From contig DATHTE010000014.1 in the NCBI GenBank assembly GCA_035463475.1, positions 2,750 through 66,749 on the forward strand: a stretch of 64,000 nt of DNA, read 5' to 3'. This DNA is from Vicinamibacterales bacterium. GTDB lineage: Bacteria > Acidobacteriota > Vicinamibacteria > Vicinamibacterales > 2-12-FULL-66-21. Positions 1 through 64,000 of the stretch are shown in pieces. The position numbers and the translations under genes are program-made. How positions within the stretch are numbered: the stretch's first letter is position 1; every line of letters starts with the position of its first letter. Below the pieces are notes generated by a model, which saw only the letters and a program-made list of their open reading frames with translations, did no database searches and had not been told where the DNA came from.

Positions 1-384
1 GCCCAGGACCGCGATGGCGGCCTTCATCTGCGTTGGCCTCCACCGCGGGAGGGCCTTCGGCGCGGGAACCTCCGTCGCAACCGGGGCCATGAACTTGTAT
101 CCGCGCTGTGGCAGCGTTTGGACATACCGTGGAGTGCGCGCGTCATCTTCGAGAGCGATCCGTATTTGGCGAATGCAGTAGTTGAGGCCCTGGTCGAAGT
201 TGACCCACGAGTCCCGCCAGATTGCCGCGCGAAGTTCGTCGCGCCTCACGATTTCTCCCGCACGTGCGGTGAGTAACGCGAGGACGCGTGCAGGCTGCGA
301 TTGCAGCCGCACCTGCGCGAGGCCCCGCCGGAGTTGCCCCGAAACAGGGTCGAACGTGAACGGGCCAAAAGACACGGCAGTCAT
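1..384 (-). CDS. Winged-helix (OmpR/PhoB-type, CadC-like) DNA-binding regulator, N-terminal part; gene runs off the left edge
   Basis: Not in the ORF track because there is no stop in the window. A reverse-strand ATG at 384..382 opens MTAVSFGPFTFDPVSGQLRRG..LQSQPARVLALLTARAGEIVRRDELRAAIWRDSWVNFDQGLNYCIRQIRIALEDDARTPRYVQTLPQRGYKF. This is the typical trans_reg_C pattern. The frame stays open to nt 1. Confidence 0.65.
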   Translation of the reverse strand, partial: MTAVSFGPFTFDPVSGQLRRGLAQVRLQSQPARVLALLTARAGEIVRRDELRAAIWRDSWVNFDQGLNYCIRQIRIALEDDARTPRYVQTLPQRGYKFMAPVATEVPAPKALPRWRPTQMKAAIAVLG

Positions 385-610
385 AGCGACACAGACGGAC
401 GGCGTCGCAGGATGGTTCCGCTGGCCTGGTTTCCACACTTGGCTGGTTCAAACGGCAGGGTCGCGGATATCAGACGCGGATGAACCAGGTGCTGAGGCGG
501 TACATGGACGTCGTCGGCGGGCGAGGTCCCCAACGGACCGGCGCACGGCGAGGCGCTTCGGCGCGCAGGCGGGCGTCCGGGCGGGCGAGAGGAAGCTAGC
601 GAACAGCGGC

Positions 611-1051
611 TCACCCCGCGGCGGCCGCGCCTTCGTGACGAATCCACGTCCATCCCGGTCGTGTCAAACGGCTGTAAGCACCGATGACGTTCAGGGGAAC
701 GCATACTTCAGCAACGCGACGGCAGTACCACCCACCAAAGCCCTGGCCGCCGAAGGAGGAGACGATCACGATTTGGGTTGACTCGGATGTGCTCGGGTGG
801 TGCACTGTCAGCGCAATGGGATGATCGGAACCGCGGCGCGAGGCGGATTCCAGGAGCCAGCGCCCCGTGAAGTCTGTGCCTTCCTGCGCCAGTCCTGTGC
901 CAACCAGCACAAACCCGATCAACCCGGCTGCAATGCTTCGAGCTAAGAGAGTGCTCACGACACCTCTGGCGCCGGACTCGATTCGACGGTCTAACGGCCG
1001 CGGCTCACCCGCGGCGGCCGTATCTTTCTTCGCGAATCCGCTCGTTCTCAC
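611..1051 (-). CDS. Hypothetical small secreted protein (start uncertain)
   Basis: ORF with a hydrophobic signal-like segment, VVSTLLARSIAAGLIGFVLVGTGLAQEG. I recognise no family. It is flanked by a ~40-bp direct repeat. Confidence 0.3.
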   Translation of the reverse strand: MRTSGFAKKDTAAAGEPRPLDRRIESGARGVVSTLLARSIAAGLIGFVLVGTGLAQEGTDFTGRWLLESASRRGSDHPIALTVHHPSTSESTQIVIVSSFGGQGFGGWYCRRVAEVCVPLNVIGAYSRLTRPGWTWIRHEGAAAAG

Positions 1052-1129
1052 AATGGCCGCCGTCGGGTGCAGCCGCTCTTAGCCGGCCCGCCAACCGGCA
1101 GCCGTGAGCTTCCTAAGGTCCTTGAAATA

Positions 1130-1312
1130 CTACGTGTTCGGATCGAGCTCCGCCGGCGTGTCTCCTCGCTTAGTCAGCTCGTAGATATGCTCCGCCAATA
1201 CTGAGCCGATCGCGTGGACAGCGTCGTGCCGATTGAGCCCCTCCCGTTGGAGCCGTTCGAAAGTCTCAACAACGACAGGTTCCGCCGACGCGAAGCCGCG
1301 TGGCTCAGCGCA
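1130..1312 (-). pseudogene. Possible C-terminal remnant of a DUF1841-like gene
   Basis: The reverse frame reads ..EPVVVETFERLQREGLNRHDAVHAIGSVLAEHIYELTKRGDTPAELDPNT*, which looks protein-like. It is preceded by an in-frame TGA (1313..1315) and an implausible Arg-rich 22-codon leader. It lies next to a tRNA gene. Confidence 0.3.
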
Positions 1313-1565
1313 TCAGCTATGGGGATTGTAGCGCGGCCGGAGCAAGCGACGCGCTTGGCGGGGTGCAGGGGTCCCCCCCATTCAAGCAATGACGCGCCAC
1401 GAATTGTCAGTCACTTGTCCGTCAGCGCAGAGCTCTACTCAAAGCTGATTCCAAAACGACTGATTCTCCTTGAGACAGTGCCGCGCCCTGCCCGCCTTCG
1501 TTCATGGATCAAGCGAGCTTCGGCGCGCCTGGGCCTGTCGGTATGGGATCTGACGACGAGGTGGA

Positions 1566-1642
1566 TGGCGCGCCCTGCAAGACTCGAACTTGCGACCTCC
1601 TGGTTCGTAGCCAGACGCTCTATCCAACTGAGCTAAGGGCGC
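1566..1642 (-). tRNA. tRNA-Arg (anticodon ACG), CCA encoded
   Basis: The reverse complement is GCGCCCTTAGCTCAGTTGGATAGAGCGTCTGGCTACGAACCAGGAGGTCGCAAGTTCGAGTCTTGCAGGGCGCGCCA. It folds as a 7-bp acceptor stem, GCTC/GAGC D-stem, anticodon loop CUACGAA, T-arm GCAAG-TTCGAGT-CTTGC and a 3' CCA. Confidence 0.95.
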
Positions 1643-1788
1643 GCGGGCAGACACAGTCGGCCGGGTGGCCCCGGCCGCAAACAGTAATTATACCAAGAAG
1701 CAGCGACCCGCAGGCCGGGTCAGATACCAGAGGCTAGTTGCCAAGACGAGAACGCATCTCCTCACAGCGTGGGAACGCGTGTCAGCAT

Positions 1789-1857
1789 CCCTGACCCCTG
1801 AAGCCTGACCTGAACCTAACCTCTAGACCCCTCTAGACCCTGAACCCTGTGAACCCG
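1789..1857. repeat. Degenerate CCTGAAC/CCTGACC heptamer tract (same family as 23356..23380 and 24322..24492)
   Basis: The sequence is ccctgacccctgaagcctgacctgaacctaacctctagacccctctagaccctgaaccctgtgaaccc. It lies in the gap between the tRNA and the GH3 gene. Confidence 0.6.
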
Positions 1858-1868
1858 GTCGCAGTCCG

Positions 1869-3707
1869 TTACCGCAGCAGTCCGTGGCCCACGGGGAACA
1901 GCTCCGGCAGCGCGATCGGCAGCCGCCCCCCGATCGGCGCGTCGCCGGCGAGCGCGCGCACAGCCGATGCCTCCGCCAGGTCGTAGAAGTCGTACGTCAG
2001 CAACACGGCGGGCAGCTCCTTGAGAAAGAGCGCGGTGTAAGGGTTGCCGAACATGACGGTGACGAACGGCCGCCCCGAGCGCTCCGACGACCGCGCGATG
2101 TCGCCGAGCAGCCGGACGACGGGTTGCGCGAGATCCATCCGGCCGGAGGCGGAGGCGGCGCGCACAAAGGTCGAAGCGATGACCGCGTCGAACCGAGGCG
2201 CCATCGCGCGCACCAGCTCCAGCTCCGCCGGCGTCGTCCGATCCGACAGCTCGATCGCGGTCACGTCCGGCCAGTGGTTGCGCAGCTCCGGGATGAACGT
2301 CCGGCTCGGCGCGGCGATGCGCCAGCCGGTGGGATAGTCGAGCGCCGAGAGGTACAGGATCGCCGCGTCTTTCGGCAGCCGCAGCGGCACGTGGTTGCGA
2401 TCGTCCTTCAGCAGCGTGATCGATCGCTGGCTGACCTCGCGCGCCACGGCCTGGTGCGCGCGCGCGCCGAGCGTCGTCGCGAGCGAGTCCAGGCTGACCG
2501 CCTTGTTCTTGTGCAGCCCGGCGCGCGCCTTCGCTTCGAGGATCCGCTTCACTGACGCGTCGATCTGCGCGACCGCAACCTGTCCCGTCTCCACCGCGGA
2601 CGTGATCCCCAGGATCGCCTGCTCGTCATCCGGCGAATGAAGGACGATGTCGTTGCCCGCCTTGACGGCGCGCGCCGCCGCCTCCGCGGGGGAATACAGC
2701 TTGGTCACCCCCGCCATTCCCATGGAGTCGGTGTAGATCAGCCCGTCGAAACCGAGCTGCTCGCGAAGCAGCGCCGTGACGATCGGCCGGCTGAGCGTGC
2801 CCGGCGTCCGCGGCGTGGGATCGAACGCGGGCACTTCGATGTGCGCGCTCATCACCGCCCCGCTGCCTGCGGCAATCACCGCGCGGAACGGCCGCAGCTC
2901 GAGCCGTTCGAGCTGCTCCCGGGGCTTCTGGATCACCGGCAGGCCGAGATGCGAGTCCACGTCCGTGTCCCCGTGCCCCGGGAAGTGCTTCAGGGTCGCG
3001 AGGACGCCGGCCGACTGAAGCCCCCTCACGTACGCGGAGGCGAGCTCGGCGACACGATCCGGATCCTCGCCGAACGACCGCGTGTTGATCACCGGGTTTC
3101 GCGGGTTGTTGTTGACGTCCACCACCGGCGCGAAGTTGACGTGCACGCCGATCGCGCGCGCCTCGACCGCCGTGATCCGCCCCGCCTCGTGCGCGAGCTT
3201 CTCGTCGCCGGCGGCGCCGAACGCCATCGCGCGCGGAAACGCCGTCGCGCCGGAGATCCGGAAGCCGACCCCCGCCTCGAAGTCCGCCGTGTTCAGCAGC
3301 GGCACGGGCGAAATCGCCTGCAGCCGGTTCAGCAGCGAAGCGGCCTCGAGCGGCTGCCCGAGGATGACGCTCCCGTAGGTGGGGTTGAGCAAGACGGAGG
3401 GCACCGGCTCTGATCCGCCGAAAACGTGGAAGCCGCCGACGCGGTGCGTCGAAACCAGCCGCGCCAGCCGGTCGTATTCGTCGCTGTCGCTCGGGACGAA
3501 CGTGGACTGGAAGGACGGGACCACCATCTGGCCGATCTTCTCGTCCAGCGTCATCTTCTTGAGCGTGGCATCCACCCATCTCCGGGCCTCGCGATCGAGC
3601 TGGGGCGGACCGGAGGAAGAGGATGAGGGTGCTGGCGACGATTGAGCTGCCAGGAGCGCGACGGACGCGATGATCGCGAGGATCGCGGTATGAATGCGTG
3701 CCGGCAT
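1869..3707 (-). CDS. Glycoside hydrolase family 3 beta-N-acetylhexosaminidase (NagZ-like), secreted
   Basis: 612-aa ORF with an N-terminal signal peptide. It shows the GH3 N-domain motifs KIGQMVVPSF, NPRNPVINTRSFGEDP and KHFPGHGDTDVDSH. Confidence 0.85.
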   Translation of the reverse strand: MPARIHTAILAIIASVALLAAQSSPAPSSSSSGPPQLDREARRWVDATLKKMTLDEKIGQMVVPSFQSTFVPSDSDEYDRLARLVSTHRVGGFHVFGGSEPVPSVLLNPTYGSVILGQPLEAASLLNRLQAISPVPLLNTADFEAGVGFRISGATAFPRAMAFGAAGDEKLAHEAGRITAVEARAIGVHVNFAPVVDVNNNPRNPVINTRSFGEDPDRVAELASAYVRGLQSAGVLATLKHFPGHGDTDVDSHLGLPVIQKPREQLERLELRPFRAVIAAGSGAVMSAHIEVPAFDPTPRTPGTLSRPIVTALLREQLGFDGLIYTDSMGMAGVTKLYSPAEAAARAVKAGNDIVLHSPDDEQAILGITSAVETGQVAVAQIDASVKRILEAKARAGLHKNKAVSLDSLATTLGARAHQAVAREVSQRSITLLKDDRNHVPLRLPKDAAILYLSALDYPTGWRIAAPSRTFIPELRNHWPDVTAIELSDRTTPAELELVRAMAPRFDAVIASTFVRAASASGRMDLAQPVVRLLGDIARSSERSGRPFVTVMFGNPYTALFLKELPAVLLTYDFYDLAEASAVRALAGDAPIGGRLPIALPELFPVGHGLLR

Positions 3708-3776
3708 GCCGCGATCGTAGCAGAACCGCTCGGGAGACCATTGCTCCCGGCGGTGTTCTACGGTTTAATCCCTCGA

Positions 3777-4280
3777 ATGAGCGTCGAGGAGCACAAGCGC
3801 TCGGCCCCCGTCAGCGTGCGCGCGTTCGTGCTGACGGTGAGCGATACGCGGGACGAGCGAACGGATACCAGCGGCGCGGCCATCGTCCGGCTGCTCGAAC
3901 AGGCCGGCCACACCGTCGTCGGCCGGCAGATTGCGCGTGATGACCCGGCCGATGTTCAGCGGATTGTCCGTCACCAGCTCGCGGAGCCCGACGCGCAGAT
4001 CCTCATCACGACCGGCGGCACCGGCATCGCGTCACGCGATACGACGTACGAAGCGCTGGCGGCACTCCTGCAGAAGCGGATCGATGGCTTCGGTGAACTC
4101 TTCCGCATGCTGAGTTACGACGAGATCGGATCGGCGGCGATGCTGAGCCGCGCGTGCGCCGGCGTGGCCGGCGGCAAGATTCTGTTCGTGCTGCCCGGGT
4201 CCGAGCATGCCGTGCAACTCGCGCTCACCAAGTTGATCCTGCCCGAGCTCGGGCACCTGCTGCGCGAGGTTTCGCGATGA
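3777..4280 (+). CDS. moaB: Molybdenum cofactor biosynthesis protein B (MoaB/MogA family)
   Basis: MSVEEHK..VLTVSDTRDERTDTSG..ILITTGGTGIASRDTTYEA..LPGSEHAV matches the MoCF_biosynth domain. I chose the internal ATG at 3777. The stop overlaps the moeA start (ATGA). Confidence 0.8.
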   Translation: MSVEEHKRSAPVSVRAFVLTVSDTRDERTDTSGAAIVRLLEQAGHTVVGRQIARDDPADVQRIVRHQLAEPDAQILITTGGTGIASRDTTYEALAALLQKRIDGFGELFRMLSYDEIGSAAMLSRACAGVAGGKILFVLPGSEHAVQLALTKLILPELGHLLREVSR

Positions 4281-5518
4281 CCTCTGTCCCTCACGGCAGC
4301 ATGCGCCCGATCCGCGACACCGTGCCACTCGAGGAAGCGCTCGCCCTGGCGCTCGCTGCCGCCGCCCCGGTGACGCGCATCGAAGCGGTGCCGCTCGACC
4401 AGTCCGATGGCCGCGTGCTGGCGCGGGACCTGATGGCGCCGATCGACGTCCCCTCCTTCGACCGGGCCGCGATGGACGGCTTCGCGGTCGTCGCGGAGGA
4501 CACGTTTGGCGCCGGCCGGTTCGAGCCGAAGGTGCTGCGGTGCGTGGAGAAGGTGTTCACGGGCCAGGTCGCGGCGCGGCGGGTCACCCGCGGCGAGTGC
4601 ATCGAGATAGCCACCGGCGCCCCGATGCCCGCGGGCGCCGACGCCGTGGTGATGGTGGAGGAGACGGAGCGCTCCGGAGTAGACGTGCGCGTGCTCACGC
4701 CCGTGTACCCCGGCCAGAACGTCGGGCGCCGCGCGGCCGATATCAAGCGAGGGCACCTGGTCCTCCGCGCCGGCACCGTGCTGAACCCGGGCGGCGTCGG
4801 CGCCGCCGCGGCGGTGGGCCTCGCCGCGATCGAGGTCTTCGCGCGTCCCAGCGTTGCGCTGCTCTCTACCGGCAACGAGATCGTCGAGCCGGGCGCGCCG
4901 CTCGCGCTGGGACAGATCTACGACATCAACCGATTCACGCTCGCGGCGATTGTGCGGCGGCATGGCGGCGAGCCGGTGGCTCAACCGCTCGCGTCCGATG
5001 CGGTGCCGGACCTGAATGCCGCCATCGATGCGGCGCTGGACTCGGACCTGATCGTGTTCTCCGGCGGCAGCTCCGTCGGCGAGCGCGATCTGATCCTCGA
5101 CGTGTTGCGCGCGCGCGGAGAAGTGGTGTTCCACGGGATCGCCGTCAAACCCGGAAAGCCCACCGTCTTCGGCCGAATCGCGACGCCGCGCGGAGACACG
5201 CCGGTCCTCGGCATGCCGGGGAACCCGACCTCCTGTCTGTCGAACGCGTACATGCTGCTCGTCCCGATGCTGCGACGCATGGCGCAGTTGCCGCCGCACG
5301 ATCCGCAAACGGTGCGCCTGCCTCTGGCGCGACGCATCGTGTCCACGACCGGGCGCCACCAGTTCTACACCGTGCGTATCGCCGACGGCGCGGCGCACCC
5401 GGCGTTCAAGGCGTCAGGAGACATCACCAGCATGGCGGACGCCGACGGCTACATCGAGATTCCCGCGCAGACCGACCTCGTCGAGGCGGGCGAAATCGTG
5501 ACCGTGAAGCTGTTTTGA
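4277..5518 (+). CDS. moeA: Molybdopterin molybdenumtransferase MoeA
   Basis: ~413 aa with the MoeA N, MoCF and C-domain pattern (DVPSFDRAAMDGFAV, SGGSSVGERD, GMPGNPTS). It is translationally coupled to moaB. Confidence 0.9.
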   Translation: MTSVPHGSMRPIRDTVPLEEALALALAAAAPVTRIEAVPLDQSDGRVLARDLMAPIDVPSFDRAAMDGFAVVAEDTFGAGRFEPKVLRCVEKVFTGQVAARRVTRGECIEIATGAPMPAGADAVVMVEETERSGVDVRVLTPVYPGQNVGRRAADIKRGHLVLRAGTVLNPGGVGAAAAVGLAAIEVFARPSVALLSTGNEIVEPGAPLALGQIYDINRFTLAAIVRRHGGEPVAQPLASDAVPDLNAAIDAALDSDLIVFSGGSSVGERDLILDVLRARGEVVFHGIAVKPGKPTVFGRIATPRGDTPVLGMPGNPTSCLSNAYMLLVPMLRRMAQLPPHDPQTVRLPLARRIVSTTGRHQFYTVRIADGAAHPAFKASGDITSMADADGYIEIPAQTDLVEAGEIVTVKLF

Positions 5519-5557
5519 CGAGCTGGGGTCAGGTCTGAAACACCCGTCTTATGGTGC

Positions 5558-6121
5558 ATGAACGGACATCGTTCTGACGCGATGTCCTCTAGAGTCGCAA
5601 AGATGGCCGATTCGAGACCTGACCCCAAGGCGGCGCCCAAGGCGCCGCCGTTCGCTCTCCCGGACACGCGCGGCATCGTGCACACGCTCGAGGAGTTCCT
5701 GAGGCGCGGCCCGCTGCTGCTCGCCTTTCACCGAGGCACCTGGTGACCGAACTGCCGCCGCCGGTTCGGCGAGCTCGCGCAGAACAGTACGCAATATCTC
5801 GAACGCGGCTATGCCACGGTCGCCATCGTCGCGCAGAAATCAGAGGCCGTGCAGCGTTACCTGGAATCGACCCGGCTGCCGTTCCGCGTGCTCGTAGATG
5901 CGGACCGGGACGTCGCGAAGGCGTACGGCGTCTGGCACCGGATCGGCTTCGACGCGTGGAACATCGCGCGCCCGGCGCTGTTCCTGATCGCTCCCGACGG
6001 CTCGATTGAAAAGAAGTTCGTGGCCCGGAGGCAGGACGAGTTTCCGAGCCACGAGGAGATCCTGGACTGGATAGAGAAGGAACGGGGTCAGACCCCATTA
6101 CGGATTCGTCATGGGGACTGA
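5558..6121 (+). CDS. PRX_like2/AhpC-TSA family thiol peroxidase-like protein with in-frame UGA (candidate selenocysteine) at 5744..5746
   Basis: Track ORFs 5558..5746 and 5849..6121 share a frame (offset 291 = 97x3). The only interruption between them is the TGA. Read-through gives LLLAFHRGTW-[UGA]-PNCRRRFGEL..VAIVAQKSEAVQRYLESTRLPFRVLVDADRDVAKAYGV..ALFLIAPDG. The start may instead be the ATG at 5603. Confidence 0.7.
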
Positions 6122-6127
6122 CCCCAT
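6081..6127. repeat. REP-like twin hairpin (GGGGTCAGACCCC / ATGGGGACTGACCCCAT)
   Basis: The sequence is aacggggtcagaccccatt-N11-atggggactgaccccat. It covers the last 13 codons and the stop of the Prx-like gene, in the convergent gap with the SOD gene. Confidence 0.7.
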
Positions 6128-6144
6128 TCACGTCTCACCTGCGC

Positions 6145-6747
6145 CTACCTCCCGAACCGCTTGCTGACCGCGTCCCAGTTGACCACGTTCCACCACGCAG
6201 CGCAGTAGTCGGCCCGGCGGTTCTGGTACTTCAGGTAGTACGCGTGTTCCCACACGTCCAGGCCCATGATGGGCCTGCGTCCCTCCATCATCGGATTGTC
6301 CTGGTTCGCCGTGCTCTCGATCGACAGCTTGCCGCCCGAGTCCACCAGCCACGCCCACCCGCTGCCGAACCGCGCGAGCGCTGCCTTGTTGAACTGGTCC
6401 TTGAACGCGTCGAAGCTGCCGAACGTGGACGCGATCGCATCCGCGAGCGCGCCCTTCGGAGCGCCGCCGGCCTTCGGCCCCATGATCTCCCAGAACATCG
6501 TGTGGTTGGCGTGGCCGCCGCCGTTGTTGCGCACCGCCGTCCTGATGTCCTCCGGCACCGAGTTGATGCCGCGCAGCAGCTCGTCGATCGCCTTTCCCTG
6601 GAACTGCGGATGCTTCTCGAGCGCCGCGTTGAGGTTGGTCACGTACGTGCCGTGGTGCTTGTCGTGGTGGATCCGCATCGTCTGTTCGTCGATGTGCGGC
6701 TCGAGGGCGTTGGGGGCGTACGGAAGTGGAGGCAACTCAAACGCCAA
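6145..6747 (-). CDS. Fe/Mn-family superoxide dismutase
   Basis: The [31 protein letters not shown] and DVWEHAYYL signatures are present. I chose the TTG start at 6747..6745, which is preceded by AAAGGAG with an 8-nt spacer. The longer track ORF has an implausible N-terminus. Confidence 0.9.
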
Positions 6748-6769
6748 TGCAGGGGCTCCTTTCGCTACG

Positions 6770-6787
6770 GCAGGGCTGAAGCCCTGC
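6770..6787. terminator. GC hairpin GCAGGGC-TGAA-GCCCTGC between nadA 3' end and the SOD start
   Basis: Perfect 7-bp stem with a tetraloop and no U-tract. It could be the nadA terminator or a 5'-UTR structure of the SOD gene. Confidence 0.35.
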
Positions 6788-6823
6788 GACTCACGACCGT
6801 AAAGGCAAGGCCAAGGCCCTGCG

Positions 6824-7984
6824 CTACATGCGGGGTTTGATTTCAAGCATCCGATCGAGGGCGAGCTTCGCGAGCGATCTCGTCGGCTCCGGCACGACGA
6901 TCTCGTTGTGCACCCTGCCATCGATCAGGCCTTCGAGCACCCACAGGAGGTGGTTGGGGGAAACCCGGAACATCGTCGAGCACAGACAGCCGAACGGGTC
7001 GAGCGTCTCCACCGATTTCCCGGGCGCGACCTCTCTCGCCAGACGGTGCACCAGATGGATCTCCGTTCCGACTGCCCACACCGACCCCGCAGGGCTGTCC
7101 TTCACCGCCCTGACGATGTACTCCGTGGAACCGCTTTCGTCCGCAGCCTGCACCACGTCCCACGTGCACTCCGGATGGACGATGACGCGGCCGTTCGGAT
7201 GCTTGCGGCGGAACGCCTCGACCTGCTTCACGGTGAACCGCGTGTGAACGGAGCAGTGCCCCTTCCACAGCATCAGGCGCGCCGCGGCGAGGTCTTTCGG
7301 CTCGAGACCCCCCCAGATCTCGGCCGGGTCCCACACGACCATCTGCGCGAGCGGCACCCCCATCTTGTACGCGGTGTTGCGGCCGAGGTGCTGGTCGGGA
7401 AGCATGAGCACTTTGTCGCCGCGCTCCCACGCCCACTTCATCACGTCGGCCGCGTTGGTGGACGTACAGACCACGCCACCGTGCTCGCCGCAGAACGCCT
7501 TGATGCCCGCGCTCGAGTTGATGTACGTCACGGGCACGACGCCTGCGCGATCGACTCCCATCTCCGCCAGCTCGCGCCAGCACATGTCGAGCTGATCGGG
7601 AGCGGCCATGTCGGCCATGGAACACCCGGCGGCAAGATCCGGAAGAATGACGCGCTGGGCCGGAGGGCTGAGGATATCGGCGCTCTCCGCCATGAAATGG
7701 ACGCCGCAGAAGACGATGAACTCGGCGCGCGCGCGGGTGGCGGCGGCGTGGGCGAGCTTGAGGGAGTCCCCCGTGAAGTCGGCGAACTTGATCACCTCGT
7801 CGCGCTGGTAGTGATGGCCGAGAATCACCAGCCGCGAACCGAGCTCCGCCTTGGCCGCCGCGATGCGGCGGTCCATCTCGGCATCCGAAAGGCCGAGGTA
7901 CACCGCCGGGAGCGGCTGGCGCTCCGCAATGCGTTCCTTCTCGTACTCGGTCAGCAGCGTGAGATCCATCTCGATGGCCGGCAT
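6824..7984 (-). CDS. nadA: Quinolinate synthase NadA
   Basis: 386 aa. Three-repeat NadA architecture with [23 protein letters not shown] and VIVHPEC. Confidence 0.9.
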
Positions 7985-7999
7985 AGGTGGCCGGACCTT

Positions 8000-9145
8000 C
8001 TATTGTAGCGCGGTGGCGTCGGGCTGGGGAAAACGCGGCATCTGAACGTGCGGCTCAGCCACGACGTTATACAGGGTGTCGCGCTCGATCGGCTCGCGGC
8101 CGGCGCGGGAGATGAGGCGGCGGATGTCGCCGGTGGACAGCGCCTCGGGCGTCCGCGCCCCGGCCATGTGATAAATGCGCTCTTCCTGCACCGTGCCGTC
8201 CAGGTCGTCCACGCCGAACCACAGCGAGGCCTGCGCGACGTCGATGCCCGTGGCGATCCAGAACGCCTTGACGTGCGGGATGTTGTCGCACACCAGCCGC
8301 GCGACGGCGTGCACGCGGAGCGTGTCGGACGCCGGAGGGGGCGGCAGCTTGCGCATCTGGTTGTTGTCGGGATGGAACGCGAGCGGGATGAACGCCTGGA
8401 AGCCGCCCGTCTCGTCCTGCAGGGCGCGCGCGCGGAGCATGTGATCGACCCGCTCCGCCATCGTCTCGATGTGGCCGTACAGCATGGTCACGTTCGAGCG
8501 CATGCCGAGGCGGTGCGCCAGCCGGTGGATGGCGAGATAGCGGTCCGCGTCGCACTTGTCGTGGCAGATCTTCTTGCGCACGCGCTCGGCGAACACCTCG
8601 GCGCCCCCGCCCGGAAGCGAGTCCAGCCCCGCTTCCATCAGCTCGCGGAGCACCTGCTCGTCGGACATGCCGAACAGATCCGCGAAGAACGCGATCTCGA
8701 CCGCCGTAAAACACTTCAGATGGATGTCCGGACGGATGCGCTTGAACCCGCGGAGCAGCTCCTTGTAGTAGTCGAACGGCAGGTCCGGATGGAGTCCGTT
8801 GACGATGTGGATCTCCGTGAGCGGCTGGTCGGCGCGGACGCGCAACTTCTGCCACGCCTGTTCGAGGCTCATGGTGTAGGCGTGCTCGTCGCCCGGCTTC
8901 AGCCGCGCGAACGAGCAGAACAGGCAGCTCGCGACGCAGACGTTGGTCGCCTCGATCCGGATGTTGTAGTTGTAGTAGGTGCGCGCGCCGTGCAGGCGCT
9001 CGCGCTCCCGGTTGGCCAGCCAGCCGACGGCCAGCAGGTCAGGACACTCGAACAGCCTGACGCCGTCCTCGAGCGTCAGCCGCTCGCGCGAGCCGAGCTT
9101 CCCGGCGATGTCGAGGAGACCGGCGGACGTGAGACGGCTACGCAA
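8000..9145 (-). CDS. mqnE: Radical-SAM menaquinone (futalosine pathway) enzyme, MqnE/MqnC family, probably aminofutalosine synthase
   Basis: It has the CxxxCxxC motif NVCVASCLFCSFARLKPGDEHAYTM and a CofH-like layout. The MqnE versus MqnC assignment comes from memory of family motifs only. Confidence 0.6.
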   Translation of the reverse strand: MRSRLTSAGLLDIAGKLGSRERLTLEDGVRLFECPDLLAVGWLANRERERLHGARTYYNYNIRIEATNVCVASCLFCSFARLKPGDEHAYTMSLEQAWQKLRVRADQPLTEIHIVNGLHPDLPFDYYKELLRGFKRIRPDIHLKCFTAVEIAFFADLFGMSDEQVLRELMEAGLDSLPGGGAEVFAERVRKKICHDKCDADRYLAIHRLAHRLGMRSNVTMLYGHIETMAERVDHMLRARALQDETGGFQAFIPLAFHPDNNQMRKLPPPPASDTLRVHAVARLVCDNIPHVKAFWIATGIDVAQASLWFGVDDLDGTVQEERIYHMAGARTPEALSTGDIRRLISRAGREPIERDTLYNVVAEPHVQMPRFPQPDATALQ

Positions 9146-9644
9146 GGCCCATGACCTGCACGCGCAGCGTTCGCGCGCGCGGCCCGTCGAGTTCCGCCAT
9201 CAGCACGCGCTGCCACTGTCCGAGCACCACCTCGCCCGCGGTGACCTGCAGCGTGAGGCTGTGCCCCAGCAGCAGCGCGCGCAGGTGCGCATCCGCGTTC
9301 TTGCGGTCGCAGTCGGAGTGCTGCGGGTCATTGTGCAGCCACTCGGCATCGTGCGCCACGAGGCCGGCGATGTACTGCTTCATGTCCGAGAGGAGCGCCC
9401 GCTGGAACTCGTTGACGAAGACGGCGCAGGTCGTGTGCATCGCCCAGACGTGCACGATGCCCTCCCGGACGCCGGCGCGGCGCACGATCGACATGACGCG
9501 CTCGGTGAGATCCGTCAGCTCGATCCGCTCCCGCGTCTCGACGGCCACCGTTTCACTGTGGATCCTCAGACCGCTGGCGGACGCTGCGACGTCGCTGATG
9601 GGCGTCGACCGCACGGTAGACGCGGAAGACCTGCTCATGAGCAC
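9138..9644 (-). CDS. YjbQ/UPF0047 family protein (secondary thiamine-phosphate synthase-like)
   Basis: IELTDLTERV..GIVHVWAMHTTCAVFVNE..DAHLRALLLGHSLTLQV..GEVVLGQWQRV. The N-terminal ~25 aa may not be translated. Confidence 0.75.
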   Translation of the reverse strand: MLMSRSSASTVRSTPISDVAASASGLRIHSETVAVETRERIELTDLTERVMSIVRRAGVREGIVHVWAMHTTCAVFVNEFQRALLSDMKQYIAGLVAHDAEWLHNDPQHSDCDRKNADAHLRALLLGHSLTLQVTAGEVVLGQWQRVLMAELDGPRARTLRVQVMGLA

Positions 9645-9699
9645 CCCACGGTCGGGCGCGGAACCACCGGCCCGACCTCTGATTCTGCCATGCTATACT

Positions 9700-9900
9700 C
9701 CGGCTGACAACTGAACCGGCTTCCGCCCCGCGGCCACGCGAAGTGGGTGCAAACCCCACACGGTGCCGCCACTGTGAGCGGTCGAGCGGCCTCCACGCGC
9801 GGTCCTCCCGGATCGCGCAGCCACTGTGCGCGCTGGCGCATGGGAAGGCGGAGAGGCCGCAGAGTCCGCAAGTCAGGATACCTGGCCGACGGGGCGCTTC
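9700..9900 (+). promoter_or_regulatory. Cobalamin (B12) riboswitch in the 5' leader of the TonB-dependent receptor
   Basis: The conserved core gaaGTGGGTGCAAACCCCACacGGTGCCGCCACTGTgAGCGG lies at 9741..9782. A B12 box AAGTCAGGATACCTGGCC lies at 9870..9887. A possible anti-SD segment sits upstream of the GAAGGAGG RBS. The outer boundaries are approximate. Confidence 0.75.
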
Positions 9901-9935
9901 TTGATCGGCGCGAGATCACGCCGAAGGAGGCGCAC

Positions 9936-12197
9936 GTGCTTCGCTCGGTCTCCACGACATTCAGCCTCGTCGTTCTTGCTGTCCTGCTGTCACATCCGCT
10001 CCCGGCGCGCGCGCAATCTGCCGCGTTCGGCGGCGCCCTCCGCGGCGCCGTGATCGATCCTGATGGCCGGCCCGTTCCGGGCGCGGAGGTCCTGGTCACC
10101 GCGCGCGCCGCGGTCGTGGCGCGCGCGACAACCGACGAGTCGGGGGCGTTTGCGGTGACGGACCTGCCGCCGGATCGATACGAGATCCGTGTCGCGCGCG
10201 ACGGGTTCCGCGCGGAACCGGTCGCGTTGGACCTTGCGGTCGGCGACAGCAGGACGCTGACGCTCCGCCTGCAGGTCAGCGCCATCAGCGAAGTCGTCGT
10301 CGTCTCCGCGGCGCAGGTCGATCTGCCGCTGTCGAGGACGCCGGCGGCGACCACCGTCATCCCGCGGGTGGAACTTCGAGCCTTGCAGCAGAACACGATC
10401 GCGGCGGCGCTCCGCCGCGTGCCCGGGATCAGCATCGCCCGAAACGGCGGCGAAGGGTCCGTCACGAGCCTGTTCTCGCGCGGGGGCGAATCCGATTTCA
10501 CGGCGGTCCTTATCGACGACGTGCCGGTGAACGCGTTCGGGGGCGGTTTCGATTTCGGCCATCTCACGACCGGCGACGTGGAGCGCGTCGAGGTGGTGCG
10601 CGGCCCGCAGAGCGCGCTTTGGAGCGGCGGCGCGATCGGCGGCACCATCCAGATCGTGACGCGCAAGGACGCAGGGCGCGCGCTCGACGCGTCCGCCGAA
10701 GCAGGGTCCCGCGCGTTTCGACGACTGTCGGCGTCGGCGGGCCTGCCCGCGGGCGAGTGGCGCGTTTCGCTCGGCGGGGAACGCTCCTCGTCTCGCGGTT
10801 TTACCGGGCCGAGTGCCGCGGGCGAGCCGGTGGCCAATGACGACTGGCGCTCCGAGCACCTGAGCGCCGGCCTTACGCGCGGCGGCGCCACCCGCGTCAC
10901 CGTTTCGTCACGCCTGGAGCGGAGCGAGCGCGGGAACCCGGGCCCGTTCGGGTCCGACCCCGGAGGCACCTACGGCGGCGTGGATCGCGTCTCGCGCGGC
11001 ACGAACCGCTCGCTGCTGCTTGGCGGCTCGGTCTCCCGCGCGTTCGGACGCGTGCGGCCTGGCGGTCGGATCTCCTGGTTCCGCCTCGAGAGCGACTACG
11101 CGAGCCCGTTCGGAGCGTCGGACCTGACCTCGCACCGGCTGATCGCGCGCGGACATGCGGACCTCCGGCTCACGCGACGGATCGACGCGACCGCCGGCGC
11201 GGAGTGGCTGCACGAGCAGGCGACGAGCACCTACATCACCGGAGCCAGTGGAACGCCGGTACCGGTCCGGCGCAGCGTGGCCTCGGCGTTTGGCGAGGCG
11301 CGTGTTGAAGCGGGAAACGCGTTTCTCACCGCCGGATTGCGCGCGGAAGCGATCCACCGCGCGACGCTGGATGCCGACCCGAACGCCTTCTCGCCGCGCC
11401 CCGTGCTTCCGGCAAACACCGAGCTTGCAGTCACTCCGCGGCTCTCGGCGTCGTGGTTCGTGCGTCCCGGGAACGCCCGCGGCGAGTGGACCCGCATCCG
11501 CGCGAGCGCCGGGCTGGGCATCCGGCCGCCGGATGTGTTCGAGCTGGCGTTCACCGACAATCCGGGCCTCGCGCCGGAGCGCACCACGAGCCTCGAGGCG
11601 GGAGTCGAGCACGCGATTGCCGGCGGCCGGCTCGTCGCCGAAGCCACGGCGTTCCTGAACCGGTACGACGACCTCATCGTCGCCATCGGGCGATCGCTGA
11701 GCGACGTGAGCCGCTACCAGAGCGACAATGTGTCCAACGCGCGCTCGCGAGGCATCGAGGCGCTGGTTGCCGCGCGCACGCGCCACGGCTTCCGCGCGTC
11801 GGCGGCGTACACGCTCCTCGATGCAGAAGTGCTGGCGGTGGACCGCCTCGGCGTCGCGCCTCCGCCGTTCGTTCCCGGGGACTCGCTGCTCCGGCGCCCG
11901 CGTCACCAGTTCTGGGCCGATGCGAGCTGGACGGGATCGAAGGCGAGCGCCTTCCTCTCGCTCGGCGCGCGCGGACGTACGCTCGACGTCGATCCGAGCG
12001 CGGGCGCGTTCGGAGGACTGTTCACGAACAGCGGGTACGCGTCCGCCGACGCTGGCGTCGCGTGGCGGGTGACGCCGGTCCTGGAGATCTTCGGCCGCGT
12101 GACAAACCTTGCTGACCGGAGGTACGAGGAGGTGCTGGGCTTCCCGGCCGCGGGCCGCAGTGCGTACGCAGGCGTGCGCATCGCGGCCCGCCGGTAA
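9936..12197 (+). CDS. TonB-dependent outer-membrane receptor (corrinoid uptake inferred from the riboswitch), with N-terminal carboxypeptidase-regulatory-like domain
   Basis: GTG start at 9936, 6 nt after GAAGGAGG. The signal peptide is MLRSVSTTFSLVVLAVLLSHPLPARAQS. Plug motifs (NTIAAALRRVPGISI, VEVVRGPQSALWG) are followed by a long beta-barrel. Confidence 0.85.
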   Translation: MLRSVSTTFSLVVLAVLLSHPLPARAQSAAFGGALRGAVIDPDGRPVPGAEVLVTARAAVVARATTDESGAFAVTDLPPDRYEIRVARDGFRAEPVALDLAVGDSRTLTLRLQVSAISEVVVVSAAQVDLPLSRTPAATTVIPRVELRALQQNTIAAALRRVPGISIARNGGEGSVTSLFSRGGESDFTAVLIDDVPVNAFGGGFDFGHLTTGDVERVEVVRGPQSALWSGGAIGGTIQIVTRKDAGRALDASAEAGSRAFRRLSASAGLPAGEWRVSLGGERSSSRGFTGPSAAGEPVANDDWRSEHLSAGLTRGGATRVTVSSRLERSERGNPGPFGSDPGGTYGGVDRVSRGTNRSLLLGGSVSRAFGRVRPGGRISWFRLESDYASPFGASDLTSHRLIARGHADLRLTRRIDATAGAEWLHEQATSTYITGASGTPVPVRRSVASAFGEARVEAGNAFLTAGLRAEAIHRATLDADPNAFSPRPVLPANTELAVTPRLSASWFVRPGNARGEWTRIRASAGLGIRPPDVFELAFTDNPGLAPERTTSLEAGVEHAIAGGRLVAEATAFLNRYDDLIVAIGRSLSDVSRYQSDNVSNARSRGIEALVAARTRHGFRASAAYTLLDAEVLAVDRLGVAPPPFVPGDSLLRRPRHQFWADASWTGSKASAFLSLGARGRTLDVDPSAGAFGGLFTNSGYASADAGVAWRVTPVLEIFGRVTNLADRRYEEVLGFPAAGRSAYAGVRIAARR

Positions 12198-12229
12198 TCC
12201 CGAACGGGATCGGCGGGGATCCTCCATCC

Positions 12230-13042
12230 ATGCTTCGAGCCGACGACGTGTCGTTCGCCTACGAGCGCGGCACCCCTGTTCTACGGGGTGTCTCGTTCGC
12301 TGCGGCGCCGAGCGAGATCGTCGGCATCCTCGGGCCGAACGGCTCCGGAAAGACGACGCTGCTCAAGGTGCTCGCGCGGCTGCTGCCGCCGCAGTCCGGC
12401 CGCGTGACGCTGGACGGCCGCCCGCTGTCGGACGTGGGCCGGCGCGCGATTGCACGACGCATGAGCGTCGTGGCCCAGGAAACGCACCTGGCGTTCGACT
12501 ACTCGGTGCTCGAGGTCGTGCTCATGGGGCGTTACGCGCATCTGGGCGCCTTCGAGCTCGAAGGACCGGACGACTTCGCGGCCGCCCGCGCGGCGCTCGC
12601 CATCACGGGCACCGCGCAGTTCGAGCGGCGGCCGTTCAGCTCGCTGAGCGGCGGCGAGAAGCAGCGCGTGGTGATCGCGTCCGCGCTGGCGCAGCTCGAT
12701 CGGCCGCCCGAGGAGGAGGCTGGCGCCTCGTACCTGCTGCTCGACGAGCCCACGGCGTCCCTGGATCTCGGCTTTCAGCTGGACGTTCTCGGGCTGCTGC
12801 GAAAGCTGCACGCCGATCGTCAGCTCGGCATCGTCGTGTCGATTCACGATCTGAATCTGGCGGCGGGGTTGTGCGACCGCCTGGTGCTCTTGCGGGAGGG
12901 GCGTGTGCTGGCGGACGGTCCCACCCGAGACGTGCTGACACCGGACCACATCCGCGCGCTCTATGGCGTCGAGGCGGAGGTGCTGCCGCACGACGCCGCC
13001 GGTCATCCGGTGATCGTGCCGCTGAAGAGGACTGCGACGTGA
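12230..13042 (+). CDS. ABC transporter ATP-binding protein (FecE/BtuD-type)
   Basis: Walker A GPNGSGKTT, signature LSGGEKQR and Walker B LLLDEPT. Confidence 0.9.
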   Translation: MLRADDVSFAYERGTPVLRGVSFAAAPSEIVGILGPNGSGKTTLLKVLARLLPPQSGRVTLDGRPLSDVGRRAIARRMSVVAQETHLAFDYSVLEVVLMGRYAHLGAFELEGPDDFAAARAALAITGTAQFERRPFSSLSGGEKQRVVIASALAQLDRPPEEEAGASYLLLDEPTASLDLGFQLDVLGLLRKLHADRQLGIVVSIHDLNLAAGLCDRLVLLREGRVLADGPTRDVLTPDHIRALYGVEAEVLPHDAAGHPVIVPLKRTAT

Positions 13043-14040
13043 ACCGGGGCAGGCTGCTGCGGATCGTCGTGCTGTTCGGCGTGCCGGCGCTGCTCGTCTG
13101 GCTCATTGCGCCCACGCTGGGGTCGGTGCGGGTGAGCATTCTCCGGGCGCTCGACACGTCCATTCCCTTCGATCGCAACGTGGACGCGCAGATCCTGTTC
13201 GTCGCACGGCTGCCGCGCACGGTCGCCGGGATCGTGGTGGGTGCGGCGCTCGCCGCCGCCGGCGTCGTCTTCCAGGGTTTGCTCCGGAATCCGCTCGCGA
13301 CTCCGTACACGCTCGGCGTGTCGGCCGGTGCAGCGCTGGGCGCGATGCTGGCGATCACGCTTCGCTGGACCATCGCGGCGGGCCCGTACTCGGCAGTGCC
13401 GCTCGCAGCCTTCGCCGGGTCGCTCGCCGCCGTGATGGTCGTCTACGGGCTCGCGACGATGCGCGCGCGACGCGCGCTGTCCACGCACGTGCTGCTGCTG
13501 GCCGGCGTCACGCTCAACTCGTTCTTCTCGGCGCTGATCCTCTGCGTGCAGTACTTCGCGAGCTTTGCCGACGCGTTCAGAGCGATCCGGTGGCTCATGG
13601 GCGACCTGGACATCAGCAGCTACAGGCCGATCGGGGCGGCGCTCCCGCTGCTGGCCGTGGCAGGCATCGCGTTCGCGTGGCTGCCGCGCGCGCTGAACGT
13701 GCTGACGTTCGGCGCCGAGGCGGCCGAAGCGCGCGGCATCGACGTGACCCGCGCGCAGCGCGTCGCCTTCTTCAGCGCCTCGATGGCGACAGGCGCCGCC
13801 GTTTCCATCGGCGGGCCGATCGGGTTCGTCGGCATCATCGTGCCCCACCTCGTGCGGCTGCTGGTCGGCTCCGATCACCGGGCGGTGCTGATCGCGTCAG
13901 TACTGTTCGGCGGCGCGTTCCTGGTCGCGTGCGACACCATCGCGCGCACCGTTCTGGCGCCGATCGAGCTGCCGGTGGGGGTCGTGACGGCGTTAATCGG
14001 AGGGCCTTTCTTCCTGTGGCTGCTCATCGCGAGGCGCTGA
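13039..14040 (+). CDS. FecCD/BtuC-family ABC permease
   Basis: The GTG start overlaps the ATPase stop (GTGA). The protein is multi-pass hydrophobic with GAALAAAGVVFQGLLRNPLATPYTLGVSAGA. The track ORF 12109..14040 is a 5'-over-extension. Confidence 0.85.
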   Translation: MNRGRLLRIVVLFGVPALLVWLIAPTLGSVRVSILRALDTSIPFDRNVDAQILFVARLPRTVAGIVVGAALAAAGVVFQGLLRNPLATPYTLGVSAGAALGAMLAITLRWTIAAGPYSAVPLAAFAGSLAAVMVVYGLATMRARRALSTHVLLLAGVTLNSFFSALILCVQYFASFADAFRAIRWLMGDLDISSYRPIGAALPLLAVAGIAFAWLPRALNVLTFGAEAAEARGIDVTRAQRVAFFSASMATGAAVSIGGPIGFVGIIVPHLVRLLVGSDHRAVLIASVLFGGAFLVACDTIARTVLAPIELPVGVVTALIGGPFFLWLLIARR

Positions 14041-14924
14041 TGAGGCGAATCACCGTGGCGGCCATGCTGGCCTCATGGGGCCTGTCACCAATTGTCCTCA
14101 TAACCGGACAATTGGTGACAGGCCCCGTCAAGCGCATCGTCTCGCTCGTACCGAACGTCACCGAAATACTCTTCGAAATCGGCGCCGGAGATCGGGTCGT
14201 GGGGGTCAGCAGCTTCGACACGTATCCGCCGGAGGTCCAGCGCCTCGCGCGCGTCGGCGGCCTGCTCGATCCCGACCTCGAGCGAGTGTTCGAGCTGCGC
14301 CCGGACCTGGTCGTCATCTACGCGTCGCAGGTGGAGCTTGCGCAGCAGCTCGCCCGCGCGGGGATATCAACCTACGTGTATCGCCACGGCGGGGTGGCGG
14401 ACGTTGTCGCGGCAATGCGCGAGCTGGGCACCATGCTGGGCATCGCCCCTCGCGCGGTGGAGGCGGCGCGCGAGCTGGAGCGGCGGCTCGAGGCGGTCCG
14501 TGCCAGCGTGCGCGGCAAGCCGCGGCCGCGCGTGCTGCTGGTGTTCGGGCGCGAGCCGGGCACGCTCCGCGCGGTTCACGCGAGCGGCGGGGTCGGCTTC
14601 CTGCACGACCTCGTCGAAATCGCGGGCGGACAGGACGTGTTCGCGGACATCGAGCGGGAATCAGTGCAGGCGTCCACCGAGCTGATCCTGGCGAGGGCGC
14701 CAGACGTGATCATCGAGGTGCACGCCGAGGGTCTCCTGAGCGACGAGACCGTCGCGCGCGAACGCGACGTCTGGCTGGCGTTGCCCGCCGTTCCGGCGGT
14801 GCGAAACGGCCGCGTTCACGTGCTCTCGGGGCAGGAGCTGGTCGTCCCCGGACCGCGGCTCGCCGTCGCCGCGGAACGAATCGCGGCGGCGATTCACGCC
14901 CCGGGGCGCAAGCGAGCGCGCTGA
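14040..14924 (+). CDS. Periplasmic substrate-binding protein (BtuF/FhuD-like, cluster A)
   Basis: The ATG overlaps the permease stop (TGATG). Signal peptide, then RIVSLVPNVTEILFEIGAGDRVVGVS and RPDLVVIY. Confidence 0.8.
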   Translation: MRRITVAAMLASWGLSPIVLITGQLVTGPVKRIVSLVPNVTEILFEIGAGDRVVGVSSFDTYPPEVQRLARVGGLLDPDLERVFELRPDLVVIYASQVELAQQLARAGISTYVYRHGGVADVVAAMRELGTMLGIAPRAVEAARELERRLEAVRASVRGKPRPRVLLVFGREPGTLRAVHASGGVGFLHDLVEIAGGQDVFADIERESVQASTELILARAPDVIIEVHAEGLLSDETVARERDVWLALPAVPAVRNGRVHVLSGQELVVPGPRLAVAAERIAAAIHAPGRKRAR

Positions 14925-15088
14925 GGCAGGGCGAAATCGCGGGACACCAAGACGCACAGGCGCGGAGAGAAAAGGCCAACTCGCCCGCGCGTTCGCGCCG
15001 CCAGGGCGTCGTCCTCTGTGCGTCTCTGCGTCCTCTGCTCTGCGGTGGCGTTTGTTCTCCGCGACCTCGCCAGCCGTCTCCACGGCCT

Positions 15089-15913
15089 TTACGCAAAGTC
15101 GACCGGCACTCTCCTCGGAATCAGTCCCTTCTCGAACGCCTCCTCGAACAGCCGGCGCACCGCGGCGCGCCCGCGGTCGCCGTAGTCCAGCGTGAGCTGG
15201 TTCACGTACATGCCGACGAAGCGATCGGTCCGGTTCCGGTCGAGGCCGCGGCCGAACTGCTGCGCGTACGCCACCGCCTGGTTGCGATGGGAGAGCGCGT
15301 AGGCAATGCTGTCATGAAGCAGGCGTGAAACCTCGCGTATCGCGTCCGGCCCGAGGTCCCGGCGGATGACGTTCCCCCCAAGCGGCAGCGGCAGCCCTCC
15401 CGTACGATCGGCCCACCACTCGCCCAGATCGACGATCTTGCGGAGCCCCTCGTCCGCGTACGTGAGCTGCCCTTCGTGAATCAGGAGGCCGGCCGCCACG
15501 CGGCCGTCGCGCACGGCGTCCTGGATGCGATCGAAGGGCATCACTTCGTACTCGAACGCGGGCTGGTAAAGGCGCAACACCAGGAACGCCGTCGTGAGCG
15601 TGCCCGGTACCGCCACCTTGATACCGTCGAGCGACCGTGGCCCATCCGCTCGCGCCACCAGTACCGGACCGTAGCGATCGCCCATGCTGGCGCCGTGCGG
15701 CAGCAGCGCGTAACGGTCGAACAGGTGCGCGTAGGCGTGGAAGGACACCGCGGTCACTTCGTAGCGCCCCTCGAAGGCCGCGCGGTTGAGCGATTCGATG
15801 TCGGAGAGGACCTGGGCGATCTCGTACGGCCCGGCGGCAATCGCGCCGCTCGCCAGGCCGTAGAACATGAACGCGTCGTCCGAGTCCGGGCTGTGGGCAA
15901 CCGTGATCTTCAC
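15089..15913 (-). CDS. MqnA/MqnD-family menaquinone biosynthesis protein (MqnD-like 1,4-dihydroxy-6-naphthoate synthase)
   Basis: MKITVAHSPDSDDAFMFYGLASG resembles the SPCPNDTFxFYAL N-terminus of MqnD. 274 aa with a periplasmic-binding-protein-like fold pattern. Confidence 0.55.
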   Translation of the reverse strand: MKITVAHSPDSDDAFMFYGLASGAIAAGPYEIAQVLSDIESLNRAAFEGRYEVTAVSFHAYAHLFDRYALLPHGASMGDRYGPVLVARADGPRSLDGIKVAVPGTLTTAFLVLRLYQPAFEYEVMPFDRIQDAVRDGRVAAGLLIHEGQLTYADEGLRKIVDLGEWWADRTGGLPLPLGGNVIRRDLGPDAIREVSRLLHDSIAYALSHRNQAVAYAQQFGRGLDRNRTDRFVGMYVNQLTLDYGDRGRAAVRRLFEEAFEKGLIPRRVPVDFA

Positions 15914-15916
15914 GCG

Positions 15917-16363
15917 CTAATGTCTGTCGTTGTTCTTGTTCTTTTCCATCGCCCACTTGATCAGCGCGGCGACGGCGCCGGGGATGTCCGCCGCGGGCGC
16001 GCGGAACTCCTGGGGCGTGACGACCGAGAGGAACTCCTGGTGGGTCATGCCGCCGTACCTGACCGGCGCGCTCGTCACGTTCTCGCCTTCGACGAACAGC
16101 TCGAGACGCGGCGCCTGCCCGTACACGTTGATGTAGTACTCGAGGCGCAGCCTGTCCTTCGACTGTCGTGCCGCGGGCTGGGCGGCGAGCCGGCGTCGAA
16201 TGCGCGTGAGCGACACCGGAAGCTCGTCACGCTGATCGCTTCCGCCTGCCAGCGCGCGGCTGCGCGCCGAGGCTGTTTCCGTCTCCTGCGACGGCTGCGC
16301 GAAACTCGCCTGTGGCGCCGCGAGCGCGGAGACGAAAACGAGGCAGACGAGGCTGTGCACCAT
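15917..16363 (-). CDS. Hypothetical secreted protein
   Basis: Start taken at MVHSLVCLVFVSALAAPQASFA (signal peptide), directly after the stop of the upstream desulfurase gene. I recognise no family. Confidence 0.45.
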   Translation of the reverse strand: MVHSLVCLVFVSALAAPQASFAQPSQETETASARSRALAGGSDQRDELPVSLTRIRRRLAAQPAARQSKDRLRLEYYINVYGQAPRLELFVEGENVTSAPVRYGGMTHQEFLSVVTPQEFRAPAADIPGAVAALIKWAMEKNKNNDRH

Positions 16364-16364
16364 C

Positions 16365-17528
16365 TTAGCGGCCGATCCCCAGCCGGGACGCTTTCTCACG
16401 GAGCTGGGTCACCGCGCGGACCACGCGATCGGCCGCGACATCCACGTCTTCGTCAGTCGTAAAGCGACCCAGCCCGAACCGAATGGACGCGCGCGCAAGA
16501 TCGTCGCCGACCCCGAGCGCCGTGAGCACGTGTGACGGCGCCTCGCTCGCCGACGCGCACGCCGAGCCGGTCGAAACCGCGATGTCCCCAAGGCTCATGA
16601 GCAGCGCCTCGGGCTCGACACGTTCGAAGCCGACGTTGAGATTGTGCGGCAAGCGCCGTTCCAGAGAACCGTTGACGACGACGCCGTCCAGCTCGCGCAG
16701 CCGCGCCAGCAGCCGATCCCGGAGCGCTCGCAGGCGCGTCGCCTCGGCCTCGGCCTCCTCGGCACAGAGCTCGGCTGCCTTCCCGAACCCGACAATGCCC
16801 GGCACGTTGAGGGTTCCGGACCGGAGTCCGTGCTCGTGCTTTCCTCCGTGGAGGAGCGGCGCAATCGCCACCGGCGGTTTCCGCCGGCGGACCACGAGCG
16901 CGCCGACGCCTTTCGGGCCGTAGATCTTGTGCGCCGAGAGTGACGCGAGATCCACTCCGAGCGTGCTGACGTTGAACGGGATCTTCCCGGCCGCCTGCAC
17001 CGCATCGGTATGGAACGTCACTCCGCGGCTGGCCGCGATCGCGGCCGCTTCGCTGATCGGCTGGAGGACTCCGATCTCGTTGTTCGCGGCCATGACGCTC
17101 ACGACGATGGTGCGGTCGTCGATCGCCTCCTGGAGTCGATCGAGATCGATCAGGCCGTCGGGCTGAACGGGCAGGAAGGTGACACGGAAGCCTTCCTCCT
17201 GGAGGTATCTCGCCGTGTCTATCACCGAGCTGTGCTCGGTCGCCACCGTGACGATGTGATCGCCGCGCGTGCGGCTGGCGCGGGCGACGCCCTGCAGCGC
17301 GAGGTTGTTCGCCTCCGAGCCGCCGCTCGTGAAGCAGACCTCCCGCGCGGTCGCCCCGACCAGCCGCGCCACCTGTTCGCGCGCCTGCTGAACGGCGTCG
17401 GCCGCGTCCCACCCGTACGCGTGGGTCTTGCTCGACGGGTTGCCGAACGTCTCACAGAAAAACGGCAGCATCGCGTCGCAGACGCGACGATCGACAGGGG
17501 TCGTTGCGTGATAGTCGAGATACCGCAT
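16365..17528 (-). CDS. Class I (IscS/NifS-like) cysteine desulfurase
   Basis: PLP-lysine region [12 protein letters not shown] and active-site loop [17 protein letters not shown]. 387 aa. Confidence 0.85.
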
Positions 17529-17606
17529 GACGTAATGTTTCAGTTTACTTGACGGGGAGCGTCATGCGAAGGCCGAAGGCCGGATGCACAAGGCCGAATG
17601 GGAGCC

Positions 17607-18011
17607 CTACCAGAGCCCCAGTTGAAGCTTCGCCGCTTCGGACATCCGGTCCTTCGTCCAGGGGGGCTCCCAGACGATTTCGACGCGTGCGCTTCGAACA
17701 CCCGGGACCCGCTGCACCTTCTCGCGCACTTCGACCGGCAGGGACTGCGCCGCGGGGCACGCCGGCGCCGTCAGCGTCATCCGGATCCCCACGTTGGCGT
17801 CCGCATCGACGAGGACGTCGTAGATCAGACCGAGCTCGTAGATGTTCACCGGGATCTCCGGATCGAACACGGTCTTCATCGCGTCCAGGACGGCGGGGCG
17901 GAGCTCCGCGGTTTTCGCGGGGTCGGGGACGAGATCGGCAATCGACTCGCTGGGAACCGAGTCTGCGTCGGGAGCGGCAAAAGGATCTGGAATCACGGGA
18001 AAGTTCTTCAT
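17607..18011 (-). CDS. sufT: DUF59/SufT-type Fe-S assembly protein
   Basis: VFDPEIPVNIYELGLIYDV..TLTAPACPAA, 134 aa, in the suf operon. Confidence 0.8.
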   Translation of the reverse strand: MKNFPVIPDPFAAPDADSVPSESIADLVPDPAKTAELRPAVLDAMKTVFDPEIPVNIYELGLIYDVLVDADANVGIRMTLTAPACPAAQSLPVEVREKVQRVPGVRSARVEIVWEPPWTKDRMSEAAKLQLGLW

Positions 18012-18063
18012 GCGTTAAGTCGGCATGGCAGGCCTGAAGGCCCGCGCTACACGTCTCCGCACG

Positions 18064-18528
18064 TCACGCCGACGGGTCTTCTGTTGACACGGGGCCGGTG
18101 ACGCTGCCTGCCTGCACGGCCGCCTTCAGCGTGTGCCACGCCAGGCTCGCGCACTTCACCCGCGTGGGAAACTCGCGCACGCCGGCCAGCACAGACAGCT
18201 TGCCGAGATCCGCCGGCGGCGTATCGGTCGAGGAGGTCACCATGTCGTGGAATCGATCGAACAGCCGATCGGCCTCGGCCAGCGTCTTACCTTTCAGCGC
18301 CTCGGTCATCAGCGAGGCGGAGGCCTTCGAGATCGCGCACCCCGAGCCGAGGAAGGTCACGTCGCGGATGACGTCGCCGTCCAGATCGAGGTAGAGCGTC
18401 AGTCTGTCGCCGCAGAGCGGGTTGAAGCCTTCCGCGCGACGCGCCGGCGGCGGCAGCTCCCGGAAGTTCCTCGGCCGCCGGTTGTGGTCGAGGATCACTT
18501 CCTGGTAGAGGTCCTGCAGCTCGGACAT
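18064..18528 (-). CDS. sufU: SufU/IscU-like sulfur-acceptor scaffold
   Basis: LYQEVILDHNRRPRNF, NPLCGD, GSGCAISKASASLMTE and VKCASLAW. Confidence 0.85.
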   Translation of the reverse strand: MSELQDLYQEVILDHNRRPRNFRELPPPARRAEGFNPLCGDRLTLYLDLDGDVIRDVTFLGSGCAISKASASLMTEALKGKTLAEADRLFDRFHDMVTSSTDTPPADLGKLSVLAGVREFPTRVKCASLAWHTLKAAVQAGSVTGPVSTEDPSA

Positions 18529-19784
18529 CAGCCGAACACCTCGCGGACCTTGCGCAGCGCAGCCCCCAGCGTGTCCAGCTCCTCGCGCGTGTTGTACATC
18601 GCGAGCGACGCCCGTGCGGTCGCCGGCACGGAGAATCGTTCCATGAGCGGCTGGGCGCAGTGGTGCCCCGTGCGGATCGCGACCCCTTCGCGGTCGACGA
18701 TCGTGCCGATGTCGTGCGGGTGGATGCCCTCCATGACGAACGAGAGGATGCTGGCCTTGCGCGCCGCGGTGCCAATCAGTCTCAGCCCCGGGATCCGCCG
18801 GACCACGTCGGTGCCGTACTCCAGCAGCTCCGCCTCGTGCGCGGCGACGCGATCGAGCCCCACGGAGGTGACGAAGTCAATCGCGGCGCCGAGTCCCACC
18901 GCGCCCGCGATGTTCGGCGTGCCCGCCTCGAACTTGTACGGCGCGACGTTGTAGCTCGTCTTGTCGAAGCGCACGGAGCTGATCATGTCGCCGCCCCCCT
19001 GGTAGGGCGGCATCCGCTCGAGCAGTTCGGCCCGGCCGTACAGCGAGCCGATGCCGGTCGGCCCGTACAGCTTGTGCCCGGTGAGCGCGTAGAAATCGCA
19101 GCCGAGCGCGCGGACATCGACGGGCATGTGGTAGGTCGCCTGCGAGCCGTCCACCAGCACGGGCACGCCGCGGGCGTGCGCCATCGCCACAATCTCGGCA
19201 ATCGGGTTGATCGTCCCGAGCGCGTTGGAGAGATGGGTGACGGCGAGCATCCGCGCGCGCGGCCCGAGCAGCGCCTCGAGGCGATCCAGCCTCAACTCTC
19301 CCGCGTCGTTGACCGGCACCACGCGCAGGCTCGCGCCGCTCTGCTCGCAGAGCATCTGCCACGGAACGATGTTGGAGTGGTGCTCCATCTCCGTGATCAC
19401 CACCTCGTCTCCGGGTCCCACGTTCTGGCGCCCGAACGTCTGCGCCACCAGGTTGATCGCCTCGGTCGCGTTGCGGGTGAAGACGATTTCCCGCGCGTGG
19501 GCGGCGTTCAGGAAACGCCGGACTTTCTCGCGTGCGCCCTCGAAGGCGGCCGTGGCCCGCTCGCTCAGCTCGTGGACGCCCCGGTGCACGTTCGCGTTCT
19601 CTTCGGAGTAGAACCGGACGATCGCATCGAGCACCGCCCTGGGCTTCTGCGTGGTCGCAGCGTTGTCGAGGTATACGAGCGGCTTTCCGCCGCGAACGGT
19701 GCGGGAAAGGATCGGGAACTCGGCGCGAATCCGCGCCGTGTCGAAGGCCACCGTTGCCTGGGCGCCGGCCGTCCCTCTCATCAC
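18528..19784 (-). CDS. sufS: Class II cysteine desulfurase SufS
   Basis: YLDNAATTQKP, LTGHKLYGPTGIG and RTGHHCAQP. 418 aa. Confidence 0.9.
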   Translation of the reverse strand: MMRGTAGAQATVAFDTARIRAEFPILSRTVRGGKPLVYLDNAATTQKPRAVLDAIVRFYSEENANVHRGVHELSERATAAFEGAREKVRRFLNAAHAREIVFTRNATEAINLVAQTFGRQNVGPGDEVVITEMEHHSNIVPWQMLCEQSGASLRVVPVNDAGELRLDRLEALLGPRARMLAVTHLSNALGTINPIAEIVAMAHARGVPVLVDGSQATYHMPVDVRALGCDFYALTGHKLYGPTGIGSLYGRAELLERMPPYQGGGDMISSVRFDKTSYNVAPYKFEAGTPNIAGAVGLGAAIDFVTSVGLDRVAAHEAELLEYGTDVVRRIPGLRLIGTAARKASILSFVMEGIHPHDIGTIVDREGVAIRTGHHCAQPLMERFSVPATARASLAMYNTREELDTLGAALRKVREVFG

Positions 19785-21142
19785 ATCACTCCGTCGCGCC
19801 GCAGCTGCGCGAACAGCTCGGCTTCGAGCTGATCGCGAAGGGACTCGATCTTCACGCGGTTCAGGATGTCTCCCGCGAACGCGTGGATCAGCATGTCACG
19901 CGCCTGCTGCGCCGACAGGCCACGGGCCCGCAGGTAGAACAGGGCCTCCTCGTCGAGCTGTCCGATCGCCGCTCCGTGCGTGCACTTCACATCGTCGGCG
20001 AAGATCTCGAGCTGCGGCTTCGTGTTGATCTGCGCTTCGTCGGAGAGCAGCAGCGCGCGGTTGGTCTGTTTCGCGTCGGTCTTCTGCGCATCCGGCCGCA
20101 CGATGATCTTGCCGTTGAAGATCGCCCGCGACCGCCCCGCGAGGATGCCCTTGTACAGCTCGTGGCTGCCGCAGTGCGGCTTCGCGTGGTCGATCGTCGT
20201 GTGGGTGTCGACGAGCCGCTGCCCGTCGCTCAGATACAGGCCGTTCAGCGTGCAGTCCACTCCCTCGCCGTCGAGGAGCGCCACCGCGTCGTTTCGCACG
20301 ATCTGCCCGCCCAGCGTGAACGCGTGCGAGAGGAAGGTGGCGCTGCGCGCGCACCGGACGACCTGGAGGGCGACGTGGAACGCGCCGGCGCTCTCGCGCT
20401 GGTCCTTGTAGTAGTCCACGACGGCGTTCTCGCCGATCTCGAACTCGCCCACCGCGTTGGTGAAGTACGTCGGCCCTTCCGAGCCGACATAGCTCTCCAC
20501 GATCCGCACCTGCGAACTGGCGCCCACGAGCGCCAGCACGCGCGGATGCGACATGAACGCCTCCGGCGACGACGAGACCGATACGAAGACGATGTGGAGG
20601 GGTCGCTCCACGATCGTGCCCGGGCGCACCCGGATGAACAGCCCGTCCTGCAGGAACGCCGTGTTCAGCGCGACGAAGGCGCGATGGTCGAACGACGCCA
20701 GCCGGCCGATGACCGGCTGGAGCGCGGCCGGCGCCCGATCCAAGGCCTCGGCGAGGCTTGCCACCTCGACGCCCGCGGGCGAGTCGGGCGACGACCACTC
20801 CGGCGCGTACCGGCCGTTCACGAGCACGAGCCGATGCGCGTCCACGCCCTGGACCGATTCGAGCAGCGCGGCGGCCGCGCCGTTCACGTCGGCCGAGCCG
20901 AGACGGAACGTCGTCTCGCCGATGGGCGCGACGTTGGTGAAACGCCATTCCTCGTCGCGCGTCGTGGGGATTCCCAGTTCCGCGAAGCGGGCCATGGCGC
21001 GGCCGCGCAACTCACGCAACCACGCTGGCTGCGAGCTTCCCGCGCCCGCGTTGAACCGCTCGTATTCGAGCAGAAAGCCGCTCCGCTCGCGCGACGCCTC
21101 CGCAGGGCTCACGACAACCGGTGCCATGCCGCTGTCGCTCAC
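19781..21142 (-). CDS. sufD: Fe-S cluster assembly protein SufD
   Basis: 453 aa with a SufBD C-terminal beta-helix (TKPQLEIFADDVKCTHGAAIGQLD). Its position is between sufC and sufS. Confidence 0.85.
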   Translation of the reverse strand: MSDSGMAPVVVSPAEASRERSGFLLEYERFNAGAGSSQPAWLRELRGRAMARFAELGIPTTRDEEWRFTNVAPIGETTFRLGSADVNGAAAALLESVQGVDAHRLVLVNGRYAPEWSSPDSPAGVEVASLAEALDRAPAALQPVIGRLASFDHRAFVALNTAFLQDGLFIRVRPGTIVERPLHIVFVSVSSSPEAFMSHPRVLALVGASSQVRIVESYVGSEGPTYFTNAVGEFEIGENAVVDYYKDQRESAGAFHVALQVVRCARSATFLSHAFTLGGQIVRNDAVALLDGEGVDCTLNGLYLSDGQRLVDTHTTIDHAKPHCGSHELYKGILAGRSRAIFNGKIIVRPDAQKTDAKQTNRALLLSDEAQINTKPQLEIFADDVKCTHGAAIGQLDEEALFYLRARGLSAQQARDMLIHAFAGDILNRVKIESLRDQLEAELFAQLRRDGVM

Positions 21143-21908
21143 GCCCTGAGCGCCTCCGCGCGTGCGACCTCGTCCTCGATCCAGCCGTAGCCCTTCTCTT
21201 CGAGCTCCAGCGCGAGGTCCTTCCCGCCGGACTTGACGATGCGCCCGTCCACCAGGACGTGCACGAAGTCAGGGACGATGTAGTTGAGCAGCCGCTGGTA
21301 GTGCGTGACGACGATCATCGAGCGCTCCGGCGAACGGAGCGCGTTGACGCCGCTGGCGACCGTCTTGAGGGCGTCGATATCGAGCCCGGAGTCGGTCTCG
21401 TCGAGAATCGCGAGCTTCGGCTCGAGGACCGCCATCTGGAAAATCTCGTTTCGCTTCTTCTCGCCGCCGGAGAAGCCCTCGTTCACCGACCGTCCCAGCA
21501 TGGCCTGATCGATGTCGAGGATCTGCGCCCGCTCCCGGATGAACTGCATGAATTCGACGGCGTCCAGCTCCGGCATCCCGAGGTGGGCGCGCTTGGCGTT
21601 CAGTGCCGCCTTGAGGAAGTACGCGTTGTTGACCCCGGTGATCTCCACAGGGTACTGGAACGCCATGAACAGCCCCCCACGGGCCCGTTCGTCCGGGTCC
21701 ATCCCGAGGAGGTCCTTCCCCTCGTAAGTCGCTTCGCCGGCGACGATTTCGTAATGGGGGTGCCCGGCGAGCGCGCGCGCGAGCGTGCTCTTCCCGGAGC
21801 CGTTCGGGCCCATGATGGCGTGCACTTCCCCCGCCCCCACGTTCAGATCGATGCCGCGCAGGATGGTCTTGCCTTCCGCGCGGACCTGCAGGTTCTTGAT
21901 GACGAGCA

Positions 21909-21909
<1 letters not shown>
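21139..21909 (-). CDS. sufC: Fe-S cluster assembly ATPase SufC
   Basis: Start at MLVIKNLQV (ATG 21909..21907). Motifs GPNGSGKST, FSGGEKKRNEI and ILDETDSGLD. The longer track ORF is an over-extension into sufB. Confidence 0.9.
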
Positions 21910-23354
<1,445 letters not shown>

Positions 23355-23355
23355 G

Positions 23356-23380
23356 CTGAAACCTGAACCCTGAACCCGCC
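23356..23380. repeat. CTGAACC heptamer tract
   Basis: The sequence is ctgaaacctgaaccctgaacccgcccc, in the sufA-sufB gap. Confidence 0.5.
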
Positions 23381-23420
23381 CCCGCGTCCGGCGTCCCCGG
23401 ACGCTACGGCGAGGCAAGCC

Positions 23421-23759
23421 CTAAATACTGAACGACGTCCCACACCCGCACGTGCTCTTCGCGTTCGGGTTCTGAAAGATGAAGCCCTTGCTCAACAGGC
23501 TGGTGTCGTAGTCCAGCACCGTCCCCTCGAGCACGCGCATGCTCCGCGGATCGACGAAGACCTTCGCGCCGTTTGGTCCCTCGAAGACGAGGTCGGTCTC
23601 CTTCGGCGCCGCCTCCCATCCGAAGACGTAGCTGAACCCCGAACAGCCGCCCGCCTTGACCCCAACGCGCAGGCCGCCTCCCGCGAGGCCGTTCTTGTCC
23701 AGCATGCGCGCGATAATCTCTGCCGCGTTCTCGCTGATCTGCAACATCGCCGCTGTCAT
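23421..23759 (-). CDS. sufA: HesB/IscA/SufA-family A-type Fe-S carrier
   Basis: Start at MTAAMLQISENAA (ATG overlapping the Rrf2 stop). Motifs GGCSGFSY and C-terminal CGCGTSF. Confidence 0.85.
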   Translation of the reverse strand: MTAAMLQISENAAEIIARMLDKNGLAGGGLRVGVKAGGCSGFSYVFGWEAAPKETDLVFEGPNGAKVFVDPRSMRVLEGTVLDYDTSLLSKGFIFQNPNAKSTCGCGTSFSI

Positions 23760-24238
23760 GTCTCCGATACGACGCGCGGACGCCGCATCACGGTCAGCGG
23801 CACCCCCTCGGGGGCCGCGGGGCGCGGCGGTGCGTCCACCGTCAGGTCGAACAGCGTGCACGTGGCGAGCGCCGAGACGATCCGGTCCTTGATCCGCCAC
23901 AGCGGGTCGCGCACGTTGCACGACGAGTACTGCTCGCACTTCTCCGGCTCGTCCTCCGAACACGCCGTCATCGTCAGCGGGCCGTCGATCGCCTGGATAA
24001 CGTCGGCAACCGAGATCGCCGTCGCGGGGCGGGCGAGCCGGTATCCGCCGCGCGTCCCCTGGTGGGAGACCAGCAGCCCCCGCTGGACCAGCCGCTGCAA
24101 GACCTTCGCGAGCAACTCGACGGGGATCTCGTACAGCTGGGCGATCTCGCGCGCGCTCGCGGCCCCCCGGTCGGCCTCAGCCGCGAGGTGTTTCATCGCA
24201 ATCAAGGCGTAATCGGTCTTTTTCGACAGCCTCAGCAT
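23756..24238 (-). CDS. Rrf2-family transcriptional regulator (IscR/SufR-like)
   Basis: MLRLSKKTDYALIAMKHLA.. winged helix, with Cys residues (TACSEDEPEKCEQYSSC) that could ligate a cluster. It is the first gene of the suf operon. Confidence 0.85.
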   Translation of the reverse strand: MLRLSKKTDYALIAMKHLAAEADRGAASAREIAQLYEIPVELLAKVLQRLVQRGLLVSHQGTRGGYRLARPATAISVADVIQAIDGPLTMTACSEDEPEKCEQYSSCNVRDPLWRIKDRIVSALATCTLFDLTVDAPPRPAAPEGVPLTVMRRPRVVSET

Positions 24239-24251
24239 GGGACCTGAATCT

Positions 24252-24297
24252 CCGACCAGAATTGTCCTATTTTAATCCGACCAGAATGGTCGGGCAA
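24252..24297 (-). promoter_or_regulatory. Candidate suf promoter (-35 TTGCCC, 17-nt spacer, -10 TAAAAT on minus strand) overlapped by two CCGACCAGAAT(T/G)GTC repeats
   Basis: The direct repeats lie at 24252..24267 and 24277..24293. The second contains the dyad CCGACC-N5-GGTCGG. This is an AT-rich patch in an otherwise GC-rich genome. Confidence 0.45.
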
Positions 24298-24321
24298 GTA
24301 CCCGGGCTTTTAGGCCAGATT

Positions 24322-24492
24322 TCAGGGTTCAGGGTTCAGCAGCAGGGTTCAGGGTTTGGGGGTTCGGCGTTTTTAGGGGTTCAGGGTCCGGGTTCGGCGG
24401 TTCGGGCTGAGGGGCCGCTGGCGAGCGAACCAGAAGAACCGGAACCTGGAACCCATCGAACCTGTCGAACCCGTCGAACCGATCGAACCTCT
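24322..24492. repeat. Large imperfect dyad of short repeats: ~8 GGGTTC(A/G)-type units (24322..24405) facing ~8 CGAACC units (24425..24492)
   Basis: The left arm is cagggttcagggttcagcagcagggttcagggtttgggggttcgg..gggttcagggtccgggttcggcggttcggg. The right arm is cgaaccagaagaaccggaacctggaacccatcgaacctgtcgaacccgtcgaaccgatcgaacc. Confidence 0.7.
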
Positions 24493-25652
24493 CAGTATCG
24501 CTTCAGACTCGGATCCACCCGCTCGATCCACGCGAGGATGCCGCCCTCGAGATTGTGAACGTCGGGATATCCGCGACCGCGCAGGAAGTGGGCAGCGCGG
24601 GCGCTGCGCACGCCGGATCGACAGTGCACGATGACCTCCCGATCCTTGGGAATCTCGGAGTACCGCTGGTTCAGCTCACCCAGCGGAATCAGCTGTGCTC
24701 CAGGAATCCTGCAGATGCTGTGCTCCGCCGGCTCGCGGACGTCCACGAGGACGAATGACGCCTTGCGCTCCATGCGTTCCTTCAGCTCTTCAACCGTCAC
24801 GTTCTGTTCGTCCTCCACCGGTGGCGTGGTGCCGTCGCAGTACTCATCGTAGTCCCGGAGCACGGTGATAGTCGGGGCCGTGCCGCAGACCGGGCAGTCG
24901 GGATCGCGGTTCAACCGGAGCTCGCGGAATCGCATGCGCAGCGCGTCGAGCACCAGGAAGCGCCCAACGAGAGGGGTCCCCTCGCCCAGCGCCAGCTTGA
25001 TCGCCTCGGTCGCCTGGATGGTGCCGATGATGCCCGGCAGGACGCCAAGCACGCCGCCTTCGGCGCAGTTCTGGATGAGGCCCGGTGGCGGCGGCTCGGG
25101 ATGAAGGCAGCGGTAGCAGGGACCGCCGGGCATCGCGAAGACCGACGCCTGCCCCTCGAAACGGAAGATGCTGCCGTAGACGTTCGGCTTGCGCGCCAGC
25201 ACGCACGCGTCGTTCACAAGGTAGCGCGTCGCGAAATTGTCCGTACCGTCCACGACGATGTCGTAGCGCGCGAGCAGGTCGAGCGCGGACGCCGCGCTGA
25301 ACCGCGTCTCGTGTGTGGCGATCGTGATGCTGGAATTCATCGCGCGCAGCCGTTCGGCCGCGGCCGCGAGCTTCGGTCGTCCGACGTCCGACTCGGCGTA
25401 CAGAATCTGGCGCTGCAGGTTCGACGAATCGACACGGTCGAAATCCACCAGCCCGATCGTGCCGACGCCAGCAGCGGCGAGATAGAGGGACGCGGGGGAC
25501 CCGAGTCCACCGGCGCCGATGCACAGCACGCGCGCCGCTTTTAGCCTCCGCTGGCCGGCGGCGCCCACTTCCGGCATCGCCAGGTGGCGTGCGTAACGGT
25601 GCAGTTCTCCGGTGGTGAGCTCGACCTCTTCCATGCGTTTTGCGTGGATCAT
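24492..25652 (-). CDS. MoeB/ThiF-type adenylyltransferase fused to a C-terminal rhodanese domain (MoeZ-like)
   Basis: LCIGAGGLGSP nucleotide loop, CYRC..CPVCG zinc site, and a rhodanese active-site loop VHCRSGVRS. Confidence 0.85.
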   Translation of the reverse strand: MIHAKRMEEVELTTGELHRYARHLAMPEVGAAGQRRLKAARVLCIGAGGLGSPASLYLAAAGVGTIGLVDFDRVDSSNLQRQILYAESDVGRPKLAAAAERLRAMNSSITIATHETRFSAASALDLLARYDIVVDGTDNFATRYLVNDACVLARKPNVYGSIFRFEGQASVFAMPGGPCYRCLHPEPPPPGLIQNCAEGGVLGVLPGIIGTIQATEAIKLALGEGTPLVGRFLVLDALRMRFRELRLNRDPDCPVCGTAPTITVLRDYDEYCDGTTPPVEDEQNVTVEELKERMERKASFVLVDVREPAEHSICRIPGAQLIPLGELNQRYSEIPKDREVIVHCRSGVRSARAAHFLRGRGYPDVHNLEGGILAWIERVDPSLKRY

Positions 25653-25680
25653 TATCGCCGCTTTCGCCTAATATTCGGGT

Positions 25681-27123
25681 GTGGTTCCCCTACAGTTCGT
25701 CGTCGGACTGGCCCTCGGCCTGGGTGTCGCCGCGGCACTGTATTTCTGGGTGCGCGGGCGCAACGCGGCCGAGGTGGCGGACGCGCGCGCGAGGCTCGAG
25801 GCGGAGATGGAAGCCCATTCCGCCGTGGTCGAGTCGCTGCGGGCGAAGGAACTGCAGCTGCAGCAGAACGCAACCGAGCTGGGGCGCGTCCGTGTCGACC
25901 TCGCCACCGCGCTCGCTCAACTGGATGCGGAACGGCGCACGGTCGACGAGAAGATCGCGACGCTTGCCGCTGCCGAGGAGCGGCTCAAGGACGCCTTCGC
26001 GGCACTCTCGCAGGAAGCGTTGAAGAGCAGCAACGAGTCGTTCCTCCAGCTCGCGAAAACCACGTTCGAGAAGCTGCAGGAAAAGGCCGTCGGCGAGCTG
26101 GAAAAACGTGAGAACGCCGTCAGCCAGCTGGTGCTGCCGCTGCAGCAGTCGCTCGACACGGTGGGGAAGACCGTCGCGGAGATCGAGAAGTCGCGCATAG
26201 AGGCGTACAGCCGGATCGACGAACAGCTGAAATCGCTCGCGAACACTCAGAACACCCTGCAGGCGGAAACCAACCATCTCGTGAACGCCCTGCGATCCCC
26301 GAACGTGCGCGGCCAGTGGGGGGAAATGCAGCTGCGCCGGGTCGTCGAAGCGGCGGGGATGGTGGAGCACTGCGACTTCGACTTCAAGGAGACCGTCGGC
26401 ACCGAAGACGGCAGGCTGATTCCGGATCTGCTGGTGCGGCTGCCCGGCGGGAAGAACGTCGTGGTGGACTCGAAGGTCCCCGCCACGGCCTTTCTGGAGG
26501 CCATCACCGAGTCCAATGACGATGCGCGCGAGGCCAGGCTCAGGGAACACGCGCGGCAGGTCCGCGATCACATCGCGAAGCTCGCTGCCAAGTCGTACTG
26601 GGCGCATTTCCAGCCGACCCCGGACATCGTCGTCATGTTCCTGCCGGGCGAGTCTCTGCTGAGCGCGGCGCTGCTGCACGATCCGTCGCTGCTCGACTTC
26701 AGCGTTTCGAAAGGCGTGATGCTCGCCAGCCCGCTGACGCTCATCGGATTGCTGCGCGCCGTGGCGTTCGGCTGGCAACAGGAGGCGCTGGCGAGAAACG
26801 CCCAGGAAATCAGCAGCCTGGGCCAGCAGCTCTACGACCGGATTCGGGTGCTGCTCGAACACCTCGACGATCTCGGGCGCGATCTGCAGGGGTCTGTTGA
26901 CGCCTACAACCGCGTGCTCGCGTCGCTCGGCTCACGCGTGCTGGTCACCGCTCGGAAGCTCAAGGAGCTGGGGGTCGCGACGACGAAGGAGCTGCCGGAC
27001 GTGCACCCGGTGGACGTCGCGCCGCGCTCTCCGCAGAACAGCGAGCTGGCGGGGCTGCTTGGGGAAGCCGCGGTGGACGGCGAGCTCGTGGCTCCTCTGT
27101 CCGACGAAACAGAGAAGGTGTGA
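25681..27123 (+). CDS. rmuC: DNA recombination protein RmuC
   Basis: N-terminal TM segment plus a long coiled coil, then NVRGQWGEMQLRRVVEAAGM and DLLVRLPGGKNVVVDSK. Confidence 0.85.
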   Translation: MVPLQFVVGLALGLGVAAALYFWVRGRNAAEVADARARLEAEMEAHSAVVESLRAKELQLQQNATELGRVRVDLATALAQLDAERRTVDEKIATLAAAEERLKDAFAALSQEALKSSNESFLQLAKTTFEKLQEKAVGELEKRENAVSQLVLPLQQSLDTVGKTVAEIEKSRIEAYSRIDEQLKSLANTQNTLQAETNHLVNALRSPNVRGQWGEMQLRRVVEAAGMVEHCDFDFKETVGTEDGRLIPDLLVRLPGGKNVVVDSKVPATAFLEAITESNDDAREARLREHARQVRDHIAKLAAKSYWAHFQPTPDIVVMFLPGESLLSAALLHDPSLLDFSVSKGVMLASPLTLIGLLRAVAFGWQQEALARNAQEISSLGQQLYDRIRVLLEHLDDLGRDLQGSVDAYNRVLASLGSRVLVTARKLKELGVATTKELPDVHPVDVAPRSPQNSELAGLLGEAAVDGELVAPLSDETEKV

Positions 27124-27124
27124 G

Positions 27125-27149
27125 CGTGTACGGGGTCAGCCCCCGTTCA
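27125..27149. repeat. Single REP-like hairpin (GTGTACGGGG-TCAGC-CCCCGTTCAC)
   Basis: 10-bp stem with one mismatch, in the convergent rmuC/SIMPL gap. Same GGGGTCAG core as the other elements. Confidence 0.6.
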
Positions 27150-27161
27150 CGCTTCACCTAC

Positions 27162-27872
27162 CTATCTGAGCTCCGCGGTCAGCGTGACGCTCGCCCGTAT
27201 CTCGATCTCCCCGGCCGCGATCGGCGTAGGCACCGACTGCTTCATCTCCGCCCGCATCGCCGTCACGTAGGGCATCGGCGGTGGCACGTCGGGCCGGCCT
27301 CCTTCCTCGATCTTCAGCACGCGCGCGACGGTCATGCCGGCGCCTGAGGCCGCGGCGTCGGCGCGGCCCCTCGCATCGGCGACCGCCACCCTCAGCGCCT
27401 CGCGCTCGACGCGCTCACGGTCGCGGAGGTCGAAGCGGATGGCCCCGGCGTTGGTCGCGCCGGCGGCGATTGCCGCGTCGATCACCTCGCCGAGCCGATC
27501 GAGCTCGTCCACGCGCGCCTCGATGCGGTTGCGCGCCGTGTAGGCGCGCAGCACCTGGCGGCCGTCCACGTAATCGAACTCCGGCGCCAGGTCGTATCCG
27601 CGCGTCTGCACCGCGTCGGCCGGCAGCCCCAGCGCGCGGAGCCGCTGCTGCACGGCGGTCATGATCTCCGCGTTGCGCGTGGCGGCCTCGCGCGGCGCCT
27701 TGGATCGGGTCTCGACGGCGAGGTCGACAAACGCGCGATCCGGCGCGCGGCGCAGGATGGCTTCCCCCTGCGTCACGACCGTGGGCACGCGCGGCTCCGG
27801 CGAGCGCGTCTCCTGGGCGCGCGCCGGCGCGGCAGCGAAGCAGAGCAGAACGGCGAGCGTGATCGTCTTCAT
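27162..27872 (-). CDS. SIMPL/DUF541 periplasmic protein (BP26-like)
   Basis: Signal peptide MKTITLAVLLCFAAAPARAQ. The overall SIMPL pattern ends with AAGEIEIRASVTLTAEL. Confidence 0.7.
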   Translation of the reverse strand: MKTITLAVLLCFAAAPARAQETRSPEPRVPTVVTQGEAILRRAPDRAFVDLAVETRSKAPREAATRNAEIMTAVQQRLRALGLPADAVQTRGYDLAPEFDYVDGRQVLRAYTARNRIEARVDELDRLGEVIDAAIAAGATNAGAIRFDLRDRERVEREALRVAVADARGRADAAASGAGMTVARVLKIEEGGRPDVPPPMPYVTAMRAEMKQSVPTPIAAGEIEIRASVTLTAELR

Positions 27873-27899
27873 GTTCGTTAGGACGCGGCGGGCGGGCGA

Positions 27900-28718
27900 T
27901 CAGCCGGCGCCGAGCGGGCTCGGCGGGCCCGCCGACGTGCACGCCACGCGGAAGCCGATGCTGTACGAGTATGTGTCCGGCGGGACCTTGTGCCGGTAGC
28001 TGCACGTGAGCATGCGCGGGTCGGACGTCGGCCAGCCGCCGCCGCGGACGATGCGCAGCGAGCCGCGCGACGGGCCGCGCGGGTTGCGTTCGGGCGACCG
28101 TGAGTAGAAGTCCGCGGCGTACCAGTCGGACACCCATTCCCAGACATTGCCGATCGCGTCGCGGACGCCGAACGCGTTCGGCGGATAGTGCGTCACCGGC
28201 GTGGTGCCGGCGCCGTCGCGGTGACGCGGATCGAGCAGGAAGTTCGCCCGCGACGGATCGAGCGCGTCGCCCCACGGCAGGCGCTCGTTCGATCCCGCGC
28301 GCGCCGCGCACTCCCACTCCGCTTCGGTGGGCAGCCGCATCGGGCGGCTGAGCAGCGAGGAAAGCCACGCGCAGTACGCCGCCGCGTCCTCCCAGTTCAC
28401 GAGCGTCACCGGATGATCCAGGCGCCCTTGGGGCGGGCGGCCGGCAGCCCAGACATACGGGGCCGCGGAGGCCCGGAACGCCGCCTCGCGTTCGGGCCCG
28501 CCGCTCGCGACAATGAGCGGCAGCTCGTAGATGCCCGGCGGGCGGTGCCCGGTCTCCACCGTGAACCGCGCGTACTGCCCGACGGTCACGGAATGGACGC
28601 CGATCTCGAACGCATCGAGCGCCACGACGTGCGCGGGACGCTCGTCCTCCTCGCCGTGGTCGGCGCCCATGACGAACTCGCCCGCCGTGATCCGAACCGT
28701 TTCCGGCAGTCCCTGCAC
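27900..28718 (-). CDS. Formylglycine-generating-enzyme (SUMF1/FGE) family protein
   Basis: ITAGEFVMGAD, NVWEWVSDWY and RGGGW motifs. 272 aa. Confidence 0.8.
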   Translation of the reverse strand: MQGLPETVRITAGEFVMGADHGEEDERPAHVVALDAFEIGVHSVTVGQYARFTVETGHRPPGIYELPLIVASGGPEREAAFRASAAPYVWAAGRPPQGRLDHPVTLVNWEDAAAYCAWLSSLLSRPMRLPTEAEWECAARAGSNERLPWGDALDPSRANFLLDPRHRDGAGTTPVTHYPPNAFGVRDAIGNVWEWVSDWYAADFYSRSPERNPRGPSRGSLRIVRGGGWPTSDPRMLTCSYRHKVPPDTYSYSIGFRVACTSAGPPSPLGAG

Positions 28719-28791
28719 GCGTTGGCCCGCGGGCCGTCCCTCCCTGTTGAGTGCCGACGGGAACGTTACCAGATTCGACTAGACTGATGCC

Positions 28792-29928
28792 ATGCGCATC
28801 GAACAATTCGCCATGGAGCGGATGCAGTCCACCTGGGAGAACCGGGTCGAGATCAATCTCTCCGAGAGCGGCGTTCATCCGCTGCGCGTCGACGAGCTGT
28901 GCGACACCCCGGAGCTCCGCGAACTCCTGCTCCGGCAGGAGCTCGTATACACGCAGTCGAACGGCACGCCGGAGCTGCGCCGCTTCATCGCGGCCATGTA
29001 CCCAGGGGCGACGGAAGACCATGTTGAAGTGACCAACGGCGGATCCGAGGCGAACTACATCACGCTCTGGAACCTCGTCGAGCCGGGCGACGAGGTCGTC
29101 ATGATGGTGCCGAACTACATGCAGTCCTGGGGACTGGCGCGCGGGTTCGGCGGACAGCTCAAGCCGTGGGCGCTGCGTGAGGTGCACGACGGCGCATCGC
29201 CGCGCTGGCGACCGGACTTCGACGCGCTGCGATCGCTCGTGACCTCGAGGACGCGCCTGGTGCTGATCTGCAATCCCAACAACCCGACCGGCGCGCGGTT
29301 GACGGCGGCGGACCTGGACGAGATCTGCCGGATCGCCGGCGCGCATGGCGCGTGGCTGCTTTCCGACGAGATCTATCGTGGCGCGGAGCGGGACGGCGTC
29401 GAGACCGCGTCGGTCTGGGGCCGCTACGAGCGGGCAATCGTGACGAGCGGGCTGTCCAAGGCCTACGGCCTGCCCGGGCTGCGCATCGGCTGGATCGTCG
29501 CACCGCCAGACCTGATCGCGAAGCTCTGGTCGTACCACGATTACACGACGATCTCGCCCGGGGCCATGAGCGACCTGCTCGCGCGCGTCGCGCTCGCCCC
29601 CTCGCGCCGCGCCCGGATCGTCGCGCGGACGCGGCGAATCATCGGCGAGAACTATCCGATCGTGCGGGATTGGCTCGACGCCTTCGGCGGGCAGTTCCGC
29701 CACGCGGCGCCCGAAGCCGGCGCGATCGTCTACGTCGCGTATCGATACCCGATCAACTCGACGGAGCTGATCCTCAAGCTGAAGGACACGCACAGCGTGC
29801 TGATCGTGCCGGGGGACCACTTCCACATGGACGGCTACTTCCGGCTCGGGTTCGGGTCTGAGACCGATTACCTGAGGGAGGGACTGAAGCGGCTCAACGC
29901 GCTGCTGGAGTCTTTCGCGAAGGTGTGA
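28792..29928 (+). CDS. Class I/II PLP-dependent aminotransferase
   Basis: ICNPNNPTGA, DEIYRG, and SKAYGLPGLRIGW (PLP lysine). Confidence 0.8.
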   Translation: MRIEQFAMERMQSTWENRVEINLSESGVHPLRVDELCDTPELRELLLRQELVYTQSNGTPELRRFIAAMYPGATEDHVEVTNGGSEANYITLWNLVEPGDEVVMMVPNYMQSWGLARGFGGQLKPWALREVHDGASPRWRPDFDALRSLVTSRTRLVLICNPNNPTGARLTAADLDEICRIAGAHGAWLLSDEIYRGAERDGVETASVWGRYERAIVTSGLSKAYGLPGLRIGWIVAPPDLIAKLWSYHDYTTISPGAMSDLLARVALAPSRRARIVARTRRIIGENYPIVRDWLDAFGGQFRHAAPEAGAIVYVAYRYPINSTELILKLKDTHSVLIVPGDHFHMDGYFRLGFGSETDYLREGLKRLNALLESFAKV

Positions 29929-30956
29929 CGTTCGATCTCCTCCTGGTCGGCTTCGGCAACGTCGGCCGGCGCTTTGCCCGGCTGCTCGAAGAGCGGCGCG
30001 CCCGGCTGGCATCCGGCTACGACATCCAGACGCGCATCGTCGGCGTGGCCACGGGTGGGCACGGCGGCGTGTTCGATCCGGGCGGCGTGGATCTCGCGCG
30101 CGCCCTGGCGTCCCCTGAAAGCCTGGGGCCCGTGCCGAACGGGCTGGAGTTGATCGCCGCCGCAGCCGCGACCCCCGGGCGCGCGCCCCGGGTCGTCGTC
30201 GAAACGTCCCCACTCAGCATCGAGGACGCCCGGCCGGCGATCGACCACGTGCGGCTCGCGCTGCTGTCGCGCATGCACGTCGTCAGCGCCAACAAAGGGC
30301 CGGTGGCGCTCGCCTACCGCGAGCTGCGGCTGCTGGCGGATCGCATGGGGGTTCGCTACCTCTTCGAGGGAGCCGTGATGGACGGCATCCCCGTGTTCAA
30401 TCTGGTGCGGGACTCGATGCCGGCCGCCGACGTCCTCGGATTTCGCGGCGTCTTGAACAGCACGACGAACTACATCATCACGAGGCTCGAGGACGGGGAG
30501 GAATTCGGCCCGGCGCTGGCGGAGATGCGGCGGCAGGGGGTCGCCGAGGCGGACGCGTCGCTGGACATCGACGGCTGGGACGCCGCGGCGAAGACCGCGG
30601 CGCTCGTGAACGTGCTCATGGACGGCGCGATCGGGCCGCGCGACGTCGCGCGCACGGGCATCGCGGCGCTGACCGGCGCGCGCGTGCGCGAGGCCGTGGC
30701 GCACGGGCGGCGTATCAGGCTCGTCGCATCCGCGCGCCGCGAGGCAGGAACGATCCGGGCGAGCGTCGCGCCCGAGGAGCTCGCCTCAGAAGACCCGCTG
30801 GCGCTTCTGCGGGGAATGTCCAATGCGCTGTACATCGAGACGGACGTGCTCGGCCGGGTGGGAATCACGCAGGTCGATGGCGGCCTCACGCAGACGGCGT
30901 ACGCGCTCCTCTCGGACCTGGTGACGCTCGGCCGAGTGCCTCCAGCGCCTCGGTGA
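29925..30956 (+). CDS. hom: Homoserine dehydrogenase (no ACT domain)
   Basis: LLLVGFGNVGRR Rossmann loop, VVSANKGPVA, and FEGAVMDGIPVF. The GTG start overlaps the aminotransferase stop. Confidence 0.75.
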   Translation: MTFDLLLVGFGNVGRRFARLLEERRARLASGYDIQTRIVGVATGGHGGVFDPGGVDLARALASPESLGPVPNGLELIAAAAATPGRAPRVVVETSPLSIEDARPAIDHVRLALLSRMHVVSANKGPVALAYRELRLLADRMGVRYLFEGAVMDGIPVFNLVRDSMPAADVLGFRGVLNSTTNYIITRLEDGEEFGPALAEMRRQGVAEADASLDIDGWDAAAKTAALVNVLMDGAIGPRDVARTGIAALTGARVREAVAHGRRIRLVASARREAGTIRASVAPEELASEDPLALLRGMSNALYIETDVLGRVGITQVDGGLTQTAYALLSDLVTLGRVPPAPR

Positions 30957-31161
30957 GCGCCTGGGGGTCGAAGCCACTGATACGCGCCTTGCCGATGATC
31001 GTGACCGGGACGCTGCGAATTCCGAGCGCGACGAGATCGCGATACGCCGCGGCGTCTTCCTCGACGTTGCGCGCCGTGAAGGGCCGGCCGGAGCGTGAAA
31101 GAAACTCCTTCACCTGTTCGCACGCGTGTCAATGCGAACCGCTGAAGACGACGATCTCCAT
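30886..31161 (-). CDS. Glutaredoxin/NrdH-like thioredoxin-fold protein with in-frame UGA (candidate selenocysteine) at 31131..31129
   Basis: The track ORF 30886..31113 starts at an internal GTG. Extending the same frame upstream gives ATG(31161) MEIVVFSGSH-[UGA]-HACEQVKEFLSRSGRPFTARNVEEDAAAYRDLVALGIRSVPVTIIGKARISGFD. This is a Grx/NrdH layout with UxxC at the CxxC position. Confidence 0.65.
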
Positions 31162-31173
31162 TGCGATGATTCT

Positions 31174-32379
31174 ATGCCTGCCGCGCCCGATACCGCCGGT
31201 CCGCTGACCGGTATAACCGTCATCGACCTCAGCCGCGTGCTGTCTGGTCCGTTCTGCACGATGCAGCTGGCGGACATGGGCGCCCGGGTGATCAAAGTCG
31301 AGCAGCCTGGCCGCGGCGACGACACGCGCGCCTGGGGCCCGCCCTTCCCCGGTGGCGAGAGCGCGTACTACCTGAGCATCAACCGGAACAAGGAGAGCCT
31401 TGCGCTCGATCTGAAGCATGCAGCCGCGCGCGGCGTCCTCGAACGCCTGCTCGCGCGCGCGGACGTCGTCGTCGAGAATTTCCGTCCGGGGACGGCCGAA
31501 CGGCTCGGCGTGGGGTACGCGCAGGTCAGGGAGCGCTGGCCCCGGGTGATCTACTGCTCGATTTCCGGCTTCGGGCAGACGGGGCCACGGCGAGACGCGC
31601 CGGGGTACGACTCGGTCGTCCAGGCGGAAGGGGGCTTGATGAGCGTGACGGGGCACGCGGACAGACCACCCGTCCGGCTCGGCGTCGCCATCGGCGACAT
31701 GGCCGCGGGACTCTACGCCGCCTACGCGATCGCGCTCGCGCTGATGAGCCGGCACCGGTCGGGGCGAGGCCAGTTCATCGACGTCGGGATGCTCGACTCG
31801 GTCGCCTCTTTGCTCACGTATCAGGCGGCGCTGTTTTTCGCCGACGGCACCGTGCCGAGGCGGATGGGCAATCGGCACCCGACGATCGCGCCCTACGACA
31901 CGCTCGCAGCCTCGGACGGCGACTTCGTGCTCGCGGTCGGCAACGACGAACAATGGCGCCGTCTCTGCGCGACGCTGCACCTCGAGCACCTCGCGTCGGA
32001 CCCGCGCTACGCGACGAACGACCAGCGCGTGGTGAACTATGACGGTCTGCGGCCGGTGCTCGCCGAGAAGTTCGCGACCCGCTCACGCGATGCGTGGATC
32101 GAGACGCTGCTGGGGGCCGGCGTGCCGTGCGGATCCGTGCGCGAGATTCCAGAGGTGCTGGCGGACCCGCAACTGGCCGCGCGCGACATGATTGTCTCGC
32201 TCCCGCACGCCACGGCCGGCCGCATCAACGTGCTCGGCGTGCCCCCGAAATTGTCCGAGACGCCAGGACGCGTGCTCTCCCCTCCACCCAGGCTGGGAGA
32301 ACACACGGACGCAATCTTGAAGGAACTGGGCTTCGAGGTCCCGGAGATCGACGCGATGCGATCGGCGGGTGCGATCTAA
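31174..32379 (+). CDS. Family III CoA-transferase (CaiB/BaiF)
   Basis: PLTGITVIDLSRVLSGPFCTMQLADMGARVIKVE and NFRPG. Start taken at ATG 31174, since earlier in-frame starts would overlap the Grx-like gene. Confidence 0.85.
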   Translation: MPAAPDTAGPLTGITVIDLSRVLSGPFCTMQLADMGARVIKVEQPGRGDDTRAWGPPFPGGESAYYLSINRNKESLALDLKHAAARGVLERLLARADVVVENFRPGTAERLGVGYAQVRERWPRVIYCSISGFGQTGPRRDAPGYDSVVQAEGGLMSVTGHADRPPVRLGVAIGDMAAGLYAAYAIALALMSRHRSGRGQFIDVGMLDSVASLLTYQAALFFADGTVPRRMGNRHPTIAPYDTLAASDGDFVLAVGNDEQWRRLCATLHLEHLASDPRYATNDQRVVNYDGLRPVLAEKFATRSRDAWIETLLGAGVPCGSVREIPEVLADPQLAARDMIVSLPHATAGRINVLGVPPKLSETPGRVLSPPPRLGEHTDAILKELGFEVPEIDAMRSAGAI

Positions 32380-32421
32380 TCCCCGACGGCCCTGTCATAG
32401 ATGCGGTTGTCGATCAAAACG

Positions 32422-32862
32422 TCACACGAACGCGCCGAACTCCGCCAGCACGAACTCGACGACGTCTTCTTCGGTGAGCTCGCCGATCCCCTTCCCGTCC
32501 CGGATCGGACGCTCGACCGTCGTCACGCGCCCTCCGCGCGCGCGGTTCGCGCGGCCGATCACCTGCGGCGGCGTGGAGTCCGTGTCCAGCTCCACCTCGA
32601 AGTAGTCCTCGCGCGACGTGGTGGACGCCAGGCGAACGCCGTTCGCCGGCGTGAACACCTTGAACGGATAGCCTTCAGCCGACAGCACCGAAGCAACCAA
32701 CCGGAACGCCGGCACCGCCACGCGATGCAGGAAGGTGTCGTACTCGTGGGAGGCGCGATCCAGGTCGCCCCGCCTCAGTTCCGACGCGCGCCGGGCCTCC
32801 TCGATGCGCGCGCGGAATTTCCGGCGCACGTCCGCAACTTCCATGTGTCTCCTCGTGGGCAT
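32422..32862 (-). CDS. Hypothetical protein (146 aa)
   Basis: Clean ORF downstream of the PilT-like gene on the same strand. I recognise no family. Confidence 0.45.
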   Translation of the reverse strand: MPTRRHMEVADVRRKFRARIEEARRASELRRGDLDRASHEYDTFLHRVAVPAFRLVASVLSAEGYPFKVFTPANGVRLASTTSREDYFEVELDTDSTPPQVIGRANRARGGRVTTVERPIRDGKGIGELTEEDVVEFVLAEFGAFV

Positions 32863-32891
32863 GCCGGGCGCGGTGCGGGGCTCGGGGGCGC

Positions 32892-35300
32892 TCAGGCCAG
32901 GCGCTCGACGAACGAAGTGTCGATCCCTTCACGCTTCAGCAGCGTGAGCAGCCCCTCGCGGTCGTACGCCTTGCGCCAGGCTTCGCCGGCATCGACGATG
33001 CCGTCGCGGATGAGGCCGAAGAGCGCGTCGTTCAACGGCACGCTGCCCAGCCGGCGCCCGCTCTCCATCGCGGCGCCCAACTGGAAGAGCTTTCCTTCCG
33101 CGATGATCGACGCCGCGGCTGGAGTATTGAAGAGCAATTCGCGCGCCGCCACGCGCCCGCCGCCCCGCTTGCGAAGCAGCACCTGCGCGACCACCGCACG
33201 CAGGCTCGTGGACAACGTGGTGAGCACGTGCGCGCGCCGATCTGCCGGCACCTGCTCGACGAGGCGCTCGATCGCCTGCGCCGCCGCCGGCGCTCTCAGG
33301 CCCGCCAGCACGAACCGACCCGATTCGGCCGCCTCGAGCACCGCCGCGATCATGTCAGGCGAGCGCAGCTCCTCCACGAGGAGAACGTCCGGGTCCTCGC
33401 GGAGCGCGGATCGAACGGCGGCGACGACGTCGCTTGCCTCCCCGCGGACTTCGCGCTGACTCAAAAACGACCGCCGGCTCTCGTGCACGAAGCCGATCTG
33501 GCGCTCGATCGTGATGACGTGGTCGGCTCGGGTGCGGTTGATGAGATCGACGAACGCCGCCTCGAGCGTCGACTTGCCGCTGGCGCGCGGCCCTGCGATC
33601 AGCACGAGGCCGTCGGGCTGTCCGCACAGCGCCTGGATGTCCTTCGACAGCCCGAGCTGCTCGACGGAGATCGCACGCGCCGGCAGCATGCGCACAATCA
33701 CGCCCGGACCGCGGTGATCGCGGAACGAGAGACAGCGGACGCGTCCGATCTCGGCGACGTCGCGGAACCACTCCGGGGTCTCGCCGCTCTTGACAGCGTC
33801 GCGGGTGGGTTCTGGCGCGAGCGCCAGCATGAGCGCCTCGACGTCGCCGGCGCTGAGCGCTTCCTCGGCCTCGAGTTGCTGCATCTCGCCGTCCACGCGC
33901 ACGGCGGGGCGCGACTGCGCGACGAGATACAGTCCGGAGGCACCGCGCGCTGCCGCCACCCGGAGCAGGCGCTCGATCGCGGGCGCGCCGGCCGGCACGG
34001 ATGCCACCGGCTCCGGTTGCGCGCGCACGGTCCGCGCGAGCGGGAGAACGACCGCTGGCGTCGGCGTCTCCGCTTCCAGGCGGATCTCTTCGAGATGAGA
34101 CTCCTCGGCCTGCGATTCGGCCACTTCCCCCGGCTCGTCTACCTGTCTCGCTGCCGGCTGATCGGGCTCACGCGCGACGAGTTCGGGCGGCGGGACCTGG
34201 AGCATTCCCGAAGACGCCAGCAACTCCGCGACCTCCGCGGCATCCGGCTGCTGCTGCTCGACCTCCTGAACGATCTCGAACGGCGGCTCGGCCCGCTCAA
34301 AGGGGACACCGGCCACACCGGATCCGGTGTCGGGCTGCGTCTCCGCGGCTTCCGCGGCGACGAGTTCCTGGGTTCGACCAGCGGGCGCATCTACGCGCGG
34401 CTCGAAGGCGACTACGCGACCGGGCTGCGCCGCACTGGGCGGCGGCGGCTCTGGGACCGCGAACGCAGGTGGAACCTGCGCGGCCGCCGGTTCTTCGACC
34501 GGGGGCTCTTCCGCCGACGCGAGCTCGGCGATCGGCGCAGGCAGCGTTGCCGGCTCGGGCGCGGCGACGGGCGGGGGCATCACAGTGGGTGTCGGTTCGA
34601 CGGCGGGCGCCGGTTCGACAACTGGCGCCGGTTCGACAGCTGGTGCCGGCGCAGTCGCGGGCGCTGGTTCAGCAGCGGCCGCTGGTTCCATCGCGGGCGC
34701 GGGTTCAGCAGCGACCGCGAGCTCCATTGCGGGCGCGGGTTCAGCAGCGACCGCGAGTTCCATTGCGGGCGCGGGTTCAGCAGCGACCGCGAGCTCCATT
34801 GCGGGCGCAGGTTCGGCAGCGACCGCGAGCTCCATTGCGGGCGCGGGTTCGGCGGTGGCTGCGGGTTGAGCGGCGGTCGCGGGTTGAGCAGCGGCCGCAG
34901 GTGCCGCAACGGGCTCCGGTTCAGCCACAACGGGTGCAACCGGCTTCGGCCACATCGGGCGAATCTCCACCCAGATGTCGTCCCCGCCACGTGCCACGAC
35001 GATGTTGAACGGTGGCCGGTCCTCGACGGCGGGAAGTTCGTTCTCGACGGCGCCCAGTTCCCTGAGCGTGCGAACCTGCTCTGGCGTGAGCAGTTGATCG
35101 AGCATCCCGACCAATGTGTCGATCGTCAGGAAGCGAGTAGACAGCTCCACCTGTCCCCAGGCCAGCGGGCCGCGGAAAGCGTTCATCGCGGCCGACGAGG
35201 TCACCACGTACGGCTTTTCGCCGGTGTGGAGCACGAGGGCGTCTCCCTCGAGCCTGACGATCGCGCCGAGCAAAGAATCGACTAGAGACACGTGGAGCAA
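32892..35300 (-). CDS. PilT/GspE-superfamily ATPase-like protein with degenerate catalytic boxes, long Pro/Ala-rich repeat linker and unknown N-terminal domain
   Basis: The C-terminal ~360 aa align by eye to PilT (LIAGPRASGKST, ITIERQIG, DVLLVEELR, SGRFVLAGLRA). The middle ~300 aa are low-complexity P/A/E. The N-terminal ~115 aa are globular and of unknown family. Confidence 0.75.
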   Translation of the reverse strand: MLHVSLVDSLLGAIVRLEGDALVLHTGEKPYVVTSSAAMNAFRGPLAWGQVELSTRFLTIDTLVGMLDQLLTPEQVRTLRELGAVENELPAVEDRPPFNIVVARGGDDIWVEIRPMWPKPVAPVVAEPEPVAAPAAAAQPATAAQPAATAEPAPAMELAVAAEPAPAMELAVAAEPAPAMELAVAAEPAPAMELAVAAEPAPAMEPAAAAEPAPATAPAPAVEPAPVVEPAPAVEPTPTVMPPPVAAPEPATLPAPIAELASAEEPPVEEPAAAQVPPAFAVPEPPPPSAAQPGRVVAFEPRVDAPAGRTQELVAAEAAETQPDTGSGVAGVPFERAEPPFEIVQEVEQQQPDAAEVAELLASSGMLQVPPPELVAREPDQPAARQVDEPGEVAESQAEESHLEEIRLEAETPTPAVVLPLARTVRAQPEPVASVPAGAPAIERLLRVAAARGASGLYLVAQSRPAVRVDGEMQQLEAEEALSAGDVEALMLALAPEPTRDAVKSGETPEWFRDVAEIGRVRCLSFRDHRGPGVIVRMLPARAISVEQLGLSKDIQALCGQPDGLVLIAGPRASGKSTLEAAFVDLINRTRADHVITIERQIGFVHESRRSFLSQREVRGEASDVVAAVRSALREDPDVLLVEELRSPDMIAAVLEAAESGRFVLAGLRAPAAAQAIERLVEQVPADRRAHVLTTLSTSLRAVVAQVLLRKRGGGRVAARELLFNTPAAASIIAEGKLFQLGAAMESGRRLGSVPLNDALFGLIRDGIVDAGEAWRKAYDREGLLTLLKREGIDTSFVERLA
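34688..34860. repeat. 36-bp tandem repeat, ~4.8 copies, in-frame inside the PilT-like gene (encodes AEPAPAMELAVA units)
   Basis: The unit ccattgcgggcgcgggttcagcagcgaccgcgagct is repeated head-to-tail with 0-3 mismatches per copy. Confidence 0.9.
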
Positions 35301-35335
35301 TCCCGCAGGAGTTTCGGCGGATCGACCTCCGCGCT

Positions 35336-35776
35336 TTAAGCCCGCTCGCTCGGTCCGACGCCGGGGCCCGCGCGGTAGATCCGAACCAGCTCGATGATCT
35401 TGACGCCGCGAGTCTGGTAAGGGGCGACGACCCGCTCTGTACGAAGATACTGGATCAGCCCGTCATCCGCGTAATCGGGCTCACCGATCTTTTCGGTCCC
35501 GGCGAGCCTCGCCGTCAGTCCCTCGAGATCGAGCAGAAAGTACGGCCGTTTTCTCGAGTAGGGAATGAGCCCGAGCAGCCGCGCCGGCTCGCGGCGCGTG
35601 GCCGAGGCGAAGGTGACGAACACCTCGTTGGCGATGAAGTTGTAGCCCGACTCCGCGCGCGAGGCTGGCGCGTCCTCCACCCGCAGGGCGGCGATACCGG
35701 GCACCTCGCGCAGTGCATCGATGAGCAATTGCGTGAACGTGCCGTCGCCGGACCAGCGCGTGGTGTCGATCTGCAT
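35336..35776 (-). CDS. Hypothetical protein (146 aa)
   Basis: Clean ORF immediately upstream of the PilT-like gene on the same strand. I recognise no family. Confidence 0.45.
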   Translation of the reverse strand: MQIDTTRWSGDGTFTQLLIDALREVPGIAALRVEDAPASRAESGYNFIANEVFVTFASATRREPARLLGLIPYSRKRPYFLLDLEGLTARLAGTEKIGEPDYADDGLIQYLRTERVVAPYQTRGVKIIELVRIYRAGPGVGPSERA

Positions 35777-35814
35777 GCGACTCGTCGAGTCCGTAGGTCA
35801 GACGCGCGACACCT

Positions 35815-36594
35815 TCAGGCGGACACAGCCTTCCTCGCGACGTGAATGGCCATCAACCCGCCCAGCACGGGCAGCCATTCGGCGGACGCGAAACCATTCT
35901 CCCGCATGATCGCGGTCACCCGCGCGGCGCCGGGATAGCGGCGAATCGTGGCGGGGATGTAGCGGTACGTGTCCGGGTCGCGGTGCAGCGCCCATCCAAG
36001 CGCCCCTCCGACGATCGACAGGTAGGTCAGGTACACGGCGCGCACGGGCGCGCCGTCGGGCCGGTTGAAATCGAGCGACAGGAATGCGCCGCCGGGCCTG
36101 AGCACGCGCGCCGCCTCGCGCAAGGCCGGCGCCAGCTCCGGCACGTTGCGAATACCGTACCCCGTCGTCACGAGGTCGAACGACCCGTCCGCGAACGGCA
36201 GCGCCATCATGTCGGCGACGAGGAAAATGGGGTCAGACCCCATTTTTTCAGGCTCAGGAGAAAAATGGGGTCTGACCCCATTTTTCTCCATCGCGAGCCT
36301 GACCATCCGCTCCGTTACGTCGAGTCCCACGACCCGCGCCCCGCGCGCCGCCAGCTCGAACGAGATGTCTCCCGTGCCGCACGCGAGATCGAGCGCGCGC
36401 GTGCCCGGAGCAATCGCGGCGAGCGCGGCGAGCCGGCGCTTCCAGGCCCGGTCGCGCCCGAAGGAGAGCAGGACGGTGATGAGATCGTAGCGATCGGCGA
36501 TCGTATGGAACAGGCGGCGGACGTAGCGGCGCTTGGTCTCGGGAGTGGCGAGCGCGTCGCGCAGTGACGGGCGCCCTGCGCGGCCGCCGGTCAC
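35815..36594 (-). CDS. ubiE: Demethylmenaquinone/ubiquinone C-methyltransferase UbiE/MenG
   Basis: YDLITVLLSFGRDRAWKR, DLACGTGD and GYGIRNV. The GTG start at 36594 overlaps the upstream cupredoxin stop (GTGA). The track ORF to 37134 is an over-extension. Confidence 0.8.
   Translation of the reverse strand: MTGGRAGRPSLRDALATPETKRRYVRRLFHTIADRYDLITVLLSFGRDRAWKRRLAALAAIAPGTRALDLACGTGDISFELAARGARVVGLDVTERMVRLAMEKNGVRPHFSPEPEKMGSDPIFLVADMMALPFADGSFDLVTTGYGIRNVPELAPALREAARVLRPGGAFLSLDFNRPDGAPVRAVYLTYLSIVGGALGWALHRDPDTYRYIPATIRRYPGAARVTAIMRENGFASAEWLPVLGGLMAIHVARKAVSA
36224..36286. repeat. REP-like twin hairpin (AAAATGGGGTC-A-GACCCCATTTT ... GAAAAATGGGGTC-T-GACCCCATTTTTC) inside ubiE coding sequence
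   Basis: Two near-perfect 11-13-bp palindromes separated by 13 nt. Total length is 63 nt (21 codons), translated as NGVRPHFSPEPEKMGSDPIFL. Confidence 0.85.
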
Positions 36595-36989
36595 CGGACC
36601 TCGATCGTTCCGCGCATCATCAAGGCGTGGGGCGCGCACTCGTACCGCTGCGAGCCGCGCGCGGGCGGAACCACGAAATCGATCTCGGCGGCGCCGCGAC
36701 CGTTCAGCTCCCGGGTCTCGATCTTCCAGGCGGGCACGCTGAAGTTGTGCTTCACGCCCGCCTCTTCGTTGCGCAGCACGAGACGAACCCGCTCGCCCGG
36801 GCGGAACCGGAGAGTCGGGTTCGGGTCGGTCTCCTCCCCCGCGAGATAGAACGTCATCTCGCGCGCGACGAGCACCACCTCGCGCATCGCGCCCGCGCCG
36901 GACTCGATCGGTCCGCCGCGCAGCGCCACCGCGGCCGCTGCCAGCAGCACGCAAGCCGTCAGGACGATTGCCGCAACCCTGGAACCCAT
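36591..36989 (-). CDS. Cupredoxin-like (type-1 copper) membrane-anchored protein
   Basis: Start at MGSRVAAIVLTACVLLAAAAV. His in VKHNFSV plus C-terminal YECAPHALMMRGTIEV (the C..H..M ligand pattern). Confidence 0.6.
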   Translation of the reverse strand: MGSRVAAIVLTACVLLAAAAVALRGGPIESGAGAMREVVLVAREMTFYLAGEETDPNPTLRFRPGERVRLVLRNEEAGVKHNFSVPAWKIETRELNGRGAAEIDFVVPPARGSQRYECAPHALMMRGTIEVR

Positions 36990-36994
36990 GATTG

Positions 36995-38209
36995 TCACGC
37001 CACGAGCATTCCGGTCGAATACATGATGGCGAAGCCGCACAGCAGGCCGGCCAGGGCGGGGCGCGTCGCGAAGAACGCGGCGATCGGCCGCTCGCCCGAC
37101 ATCTGCCGCGAGATCTGCGCGACGACCTGCGCAATCGCGCCCGCGCCGACAGCCAGGAAGATCACCGACCACACCGGGGAGTACACGAGCCCGCCGAGCC
37201 ACGCCCCCGCGATCGTCGGCACGCCGCCGATCAGGCCGAGCCGGACGAGATCGCCCACCCGGACGCGCGACCGCGCGAGGGGCGCGACGATGGCGATTCC
37301 CTCCGTCGTGTTATGCAGCGTGAATCCCACGATCAGCAGCGTGCCGAGCGCCGCCTCGCCGATGGCGAACGCGGCGCCGATCGCGAGCCCTTCGCCGAAG
37401 TTGTGCAGCCCGATGCCGACAGCGATGAGGAGCGCGAGCACCCATGCGCTCCCCCGGTCAACCTGGCGGCGTGTGCGGAGCCAGCTCCCGAGCGCTTCGA
37501 GCGCGAGGAACGCCGCGACGGAGCATAGCGCGAACAGCGCGAAGCCCTGGAACGATCCCGGCAGCTCGCCGGCGACCTCCAGGCCTTCGTCGAGCGCGTC
37601 GGCGAAGAGGAACACGAGCAGGCCGATCGTCATCGCCAGCACGAAATCCAACCCTCCGCGGCCCAGGCGCCCGATCACGGGATACCAGAGCAGGCCGATC
37701 GCCACCGGCAGCACGCCGACATAGAGGCCGATCAGCGCGAAGAGCCACAGCGCCCGGGCGCTCGGCGCCGGCGTCGGCACCGCCACGGCAATCTCGTGCT
37801 CGAAGGTGACGCCGGTCGCCGTGATCACCTTGATCCGGTGCGTCTCCCCCTGCACCCACGGATAAGGCACGGTGACCGTCGTCCGGCCCAGGTGTCGCAA
37901 CGTCGTCGGACCGTCCGCCTGGAACGACCAGAAGGCATCGTCCACGGTGATTTGTGCGATGGTGACCGGATCGGGGCCGTCGTTGAACAGCTTGGCGTGA
38001 ATGCCGCGCTCGTCGAGCGTAACGCGCTGGAACGAGAGCCGCTCGACCGGCGGAACGCCGTCGCCGCGCAGCGCGTCGGCGGGACCGCCGCGGGCCAGCA
38101 GAAGGAGCAGGCCGGCGAGCAGGACGAGCGGAACGAGCGCCGCGAGCCAGAGCCCGAACCGGCGACGGGACGGTGCGGCGAGCCGGTCGGCGGCAGCCTC
38201 AGCTCTCAC
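36995..38209 (-). CDS. ZIP-family metal (Zn/Fe) permease with ~150-aa N-terminal extracytoplasmic domain
   Basis: GIGLHNFGEGLAIGAAF and FTLHNTTEGIAIVAPL signature helices, in a multi-pass hydrophobic protein. Confidence 0.75.
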   Translation of the reverse strand: MRAEAAADRLAAPSRRRFGLWLAALVPLVLLAGLLLLLARGGPADALRGDGVPPVERLSFQRVTLDERGIHAKLFNDGPDPVTIAQITVDDAFWSFQADGPTTLRHLGRTTVTVPYPWVQGETHRIKVITATGVTFEHEIAVAVPTPAPSARALWLFALIGLYVGVLPVAIGLLWYPVIGRLGRGGLDFVLAMTIGLLVFLFADALDEGLEVAGELPGSFQGFALFALCSVAAFLALEALGSWLRTRRQVDRGSAWVLALLIAVGIGLHNFGEGLAIGAAFAIGEAALGTLLIVGFTLHNTTEGIAIVAPLARSRVRVGDLVRLGLIGGVPTIAGAWLGGLVYSPVWSVIFLAVGAGAIAQVVAQISRQMSGERPIAAFFATRPALAGLLCGFAIMYSTGMLVA

Positions 38210-39242
38210 GGCGCCGGACCTCCGCCCGGAAGAGTCCCATCCATCCCAGCTCGGCGAACTCGCTCTGGTGCGCGTGGAACATGAAGTCGCCCGGATAGCG
38301 GAACCGCGTTTCGAGAATCGCGCGCTCGCCCTGGCACAGCATCAGGGTGTCGGTGTGCTCCGCCGTGCTTCCGCGCGTGCCCGTGCGATAGGCGTCGAAG
38401 AACATCCCGTGCAGGTGAAGGCTGTTGACGAGATCGAATTCCGTCAGGTTCGCCAGGTAGATGCGCACCAGCTCGCCGACACCCACGCGAATCGGCTCGT
38501 GCATGTAATAGTGCGCGACGGTGTTCACCGCGTACACCTCGTTGTCGTTGTCGAAGTTCGTGTCGAACCCGTTCATCAGCATGACGAGTTCGTCCGCCTC
38601 GGCGCGGGACTCACGCGGATCGATGATGAACACGCCATACAGCCCCTTGTGAATGTGGCGCTTCAGCGGAACCGCGTGGCAGTGGTACAGGTGCAGGCCG
38701 TACGGCTCGGCGTCGAACTCGTAGATGAAGCGTCCGCCCGGCTGCACCTGCTGATCGGGCAGCGAGCCGTCCATCTCCGGCGGATGCCAGCCGTGAAAGT
38801 GGATGGTATGCGGGTGGGTCCCCTGGTTGACGAACGTCACGCGCACGCGGTCCCCTTCCGTCGCACGTAGCGTGGGACCGGGCACTTGCCCGTTGAAGGT
38901 CCAGGCGGGAAAGAAGAGGCCCGGCGCGATCTCGATCTCACGATCGACCGCGTAGATCTCGTATTCGCGGAGGAGCGACCCATCCGGCCGCCTGGTCTCG
39001 CGGTAGAAGCGCGCCCGGCGGTCGGGCGGGAGGTCCGAGAAATTCCACGCGCGCAGGTACGTCGATGGGTTCAGCGCCTCGGATGTGACGCGGCCGACGG
39101 GCCCCATCGCATGGGCGGCATGGTCCATGACGCTGCCGGTGGGGTATTGCTCGAGCGCGGCGCCTCGTCGCGAAACCAGCCCAGTGCCGGCCAGTAACGA
39201 CGTCAATCCGGTAAGTTGCAGCCACGACCGTCGAGTCAGCAT
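38199..39242 (-). CDS. Tat-exported multicopper oxidase-domain protein (two-domain, NirK-like layout)
   Basis: Twin-arginine leader MLTRRSWLQLTGL. Copper motifs HPHTIHFHGWH, LYHCHAVPLKRHIHKGLYG, LHLHG and FMFHAHQSEF. Confidence 0.75.
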   Translation of the reverse strand: MLTRRSWLQLTGLTSLLAGTGLVSRRGAALEQYPTGSVMDHAAHAMGPVGRVTSEALNPSTYLRAWNFSDLPPDRRARFYRETRRPDGSLLREYEIYAVDREIEIAPGLFFPAWTFNGQVPGPTLRATEGDRVRVTFVNQGTHPHTIHFHGWHPPEMDGSLPDQQVQPGGRFIYEFDAEPYGLHLYHCHAVPLKRHIHKGLYGVFIIDPRESRAEADELVMLMNGFDTNFDNDNEVYAVNTVAHYYMHEPIRVGVGELVRIYLANLTEFDLVNSLHLHGMFFDAYRTGTRGSTAEHTDTLMLCQGERAILETRFRYPGDFMFHAHQSEFAELGWMGLFRAEVRRRES

Positions 39243-39296
39243 AATTTTGACAAGTCAAAATATAATATTGTATTATTCGTAAAGTCAACAGGTATC
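39243..39296. promoter_or_regulatory. AT-rich bidirectional promoter/operator between the MCO operon and the DtxR-family gene
   Basis: The dyad TTTTGAC-AA-GTCAAAA lies at 39245..39260, with a third half-site AAAGTCAACA at 39281..39290. TTGACA and TATAAT/TATTAT hexamers are present on both strands. Confidence 0.55.
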
Positions 39297-39950
39297 GTGA
39301 CATCCACTTCCTACACCGTCGAGAACTACCTGAAGGCCATTTACCAGGCGCAAGCGGCCTCGGCCGACCCGGAGGCGTCCGTGCCCATGGGCCGCCTCGC
39401 GAGCGCCCTTGGCGTGGTCCCCGGCACCGCAACGACGATGATGAAGGCGCTCTCGGAGGCGGGGCTGGTCGAGTACGAGCCCTACGTCGGCGTCCGCCTG
39501 ACCGGCGCCGGCGAAAAGCTCGCCGCGATGGTGTTGCGGCGCCACCGGCTCATTGAACTGTTCCTCGTCCAGGTGATGGGAATGAGCTGGGCCGAGGTGC
39601 ACGACGAAGCCGAGCACCTCGAGCACGCCGTCTCCGACCGGCTGATCGATCGCATCGACGACATGCTCGGGCGGCCGACAGCCGATCCGCACGGCGACCC
39701 GATTCCGGACGACCAGGGACAGCTCGCGCTGCCGCAACACGACACCCTGCTGACGTGTCCCCTCGACGTGCCAGTGAAAGTGACGCGCGTAACGGACCAG
39801 GATGCGGACTTCCTGCGGTTCATCGAGAACAGCCGCCTGATGCCGGGAGAGACCGTGGAGATCCAGGAACGTGACACTGCCGCCGACCGCGTCCGCCTGA
39901 AGCGCAGGGCCGACCTGATCACGATCGGGACCCGCGCCGCCGCCAAGGTG
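39297..39950 (+). CDS. DtxR/MntR-family metal-dependent transcriptional regulator module (HTH + dimerisation + FeoA/SH3-like); no stop codon at its end
   Basis: A GTG at 39297 opens VTSTSYTVENYLKAIYQ..LVEYEPYVGVRLTGAGEKLA..RHRLIELFL..HDEAEHLEHAVS..DPHGDPIP..VTRVTD..PGETVEI. The frame continues open into the next feature. Confidence 0.7.
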
Positions 39951-40760
39951 ATGGTCCAGGTGATTGCGCTGCTGCTCGTTGCGCTCACGCCGTTCGCGCA
40001 CGCGCGGCAGCAACCTGCGCCGACGCCGGATTCCTCGCGCCCGTTCGAGATCCTCGACAACTCGTTCCTCGTCGAGGAGGCGTTCAACCAGGAGGCGGGG
40101 ATCTACCAGAACATCGTCGGGTTTGTCCGGGGATCGGACGGGTGGGAGCTGGCCTTCACGCAGGAGTGGCCGGTGATATCGCAGTCACACCAGCTCTCGT
40201 ACACGCTGCCGTTCGAGGGAATCGACGGCACCGGCAACGGGTTCGGCGACGCGATGCTGAATTACCGGCTCCAGGTCCTGACCGAGACGGCGCGACAGCC
40301 CGCGTTCGCGCCCCGTGTGTCGCTGATCTTTCCCACCGGAGGCACACGCGACGGCGCCGACACGACGGGCTACCAGGTGAACCTGCCGTTCAGCAAGCAG
40401 GCAGGCGATCTGTATTTCCACTGGAACGGCGGCTTCACCGCCCAGCCCGGTGTCCACCTGCCGGAGCGCGGCGAGCACGTGACGCTCTTCACCCCCCACG
40501 CCAGCCTGGGCACGATCTGGCGGGCGCGCCCGCTGTTCCACGTCATGCTGGAGGCGGTGTTCGAATCGGAGGAATCGATCGCGGGCACGTCCGCCACGGA
40601 ACGCACGCGGCTGCTGACGCTCTCACCGGGGTTCCGCGTCGCGCGCAACCTGCACGATCGTCAGCTGGTGCTGGGCGCGGCGCTGCCGGTCACCTTTCGG
40701 AACGGCGGCTCTAACGGCGGCGTCTTCCTCTATTTTTCGTACGAGTTGCCCTGGAGGTAA
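39951..40760 (+). CDS. Signal-peptide-bearing outer-membrane beta-barrel-like protein (MetA-pathway/transporter-like), same frame as the regulator; candidate internal ATG start
   Basis: MVQVIALLLVALTPFAHA-RQQ looks like a signal peptide with an AHA cleavage site. It is followed by alternating beta-strand-like sequence ending YFSYELPWR. Confidence 0.5.
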   Translation: MVQVIALLLVALTPFAHARQQPAPTPDSSRPFEILDNSFLVEEAFNQEAGIYQNIVGFVRGSDGWELAFTQEWPVISQSHQLSYTLPFEGIDGTGNGFGDAMLNYRLQVLTETARQPAFAPRVSLIFPTGGTRDGADTTGYQVNLPFSKQAGDLYFHWNGGFTAQPGVHLPERGEHVTLFTPHASLGTIWRARPLFHVMLEAVFESEESIAGTSATERTRLLTLSPGFRVARNLHDRQLVLGAALPVTFRNGGSNGGVFLYFSYELPWR

Positions 40761-40765
40761 CGGTG

Positions 40766-40795
40766 GTGGCGCATGCCTGAAGAGGCTCGCGCCAC
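40766..40795. terminator. GC hairpin in a convergent gap (GTGGCGC..GCCT-GAAG-AGGC..GCGCCAC)
   Basis: 7-bp outer and 4-bp inner stems, with no U-tract. Confidence 0.4.
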
Positions 40796-40827
40796 AAGTG
40801 TGGCGTTAGGCTGGCGTTAGGCTCGCG

Positions 40828-41232
40828 CTAGGCTTCGGTGTATGTTGCCACGGAGTTCGGCGTTTCCCAGACGCGCACGGTGACGATGTCGAGCCCGAGT
40901 TCCCGTCCCTTCTCGTAAATCAGCCTCGCGATACGTTCCACGGTCGGATTGCTGTCGATCACGTAGATGGGCTCGCCGAGCTGCCGCAGCGGCGCCACGA
41001 GCGGATCGTCGTGCCGCAGTATCATCTTGTGATCGAGCTCGCGGTCGATCCACCCTTTGACCAGACGCTTGATGTCGCTGAAATCCGCGACCATGTTGCG
41101 CCGGTCGAGGCGGTCCGTCCGCACTTCGACCTCGACGACGGCGTTGTGGCCGTGCGGGTGCTTGCAGACCCCGTCGTAGTCGAGGAGGCGGTGCCCGTAG
41201 CAGAACTCGATGCGTTTCGTCACCACGTACAT
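40828..41232 (-). CDS. queD: 6-carboxy-5,6,7,8-tetrahydropterin synthase QueD
   Basis: FCYGHRL..CKHPHGHNAVVEV. 134 aa. Confidence 0.88.
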   Translation of the reverse strand: MYVVTKRIEFCYGHRLLDYDGVCKHPHGHNAVVEVEVRTDRLDRRNMVADFSDIKRLVKGWIDRELDHKMILRHDDPLVAPLRQLGEPIYVIDSNPTVERIARLIYEKGRELGLDIVTVRVWETPNSVATYTEA

Positions 41233-41245
41233 GTGGACAGTCTAA

Positions 41246-41917
41246 TTGATGGAGACCTCTCTCGTCCTCTGCTCGGCCGGCCTTGACAGCGCGGTGCTGG
41301 TCGCGCTCGAGGCGCGCGAGCGCGCGGTGCAGCCCGTCTACGTCTCGGTCGGCCTCGCGTGGGAGCAGGCGGAGCGCGCGATGCTCGACCGCCTCATTCC
41401 GGCCCTGGGCGGCGCAGTCGCGCCCGCGGCGCTGCTCACGGTCGACATGCGCGACGTCTATCCAGCCGCGCACTGGGCGGTGCGCGGCGTGCCGCCCGAC
41501 TACGACTCGCCGGATGAAGAGGTCTACCTGGAGGGACGCAACATCGTCCTGTTGTCGAAGGCGGCGGTGTTCGCCGCGCGTGAGGGAATTGCACGCGTGG
41601 CGCTCGGCCCGCTCGCCGGGAACCCGTTCCCGGACGCGACGGAGCAGTTCTTCGGCGCGATGGCGCGCGCGCTGTCGATCGGCCTCGACCGCCCGATCGA
41701 CATCGTGACGCCGCTCACGGCGATGCGCAAGGCGGACGTCATCCGCCTCGGCCTGTCGCTCGGCGTTCCGTTGAACCTCACGATGTCCTGCATGAACCCG
41801 CAGGACGGTGAGCACTGCGGACGCTGCAGCAAGTGCCGCGAGCGGCACGACGGGTTCGTGGCGGCGGGCGCCGCGGACCCGACGACGTACGCCTCACCAG
41901 TTCCGCAGGGTGATTGA
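41246..41917 (+). CDS. queC: 7-cyano-7-deazaguanine synthase QueC
   Basis: LCSAGLDSAVL PP-loop and a C-terminal zinc site CMNPQDGEHCGRCSKC. Confidence 0.88.
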   Translation: MMETSLVLCSAGLDSAVLVALEARERAVQPVYVSVGLAWEQAERAMLDRLIPALGGAVAPAALLTVDMRDVYPAAHWAVRGVPPDYDSPDEEVYLEGRNIVLLSKAAVFAAREGIARVALGPLAGNPFPDATEQFFGAMARALSIGLDRPIDIVTPLTAMRKADVIRLGLSLGVPLNLTMSCMNPQDGEHCGRCSKCRERHDGFVAAGAADPTTYASPVPQGD

Positions 41918-42802
41918 TCCGTCGCCTGTGCGGATGCGCATCAGCCGCCCGCCGGCGCCGATCTTCCCGCGCAGCGAGCGGCGGCGCCGTTCCTGGTCCC
42001 CTTCATTCGCGGTCGTCGTCACCTGCACGTCGAAGTCGCTGCGCACGCGGCCGTCGCCGGTCTGCGCGTCCAGTTCCGCGGCGAACTCCTCCGGAAGGTA
42101 GACCGCCACGGTGCCATCCTCCGTCGTGATGGACCAGTCCGCGGTCATCGCGCTCCCACGGTCGGCGCGAATCGTGACCGAGCCGTCTCCCGTTTTTGCC
42201 CTGACCGCCCCGAGCCGACCGGCCACGCTGATGCCGCCGTCCCGGGTCGTGAGCGCCATCTCCCCCTCGACGTCCTCGACGCCGATCGAGCCGTCGGCGG
42301 TTTCGACGTCGAGATGTCCCCGCACCTCGCTGACCCGCACACTGCCGTCGCCGCTGCGCAGCTCGATGCGCCCGTCGAGTCGGCCCGCCCGGATGGAGCC
42401 GTCACCCGAACGCGCCTGCAGGGTCAACTTGCGGGGAACGGTCACGACCAGCCGGGCGTACGACGAACGATGAAAGCCGATGCCCTGAAAGCTCTCGCGC
42501 GACGGGCCGGTGACCTCGATGTCGATGCGGTTGCCGCGCTGCTCGGCCCGGACCTGCATGGACTTGAGCGCATCTTCGTCCGGGCCCCTCTTTTCGACTT
42601 CGACGAGGACCTCGTCGCGGTCCCAGGACCGCACCTCGATCCCGCCATCGAACGTGTACACGCGGACATCGGGCTCGCCGCTGATCGTGAAGCGCTTCTC
42701 CTCGCGGGCGATGCGCTCCTCCGTATCGACGTGAACCGTGCACGATGCGGAAAGTACGCCCAGGGCCGCGGCCACGACCAGGTGTCTCGTCACCATCCTC
42801 AA
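41894..42802 (-). CDS. DUF4097-like beta-strand-repeat lipoprotein
   Basis: Lipobox LSASC, then repeated GDGSI/V-R-V/A units (SGDGSIRAG, SGDGSVRVS, TADGSIGVE, TGDGSVTIR, TGDGSITLR). Confidence 0.65.
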   Translation of the reverse strand: MRMVTRHLVVAAALGVLSASCTVHVDTEERIAREEKRFTISGEPDVRVYTFDGGIEVRSWDRDEVLVEVEKRGPDEDALKSMQVRAEQRGNRIDIEVTGPSRESFQGIGFHRSSYARLVVTVPRKLTLQARSGDGSIRAGRLDGRIELRSGDGSVRVSEVRGHLDVETADGSIGVEDVEGEMALTTRDGGISVAGRLGAVRAKTGDGSVTIRADRGSAMTADWSITTEDGTVAVYLPEEFAAELDAQTGDGRVRSDFDVQVTTTANEGDQERRRRSLRGKIGAGGRLMRIRTGDGSITLRNW

Positions 42803-42805
42803 ACC

Positions 42806-44002
42806 TCAACTACTGAGACGATCCCGGGAGAACGCAAGTTCGCCCCCCACCCAGGTTTGGGCCACGCCGTAGCCGGCGTCCAGCAGCACGAGGTCCGCCA
42901 CGGCCCCCGGCGCGATGACGCCGTGGCCGGCCAGCCCCAGCTCGCGGGCGGCGGTGGTCGAGGTCAGGGTGGCCGCATCCCCGAGCGACAGGTTCACGAC
43001 GGTCACCAGCCTGGCAAAGGCGCGGTCCATGGTCAGCGTGCTTCCCGCGAGCGTGCCGTCCGCGAGCCGCGCGACGTCCCCCACGGTGATCGGCCGGCCG
43101 CCGAGCGTGGCGTTGGATCCCGGCGGCAGTCCCGAGCCGGCCGTCCCGTCCGTAATCCCCATGACCTTGGATGGACCCTTCGCGGCGATCGCCGCGCGCA
43201 TCGCGGCGGGATGCACGTGCACGGCGTCCGCAATCAGCTCGGCCGCGACCTCATCGCTCTCCAGCACGGCGCCGACGACCCCCGGCGATCGGTGCGTGAG
43301 CGGGGTCATGCGGTTGTACAGGTGCGTCGCATGGCGCGCGCCCGCCTCGATCGCGGCGCGCGCCTGCTCGTAGGTGGCGGCCGTGTGGCCGATCGCGACG
43401 CGATGGCCGCGCGCGACGAGCGACGCAATCAGGTCGATCGCGCCTTCCAGTTCGGGCGCAAGCGTGACGATGCCGACATCGGCCGCCGCGGCTTCGATCA
43501 CCGCGAGGATGTCCTGCGCGGTGAACTCGGCGTCCCGCTCGCTCGCGCCGCGCGGGGCGCGGAGGCGCTCCCGTGGCTGCGCGCCCGCGAACTCGGGACT
43601 GATGAAGTTGCTTTCGAGATGTGCGGGAAGCACCCGCGCGCTTGCCTTGGCGGGCACCGTGCGCGCGCGCCCGATCGCCGCGAGCGCAGACCGCAGCTCG
43701 CCGGGAGTGCACGCGATCGTGGTCGGGCAGAACGCGGTGACGCCGTAGCGCGGCAGCCGCGCCGCCATCTGGGCGACGGCGTCGGCCTGCACGAGCGTGT
43801 CGTATCCCTCGACACCATGCACGTGGACGTCGATGAAGCCCGGGACGGCCAGACGGCCGGACACGTCCACGCTCACGTCGCGCGGGCCGCCCGCGCGCGT
43901 CCCGCTGACGATGTCAACGATCCGGCCGCCGTCGATGACGACCGTGGAAGGCCCGGTGACCCGATCGGGGAGCACGAGCTCGGCGCCGGAGAGCAGGATC
44001 AC
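42806..44002 (-). CDS. nagA: N-acetylglucosamine-6-phosphate deacetylase NagA
   Basis: The GTG start overlaps the ROK stop (GTGA). Motifs PGFIDVHVHG, ATHLYNRM and the amidohydrolase fold pattern. The track ORF to 44161 is over-extended. Confidence 0.8.
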   Translation of the reverse strand: MILLSGAELVLPDRVTGPSTVVIDGGRIVDIVSGTRAGGPRDVSVDVSGRLAVPGFIDVHVHGVEGYDTLVQADAVAQMAARLPRYGVTAFCPTTIACTPGELRSALAAIGRARTVPAKASARVLPAHLESNFISPEFAGAQPRERLRAPRGASERDAEFTAQDILAVIEAAAADVGIVTLAPELEGAIDLIASLVARGHRVAIGHTAATYEQARAAIEAGARHATHLYNRMTPLTHRSPGVVGAVLESDEVAAELIADAVHVHPAAMRAAIAAKGPSKVMGITDGTAGSGLPPGSNATLGGRPITVGDVARLADGTLAGSTLTMDRAFARLVTVVNLSLGDAATLTSTTAARELGLAGHGVIAPGAVADLVLLDAGYGVAQTWVGGELAFSRDRLSS

Positions 44003-44886
44003 GAGAGCGCGAGCCGCGCGGCGCCGATGGCTGGGGCTTCCTCGGCGAGCGCGGACATTTCGACGCGGAGGCGCGCGGCGAGCGCGGGAGGGAGCCGCCT
44101 TGCGCACTCCAGCCGGACAGGATCGAGCAGCAGGTCGCCCGCGCGGCCCACTTCTCCGCACAGCACGACGAGCTCCGGATCGATGGTGCTGACCAGGTTT
44201 GCGACCGCCATGCCGATGTACCTCGCCGTCTCACGGACGACGGAGATCGCGACGCCGTCGTGCGCGCGCGCGCCGTCGTAGACGTGATCGGCGGTGATCG
44301 CGTCGAGATCGGCCCCCTTCTCCAGCACGGCGGATTGGTCGCCCGCCTGGATTCGCCAGACGAAACGGCGCGCCACGCCGCGCGAACTGGCTTCCGCGTG
44401 CAGGCAGCCGGTACGTCGATAGTCCTGCCGCTCGACGGGGTTCAGGGCGAGCCAGGCAGCGCATCCCGCCAGGCCGTGCGAGCCGTGCCAGAGTTGTCCG
44501 TTGAGGAGAATCCCCGCGGAGATCTGATCGCCGATCACGAGCGCGACCGCGGTGTGGACCTCCGTGGCGGCGCCCATCCAGTTTTCCGCGACCACGGCAG
44601 CCTCGCCGGCGCGGACCACCTCGTCCGGCACGTCCACGAGCGCGCGGATGCTCCCGAGTGCCTTCATGATCGCGACGTCGGAGGGATCGTGGGCACAGAC
44701 GCGAGCGGGAATGCGCCCGGCGCCCTCGGGCAGGACCTTTTGCACCACGGCCTTCGCCGCGCGAGGGAGGTTGCCGTTTGCGGCGCGGCCATCGGCGCGC
44801 GACAGGATCGCGGGCGCGCCCGTCCCCAGCGCGACCGCCCGCACGGTGCGCGGGCCCATCTCGATCCCGATGGCCGCCGGCGTCAC
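43999..44886 (-). CDS. ROK-family sugar kinase/regulator-like protein
   Basis: IGIEMGPRTVRAVAL and GAGILLNGQLWHGSHGLAGC-type ROK core. It is coupled to nagA. Confidence 0.7.
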   Translation of the reverse strand: MTPAAIGIEMGPRTVRAVALGTGAPAILSRADGRAANGNLPRAAKAVVQKVLPEGAGRIPARVCAHDPSDVAIMKALGSIRALVDVPDEVVRAGEAAVVAENWMGAATEVHTAVALVIGDQISAGILLNGQLWHGSHGLAGCAAWLALNPVERQDYRRTGCLHAEASSRGVARRFVWRIQAGDQSAVLEKGADLDAITADHVYDGARAHDGVAISVVRETARYIGMAVANLVSTIDPELVVLCGEVGRAGDLLLDPVRLECARRLPPALAARLRVEMSALAEEAPAIGAARLALS

Positions 44887-45311
44887 CCAGCCCTTTCTTC
44901 CGGCGCACCCACGCCGTAGTCCCAGCGCAGCTTGCGCCCGGACAGCGGCGCGTGTCCGGGAACGCGGAAGAGCGCGCGATCGACTTCGGCGAGCAGCACG
45001 CGCAGCCGGTCCTCGTCGGGCGCGGACATCACCAGCACGCCGCCGCTCTCCTCGGGTGGGAACCGCCTGTCGTCGAAGTAATCGCGGTCGAGCGACACCA
45101 GCGTGCGACGCAGCTGGCGCGCCAGGCGGTAGTGCTCGGTGTCGCGCGCGCGCCTCAGGTCCTCGTGCTCCAGGACGAAGAAGACGTCCCAGTTCAAGTC
45201 CTGGCGCATGAAGCTGACGATGCCGGCAGGCAGGTTCGCGTCCGCGTAGATGCGCGGCTGCTCGGCCTGGCGCTCGACGTGCGGTCCGAGTTCAGAAGCG
45301 AGTGTTCCCAT
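44883..45311 (-). CDS. DUF5615-like (Mut7-C/PIN-like) protein
   Basis: IYADANLP..D..ARQLRRTLVSLDRDYFD..GGVLVM pattern. The assignment is from memory of the family and no partner antitoxin is seen. Confidence 0.45.
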   Translation of the reverse strand: MGTLASELGPHVERQAEQPRIYADANLPAGIVSFMRQDLNWDVFFVLEHEDLRRARDTEHYRLARQLRRTLVSLDRDYFDDRRFPPEESGGVLVMSAPDEDRLRVLLAEVDRALFRVPGHAPLSGRKLRWDYGVGAPEERAG

Positions 45312-45321
45312 CGGTTGATCG

Positions 45322-46488
45322 CTACCTGTGTCGTTCGAGATCGGGCATGACGTCGGGCGGCACCGGCTCCGCCTTGCGGCCGCGCGCTTCCTTCGCCTGG
45401 CGCGAGAGCTCGGCGACCAGCTGTTCGCGCTTGAGATAGAGGTCCCTGCGAGCGCGCCTGCCGCGCTCGGACGCGAGCGCGTATTCGCAGAAGAGCGGAA
45501 ACGCGATCGTCGAGTCGGCGTACGCCACCACCGTGTCCGGCAGCACGCCCGGATTCACTTTCCCCCAGCTCACCGCTTCCGACGGCGTCGCGCCCGACAG
45601 ACCGCCCCACACCACCTGGTCGGTGGTGATCTGGATGAAGTAGTCGTTTCCCCCTTTGGGGATCCCGTACACCTCCCAGAGCGTGGGCTGTCCCTGCAGA
45701 TAGAAGTTCTTCGGCGAGCCTCCACCCAGGATCACGCACCCGTTCTTCCGCCCTGCCAGGATGATCGCGCAGACCTCGTTCACGTCGAGGCTCGGGTCGA
45801 TCATCAGCGTGCCGCCGTTCATCAGCTCGTGATAGGCGATGTTCATCCCGATCGAGCTGTCCCCCGGCGACGAGGTGTAGATCGGCACGTGGCACTTCGC
45901 CGCGCGGGCGACCACCGAGTGTTCCTCGCAGCCGGGGAACTTCTGCAGCAGGTCGCGGCCGAGCCGGCAGTGTAGTTCCGCAGTGGACATCGCCCCCGAC
46001 AGCCGTTCGCGCACGAGGAAGTCGCGAATGTACTTGTCGGTCTCGAGCAGCACGTCCGACGGGAACAGTACGTCGTAGATCCGGATAATCCCCTGTTCGT
46101 ACAGCTCCACGTCGTCCAGGAAGGGGGAACCGCGGTGGAGCGTGAAGTTCATCGCGTAATGCAGGTCGTGATAGAGGTTCGCGCCCGTGCTGATGACGAA
46201 ATCCACCAGGCCGCGCTCCATCAGCTCGATCACACAGCCGCCGAGGCCGGCAGGGGTGAGCGCGCCCGCGACCGTGAGCCCGATGGTGGTGTCGTTCTCG
46301 GGGGCCAGCATCTTGTCGGTGAAGATCTGGCAGGCCTCGGCCAGGCGCCCGGCGTTGAACGCCTGGAACCCCTCGTCGATTAACTGCCGGATGTCCTGGC
46401 TGCCGCGGGGGCGGTAGTAGCGAATCGGCCGGCCCGTCAGGTACTTCTGCGGATTGTGGCCCGGCGACCCGGGTGCGCGATGGGGCAC
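45322..46488 (-). CDS. Deoxyhypusine synthase-like protein
   Basis: GLTVAGALTPAGLGG, FVISTGANLYHDLH and YTSSPGDSSIGMN. 388 aa. Confidence 0.8.
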   Translation of the reverse strand: MPHRAPGSPGHNPQKYLTGRPIRYYRPRGSQDIRQLIDEGFQAFNAGRLAEACQIFTDKMLAPENDTTIGLTVAGALTPAGLGGCVIELMERGLVDFVISTGANLYHDLHYAMNFTLHRGSPFLDDVELYEQGIIRIYDVLFPSDVLLETDKYIRDFLVRERLSGAMSTAELHCRLGRDLLQKFPGCEEHSVVARAAKCHVPIYTSSPGDSSIGMNIAYHELMNGGTLMIDPSLDVNEVCAIILAGRKNGCVILGGGSPKNFYLQGQPTLWEVYGIPKGGNDYFIQITTDQVVWGGLSGATPSEAVSWGKVNPGVLPDTVVAYADSTIAFPLFCEYALASERGRRARRDLYLKREQLVAELSRQAKEARGRKAEPVPPDVMPDLERHR

Positions 46489-46609
46489 GTGACGTCCTCC
46501 AGCGGGGGAGAATGGCCGCAGGCTCGCTCAAGTTTACCGCACGAACGGCCGAAAAATATTGACAGACCGGCCGCCGCCGGAGGATTGTACTTATCTCCCC
46601 CGCCGCAGA

Positions 46610-47041
46610 ATGAACGATTCCGCCGCCCTGTGGGTGCTCGTGGCTGTCCTCGTTGCGGCCGTCGCCGCGTTCACCTGGGGTGTGTTCCGGAAGGGGCGCC
46701 AGATGGCTGGCGAGCACGTATTCCGGGCGAGCCGCCTGAGCTCCGGCAACCGGCTGTTTCCGACCCAGGTGGCCATCACCCCCACCAGCGTCGTGCACTA
46801 CCAGCCGCAGTGGATCGGCCGGTTGGAACATTCAATCCACCTGGCGCACGTCGCATCGGTCAGGATCGACACGAACCTCCTCTTCTCCGACGTCTACATC
46901 GAGACGAGCGGCGGCGCCGCGCCGATTCGCTGCCGCGGACACCGGAAGGGTGACGCGGAAGCCATGAAGCGGCTGATCGAGCGCTTCCAGTCCGAGTATT
47001 ACCAGGGACGGCCCACGCCCACGGGCCAGGGAACGGTGTGA
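46610..47041 (+). CDS. Small membrane protein with bacterial PH-like domain (tentative)
   Basis: Start at MNDSAALWVLVAVLVAAVAAF (TM segment), followed by a ~100-aa soluble part. Its stop abuts the sigma54 activator start. Confidence 0.4.
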   Translation: MNDSAALWVLVAVLVAAVAAFTWGVFRKGRQMAGEHVFRASRLSSGNRLFPTQVAITPTSVVHYQPQWIGRLEHSIHLAHVASVRIDTNLLFSDVYIETSGGAAPIRCRGHRKGDAEAMKRLIERFQSEYYQGRPTPTGQGTV

Positions 47042-47042
47042 C

Positions 47043-48383
47043 GTGGACCCCATGACCGTGCCGGTCCGGCAGCCGACGGAGCTGGAAGCGCGGTTCCAGA
47101 CACTCGTCCAGTCCCCGCTGCGGGCGGGGTTGCTGCGCTTCCTGCGTTCCAGGCCGGACGAATCCCTCGACATCGAGTCGCTGATGCAGACCTTCGGCCG
47201 CATGCGGCTGGACGTGGACAACTGCATCCGCGAATTGGTCGCCTTCGGCCTCGTGCAGCGCCTCGGGCCCGCATCCCATCCGCGCTTTGCGTTCAAGCCC
47301 CCGGAGAGCGCCGCGCTCGTGGCGATCCTGGAGGACTTCTTCCAGAGCCGCGCCACGGTCAGCCACGAGGACCGTTCCCCGTCGGTGCAGCGGTTCCGCG
47401 AGATGATCGGCCGCGACGAGAAGATGCTCATCATCTTCGAGTGGATCCGGACCGCCGCGAAATCAGACATTTCGGTGCTGATTCTCGGCCCGACCGGGTC
47501 GGGCAAGGAAGTGGTCGCGCGCATGATCCACGAGCTGAGCCGCCGCGGGACCAACCGGTTCCAGGCGGTGAACTGCGCGGCGCTCCCCGACACGCTGTTC
47601 GAATCGGAGATCTTCGGCTACGAGAAAGGTGCGTTCACCGGCGCCCACGAGCGCAAGCCCGGACGGCTCGAGCTGGCGAACAACGGCACGCTCTTCCTCG
47701 ACGAGATCGGCGATCTCTCCATCGTCGCCCAGGCCAAGCTTCTGCGCGTCCTCGAGGATCGGCGCTTCGAGCGGCTCGGCGGCAACCAGTCGATCGAAGT
47801 GAACTTCCGCCTGATCTCCGCGACCAACCGCCCGCTCGACCTGTTCGTGCGCGATGGCCGTTTCCGCGAGGACCTTTACTACCGGGTCAACGCGTTTTCG
47901 ATCCGGCTGCCGTCGCTGCGAGAGCGGGCGATCGACATCCCGGTGCTCGCGCAGCGGTTCCTCGCCCGCTACTGCATCAACAACGGTCTGCCGATCGATG
48001 CGAAGGCGTTCTCCAAGGACGCCGTGGACGTGCTGATGCAGTATCACTGGCCGGGCAACATCCGCGAGCTCGAGAGCACGGTCTCGCGCGCGGCGCTGTC
48101 CTGCTCGGACCGGTTGATTCGCCAGCAGGACATCGAGTTCCTCCACGCCCAGGAAGCGCCGAGCGACACCTCCCACGAGCGCATGCCGTCGCTGCGGGAA
48201 GCCGAACGGGCTCACATCAGCCGGGTGCTCGAGAGCGTCGACTGGAACAAGAAACAGGCGGCGCGCATCCTGGACATCAGCCGCGGCACGCTCTACCGGA
48301 AGATCCTCGAATACAATCTTGAAAGCGAGCCCACAAAACAGTCTCGAAACGGAACAGCCCGCGTGAGCCACGACGCGCAATAA
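47043..48383 (+). CDS. Sigma54-dependent transcriptional activator (bEBP) with non-receiver N-terminal domain
   Basis: AAA+ core GPTGSGKEVVARMIH, GAFTGA loop, ELANNGTLFLDEI and RFREDLYYRV. The C-terminal Fis-type HTH is AARILDISRGTLYRKI. Confidence 0.9.
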   Translation: MDPMTVPVRQPTELEARFQTLVQSPLRAGLLRFLRSRPDESLDIESLMQTFGRMRLDVDNCIRELVAFGLVQRLGPASHPRFAFKPPESAALVAILEDFFQSRATVSHEDRSPSVQRFREMIGRDEKMLIIFEWIRTAAKSDISVLILGPTGSGKEVVARMIHELSRRGTNRFQAVNCAALPDTLFESEIFGYEKGAFTGAHERKPGRLELANNGTLFLDEIGDLSIVAQAKLLRVLEDRRFERLGGNQSIEVNFRLISATNRPLDLFVRDGRFREDLYYRVNAFSIRLPSLRERAIDIPVLAQRFLARYCINNGLPIDAKAFSKDAVDVLMQYHWPGNIRELESTVSRAALSCSDRLIRQQDIEFLHAQEAPSDTSHERMPSLREAERAHISRVLESVDWNKKQAARILDISRGTLYRKILEYNLESEPTKQSRNGTARVSHDAQ

Positions 48384-48615
48384 CAGGCAAACGTTGTCCC
48401 GGCAGGCACTTAACGGTGTGTCGCGGCGGAACACCCGCACGCTCTGTCCGCTCAGCAGTAAACTGTTGACTGTGCGTGACTTCCCTCGGCCGGTGTTCCA
48501 TGACGGCACAGGAGCAGGTTCGGATGGCGCGATCTGACGCGCCTCCAGCACCCCCTGCGGGTCCCGCAACTCCTTGAATCTGAGAGGAATCACGGTTCCG
48601 ACCGATATGTGCGGT

Positions 48616-48633
48616 GTGGGGCAGCGCTCTTGC
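48616..48633 (+). promoter_or_regulatory. Candidate sigma54 (-24/-12) promoter TGGGGCAG-CGCTC-TTGCA
   Basis: The GG and GC dinucleotides are spaced as in TGGCAC-N5-TTGCW. It lies ~40 nt upstream of the S8 protease ATG and downstream of the bEBP gene. Confidence 0.5.
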
Positions 48634-48674
48634 ACACTCCCGCGCGTTCGGCACAGGCACCCTGCGGAACTGCA

Positions 48675-50306
48675 ATGCTGACGCGTCTGCTCCTCGCGCT
48701 CGCGGTGCTGTGTGCTGCCGCTCCCGCCCGGGCGGGGCACGCAGGCGATCCACCCACCAGCGACCTTCCCAGCGGCCGCGTTGGAGGCGCCACCCGCGTC
48801 ATCGTCCAGGCCCGCGACGGCCAGTCGCTCGAGACACTCTTTGAGTTGGTTGGCGCGAGACGGGTCCGCAGCCTGCGCGCCGTCGGAGCCGACGTTGTCG
48901 AAGTCGACGACGCGGCGCTGCCGACGCTGGCCGGTGACCCGCGCGTGCGTGCCGTCAGCGTGGATCGTCCGGTGGCGTCCACCATGGAGCGCGCCGCGGC
49001 TGCAGTCGGCGCCCGCTGGGTGCGCGAGTCGCTGGGGTTCGACGGCGCCGGCGTCGGCGTCGCGCTCGTGGACTCGGGGGTCACGGCGTGGCACGACGAT
49101 CTGGCCGGTCATGCCGGGCAGCGCGTCGTGCATTTCGTGGACTTCGTGAACCGCAGGCCGAACGCGTACGACGACTTCGGACACGGTACGCATGTCGCCG
49201 GAATCGTCGCGGGCAACGGATTCACCTCGGACGGCGCGCGAGCGGGCATCGCGCCCGGCGCGTCGCTCGTGGCGCTGAAAGTGCTCGACGAGTCCGGAGA
49301 CGGCTACGTGAGCGATGTCATCGCGGCGATCGACTACGCCATCGAGCACCGCGACGAGTTCAACATCCGCGTCATGAACCTGTCGGTCGCCGCGGCGCCT
49401 ACCGAGTCGTACCACACGGACCCGCTCACGCTGGCGGCACGGCGCGCGACCGAGGCGGGGATCGTCGTGGTGTGCGCGTCGGGCAACATGGGACGGACCG
49501 CCGCGGGAGAGTCAATCTACGGCGGCATCACGGCGCCGGGCAACGCGCCGTGGGTGCTCACGGTCGGCGCTGCGACACACAACGGCACGGTCGAGCGCGA
49601 AGACGACACGGTCGCGTCGTTCAGCTCCCGCGGTCCGACGCGCTTCGACAACGCAGCCAAGCCGGACATCGTAGCGCCGGGGGTCGGGATCGAGTCGCTC
49701 AGCCAGCCGGGGAGCGCGCTGTACCGGGCGCGGCCGCAGATGCGGCTGTGGGGCACGGTGGAAACGGCGGACCCGCCGTACTTCAGCATGTCCGGGACGA
49801 GCATGGCCGCGCCGGTGGTCGCCGGGACGGTCGCGCTCATGGTCCAGGCAAATCCGTCGCTCACGCCCAACGCCATCAAGGCGATCCTCCAGTACACGGC
49901 CGAACCGCGCAAAGACCTCGACCTCCTCACGCAGGGCGCCGGGTTCCTGAACGCTCGCGGCGCGGTCCAACTGGCGGCGTGGTTCGGCACGCCTGACGCT
50001 CCGGTAGACGAAGACACCACGACGTGGAGCCGCCGGATCCACTGGGGCAATCACCGCGTCAGTGGCGGCGTGATCATGCCCGACGCCAGCGCGTGGGCCG
50101 CGAGCACCATCTGGGGCGCCGCGTTTGACGCGAACGGCGACAACATCGTGTGGGGGACGATGGCTGGAAGCGAAGGGCTTCTGTGGGGCACCGCGTGCGC
50201 GACCGAGCGTTGCGAGAGCATCGCCTGGGGCGCGCCCGGCGACGACAACTTCGTGTGGGGCACGTCAGACGACCAGGAAATCGTCTGGGGCGCCAGGAGA
50301 CGGTAA
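48675..50306 (+). CDS. Secreted S8 (subtilisin-family) serine peptidase with C-terminal (I/F)VWG repeats
   Basis: Signal peptide MLTRLLLALAVLCAAAPARA. The catalytic triad contexts are ALVDSGV, HGTHVAGIVAG and SGTSMAAPVVAG. Confidence 0.88.
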   Translation: MLTRLLLALAVLCAAAPARAGHAGDPPTSDLPSGRVGGATRVIVQARDGQSLETLFELVGARRVRSLRAVGADVVEVDDAALPTLAGDPRVRAVSVDRPVASTMERAAAAVGARWVRESLGFDGAGVGVALVDSGVTAWHDDLAGHAGQRVVHFVDFVNRRPNAYDDFGHGTHVAGIVAGNGFTSDGARAGIAPGASLVALKVLDESGDGYVSDVIAAIDYAIEHRDEFNIRVMNLSVAAAPTESYHTDPLTLAARRATEAGIVVVCASGNMGRTAAGESIYGGITAPGNAPWVLTVGAATHNGTVEREDDTVASFSSRGPTRFDNAAKPDIVAPGVGIESLSQPGSALYRARPQMRLWGTVETADPPYFSMSGTSMAAPVVAGTVALMVQANPSLTPNAIKAILQYTAEPRKDLDLLTQGAGFLNARGAVQLAAWFGTPDAPVDEDTTTWSRRIHWGNHRVSGGVIMPDASAWAASTIWGAAFDANGDNIVWGTMAGSEGLLWGTACATERCESIAWGAPGDDNFVWGTSDDQEIVWGARRR

Positions 50307-50324
50307 CCAGGAGCTGGTCAACAG

Positions 50325-52811
50325 GTGTTCAGGGACCTTCCCATTCTCGCCAAGCTCTACGTGGGGACCGTCGTCCTGGTGGGCGCGGTCCTGCTCCTCG
50401 CCTTTTTCCCCTACAGTCACTTTGCCCGCCCGTTCATCTTCGTGATGATGCTGGTGCTCTCCTCGCTCACGTCGATGTTCAAGGTGCAGCTCCCGCTCAC
50501 CCGCAGCGGCTCGACGATGTCGGTGTCGTACGCGGTGGACTTCGCGTCGCTGCTGCTGCTCGGTCCTCACGAGACAATGCTCGTGGCGACGGCGAGCGCG
50601 TGGAGCCAGTGCACCTTCCGGATCCGCGAGCGCAACCCGGTGCACCGCACGCTGTTCAGCATGGCGTGCCTCGCCATCACCGTGCAGGGGGCCGGACACG
50701 TGTACCTCTGGCTCGGCGGCGTCCCGGGCGACATCGCGCTGAGCATGCTGCCCAAGCCGCTGGTCGGCGCGGCGACGACCTACTTCGTCATCAACACGTT
50801 CACGATCGCGACCGCGATCGCGCTGTCCACGCGGCAGCCGCTGTTCAAGGTCTGGAACGAGAACTTCCTGTGGAGCGCGCCGAGCTACTTCGTCGGCGCG
50901 ATCGCCGCCGCGCTCGCTTCGTGGGTCGTGCAGTCCTCGAGCCTCTGGTTCGTGCCGCTCGCGCTGGCGCCACTCTACCTGACGTACCGCACCTACAAGG
51001 TGTATCTGGGCCGCATCGAGGACGAGCGGCGGCACGTGCAGCAGATGTCCGACCTGCACCTGGCGACGATCGAGGCGCTGGCGCTCGCGATCGACGCCAA
51101 GGACCAGACGTCGCAGACGCACATCCGGCGCGTGCAGCTTTACGCGGCGTCGCTCGCGCGGTCCCTCGACATGGCGGAGAACGAGATCCAGGGCGTGAAG
51201 ACGGCGGCGTTGCTGCACGACATCGGCAAGCTCGCCGTGCCCGAGCACATTCTCTCGAAGCCGGGGCCGCTGACGCAGGAAGAGTTCCAGAAGATCCGCG
51301 CTCATCCGAAGGTCGGCGCCGAGATCATCGGCGCCGTGCCGTTCCCGTATCCGGTGTCGCCGCTCATCCTGAGCCACCACGAGCGCTGGGACGGCAAGGG
51401 CTACCCGCACGGGTTGCGCGGCGAAGAGGTTCCGCTCGGCGCGCGCATCCTGTCGGTGGTGGACTACTTCGACGCGCTGATGGCGGAACGGCCGTACCAC
51501 AAGGCCATGAGCCAGGAGTCCGCGGTGGCGCTCCTGCGCCAGGAGGCGGGGAAGGGGCTCGACCCGGTGATCGTCGACCGGTTCATCGAGATGCTGCCCG
51601 ACCTGCAGCGTGAGGCGGCAACGCTGGAGCAGCAGACCGTGCGGCGCCTGAGCCTCGAGGCGGAGCCATCCGTGAGCAAACCGGCGACGGGGCTCTCGCC
51701 GGAGCCGACGAAGAAGAAGAACGTGTTCGAGGACATCGCGCTCGCGCACCGCGAGATCTACGCTCTGTACGAGATCGCCCAGGCGATGGGCACCAGCCTC
51801 GGGGTCTCGGACACCATGGCGCTCATCGCCGCCAAGCTGACGAACCTGGTGCCGTTCTCCTGCTGCGCCCTGTTCCTCTACGACGAGGACACGGACACGC
51901 TGAAGTGCAAGTTCGCGACGGGTGTCGACGCCGAGACCATCCTGCAGCTGCAGGTGCGAAGCGGCGAGGGGTTGACGGGCTGGGTCGCCCGCAACCGCCG
52001 GCCGCTCGTCAACGCGAGGCCCAGCGCGGATCTGGACGCGGGCGGCATGGGGCACGCGACCACGATGCTGCAGTCCGCGCTGGTGTGCCCGCTGGTCTTC
52101 AACGAGCGCTTCATCGGCACGCTGACCGTCTACCACACGCAGGCGGCGTTCTACTCGGACGACCACCGGCGGCTGCTGGATCGGATCTCCGAGCAGGCCT
52201 CGGCGGTCATCAACAACTCGATCGTGTTCGAGCAGACGCAGGAGGACTCGCTGACCGATCCGCTGACGGCGCTCCCGAACACGCGGTTCCTGTTCATGCA
52301 CCTGAGCCGCGAGCTCGCGCGCGCCGAGCGCCTGAAGACCGAGGTCTCGCTGCTCGTCATGGACCTCGATCACTTCAAGGACATCAACGACAACCACGGG
52401 CACCACATCGGCGACCGCGCGCTCTGCGAGGTGGCGCGCGTGCTGCGGACCGCGATCCGCCCGTACGACATCTGCGTCCGCTACGCCGGCGACGAGTTCA
52501 TCGTCGTGCTCTCCGGCTGCGGCGCGGACGAGGCCGAACGCAAGCGCGTGGAGCTCCAGCGTGCCGTGGACGACGTCTATTTCGAGGCGCGCCCGGGGAA
52601 GCGGCTGCCGCTCGGCATCAGCATCGGTTGCGCCGTGTTCCCCCAGGACGGCGAGTCGTACGAGACGCTGCTCGCGACGGCCGACAGCCGGATGTACCAG
52701 GACAAGGCGACCCGCAAGCGCCTGCCGGGCGACATCATAGGGTCCCCCGGCGACTGGACCCTGATGATCAGCGCCTACGATCTGGAGCGCGCGGCGGCCG
52801 GTCTGCTCTGA
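50325..52811 (+). CDS. Membrane-bound HD-GYP / GAF / GGDEF multidomain c-di-GMP signalling protein
   Basis: N-terminal multi-TM region, then HDIGKLAVPE..HHERWDGKGYPHGL (HD-GYP), a GAF-like segment, and RYAGDEF within a GGDEF domain. Confidence 0.88.
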   Translation: MFRDLPILAKLYVGTVVLVGAVLLLAFFPYSHFARPFIFVMMLVLSSLTSMFKVQLPLTRSGSTMSVSYAVDFASLLLLGPHETMLVATASAWSQCTFRIRERNPVHRTLFSMACLAITVQGAGHVYLWLGGVPGDIALSMLPKPLVGAATTYFVINTFTIATAIALSTRQPLFKVWNENFLWSAPSYFVGAIAAALASWVVQSSSLWFVPLALAPLYLTYRTYKVYLGRIEDERRHVQQMSDLHLATIEALALAIDAKDQTSQTHIRRVQLYAASLARSLDMAENEIQGVKTAALLHDIGKLAVPEHILSKPGPLTQEEFQKIRAHPKVGAEIIGAVPFPYPVSPLILSHHERWDGKGYPHGLRGEEVPLGARILSVVDYFDALMAERPYHKAMSQESAVALLRQEAGKGLDPVIVDRFIEMLPDLQREAATLEQQTVRRLSLEAEPSVSKPATGLSPEPTKKKNVFEDIALAHREIYALYEIAQAMGTSLGVSDTMALIAAKLTNLVPFSCCALFLYDEDTDTLKCKFATGVDAETILQLQVRSGEGLTGWVARNRRPLVNARPSADLDAGGMGHATTMLQSALVCPLVFNERFIGTLTVYHTQAAFYSDDHRRLLDRISEQASAVINNSIVFEQTQEDSLTDPLTALPNTRFLFMHLSRELARAERLKTEVSLLVMDLDHFKDINDNHGHHIGDRALCEVARVLRTAIRPYDICVRYAGDEFIVVLSGCGADEAERKRVELQRAVDDVYFEARPGKRLPLGISIGCAVFPQDGESYETLLATADSRMYQDKATRKRLPGDIIGSPGDWTLMISAYDLERAAAGLL

Positions 52812-52886
52812 CTCTGGAGCGCACAGAGCCGCGCTCATTCCCTGGCCCCTTTTCCCTGCGTCCTCTCACGCGACTAGAATCGGTTC

Positions 52887-53573
52887 GTGGCCGCTCTCAC
52901 CTTGCGGGTCCTGAGCAACACGCGTGCGACTCCCACGACGAGGCTCGTGTCGCTGGCGCTCGACGGTCACGCGTTCACGTTCAAGGCGGGGCAGTGGGCG
53001 ATGCTGGGGGAGCCGCAGGCGGCAGGAAAGCCGTACTCGATTGCCAGCGCGCCGCGCGAGGCGGCCTCGACCGGCGCGCTCGCGTTCCTGATCCGCGACG
53101 AAGGTTCGGGCACCGGCCTGGCGCGCCTTCGGCGCGGCGCGGCCGTCCACGTCGACGGACCGCACGGGCGCTTCCTCCTGCCGGACCCGTTCACAGGTGA
53201 CCTCGCGCTGTTCGTCGCTGGAGGGACCGGCATCGCGCCGCTGCGCGCGATGCTCGCCGAGCTGCTCGCTCGCCCGCACCGCCCCGAGTGCGGCGTACTC
53301 TACAGCGCGCGGTCCGCCAACGAGTTCGCGTTCGCACGCGAGCTCCGGACGCTCGCCCGCCAGCGCCGGATTCGGCTCGCCCTGGCCGTGACGCGCGATC
53401 TCCAGAACGGGTGGAAAGGACTGTCGGGCCGGATCGGCCGGGCGCACCTGGCGGAGTTCATCGAAGGGCGCGACTCACAGGCCTTCGTCTGCGGACCGGA
53501 AGGGTTCGTGCGCGACGTCAGGGACGCGCTCGCGGATCTTGGCGTGCAGAGAATCAGAATAGAGGAGCAATGA
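52887..53573 (+). CDS. Ferredoxin-NADP reductase-type FAD/NAD(P)-binding oxidoreductase
   Basis: KPYSIAS (the RxYS motif), FVAGGTGIAPLRAML and FVCGPEGF. Confidence 0.75.
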   Translation: MAALTLRVLSNTRATPTTRLVSLALDGHAFTFKAGQWAMLGEPQAAGKPYSIASAPREAASTGALAFLIRDEGSGTGLARLRRGAAVHVDGPHGRFLLPDPFTGDLALFVAGGTGIAPLRAMLAELLARPHRPECGVLYSARSANEFAFARELRTLARQRRIRLALAVTRDLQNGWKGLSGRIGRAHLAEFIEGRDSQAFVCGPEGFVRDVRDALADLGVQRIRIEEQ

Positions 53574-53575
53574 AA

Positions 53576-53611
53576 GTCGGGCAGTCAGACAGTCAAGCCT
53601 GACTGTCCGAC
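53576..53611. terminator. 13-bp stem hairpin in a convergent gap (GTCGGGCAGTCAG-N10-CTGACTGTCCGAC)
   Basis: One G-T wobble and no U-tract. It could terminate both flanking genes. Confidence 0.5.
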
Positions 53612-53637
53612 TGCTCGACTGTTCGCCTGCCTGACAG

Positions 53638-53946
53638 CTAGGGGTTTACCTGCAGCGTCGACTTGACGTCCTTGACGCCGCCGATCTTTCGGGCGAGCGC
53701 GATGGCCTTGGCCTCTTCCTCCTTGGACTTCACCACGCCGCTCAGGGTCACGACACCGACCGTCGTGTCGACGTCGATCCGCAGCCCGCCCACGTCGGGA
53801 TCATTTAGCAGCGCGGTCTTCACGCGCGTGGTAATCGTGGCATCGTCGATGGTTTCGCCGACCGACTTGCCGCAGGCAGACGTGGCTATCGGCGCCAGCA
53901 TCGCGATCGCGAGCAGGACGGACATCAGTACGCGACGGGTCTTCAT
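53638..53946 (-). CDS. BON-domain lipoprotein (OsmY-like)
   Basis: Lipobox IATSAC, then TTRVKTALLNDPDV..VTLSGVV.S.EE...A..LA..I.GVK.V..L. Confidence 0.8.
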   Translation of the reverse strand: MKTRRVLMSVLLAIAMLAPIATSACGKSVGETIDDATITTRVKTALLNDPDVGGLRIDVDTTVGVVTLSGVVKSKEEEAKAIALARKIGGVKDVKSTLQVNP

Positions 53947-53979
53947 ATTCCAGAATCCTCCGCGCGCGTGGGCTGCAAA

Positions 53980-54753
53980 CTAAATGCCCATCGCGTGGAA
54001 GCCGCAGTCAACCAGCAGCACCTCGGCCGTAACTGCTCGCGCCGCGGGACTCAGCAGGAACATCGCCGCTTCGGCGACCTCGCTCGCTTCCACCGTCCGG
54101 CGCAGGGGCGCGCGGTCGCGGTAGTACTGCAGGATGCTCGAAAACCCGGAGATCCCGGACGCGGCGAGGGTCTTGATCGGCCCGGCGGAAATGGCGTTCA
54201 CACGGATTCCCTGCGGCCCGAGCTCCGACGCGAGATAGCGGACCGAACACTCCAACGCCGCTTTCGCCACCCCCATCACGTTGTAGTTGGTGAACACCCG
54301 CTGGCTGCCCAGGTAGGTCAGCGTGACGATGCTGCCGCCCCCACGGCGCTCCATGAGCGGCGCGGCGCCGCGGGCGAGCGCGATGAGCGAGTACGCGCTC
54401 ACGTCGAGCGCGATGCGAAACCCTTCACGGCTCGTCTGCAGGAAGGGGGCGGCCAGTTCCTCGCGCGGCGCGAACGCGGCGCCGTGCACGAGGAAATCCA
54501 GCCCGCCGAACTCCCGCTCGATGCCGGAGAAGACCGCCGCCACCTGCTCGTCGCTCGTGACGTCGAGCGGCATGAGCAGGGGGCCCTGGAGCTCTGCGGC
54601 CAGCTCGCGCACGTTCTCCCCGAGCCGCTCTCCCTGGTAGGTGATCGCCAGCTTTGCGCCCGCCGCCGCGGCGGCCTGGGCGATGGCCCAGGCGATGGAC
54701 CGCTTGTTCGCGACGCCGACGATCAGCCCTGTCTTCCCCGTCATCGCAGACAT
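53980..54753 (-). CDS. fabI: Enoyl-[acyl-carrier-protein] reductase FabI
   Basis: GLIVGVANKRSIAWAIA, YNVMGVAKAALE and NAISAGPIKT. Confidence 0.9.
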   Translation of the reverse strand: MSAMTGKTGLIVGVANKRSIAWAIAQAAAAAGAKLAITYQGERLGENVRELAAELQGPLLMPLDVTSDEQVAAVFSGIEREFGGLDFLVHGAAFAPREELAAPFLQTSREGFRIALDVSAYSLIALARGAAPLMERRGGGSIVTLTYLGSQRVFTNYNVMGVAKAALECSVRYLASELGPQGIRVNAISAGPIKTLAASGISGFSSILQYYRDRAPLRRTVEASEVAEAAMFLLSPAARAVTAEVLLVDCGFHAMGI

Positions 54754-54765
54754 CCCTGCAGGTTA

Positions 54766-55755
54766 TCAGGGCAGCAGGCGCTTCGGGAACTTGGCGACGA
54801 CGGTGTAGTTCGGGTCCACGACGTTGGCGATCCGGGTGTGTCCCACCTGCGAGACCGCCTGGTATGCCTCGAGCTTCTCGAAGCCGTACTCCGCGATGAG
54901 CCACTCGATCAGCTCCACCTGCGCGATGCGGAACGCGTCAACGAGCGGCCGGCCGCTGCCGGCCACCATGATGTCCTCGGCATCTTCCATCCGGGGCCAC
55001 CGGATCCGCTTGCCCTTGATCAGATCGAACTGCAGCGTCACCTCCATCGTGGTCTCGAGCGCAGAGCCGCAGATCTCGCCGTCCCCCTGCAGCGCGTGGC
55101 CATCGCCGAAGTAGAAGTACGCCCCCTCGTGGAAGATCGGCAGATACACCGTCGTCCCGTCTCGCACGTCGGCGGCGTCCATGTTGCCGCCGAAATTGCC
55201 CGGCCACAGGCCGCCGAACGCCTCGTCGCCGGCGGGCGCCACCGCGACGCGGCCCAGGAACGGCTTGAGTGCCGCCTCGAAGCGCTTCGCGCGCGAGTTC
55301 GGCAGATCGACGGCGCCGGTCATCTTCTCCAGGTCGAGCCGCCAGACGAAGCGGCGCGCGGGCAGCGGCTCGTTGATCATCCGCGTGCGCGCGTCCGCGG
55401 CGACGGCGCTGATCCCGTTCGGGTTGATCTGCGACACGGCCGTGGCGCGGTTGGGCCGCACCTTGATGATGCGGACCACGAGCGTGTCGTCCGGGGTGGC
55501 CCCTTCGATGTAGAAAGGTCCGACCTCGCCGGGCCAGGCGCCTCCTTGCTTGTCGTAGTAGTCGCCCGGCCGCGAGAACGTCCGGCTCTCGACCGTGTCG
55601 CCCGGTTTCACGCGCAGCACCGGTTCACGCACCGCGAAGGTCTGGACGCCGGATGTGGGATTGAACTTGATGGTGTCAGCCGACGCGGCCGGGGCCGACA
55701 GGCCTGCGGCGAGACACACGGCAAGAGACACGGGGGCCGCTGACATGGTCCGCAT
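54766..55755 (-). CDS. Acetamidase/formamidase-family protein with signal peptide
   Basis: GNFGGNMD and YFYFGDGHALQGDGEICGSALE motifs. The N-terminal signal is MSAAPVSLAVCLAAGLSAPAASA. Confidence 0.75.
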   Translation of the reverse strand: MRTMSAAPVSLAVCLAAGLSAPAASADTIKFNPTSGVQTFAVREPVLRVKPGDTVESRTFSRPGDYYDKQGGAWPGEVGPFYIEGATPDDTLVVRIIKVRPNRATAVSQINPNGISAVAADARTRMINEPLPARRFVWRLDLEKMTGAVDLPNSRAKRFEAALKPFLGRVAVAPAGDEAFGGLWPGNFGGNMDAADVRDGTTVYLPIFHEGAYFYFGDGHALQGDGEICGSALETTMEVTLQFDLIKGKRIRWPRMEDAEDIMVAGSGRPLVDAFRIAQVELIEWLIAEYGFEKLEAYQAVSQVGHTRIANVVDPNYTVVAKFPKRLLP

Positions 55756-55814
55756 ACACGCTCCCTGAAACGTAGATTCCGCGGGGTCCGCAGACGCGGT
55801 AAAGACCGCCGATT

Positions 55815-56438
55815 CTATCGCGAGCGCTTCTTGTGGTGGGCGGGACGGCCGTGCCGTGCGCGTTGCTGCTGGCTTGGGCCGCCGGGACGGCCGGGGCGAC
55901 CGTGCCCCGCGCTGTTGCCGTTCCGGCCAGCCGGGCGGAAGCCGGTGCGAAAATCGTCGCGGAAACGGCCGCGCGCGGTGGCCTGCCGGACCGTGAACTC
56001 CGGCAGCGGTCGTCCGGCTGGCGGCGGGCTCCCTTCGGGACGCGGCAGCGTGGCCCGAATCAGCGGGCGATGCACGGGGCCTTCATCCGCCGGCGGCGCG
56101 TTGTCCTGCGCAGGCTCGTTGACGGTCTCGCTGCCTGCGCCCCCGTCAGCCTGTAGCGGCTCCGGGGCTTCGGCCGCTGCGGGCTTGGGTGGCGCGGGGG
56201 GCGCGGCGGATTCGGCAGCGCCAGCAAGCACTTCCTGGTAGAGCGCGCCCGCGGCGGCCTTGCGGCGCACGCGTGGCAGGCGGGCCTCCTTGTACGGATG
56301 CTCGTTGTCGCACGCGGTGCAGCGGGTCTGGCGAATGGTGTCGTCGATCATGGCGACCACTGCGTGGTCGGTTATGCGGCGCTCGCGCGGACAATAATCG
56401 TCCACGATATCACCGACTTTGAGCCGGCGCTGGTCCAT
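55815..56438 (-). CDS. Hypothetical protein with N-terminal CxxE..CxxC zinc-ribbon-like module and basic low-complexity tail
   Basis: Start at MDQRRLKVGDIVDDYCPRERRITDHAVVAMIDDTIRQTRCTACDNEHPYKE. The rest is Pro/Ala/Arg-rich. Confidence 0.45.
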   Translation of the reverse strand: MDQRRLKVGDIVDDYCPRERRITDHAVVAMIDDTIRQTRCTACDNEHPYKEARLPRVRRKAAAGALYQEVLAGAAESAAPPAPPKPAAAEAPEPLQADGGAGSETVNEPAQDNAPPADEGPVHRPLIRATLPRPEGSPPPAGRPLPEFTVRQATARGRFRDDFRTGFRPAGRNGNSAGHGRPGRPGGPSQQQRARHGRPAHHKKRSR

Positions 56439-56585
56439 CAGTTCCCCCGGAAACAAACCTCTGGCTGGAATGGAAGCGGAAGCGGGTTCCAGCAGTCTAT
56501 CAAAGCCCACCGGTCGGGGCAACCTTGGGGACAGGTCTCCAACACCCGTTCTTTGCGACTCCAACGACAGTCGTGCAGAAGGATG

Positions 56586-57857
56586 TCACTTCGTGCACCA
56601 GGCGACCGCCCGCTCCAGGGCGACGTCGCGCCCCTCCAGGAGCGCGGAGCGGGACCAGGCGGCCTCCTCATCGGGCACGACGCCCGAGCCCTCCACGCGG
56701 TTGCCGGCCGCGGTGACGAAATCGCCATACGCGTGCACCAGCACGTCACCGCTCGGCAGGCGGTCGAACAGCGCGGGCAGCGCCTGCCCCATCGTCCGCT
56801 GGCCGAACACGCGGGCGCGGCCGATGGCCTGCATCCCGCCTGCAAAGCACTCGGACGCGCTCCCTGTGAGCTGGTCCACGAGGATGGCCACGCAGCCGGC
56901 GTACGGTTTGACGGGGCGGCCATCCGGGGCGACCGAGCGCGGGTTCGAGAAGAACTTCAACGTCCCCTCGCGCGTGCGCATCTCCCCGAGGGAAACCCGT
57001 TCGGCGGTGAAGTGCCCGGCAATACCCATCAGCATCGCGGCCAGTCCACCGGGGTTGCCGCGCAGGTCGAGCACGATGCCGGCGTCGTCGCGATGCCTGT
57101 CAACCGCGCGCGCGACGAACGCGTCTACCGGCGTGAGCCACGCGTTGAAACGAATATAGCCGAGGCGAGCGCCGGACGAGGCCGTGAGCGCACGCTCGGC
57201 CGTTCGGACGCGAAGCATGGGAAAAGTGCCGAGCTTCACCGGCTCGCCGGTCTCGACCTCGCGCTCCACGCGCACCTCGCGCGAGCTGCCGTTCGCGTCC
57301 GCGAAGGAGAGGTGGACGCGGCTCCCGACCGGCCCGCGGACGCGGTCCGTGACGATGCGCCAGGCTTCCACGGCCGCCAGGCGCGGCGACAGGCCGCCGA
57401 TCGTGCCGGCAATCGCCGGCGCCAGCGGCTCACCGTCCACGCCGCGAAGGATCCAACCGCGGCGCACGCCCGCGGCCTGGGCCTCCGCGGTGAGGTCGAC
57501 GACCAGCACGACTCCGTCCTGGTACCGGATGTCGAGACCGGGGTCGCCGCTCGTATCTCGCGACGGCGGGTCAGTCGGCGTGCGCCCTTCTGGGAGCAGC
57601 GTAAAGTGCGAGTCGCGCAGCCGGGTGATCATCTCGCGGATGATCGCGCGCGTTTCCTCCGGCGTCTCCGCCACCTCGGCGCGCGGACGCAGCTCGCGCC
57701 TCACCGCTTCCCAGTCCACCCCGTTGAACGACGGATCGTAGTAGGTCTCGTTGATGATGCGCCACGCGGCATCGAAGCTCTCGAGCCAGACGGGCTCGAG
57801 CGGCGCGGCGGCGAGCGACAGCAGCGCCGCCGCAACGACCGACGCGCGGCGCGTCAT
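56586..57857 (-). CDS. S41-family (C-terminal processing/tricorn-core-like) peptidase
   Basis: Signal peptide, a PDZ-like middle region, DLRGNPGG, and SASECFAGG (catalytic Ser context). Confidence 0.8.
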   Translation of the reverse strand: MTRRASVVAAALLSLAAAPLEPVWLESFDAAWRIINETYYDPSFNGVDWEAVRRELRPRAEVAETPEETRAIIREMITRLRDSHFTLLPEGRTPTDPPSRDTSGDPGLDIRYQDGVVLVVDLTAEAQAAGVRRGWILRGVDGEPLAPAIAGTIGGLSPRLAAVEAWRIVTDRVRGPVGSRVHLSFADANGSSREVRVEREVETGEPVKLGTFPMLRVRTAERALTASSGARLGYIRFNAWLTPVDAFVARAVDRHRDDAGIVLDLRGNPGGLAAMLMGIAGHFTAERVSLGEMRTREGTLKFFSNPRSVAPDGRPVKPYAGCVAILVDQLTGSASECFAGGMQAIGRARVFGQRTMGQALPALFDRLPSGDVLVHAYGDFVTAAGNRVEGSGVVPDEEAAWSRSALLEGRDVALERAVAWCTK

Positions 57858-58603
57858 TTGACCAGGGCCTGGATCGCGGGAGGGGGCGCAAACGCCGCTT
57901 TGTCCACCGCGTCGAAGTGGACCTCCGTGATGGTGATGATCTGCTCGGTCCCCATCAGCTTCTGCACGATCTTCGATGCGATCTTCGTCCCTCCGAACTC
58001 ACGGTAGTCCGACGTGACGTGCGTCGCCTTGACAGGACCCATCGGCGACTCGCGCGTCACCATCGATCCAAGCATGAGGCCGGTCTCGGTGTCGAAGAAC
58101 TCGAAGTCCTCGTCGCCGGTGATCCGCACCGCCCGCACCCTGTAGGCGGGACGCCCCTCGAACGTCGTGCGCTCGACGGTCTCGAGGACCTTGTACTGTT
58201 TGTCCGAGTGCAACGAGGCGTCGAAATCGGCGTCCGCCTTCATCTGCTCGAGCGACTTGCCCTGGAGCACCATCGGTCCGGTCAGCGGGTTCAGGCTCCA
58301 GCCGATCTTGCCGTCGTACCCTGACTGGATTTCCCCGACGCCCGGGATCGACATGCGAAGCCGCATGAGATCGGGGCGGGCGGCGAGGAGCTCCAGATTG
58401 CCTTCCACACCCTGCGCGGGCATGCTGATGCGGCCAAGCGCCCGCCGCGAGCTGTGCTTCGCGATCGCTTCCCGTCCGCCCGTCGCCTCGACGAAGCGAT
58501 CGATGATCGCCCGCGCCGGCGGCAGCGCTTCCTGGGCGGACGCGCCGGCCCAGAACACGGCAACAGCAATGGCGAGCAGGCCGGCGGACGCGCGTGTGCG
58601 CAT
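57854..58603 (-). CDS. Hypothetical secreted protein (LolA-like fold guess only)
   Basis: Signal peptide MRTRASAGLLAIAVAVFWAGASAQE. It is coupled (ATGA) to the S41 peptidase gene. Confidence 0.5.
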   Translation of the reverse strand: MRTRASAGLLAIAVAVFWAGASAQEALPPARAIIDRFVEATGGREAIAKHSSRRALGRISMPAQGVEGNLELLAARPDLMRLRMSIPGVGEIQSGYDGKIGWSLNPLTGPMVLQGKSLEQMKADADFDASLHSDKQYKVLETVERTTFEGRPAYRVRAVRITGDEDFEFFDTETGLMLGSMVTRESPMGPVKATHVTSDYREFGGTKIASKIVQKLMGTEQIITITEVHFDAVDKAAFAPPPAIQALVK

Positions 58604-58626
58604 GGATGAGAGTGTACACTACACGA

Positions 58627-58845
58627 ATGCTGAAGGGCTCGCGTGAGGTCATCGTGCGGAGGATTCAGCCCGTCAGCATCCACGGGCAGATCTCGCTCGA
58701 CGTGTACTACGTCGAACCGGACAACCCGGAGCAGGTCCGGATCGCGCGCGTCGCGTCCGAGTCGGTGCCGCGCAACCTCGAAGTCGGCGACCGCGCGCTC
58801 GTGCATTACCTCCTGGGTGTGGCGACGGAGATTACCAAGGTGTAA
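58627..58845 (+). CDS. Hypothetical small protein (72 aa)
   Basis: ORF MLKGSREVIVRRIQPVSIHG.. I recognise no family and the coding status is uncertain. Confidence 0.3.
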   Translation: MLKGSREVIVRRIQPVSIHGQISLDVYYVEPDNPEQVRIARVASESVPRNLEVGDRALVHYLLGVATEITKV

Positions 58846-58852
58846 TGACCAT

Positions 58853-58886
58853 TGGGCAGTGGGCAGTAGGCACTGCCTGTCACTGC
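58853..58886. terminator. Nested GGCAGT/ACTGCC hairpins in a convergent gap
   Basis: The sequence is gggcagtgggcagtaggcactgcctgtcactgcc, which allows alternative 6-7-bp stems. Confidence 0.35.
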
Positions 58887-60167
58887 CTATCGCCGCCGCG
58901 CCTTGATGTACACGTCGATCTCGTCGTTCCTCGGATTCACGAAATCCAGCCGAACCTTCCCCTCCTGCTCCGAGATCGTCGCGGGCACCGAGGAGGTGGT
59001 CAGGTACCAGCCTTCGGGCAGGAGGATGGCGTTCGCCGGGCGTCCGAAGGCGCGATGCCAGACCAGTTGATCGCCCACGAGACCGTAGCGACCCGGGTCC
59101 GTGTAGGTCTCTTCGATGCGCAGGCGGGTCGACCGTCCCTTCTGCACGGCCGGGAACCTGACAATAACCACCTCGGTGTCCGGCGCGACGGTCTCACGGA
59201 TGTCGATCCCAGCCTTGGCGATCGCGTCGCCGCGCAACGTCTCGGTCTTCAGCGCCTCGCCCGTGTCGAGGACCTTCGCCGAAGGGTTCGACACGCGGCT
59301 GCCCGCCCGCACGACGTTGAGGTACTTGTCGGTGCCCTCGCGTGACTCCGTGTAGTCGTGATACAGCCGGAAGGCGTGCGTCTCCGGCTGCTGCATGAAA
59401 TACACAATCTCCCGGTCCTGCCGCGCGCGCTCGCTCACGGGCATGTCGCGCAGCGAGGAAACGGGGGCAGTCACCGTTTCCCGGGAAGGCTGCTGAAAAC
59501 GGGGTCTGTCCCCGTTTTCTGGACGATTCCCGAAACGGGGACTGTCCCCGTTTCCGGTCCCTTTGGCGATCTTCCTCGCTCGCAGCACGAGGTCCGCGGA
59601 TCCCGGGAACGTGTGGATGAAGCTCAGGGCGATGCGAGAGTCCGCCTCCTGAATGACCTGCACCGGCACGTTGCAGCTCACGACTTCGTAGCCGGCGGGC
59701 AGCACGACCGCGTTGCGCCGGATGCCGAGCGGCCGCGCGAACACCAGCGTGTCCCCTTCCGTGTAGTAGCTTTTCGGATCGCGGTACGTCTTGAGAATGC
59801 GGATGCGCGCTTCGCCGCCGTCGCGCGGCACGGGCCGCGCGAGCGCCACCTTTATATAAGAGCCGTCCGGATCGGCGCGCGCGAACCCGGCATCGCGCGC
59901 CTGCGCGCCGGATACCACTTCGAACTTGAGCGGCTCCCCCGTCACCCGATCGATGACCGACTCGTCGCTCGCCTCGCTTCCTTTGCGAATCGGGTTGAAG
60001 TAGAAGGTCGCGCCGGGCGTCACCGCCGTCACGTCGTAGACGATGCGGAATTTCGCGCTGCCTGGATCGAGAAGTTCGTAGCGCGTGTACTCGTCGCTGC
60101 TGGCATTCTGCGCGAGCGCCGGACCGGCCGCCAGCACGGCGGCGATGATCGTCAGCATCTTCTTCAT
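58887..60167 (-). CDS. Hypothetical secreted protein made of two homologous ~180-aa halves
   Basis: Signal peptide MKKMLTIIAAVLAAGPALAQ. There is an internal duplication (RIRILKTYRDPKSYYTEGDTLVFARPLG..VVLPAGYEVVSCNVP versus RLRIEETYTDPGRYGLVGDQLVWHRAFG..AILLPEGWYLTTSSVP). Confidence 0.6.
   Translation of the reverse strand: MKKMLTIIAAVLAAGPALAQNASSDEYTRYELLDPGSAKFRIVYDVTAVTPGATFYFNPIRKGSEASDESVIDRVTGEPLKFEVVSGAQARDAGFARADPDGSYIKVALARPVPRDGGEARIRILKTYRDPKSYYTEGDTLVFARPLGIRRNAVVLPAGYEVVSCNVPVQVIQEADSRIALSFIHTFPGSADLVLRARKIAKGTGNGDSPRFGNRPENGDRPRFQQPSRETVTAPVSSLRDMPVSERARQDREIVYFMQQPETHAFRLYHDYTESREGTDKYLNVVRAGSRVSNPSAKVLDTGEALKTETLRGDAIAKAGIDIRETVAPDTEVVIVRFPAVQKGRSTRLRIEETYTDPGRYGLVGDQLVWHRAFGRPANAILLPEGWYLTTSSVPATISEQEGKVRLDFVNPRNDEIDVYIKARRR
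59495..59554. repeat. REP-like twin hairpin (GAAAACGGGG-TCTGT-CCCCGTTTTC ... GAAACGGGGA-CTG-TCCCCGTTTC) inside the coding sequence
   Basis: Two perfect 10-bp stems. Total length is 60 nt (20 codons), translated as part of KGTGNGDSPRFGNRPENGDRPRFQQ in the inter-domain linker. Confidence 0.85.
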
Positions 60168-60182
60168 GGCTTGCTCCGTCCC

Positions 60183-60854
60183 TCACCGCGTCCGTTCGAA
60201 CACCGTCCCCGAGCCGAAGTCCACAGCCGGCCGCGCCTGCAGCCAGCGGCGCAGCGCCTCAGTCGGCTCGGTGAGGACCACGTACTGGCGCTGGTCGAAC
60301 ACGGCGCCTGGCCCGTACGGTTTGCCCGACTTCATCGTGGCGCGCGCGGCATCGTAGTCGAGCTGCGAGACCACCCACCGGGCGCCGTCGCGCTGCAGCC
60401 TCAGGATCAGGTGCGCCGGCACCAGGGCGGCGCCGTGATCGACGCCGCGCGGCGCCATCAGATCCAGAAAATACGCGTCCCCGATCATCGTCAGATGCCC
60501 GGTGAAGTCACGCACCTCCACAGGATGGCGGTACTGCACGCGATAGGACCGCCACTCGCCCCGCTCGATGCTGACTTCCACGTTGTCCTCCGGCGCGCGC
60601 CAGGTCCCGAGGAGCGTCTCGTCCCACGCGATGGTCGCATCGTCGTAGGCCGGGTGCATCGAGAGGACGATGCAGCCGGAGCAGAGCAGCGCGGTGGCGA
60701 TGAGCACGGCCGTCGTCGCCAGTCGACGACGGCCGGTGCAGGCGTGGCTGATGACGCGAGTGCTCGCCGGCGGAGAGGCTGGGCCCACAGCCCTTATTGT
60801 GCCCGATCGGGACCTGCGAAAACCGCTCACGTGAGAGGGCCATCGGTCGAGCAC
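60183..60854 (-). CDS. Hypothetical lipoprotein (start uncertain)
   Basis: Lipobox-like ATALLCSGC. I recognise no family. Confidence 0.45.
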   Translation of the reverse strand: MLDRWPSHVSGFRRSRSGTIRAVGPASPPASTRVISHACTGRRRLATTAVLIATALLCSGCIVLSMHPAYDDATIAWDETLLGTWRAPEDNVEVSIERGEWRSYRVQYRHPVEVRDFTGHLTMIGDAYFLDLMAPRGVDHGAALVPAHLILRLQRDGARWVVSQLDYDAARATMKSGKPYGPGAVFDQRQYVVLTEPTEALRRWLQARPAVDFGSGTVFERTR

Positions 60855-60906
60855 GGGGGTGGCGTCGGCGATGGCACGCGACGATGACGCAGCGCGTGAC
60901 GGATCG

Positions 60907-62148
60907 TCACGCGCTCGAGCTCTGAAGGCTGGCGATCTCGCGACCGCGCGTCTCGGGGATCCACACCCACGTCACGGCCGCCGCGAGGAAGGCCGCAGCC
61001 GCCACGGCGAGCGCGGCGCCGAAGCCACTGGTCTCGGCGAGCCGGCCGACGACGAATGGCGCCACCGCGCTCGCGATGCGTCCGATGTTATACGTGAAGC
61101 CCTGCGCGGTCGCGCGGATGGCCGTGGGGTAAATCTCGGCCGTGACGGCGCCGAAGCCGCTGAAGTACCCGGTGCCGAAGAACGCGACGAAAGGCCCGAG
61201 GACGAGCAGCACCCACGGCGTTCGCGTCGCGCCGTACGCGAAGACCAGCACGGCGGCAGCCAGGAGGTAGACGACATACGTGCGCCGCCGCCCCACGGCA
61301 TCGCTGATGAACCCGAACGTCACGTACCCGAACCACATTCCGACCTGCATCGCCACGACGAACCCGGACATCACGGATGGAGACAGCCCGATGCCCCCTT
61401 GGTCCGGCGGCAGCGACAGATATGCCGGGATCCACAGGTTGAACCCCCACCACGCGAACATGGTGAACGCGTTCATCAGCGTCACGGCGAGCGTGAGCGG
61501 GCCGAGAGGGCGGCGGACGATGTCGGCGAACGATCCCCGGCGCACGGGTTCTGCGCGTGACTGGCGCCAGACCGCGGGCTCTTCCACGCGGCGCCGGATC
61601 CACACCGTGAAGAGCGCCGGGAGCACGCCAACGAAGAACACCGCGCGCCAGCCCCAGCGCGGGAGAACGATCGCCGTGACCACCGCGGCCGCGGCGTAGC
61701 CGACCGCCCAGGCGCTTTGCATCAGCCCGAGCGCCTTCCCGCGATGCTCTGCCGGCCACGTCTCGGACACGAGCGCCGCGCCGCTGGCCCATTCGCCCCC
61801 CATGCCGATGCCGAGCGCCGCGCGGAACACCGCAAGTTGCCAGATGGTCTGCGCCAGCCCGCACGCCGCGGTGAACACCGAGTAGATCAGGATGCTCCCC
61901 ATCAACGCGCGCGTCCGGCCGAAGCGATCGGCCACGACGCCGAACAGCAGGCCGCCGGCCGCCGAGGCGATCAGCGTGATCGAACCGAGCAGGCCCGCCG
62001 TGGTCTTCGGGATCCCGAGGTCGGTCATGAGCGACGCGAGGACGAGCGCGTAGAGCATCACGTCGAACGCGTCGAGCATCCACCCGAACCCGGCGGCCAC
62101 CAGGGCCCGCCGCGCCGCCGACGGCGCCTCAGCCCACCATCGGAACAC
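60907..62148 (-). CDS. Major facilitator superfamily transporter
   Basis: 12 predicted hydrophobic spans and the loop 2-3 motif GVVADRFGRTRAL. Confidence 0.85.
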   Translation of the reverse strand: MFRWWAEAPSAARRALVAAGFGWMLDAFDVMLYALVLASLMTDLGIPKTTAGLLGSITLIASAAGGLLFGVVADRFGRTRALMGSILIYSVFTAACGLAQTIWQLAVFRAALGIGMGGEWASGAALVSETWPAEHRGKALGLMQSAWAVGYAAAAVVTAIVLPRWGWRAVFFVGVLPALFTVWIRRRVEEPAVWRQSRAEPVRRGSFADIVRRPLGPLTLAVTLMNAFTMFAWWGFNLWIPAYLSLPPDQGGIGLSPSVMSGFVVAMQVGMWFGYVTFGFISDAVGRRRTYVVYLLAAAVLVFAYGATRTPWVLLVLGPFVAFFGTGYFSGFGAVTAEIYPTAIRATAQGFTYNIGRIASAVAPFVVGRLAETSGFGAALAVAAAAFLAAAVTWVWIPETRGREIASLQSSSA

Positions 62149-62160
62149 GATCCCTCCGGA

Positions 62161-62258
62161 CGATCGGGAAATTGATAATCAGGGAATCGGGAAATGGCGC
62201 GATTGGCAATCGGATCATCGGTAATCTGGCAGTTGCATCGGGGAATCGGGCCATCGGG
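62161..62258. repeat. ATCGG-rich intergenic tract (seven ATCGG cores; GGGAATCGGGAAAT / GGGGAATCGGGCCAT units)
   Basis: The sequence is cgatcgggaaattgataatcagggaatcgggaaatggcgcgattggcaatcggatcatcggtaatctggcagttgcatcggggaatcgggccatcggg. Confidence 0.6.
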
Positions 62259-62268
62259 ATGACCCGTG

Positions 62269-63036
62269 TCAATGGGCGCGGAACGACGCGACCGCCACGC
62301 CCGCGGACTCGAGGGCCTGGCGGATGCGTCGCGCGAGGTCCGCGGCACCGGGCGTGTCGCCGTGCACGCAGATCGTGTCCGCACGCAGCGCGATGGACGC
62401 GCCGGTGGTCGCCACGACGCTGCCGTCGCGCACCATGCGGACGGCGCGCGCCGCCACGGCGTCGGCGTCGTGAATCACGGAGCCCTCCCGCCGGCGGGAG
62501 GTGAGCGAGCCGTCCGGCTCGTACGCCCGATCCGCGAACACCTCGGACGCGACGCGCAGCCCCGCGGCCTCTCCGGCGGCGAGCATCGGCGAGCCCGCGA
62601 GGCCGAAGAGGATTAGTGAGGGATCGAACGCCCGCACGGCGCGGGCGATGGCGTCGGAAAGCGTGACGTTCCGGGCAGCCATGTTGTAGAGCGCGCCGTG
62701 CGGTTTCACATGTTGCAGCTGCACGCCTTCAGCGCGCGCCATCGCGGCCAGCGCGCCGAGTTGATACAGGACCATGCCCTCGACTTCGTCGGGGCTGACC
62801 TGCATCTCGCGCCGGCCGAAGCCAGCCAGGTCAGGCAGCCCGGGGTGCGCGCCGACGGCGACGCCGTGCGCTCTGGCGAGCCTCACCGTGGCGCGCATGA
62901 CCGCCGGATCGCCGGCGTGAAACCCGCACGCGATGTTCGCCGAGGTGATGGTGGACATCACCTCGGCGTCGGCGCCCAGGGAGTACGCCCCGAAGGACTC
63001 TCCCATGTCGCAGTTCAGATCGACGGAGCGCGCCAC
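62269..63036 (-). CDS. pxpA: 5-oxoprolinase subunit A (LamB/YcsF family)
   Basis: VDLNCDMGESFG, ANIACGFHAGDP and KPHGALYN. Confidence 0.88.
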   Translation of the reverse strand: MARSVDLNCDMGESFGAYSLGADAEVMSTITSANIACGFHAGDPAVMRATVRLARAHGVAVGAHPGLPDLAGFGRREMQVSPDEVEGMVLYQLGALAAMARAEGVQLQHVKPHGALYNMAARNVTLSDAIARAVRAFDPSLILFGLAGSPMLAAGEAAGLRVASEVFADRAYEPDGSLTSRRREGSVIHDADAVAARAVRMVRDGSVVATTGASIALRADTICVHGDTPGAADLARRIRQALESAGVAVASFRAH

Positions 63037-63037
63037 G

Positions 63038-64000
63038 TCAGAACGTGTACCGGACGGCCAACTCGACCTGCCGCGACGGCGCGTTGATGTTCGGCAGGAG
63101 CTGCCCGGGCTGGCCGAACAGCGGCCGCCCCTGCGGATCGTTGCCGGCGCCGATGTTGACGTTGTTCATCTGGAAGTTCGCGCGGTCGAAGATGTTGAAC
63201 AGCTGCGCGATGAACTCCACCCGGTGCTGCCCCGCGAAGCTGAAGAACTTCGACACGCGCAGATCGACGTTCGCGAAACCCGGACACGACACCTCCGACA
63301 CCGTCGTCAGGTTGCGCGACGTTCGATAGGCATTCACGGCGTCCAGATTCAGGCCGCGACAGCCTGAGCCGACCGCCACGCCCGGCGGCAGATCGCCGAT
63401 GTAGCCGTCCGTGTCGAGGTCGACCGACGTGGATGGGAAGAACGGCAGCGACGATCGGAAGTCGCCGATCGCCGAAACCTGCACCTGCCCGGGCAGCGCG
63501 ACGATGCCGCTCACCACGAGCCGATGCCGTCGGTCCGCCGTGGCGGGCCGCTTCACCTTCAGGTAGCCGTACGCGTCAGGGGCGGTATTCGTCAGCGCGT
63601 CGTCCTCTGACTGGCTCAACGTGTACGACACGAGGTACTGGTAGCTGTTGCTCATGCGCTTCTCCAGCTTCAGGAGCAGCGCCTTGTACGTGTTGTCCGC
63701 CGACGATTCCAGGAACGTCACCCGACCGAACTGGGGAAACGGTTTGACGCGGCTCACCTGATCCGGCAGGTTGGGATCGACGTCGAGACGGTCGGAGTAG
63801 CGCCAGACAAACGTGCCATCGGCCGTCAGGCCGATGTTGCGGGTCAGTTGACGGCTGATGCCGACGTTTGCCTGGTGGGCGTACGGATTCACGAAGTCGC
63901 TGCTGTTCACGATGATGTTCGGCGGCGCCGCGGACAGAAACTGATCGCGCGACCGCCCCTGGAACGGATCCGGGTACGATGGGCGCGGGATCGTGATCGG
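63038..64000 (-). CDS. TonB-dependent receptor, C-terminal beta-barrel part (gene continues beyond the right edge)
   Basis: The frame is open to the window end. Beta-barrel-type sequence ends in the terminal aromatic motif QVELAVRYTF. Confidence 0.7.
   Translation of the reverse strand, partial: PITIPRPSYPDPFQGRSRDQFLSAAPPNIIVNSSDFVNPYAHQANVGISRQLTRNIGLTADGTFVWRYSDRLDVDPNLPDQVSRVKPFPQFGRVTFLESSADNTYKALLLKLEKRMSNSYQYLVSYTLSQSEDDALTNTAPDAYGYLKVKRPATADRRHRLVVSGIVALPGQVQVSAIGDFRSSLPFFPSTSVDLDTDGYIGDLPPGVAVGSGCRGLNLDAVNAYRTSRNLTTVSEVSCPGFANVDLRVSKFFSFAGQHRVEFIAQLFNIFDRANFQMNNVNIGAGNDPQGRPLFGQPGQLLPNINAPSRQVELAVRYTF

Follow-up and report, generated by a model that had tools for sequence, protein, structure and literature searches.

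Selenoproteins of the AhpC/TSA type with a UxxC motif have been known since 2004-2008. They are listed as "Prx-like thiol:disulfide oxidoreductases" both in a 2006 survey (PMC1794560) and in a 2026 review (PMC13188914), the latter giving WP_010940744.1 as the reference sequence of the Prx-like class (PF00578, UxxC/UxxU), and the GOS survey includes a "Prx-like 1, pfam00578, UxxC" family with 225 members. An earlier note on the DNA studied here had likewise named UxxC peroxiredoxin-like proteins as a known class of bacterial selenoproteins. Table 1 of the review also contains a "Redoxin family protein" selenoprotein (PF08534, UxxC), represented by HEU0032618.1, a GenBank protein from a metagenome-assembled genome (MAG) (PMC13188914).

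The gene described here lies at positions 5603-6121 of the window, by which we mean the whole 64-kb stretch of DNA that was analysed. Comparative sequence evidence indicates that it is very probably a genuine selenoprotein gene, with selenocysteine (Sec) at the UGA at 5744-5746. It resembles the Prx-like class in its AhpC/TSA domain, in the placement of the putative Sec as the first residue of UxxC at the nucleophilic Cys, in the existence of many Cys homologues, and in a candidate selenocysteine insertion sequence (SECIS) within the coding sequence just 3' of the UGA. It differs in that its subfamily has the motif HRGTW-U-PNC, is concentrated in soil Vicinamibacterales and Acidobacteriota, and has a conserved MoeA-Prx-SodA neighbourhood. 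Assigned by domain and motif, the gene would be a new member of the UxxC Prx-like selenoprotein class, and the group to which it belongs is possibly a distinct Acidobacteriota subfamily of that class. The "Redoxin family" selenoprotein has the same type of motif, and the window protein matches PF08534 too; the two families may be identical.

Gene structure and annotation

Positions 5558-6121 of the window translate in a single frame into 188 codons, in which the only internal stop is the TGA at 5744-5746 and the terminal stop is the TGA at 6119-6121. The earlier note had reported that two open reading frame pieces, 5558-5746 and 5849-6121, share a frame and that this TGA is the sole stop between them, and re-translation agrees on both points. 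The start codon is likely ATG 5603 (MADSRPD...), the same start as that of the fragment predicted by the ENA gene caller. The features of the gene, all on the forward strand, are as follows.

5603-6121, forward strand: full recoded coding sequence of the Prx-like selenoprotein candidate, 172 codons including Sec48, plus the stop TGA at 6119-6121
5744-5746, forward strand: UGA codon, residue 48, at the nucleophilic (peroxidatic) Cys position according to alignment with the Cys of HRGTW-C-PNC
5753-5755, forward strand: TGC codon for Cys51, the partner (resolving) Cys of U-P-N-C, an invariant column in the alignment with Cys homologues
5969-5971, forward strand: codon for Arg123 in the invariant WNIARP motif, an invariant column that aligns with ...KRAVFIV of Aeropyrum pernix BCP

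The window was compared over 17,984 nt with contig k141_70883 of an independent ENA assembly (ERZ27272645). The two differ by 7 mismatches (99.96% identity), and the gene is identical in both, TGA included. On the nearly identical contig, the ENA gene caller split the gene into products of 47 and 90 amino acids, as the earlier note had predicted that gene callers would. The Pfam AhpC-TSA match falls on the 90-residue piece only and not on the 47-residue piece. The GC3 coding signature persists 3' of the UGA (0.81), where 124 codons are open.

Within its family the window protein is divergent: no homologue exceeds 68% identity to it, and both of its termini overlap inserted palindromic repeats. 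A reassignment of UGA in the genetic code is ruled out, because TGA serves as an ordinary stop in 22 of the 40 Pfam-supported genes of the window, including the gene at 5603-6121 itself. A scan of the window for other coding-looking in-frame TGAs returned only adjacent genes in the same frame and antisense frames; the scan was insensitive, as it missed the known site at 5744.

Protein family, fold and predicted chemistry

Profile searches of the 172-residue protein were run with Cys put at the TGA position. The protein matches the Pfam families AhpC-TSA (PF00578; 85.9 bits against a cut-off of 26, E = 2.8e-24) and Redoxin (PF08534; 68.7 bits against a cut-off of 26.6, E = 6e-19). The best-scoring NCBIfam model is the SelL-related redox protein NF040769, yet the score of 53 bits lies below the NCBI cut-off of 120, and the protein is not assigned to that family. 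The label given in the earlier note was PRX_like2. A protein search recovered 326 homologues, of which the best 120, each full-length at about 150-170 residues, are 56-68% identical to the window protein and contain GTWCPNC without exception. Precomputed matches to PF08534 and PF00578 are attached to the homologues as well.

Aligned with 24 full-length Cys homologues, the window gene has its TGA at the first Cys of an otherwise invariant H-R-G-T-W-C-P-N-C, that is, in a nearly invariant Cys column, exactly where the earlier note had placed it. Every position that is invariant in the 24 Cys homologues is also kept in the window sequence. Cys51 is present in every TGA-form homologue, a count to be read with the fact that this residue was part of the search pattern.

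By sequence, the nearest solved structure is A. pernix BCP/PrxQ (E = 1.8e-14), followed by Bacillus ResA (E = 4e-12); the ResA/TlpA-type structures (PDB 1SU9 and 1ST9) give E-values of 4e-12 to 1e-10. Residue 48 occupies the column of the peroxidatic Cys in A. pernix BCP and of the leading Cys in the ResA motif GTW-C-P-H-C. An AlphaFold model adopts a thioredoxin fold (mean pLDDT 74, pTM 0.73), in which residue 48 is found in the loop between the strand 38-43 and the helix 50-60, at the N-terminus of helix 1. The model puts the U-x-x-C motif, U48-P-N-C51, at the beginning of the first helix of the fold. Foldseek neighbours of the model are ResA, at the top, and PrxQ/BCP.

The window protein shares the GTW-C-P-x-C string and the fold with Bacillus subtilis ResA/TlpA-type CxxC oxidoreductases. 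ResA is a membrane-anchored extracytoplasmic cytochrome c maturation factor that uses Cys, whereas the window protein has a UGA-encoded residue at this position and, as its sequence reads, starts directly with the soluble domain. PrxQ/BCP (A. pernix BCP, PDB 2CX3 and 4GQF) is the best sequence match in the PDB, with residue 48 in the peroxidatic Cys column and R123 retained. It differs in that the partner Cys of the window protein is at +3, in a thioredoxin-like U-x-x-C, rather than at the BCP-type or distal resolving position. Compared with the typical peroxiredoxin site PxxxTxxC, the threonine (Thr46) is at -2 and not at -3, R123 is invariant, and the motif is the ResA-like GTW-U-P-x-C. Arg123 is likely the equivalent of the conserved peroxiredoxin active-site Arg.

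Knowledge of the fold suggests a catalytic scheme in which the selenolate would attack the substrate to give a selenenic acid, or a selenenylsulfide with Cys51, which would then be reduced by a thioredoxin-type partner. The enzyme is predicted to act as a peroxidase or as a thiol-disulfide reductase. The adjoining conserved SodA would fit an antioxidant role.

Conservation of the in-frame UGA

One genome per GTDB species was scanned with a DNA pattern encoding H-R-G-T-W-TGA-P-N-C. This exact motif scan identified at least 119 species-representative genomes with TGA at the catalytic codon, nearly all of them Vicinamibacterales, Vicinamibacteria or Acidobacteriota MAGs. The remainder are a few Rokuibacteriota, Polarisedimenticolaceae and Sulfotelmatobacter MAGs and a single locus with a Bifidobacteriaceae label. 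Past the TGA, all but two of the 119 listed loci have 94 or more open codons, usually 109-125, which encode the rest of the domain in conserved form. The other two have 27 and 33 open codons, and one of them ends at the edge of the fetched locus. The TGA-form sequences are phylogenetically related, and these counts do not represent independent events.

A homology scan of JGI soil metagenomes, which was unbiased toward TGA, yielded 77 best loci with the motif, of which 51 have TGA and 26 have TGC or TGT at the catalytic codon. In a collection of 5.8 billion proteins, the matches listed comprise Cys forms and one truncated 90-residue fragment of a Sec form, with no full-length Sec form among them.

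Two neighbours are conserved. MoeA, upstream of the gene, adjoins it at 106 of the 119 genome loci; among the metagenome loci, it does so for 44 of the 51 Sec forms and 23 of the 26 Cys forms. The corresponding counts for SodA in the neighbourhood are 85, 32 and 14. Because this MoeA/SodA neighbourhood is common to both, the Sec and Cys forms look like orthologues at one locus and not like paralogues.

A neighbour-joining tree was built from 171 TGA forms and 146 Cys forms. One clade holds 138 of the Cys forms, the TGA forms fill the rest, and the window gene nests in a clade of 17 that is entirely TGA. Given midpoint rooting and biased sampling, the tree is not taken to show a direction of change between Sec and Cys.

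A SECIS candidate restricted to Sec forms

Published criteria for bacterial SECIS (bSECIS) elements are an apical loop that starts with G followed by G or U, a spacing of 16-37 nt, and a minimum free energy (MFE) of -7.5 kcal/mol or lower (PMC13188914). A hairpin of this kind is found in 115 of 120 genome Sec forms and 51 of 51 metagenome Sec forms, versus 1 of 26 Cys forms.

The hairpin occurs in two registers, for which nucleotides are numbered from the U of the UGA. Most homologues use register B, GCCGGUUC-GGU-GAACUGGC, in which nt 17-24 pair with nt 28-35 around a GGU loop at nt 25-27. All eight pairs form in 92 of the 120 genome and 44 of the 51 metagenome Sec sequences, and in 0 of the 26 Cys-form orthologues. 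Mean hairpin energies are -11.6 kcal/mol in the genome and -11.9 kcal/mol in the metagenome Sec forms, versus -6.0 kcal/mol in the Cys forms. Codons uncommon in genomes of this kind hold the hairpin in place. The Gly codon in the hairpin is GGU in 78% of Sec forms, compared with 5.7% of Gly codons in window genes, and the Glu position is GAA in 123 Sec forms and GAG in 23 (84% GAA, against a 23% background). The Arg codon before it, when Arg is encoded, is almost always CGG in Sec forms. In Cys forms, the Glu position is GAG in 22 cases and GAA in 3 (Fisher p = 2e-12 for Sec versus Cys, uncorrected for relatedness), and Ala, Ser or Gly replaces the GGU glycine of the Sec forms. The hairpin is under RNA-level selection in Sec forms only.

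In register C, the stem is formed by nt 14-20 and nt 24-30 around a GUU loop at nt 21-23, with coordinated changes in three codons. Where codon 10 is the Asp codon GAC, as it is in 16 sequences, codon 9 is always GGC and codon 5 the rare CGU, so that U15 pairs with A29 and G17 with C27. One further sequence has GCC at codon 10 together with GGC and, at codon 5, CGG, giving G15-C29. In a distant subfamily (...AQLR...), the hairpin is of another kind: its loop is AGUU and its stems are compensated. The elements of this family resemble the consensus bacterial SECIS (the bSECISearch model, with E. coli fdhF as prototype) in being stem-loops within the coding sequence 3' of the UGA and in loop start, spacing and MFE. 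They differ from it in that the upper stem is very short (5-8 bp), the loop has 3 nt, and two overlapping registers interchange by coordinated codon changes.

The window gene has a hairpin in register C. Three predicted structures, all on the forward strand, are relevant here.

5757-5774, forward strand: predicted bacterial SECIS upper stem-loop in register C, with 5757-5763 paired with 5767-5774, A5772 bulged, and the apical loop GUU at 5764-5766
5752-5782, forward strand: extended (lower) stem around the SECIS hairpin, a prediction only, with an MFE of -14.4 kcal/mol for the 48 nt after the UGA
5747-5769, forward strand: the hairpin CCGAAC...GUUCGG of the earlier note, a competing structure whose 3' arm is common with the SECIS hairpin, -9.8 kcal/mol

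The hairpin at 5757-5774 has an energy of -10.4 kcal/mol with the bulged A, or 5 bp and -7.6 kcal/mol without the bulge. The UGA lies 17 nt from the loop and 10 nt from the base of the stem, the latter distance being close to the 11-nt spacing required by the minimal fdhF element of E. coli. The element falls within the published bSECIS ranges only narrowly. It is among the weaker variants, in a minority class of nine sequences with CGC, GGC and GAG codons. Shuffled versions of the 48 nt that follow the UGA fold as well as the native sequence (z = +0.16), a result that was not used as evidence, as single-sequence folding statistics are uninformative in GC-rich DNA. An Rfam search of 5700-5850 at a permissive threshold returned no match to a SECIS family, its sole match being a spurious miRNA. 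With unremarkable single-sequence folding and no matching Rfam family, the SECIS assignment is based on the contrast between Sec and Cys forms and on covariation.

The hairpin at 5747-5769 was rejected as the SECIS in favour of the overlapping downstream hairpin. By itself, its fold does not exceed chance (z = -2.0, with 10 of 200 shuffles folding as well). Its pair 6:24 is intact in 72 of 120 Sec-form homologues, with no compensating change where it is lost, and its other pairs are fixed mainly by invariant codons. It also starts directly after the UGA, and a hairpin in that position would, judging from the ribosome footprint, be unwound with the UGA in the A site. It is probably not a functional element. 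The structure that the earlier note had described at this position therefore exists as a fold but is probably not the SECIS, the conserved, covarying hairpin being the one at 5757-5774. The caveat attached to that claim, that the loop lay nearer the UGA than in the classic fdhF-type element, was right, and the conserved hairpin sits a few bases downstream.

Selenocysteine machinery and use in the phylum

No tRNA-Sec, SelA, SelB or SelD was found in the 64-kb window by ARAGORN, Rfam and Pfam scans covering about 50 window ORFs. A 96-nt "tRNA-Gly(acc)" reported by ARAGORN at 44787-44882 was discarded as a false positive; it has no Rfam support at E <= 10 and reads like GC-rich coding sequence. 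Over 885 kb of related loci, ARAGORN detected only tRNA-Arg and one tRNA-Ser, and no tRNA-Sec. E. coli SelD and SelA were used as tblastn queries against the window and about 1.1 Mb of related loci; there was no match, a weak negative in that the query sequences were approximate.

Use of Sec in the phylum has been described before. Three selenoprotein families were assigned to Acidobacteria by Zhang et al. in 2006 (PMC1794560), Occallatibacter riparius is listed as Sec-utilising (PMC12013277), and Sec hydrogenases occur in Acidobacteriota MAGs (PMC13582414). In the literature on Sec in Vicinamibacter, Luteitalea and Vicinamibacterales, nothing specific was found.

Decoding of the UGA

The alternatives to Sec insertion all appear improbable, and the one that survives best, at perhaps a small fraction of the overall likelihood, is that the UGA is translated as a different amino acid. 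A selC*-type tRNACys(UCA), delivered via a SelB paralogue, or an acidobacterial allo-tRNA suppressor would insert Cys or Ser. Such selC* tRNACys species with a UCA anticodon, together with selB*, are found in delta-proteobacteria and other anaerobes, and allo-tRNAs, which are possible nonsense suppressors, occur in Acidobacteria; selC* itself, however, is not reported from Acidobacteria (PMC5389517). Sec and Cys at a SECIS-dependent UGA are indistinguishable from sequence data alone. Insertion of Cys would nevertheless have no clear advantage over the one-step change from TGA to TGY, which has been made in other lineages of the same orthologue, and the conserved SECIS-like hairpin suggests SelB-type delivery, the normal cargo of which is Sec.

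Marginally less credible again is a dead gene, in which a nonsense mutation or an assembly error struck the Cys codon and the two halves are decaying or the product is truncated. A single substitution suffices to turn TGC or TGT into TGA, the window copy is divergent, with its N- and C-terminal tails replaced by repeat-encoded sequence, and the window and the approximately 1.1 Mb of related loci contain no matches to Sec machinery. Yet the same TGA is present in the independent assembly and in more than 170 homologues, the 124 codons after it are open with all positions invariant among the Cys homologues kept, and the coding GC3 signature continues at 0.81 with a SECIS-type hairpin retained. 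The retention of the UGA at the catalytic position over wide divergence, combined with purifying selection downstream, argues that the gene is not a pseudogene and that the codon is translated.

Automatic annotation produces two small proteins, a 47-residue peptide that stops at the UGA and a 90-residue piece with its own start at GTG 5849, and the 90-residue C-terminal fragment is present in the protein database. This arrangement is nevertheless the least plausible of all. The stretch between the two pieces, 5747-5848, codes for strongly conserved sequence in which helix 1 and the partner Cys lie, a thioredoxin fold cut at its active site and missing its nucleophile would be non-functional, and the Cys-form orthologues have one continuous ORF.

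The core proposal of the earlier note, that the UGA is recoded as Sec at the catalytic Cys of an AhpC/TSA protein, is strongly supported by the conservation of the TGA, which is found in at least 119 genomes and in 51 loci from metagenomes, almost always with a long conserved frame behind it. The note also argued that a TGA exactly on the Cys is not expected of a random nonsense mutation. Alone, the coincidence is not beyond chance, TGY and TGA being one base apart, and it is the comparative conservation that goes beyond chance.

Under the preferred reading, recoding with Sec, 5603-6121 would encode one 172-residue thioredoxin-fold AhpC/TSA oxidoreductase with U48 of HRGTW-U-PNC as its nucleophile. 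The GC-rich stem-loop at 5757-5774, with its GUU loop and starting about 10 nt past the UGA, would recruit SelB-GTP-Sec-tRNASec, and Sec would be inserted at the UGA at 5744-5746 in place of termination, SelB dependence and selenium incorporation both being inferred.

Evolution and implications

Several aspects of this family were not found stated in the literature: the TGA majority among soil metagenome homologues, the pairs of Sec and Cys orthologues in one syntenic context, the two-register SECIS, and the absence of a full-length Sec form among the protein-collection matches listed. No new mechanism is involved, as both the recoding mechanism and the protein class are already known. The family does provide a clean natural experiment: across many species, orthologous Sec and Cys versions occupy the same genomic context, and only in the Sec versions can the SECIS hairpin be seen.

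Throughout Vicinamibacterales, Sec rather than Cys may be both ancestral and the majority state for this orthologous MoeA-linked gene, a reading put forward tentatively and as somewhat less likely than not. The Cys clade would then have arisen by reversal from Sec to Cys with loss of the SECIS, and the SECIS itself would evolve by register switching through coordinated synonymous and conservative codon changes.

Given the split annotation and the lack of a full-length Sec form among the protein matches listed, the gene is mis-annotated in such a way that the antioxidant capacity of Vicinamibacterales MAGs, and their dependence on selenium, are likely to be under-counted. Vicinamibacterales are abundant in soil. 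If Sec is indeed the ancestral and majority state, this protein would be among the most widespread, and systematically unannotated, selenoproteins of soil.

Palindromic repeats at the ends of the probable selenoprotein gene

Palindromic REP/MITE-like elements of one family, sharing the core GGGGTCAG(N)YC, are present in the window in seven copies where 0.29 would be expected. They lie at the following positions:

5520-5631, palindromic REP/MITE-like element
6076-6133, palindromic REP/MITE-like element
36222-36286, palindromic REP/MITE-like element
27129-27146, palindromic REP/MITE-like element

The copies are for the most part arranged as inverted pairs, and the resulting hairpins are very stable, at -53.4, -33.1 and -44.2 kcal/mol (z = -5.7 to -8.6). 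At each of its ends the selenoprotein gene runs into one of these elements. The start codon lies in one of them together with the first 8 codons; the final ~14 codons and the stop lie in the other. The stretches covered in this way coincide exactly with the protein's two terminal tails (N and C), which are unconserved among homologues. Related genomes carry the GGGGTCAG(N)YC motif much less often than the window does, at 13 per 1.1 Mb.

The selenoprotein gene is carried in identical form, TGA included, by a contig from a second public assembly, L001 (ENA ERZ27272645 k141_70883), which matches window positions 1-17984 at 99.96% identity with 7 mismatches. Beyond window position 1 this contig goes on for another 2.7 kb and enters a MacB/FtsX-type gene.

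Other loci in the window

Two further gene groups lie at the following positions:

9740-9880 (+), cobalamin riboswitch (56 bits, E = 2.6e-11)
17607-24271 and 24492-25667 (-), SUF Fe-S assembly cluster followed by a ThiF-rhodanese (MoeB-like) gene

The riboswitch lies directly 5' of a TonB-dependent receptor gene, which is followed by ABC-transporter genes encoding an ATPase, a FecCD permease and a periplasmic binding protein (9936-14924); together these constitute a typical B12 uptake operon. The SUF cluster encodes SufB/D, a class-V aminotransferase (possibly SufS), a FeS_assembly_P protein and an Rrf2 regulator. Both MoeB and BtuF are listed among the selenoprotein families in a 2026 review (PMC13188914). 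A scan for in-frame TGA codons flagged none in these genes, but its sensitivity was poor, since the TGA already known at 5744 escaped it as well.

ORFs with good coding signal and no Pfam match occupy 32928-36995 and 58887-60971, for example:

35336-35797, ORF without Pfam match
58887-60182, ORF without Pfam match
60183-60971, ORF without Pfam match

A 96-nt 'tRNA-Gly (acc)' called by ARAGORN at 44787-44882 (-) has no Rfam match even at E <= 10, and its sequence resembles GC-rich coding DNA. A false-positive call is the most likely explanation, not a tRNA-Sec-like gene.

Cys-form homologues

Several Cys-form homologues of the Prx-like protein (P0008, P0025, P0028 and others) bear the JGI name 'methyl-accepting chemotaxis protein'. 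The name seems to be a misannotation, because their precomputed Pfam matches are Redoxin and AhpC-TSA. Another Cys-form homologue, P0122 (NCBI, from an Acidobacteriota MAG), has CPNCRRRF-T-ELA, elsewhere the sequence type of Sec forms, and in it another codon stands in place of the loop-forming Gly codon of the SECIS. P0122 is a candidate for a recent Sec-to-Cys reversal.

Follow-up and report, generated by a model that had tools for sequence, protein, structure and literature searches.

The window analysed here is a 64-kb stretch of Vicinamibacterales DNA, and its mechanical list of open reading frames holds, at 30886..31113 on the minus strand, a 75-codon piece that begins at an internal GTG (31113). 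Further upstream the same frame passes through a TGA and reaches an ATG at 31161. Is the 75-codon piece the whole gene, or is it the tail of a longer gene in which the TGA specifies selenocysteine (Sec)? The first-pass annotation had proposed the second answer, a glutaredoxin/NrdH-like UxxC selenoprotein with a SECIS-like hairpin that is truncated in the ORF track. Its coordinates and sequence statements are all correct, and the comparative data described below support its interpretation. From sequence comparison we put the probability that 30886..31161 encodes a 91-residue glutaredoxin/NrdH-like selenoprotein of the thioredoxin fold at roughly 0.9.

Table 1. Positions of the features discussed in the text, numbered along the window.
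Feature	Position	Strand	Remarks
Full coding sequence of the predicted glutaredoxin-like selenoprotein	30886..31161	minus	91 codons and stop, Sec as codon 11; from translation, Pfam and nine full-length syntenic orthologues
ATG start codon	31159..31161	minus	Frame-opening start common to orthologues
In-frame TGA, predicted Sec (U11)	31129..31131	minus	Opens the redox motif U-H-A-C; conserved column
TGC, predicted resolving Cys14 of UxxC	31120..31122	minus	Cys invariant in 14/14 sequences
SECIS-type hairpin GUGAAGGA-GUU-UCUUUCAC	31095..31113	minus	Encodes V17-K-E-F-L-S-R23; RNAalifold, 14 sequences
Pro52 codon, predicted cis-proline of the thioredoxin fold (V-P-V-T)	31006..31008	minus	Pro invariant in a 20-sequence protein alignment
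Normal stop TGA	30888..30886	minus	Ends the 91-codon frame
-10-like box TAGAAT	31169..31174	minus	7 nt upstream of the ATG; possible promoter of a leaderless or nearly leaderless mRNA
Second UxxC gene	5558..6121	plus	...FHRGTW-U-PNC; peroxiredoxin/SelL-related by NCBIfam

Reading frame, protein family and start codon

Read from 31161, the minus strand gives ATG GAG ATC GTC GTC TTC AGC GGT TCG CAT TGA CAC GCG TGC GAA CAG, and continues with GTG AAG GAG TTT CTT TCA CGC, the first of these codons being the one at which the mechanical ORF begins. If the TGA is read through, the translation is MEIVVFSGSH-[TGA 31131..31129]-HACEQVKEFLSRSGRPF...ISGFDPQAL..., which can also be written MEIVVFSGSH-*-HACEQVKEFLSR and runs on to the normal stop. 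Translation therefore bears out the earlier observation that the frame stays sensible as far as the ATG.

With U replaced by C, residues 3-58 of the product match the Pfam Glutaredoxin family (PF00462; E = 2e-10, 41.1 bits against a gathering cut-off of 22.9), and the elements UHAC, VPVT and GFD occur in the order expected of a glutaredoxin. The best solved relative is Grx1 from Clostridium oremlandii (PDB 7c10; E = 2.9e-12, 40% identity over 72 residues), followed by NrdH from E. coli (PDB 1h75; 31% identity). The TGA column, U11, aligns with the catalytic cysteine of both proteins, which confirms that the UGA sits at the first Cys of the motif, and Pro52 aligns with the VP of the solved Grx and NrdH structures. 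According to the paper on its structures, the clostridial protein (cGrx1) occurs natively as a selenoprotein whose motif is U(or C)PXC, and its catalytic selenocysteine was swapped for cysteine for crystallography (PMC7642778). Among the NCBIfam models the best match is the YruB family, TIGR02196, which covers residues 3-74 at 58.2 bits, below its cut-off of 88.55. The two NrdH models give 46.2 bits against 85.75 (TIGR02194) and 31.9 bits against 131 (NF007657), and the Grx3 model also scores under its curated cut-off. Of the original label, the glutaredoxin part stands on the Pfam score, whereas NrdH is a resemblance that falls below the curated NrdH and YruB cut-offs. The fold itself is a prediction drawn from the Pfam and PDB matches.

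An orthologue scan that took one genome per species returned nine loci (L001-L009), all in metagenome-assembled genomes (MAGs) labelled Acidobacteriota, Vicinamibacteria or Vicinamibacterales, and all aligning with the window gene over its full length. In 9/9 of them a CoA-transferase gene lies upstream and divergent, and in 6/9 a homoserine dehydrogenase gene lies downstream and convergent; the neighbouring proteins are 52-68% identical to those of the window. Synteny kept at this level of identity indicates that these are true orthologues at a considerable distance. The conserved neighbours, which encode CoA-transferase, homoserine dehydrogenase and aminotransferase, carry no redox clue. A word-indexed protein search gave a single match, P0001, whose JGI name is 'glutaredoxin-like protein NrdH'; it starts at the equivalent GTG and is therefore truncated, and homoserine dehydrogenase is again its neighbour.

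All nine syntenic orthologues have TGA at the Sec column. The same is true of every relative whose DNA we inspected (13/13, L001-L013), which makes 14 TGA forms when the window is included, and both upstream and downstream of the UGA the codon positions vary as expected of coding sequence. Most orthologues have the redox motif U-R-A-C, where the window has U-H-A-C. The first-pass annotation had asked whether relatives carry TGA or Cys at this position, and both occur in the family, with Cys found in the PDB homologues and in 53 of 151 representative proteins. On its own, an in-frame stop found in a single sequence would ordinarily point to a pseudogene, or a sequencing or assembly error in the gene of a CxxC glutaredoxin. 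Here the same TGA recurs in 13 independent assemblies with the frame intact on either side, in lineages as divergent as the neighbouring proteins show, and these comparative data effectively refute such an origin, to which we assign a negligible probability.

A second possibility is that translation starts at GTG 31113, in which case the product would be a 75-residue fragment without a redox motif, and the upstream frame and the TGA would be non-coding. The internal GTG noted in the ORF track is indeed where the mechanical call begins, and public gene callers behave alike, since P0001 and 57/151 representative proteins start at [MV]KEFLS. The codons further upstream speak against such a start. 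Orthologue frames open with ATG (GTG in L007 and L009) at the equivalent of ATG 31161 or a few codons upstream of it, and across the nine orthologues the ten codons 5' of the TGA are conserved as protein, with most of their variation falling at third positions. At codon positions 1 and 2 there is no variation in I3 and V5 and hardly any in G8 (one Arg), with pairwise third-position identities of 0.31, 0.27 and 0.62, respectively. Unconserved upstream codons would have counted against the longer gene; they are instead conserved in a coding-type pattern, which argues that translation does not begin at GTG 31113. The fragment would also be without strand beta-1 and the active site, the GTG itself lies in the stem of a conserved hairpin, and inspection of the sequence before it revealed no Shine-Dalgarno motif. 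We found nothing that favours the GTG as a genuine start and consider it very improbable. The 75-residue ORF is very likely a gene-calling artefact, and the real product the 91-residue UxxC selenoprotein.

The region just upstream of the ATG also points to initiation there. Seven orthologues (L001-L006 and L008) have a box similar to that of the window (TATTCT, TACAAT, CATAAT or CATACT) 6-7 nt before the start. The conserved box suggests a leaderless selenoprotein mRNA and, if this is true, Sec recoding would take place at codon 11 of a transcript that has no 5' UTR. A scan for consensus promoters returned no complete -35/-10 site, and the box is for this reason only a putative promoter.

The hairpin downstream of the UGA

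The first-pass annotation had described a hairpin of 8 bp, one of them G-U, that starts 15 nt after the UGA and places its loop about 23 nt from it. This geometry is borne out at 31113..31095, where the GTG used as the ORF-track start supplies the first three bases of the hairpin and 23 nt separate the UGA from the GUU loop. The distance lies inside the 16-37 nt given for bacterial SECIS (bSECIS) elements, as had been claimed, and the remaining published criteria are a loop of 3-9 nt with G as the first or second nucleotide, a stem of 4-16 bp and a minimum free energy of -7.5 kcal/mol or lower (PMC13188914). The window element has a GUU loop, 8 bp and an energy of -8.4 kcal/mol when flanking bases are included (-6.8 kcal/mol for the 19-nt core). 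An Rfam search of 31040..31170 at a permissive threshold found no match to SECIS or any other family.

In the window sequence alone the hairpin is within chance. A 71-nt single-sequence fold has z = -1.67, and 11/200 shuffles fold as well. The significance of the hairpin comes from the other sequences. RNAalifold on the 14 TGA forms returns the 8-bp stem as the only consensus structure, with standard pairs in 97% of the alignment cells of the hairpin. One stem pair alternates between A-U (8 sequences) and G-U (6), and at the pair that closes the loop 10 sequences have A-U, 2 have G-C and 2 are open. The change to G-C alters both sides of the pair and converts the peptide EF to GY or GF. Covariation, which had been named as a check on the hairpin, is real but thin: one pair changes on both sides and one swaps A-U for G-U, set against five of the eight that never vary.

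Codon choice in this segment is constrained. Among ten Vicinamibacteria-type sequences the mean third-position identity is 0.89 for hairpin codons versus 0.50 for other codons of invariant amino acids (Mann-Whitney p = 0.01). Fixed in the stem are the rare codons TTT, CTT and TCA, which account for 9% of Phe, 3.4% of Leu and 3.4% of Ser codons, respectively, in 30 confident genes of the window. The hairpin is present in 14/14 TGA forms, at -5.2 to -8.5 kcal/mol, and absent from 3/3 Cys forms (L052-L054), in which the equivalent 19 nt give 0, -2.9 and -1.8 kcal/mol. One of these Cys forms keeps the peptide VKEFLSR using other codons, and has no hairpin. The element would then be a clean example of a SECIS that constrains codon choice and peptide sequence together, and a covariance model started from it could help to find further genes of this kind.

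Two further structures were considered and set aside. One, a hairpin at 31139..31114 (-9.4 kcal/mol) whose loop contains the UGA, is not conserved as a structure in the relatives and appears to reflect only the underlying codons. The other is a lower SECIS stem in which x-A-C codons pair with R-A-G codons; it folds in several orthologues, is weak in the window and is absent from the RNAalifold consensus.

Across distant lineages the hairpin goes closely together with the peptide VKEFLS, and it is possible that the hairpin and the start of helix alpha-1 that it encodes (V-K-E-F-L-S) are a single module, shared from Clostridia-type to Acidobacteriota members of the family. We rate this module, as a distinct bSECIS class, and a leaderless mRNA in the Vicinamibacteria group at less than even odds. 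If true, the hairpin-peptide module would be a bSECIS class that has no Rfam family, and it would explain why about 40% of the best representative clusters are truncated at the same residue.

Probable selenocysteine decoding in the host

Whether the UGA is read as Sec also depends on the host. TGA is the commonest ordinary stop codon of the window (20/36 confident genes); the genetic code is therefore not reassigned, and any recoding must be local. Within the 64-kb window, ARAGORN, Rfam and a motif scan found no selA, selB, selD or tRNA-Sec. ARAGORN did report a 96-nt 'tRNA-Gly(acc)' at 44787..44882, which we rejected as a tRNA-Sec candidate on account of its wrong anticodon and the lack of an Rfam tRNA match. 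A scan for further TGA-interrupted frames in the window returned ordinary gene junctions only, at thresholds that missed both UxxC genes too.

The first-pass annotation had taken the presence of two UxxC genes in one window as an argument that the organism decodes Sec, and the second gene strengthens this. At its Sec column, 36 metagenomic relatives divide into 7 with TGA and 29 with TGC or TGT. The TGA forms, that of the window included, have a GUU-triloop hairpin 17 nt after the UGA with energies of -7.4 to -11.8 kcal/mol. In the Cys forms the same segment averages -4.3 kcal/mol, and the GUU-triloop hairpin is found only in the TGA forms. The peroxiredoxin-like gene is thus a true Sec/Cys pair and supports the inference that the organism decodes Sec. 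An older comparative study counts Acidobacteria among the phyla with selenoproteins and glutaredoxin among the selenoprotein families (PMC1794560); in a 2026 review, Grx (PF00462, UxxC) is one of the experimentally supported prokaryotic selenoproteins. A literature search combining Vicinamibacteria with selenocysteine found nothing relevant, and no published selenoproteome for the lineage. Together, the two genes indicate that a soil Vicinamibacteria-like lineage of Acidobacteriota uses Sec in thiol-redox proteins.

The UGA might also be read through without Sec, by near-cognate insertion of Trp or Cys, by Cys carried on tRNA(Sec) or by read-through that the hairpin stimulates. Such decoding would fit a window that contains no Sec machinery, and a hairpin alone says nothing about the amino acid inserted. 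The position, however, is that of the catalytic Cys/Sec of the family, whose nearest solved relative is a native selenoprotein, and the hairpin fits the bSECIS model both in the G that opens its loop and in its spacing. In the second gene of the window TGA and Cys codons alternate likewise and the loop is the same, and TGA as the main stop codon is a further point against general read-through. We judge non-Sec decoding improbable, with perhaps a slightly better chance than a GTG start.

For the Sec-glutaredoxin we can outline how the gene might work. Translation would start at ATG 31161 on an mRNA that may be leaderless, and the UGA at codon 11 would be recoded as the ribosome approaches the hairpin 15 nt downstream, which would recruit SelB-GTP-Sec-tRNA(Sec) as in other bacterial selenoprotein genes. 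In the predicted product U-H-A-C begins helix alpha-1, VPVT supplies the cis-Pro and GFD is also present; from its family the protein would act as a selenol/thiol-disulfide oxidoreductase. Sec11 would attack a disulfide or sulfenate of the substrate, and Cys14 would then resolve the intermediate, giving a selenenylsulfide. Recycling of the enzyme would fall to an external reductant, for which the candidates are glutathione, as with cGrx1, and thioredoxin reductase, as with NrdH. SelB-dependent insertion, the catalytic cycle, the reductant and the substrates are all proposed here by analogy with the family. Against the Sec-glutaredoxin we counted the lack of sel genes and tRNA-Sec in the window, the thin covariation, the unexceptional single-sequence hairpin, the lack of an Rfam match and the scores below the YruB, NrdH and Grx3 NCBIfam cut-offs.

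The wider family and known systems

An exhaustive HMMER search with the 75-residue query gave 160 representative clusters at E <= 0.001. We sorted 151 proteins, namely the best 150 of the 160 clusters together with P0001. Full-length proteins with CxxC make up 53/151 and those with CxxS 3/151. In 57/151 the protein starts exactly at the helix ([MV]KEFLS-like) and has no redox motif, a further 7/151 begin somewhere after the Sec position but before the second Cys, and the remaining 31/151 are other forms or fragments. In total, 64/151 of the best representative clusters (about 40%) start at or just past the Sec position. In the DNA of each of four distant 'truncated' members (L010-L013; 4/4) an in-frame TGA lies where it is expected, with a start codon and a beta-1-like peptide ahead of it; their motifs are U-VPC, U-PHC, U-RAC and U-GAC, and L011 resembles clostridial Grx1. 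Three CxxC homologues checked at the DNA level have TGC at the Sec column, so that the in-frame UGA falls on the redox-active Cys of homologues as a Sec/Cys pair. The CxxC proteins and the TGA in truncated members together describe a widespread family with Sec and Cys forms. Mis-calling of the Sec forms in public protein sets appears widespread and systematic.

The closest known system is Grx1 from Clostridium (Alkaliphilus) oremlandii, given as a selenoprotein by Kim et al. 2011, as cited in PMC13188914, and solved as PDB 7c10/7c12. The window protein resembles it in predicted fold, in length and in having Sec/Cys at the first position of U-x-x-C, and in both proteins VKEFLS lies equally far past the motif. 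The clostridial-type metagenomic relative L011 has its TGA and hairpin placed as in the window gene. The two differ in the motif, U-H-A-C in the window versus U-P-H-C in C. oremlandii Grx1, and in the host, which for the window gene is a high-GC Acidobacteriota lineage. Unlike for C. oremlandii Grx1, we recognised no MsrA partner among the annotated neighbours of the window gene.

NrdH-redoxin (1h75, TIGR02194) is likewise small (about 75-80 residues) and Grx-like, and has its redox motif at residues 11-14 and a cis-Pro. The SGF(D/R)P motif is shared in the form ISGFDP in the window protein and WSGFRP in NrdH. In contrast to NrdH, the window protein has UHAC in place of CVQC, and no nrdEF or nrdI was recognised among its neighbours. 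We know of no NrdH protein that is a selenoprotein. The match to the YruB family (TIGR02196), although below cut-off, is whole-length, and that family is one without an established function.

The UXX-star proteins (NF041212, NF041114, NF041211 and NF047338) combine a glutaredoxin-like fold with selenocysteine, as the window protein is predicted to do. None of their models gives more than about 27 bits, the cut-offs being 66-100; NF041212 is the strongest (27.4 bits versus 66) and the subfamily models are weaker. Judging by the name, UXX-star proteins presumably end two residues after Sec. In the window protein, on the other hand, Sec is residue 11 of 91 in a UxxC motif, which 77 further residues follow.

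The SECIS of E. coli fdhF has a bulged U, and the window hairpin has none. Compared with the bSECIS model (bSECISearch, PMC13188914), the window element is alike in its loop (G then U), stem, spacing and energy, with a triloop at the lower limit of the permitted loop sizes. Sec-glutaredoxins with UxxC are already known, as is the bSECIS model to which the element conforms, and what is understood of Sec decoding is left unchanged.

Ends of the probable Grx-like selenoprotein gene

Of the 151 homologous protein clusters we compared (the best 150 of 160, plus P0001), 64 start at the selenocysteine (Sec) position or just past it, and in the public representatives (P0002-P0151) the shortened N-termini read [MV]KEFLS... 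or M-x-C-E.... This implies that gene callers systematically truncate this selenoprotein family. One cluster, P0023, reads SGSH-R-L-ACEQVKEFLSR, with arginine at the expected Sec site; this residue may stem from a TGA-to-CGA change, or else from an error.

Both in the window and at the equivalent sites in seven syntenic orthologues (L001-L006 and L008), a -10-like box lies 6-7 nt ahead of the start codon, the orthologue versions being TATTCT, TACAAT, CATAAT or CATACT. This placement suggests that the mRNA is leaderless. A promoter scan returned no -35 element. The box also overlaps the likely ATG (31174) of a divergent CoA-transferase gene, so that only about 12 nt separate the two start codons.

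We also considered, and rejected, a second hairpin, which carries the UGA in its loop. Its structure is not conserved among the 13 relatives, so the pairing probably arises incidentally from the S-H and C-E codons.

The last 71 nt of the selenoprotein gene (30886..30956) also lie within the convergent gene for homoserine dehydrogenase. Three of the syntenic orthologues (L004-L006) stop eight codons sooner (...DR*), and past this stop ARTPS(A/R) or AAHRQSA can still be read in the same frame, probably a consequence of the dehydrogenase C-terminus being encoded on the opposite strand.

Coordinates of features in the window
Feature	Position	Strand	Remarks
Prx/SelL-related UxxC gene	5558..6121	+	predicted sequence ...FHRGTW-U-PNC
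In-frame TGA of this gene	5744..5746	+	
GUU-triloop hairpin of this gene	about 5757..5774	+	
Cobalamin riboswitch aptamer	9740..9880	+	RF00174, 56 bits
Homoserine dehydrogenase gene	29925..30956	+	convergent
Second 8-bp hairpin	31114..31139	-	GUUCGCAU / GUGCGAAC, -9.4 kcal/mol; UGA within loop
-10-like box TAGAAT	31169..31174	-	sequence inspection
Large ORF	32892..35300	-	
ARAGORN 'tRNA-Gly (acc)' call	44787..44882	-	96 nt

Other features of the window

The N-terminal half of the large ORF contains about four copies of an Ala/Pro-rich tandem repeat, AAEPAPAMELAV, and its end falls in a region common to relatives that code for proteins resembling type II/IV secretion ATPases (in L052, a locus with a Cys-form homologue, T2SSE). 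The riboswitch aptamer scores above the gathering score. The ARAGORN tRNA call sits within a GC-rich, coding-like stretch, has no match to the Rfam tRNA model and is probably a false positive; as a Gly (acc) call lacking that match, it was ruled out as a tRNA-Sec.

The Prx/SelL-related UxxC gene

Among metagenomic relatives of this gene, the UGA column holds TGA in 7 and TGC/TGT in 29, which marks the gene as a clear Sec/Cys pair. A stem whose GUU triloop lies 17 nt 3' of the UGA is retained by the TGA forms only.
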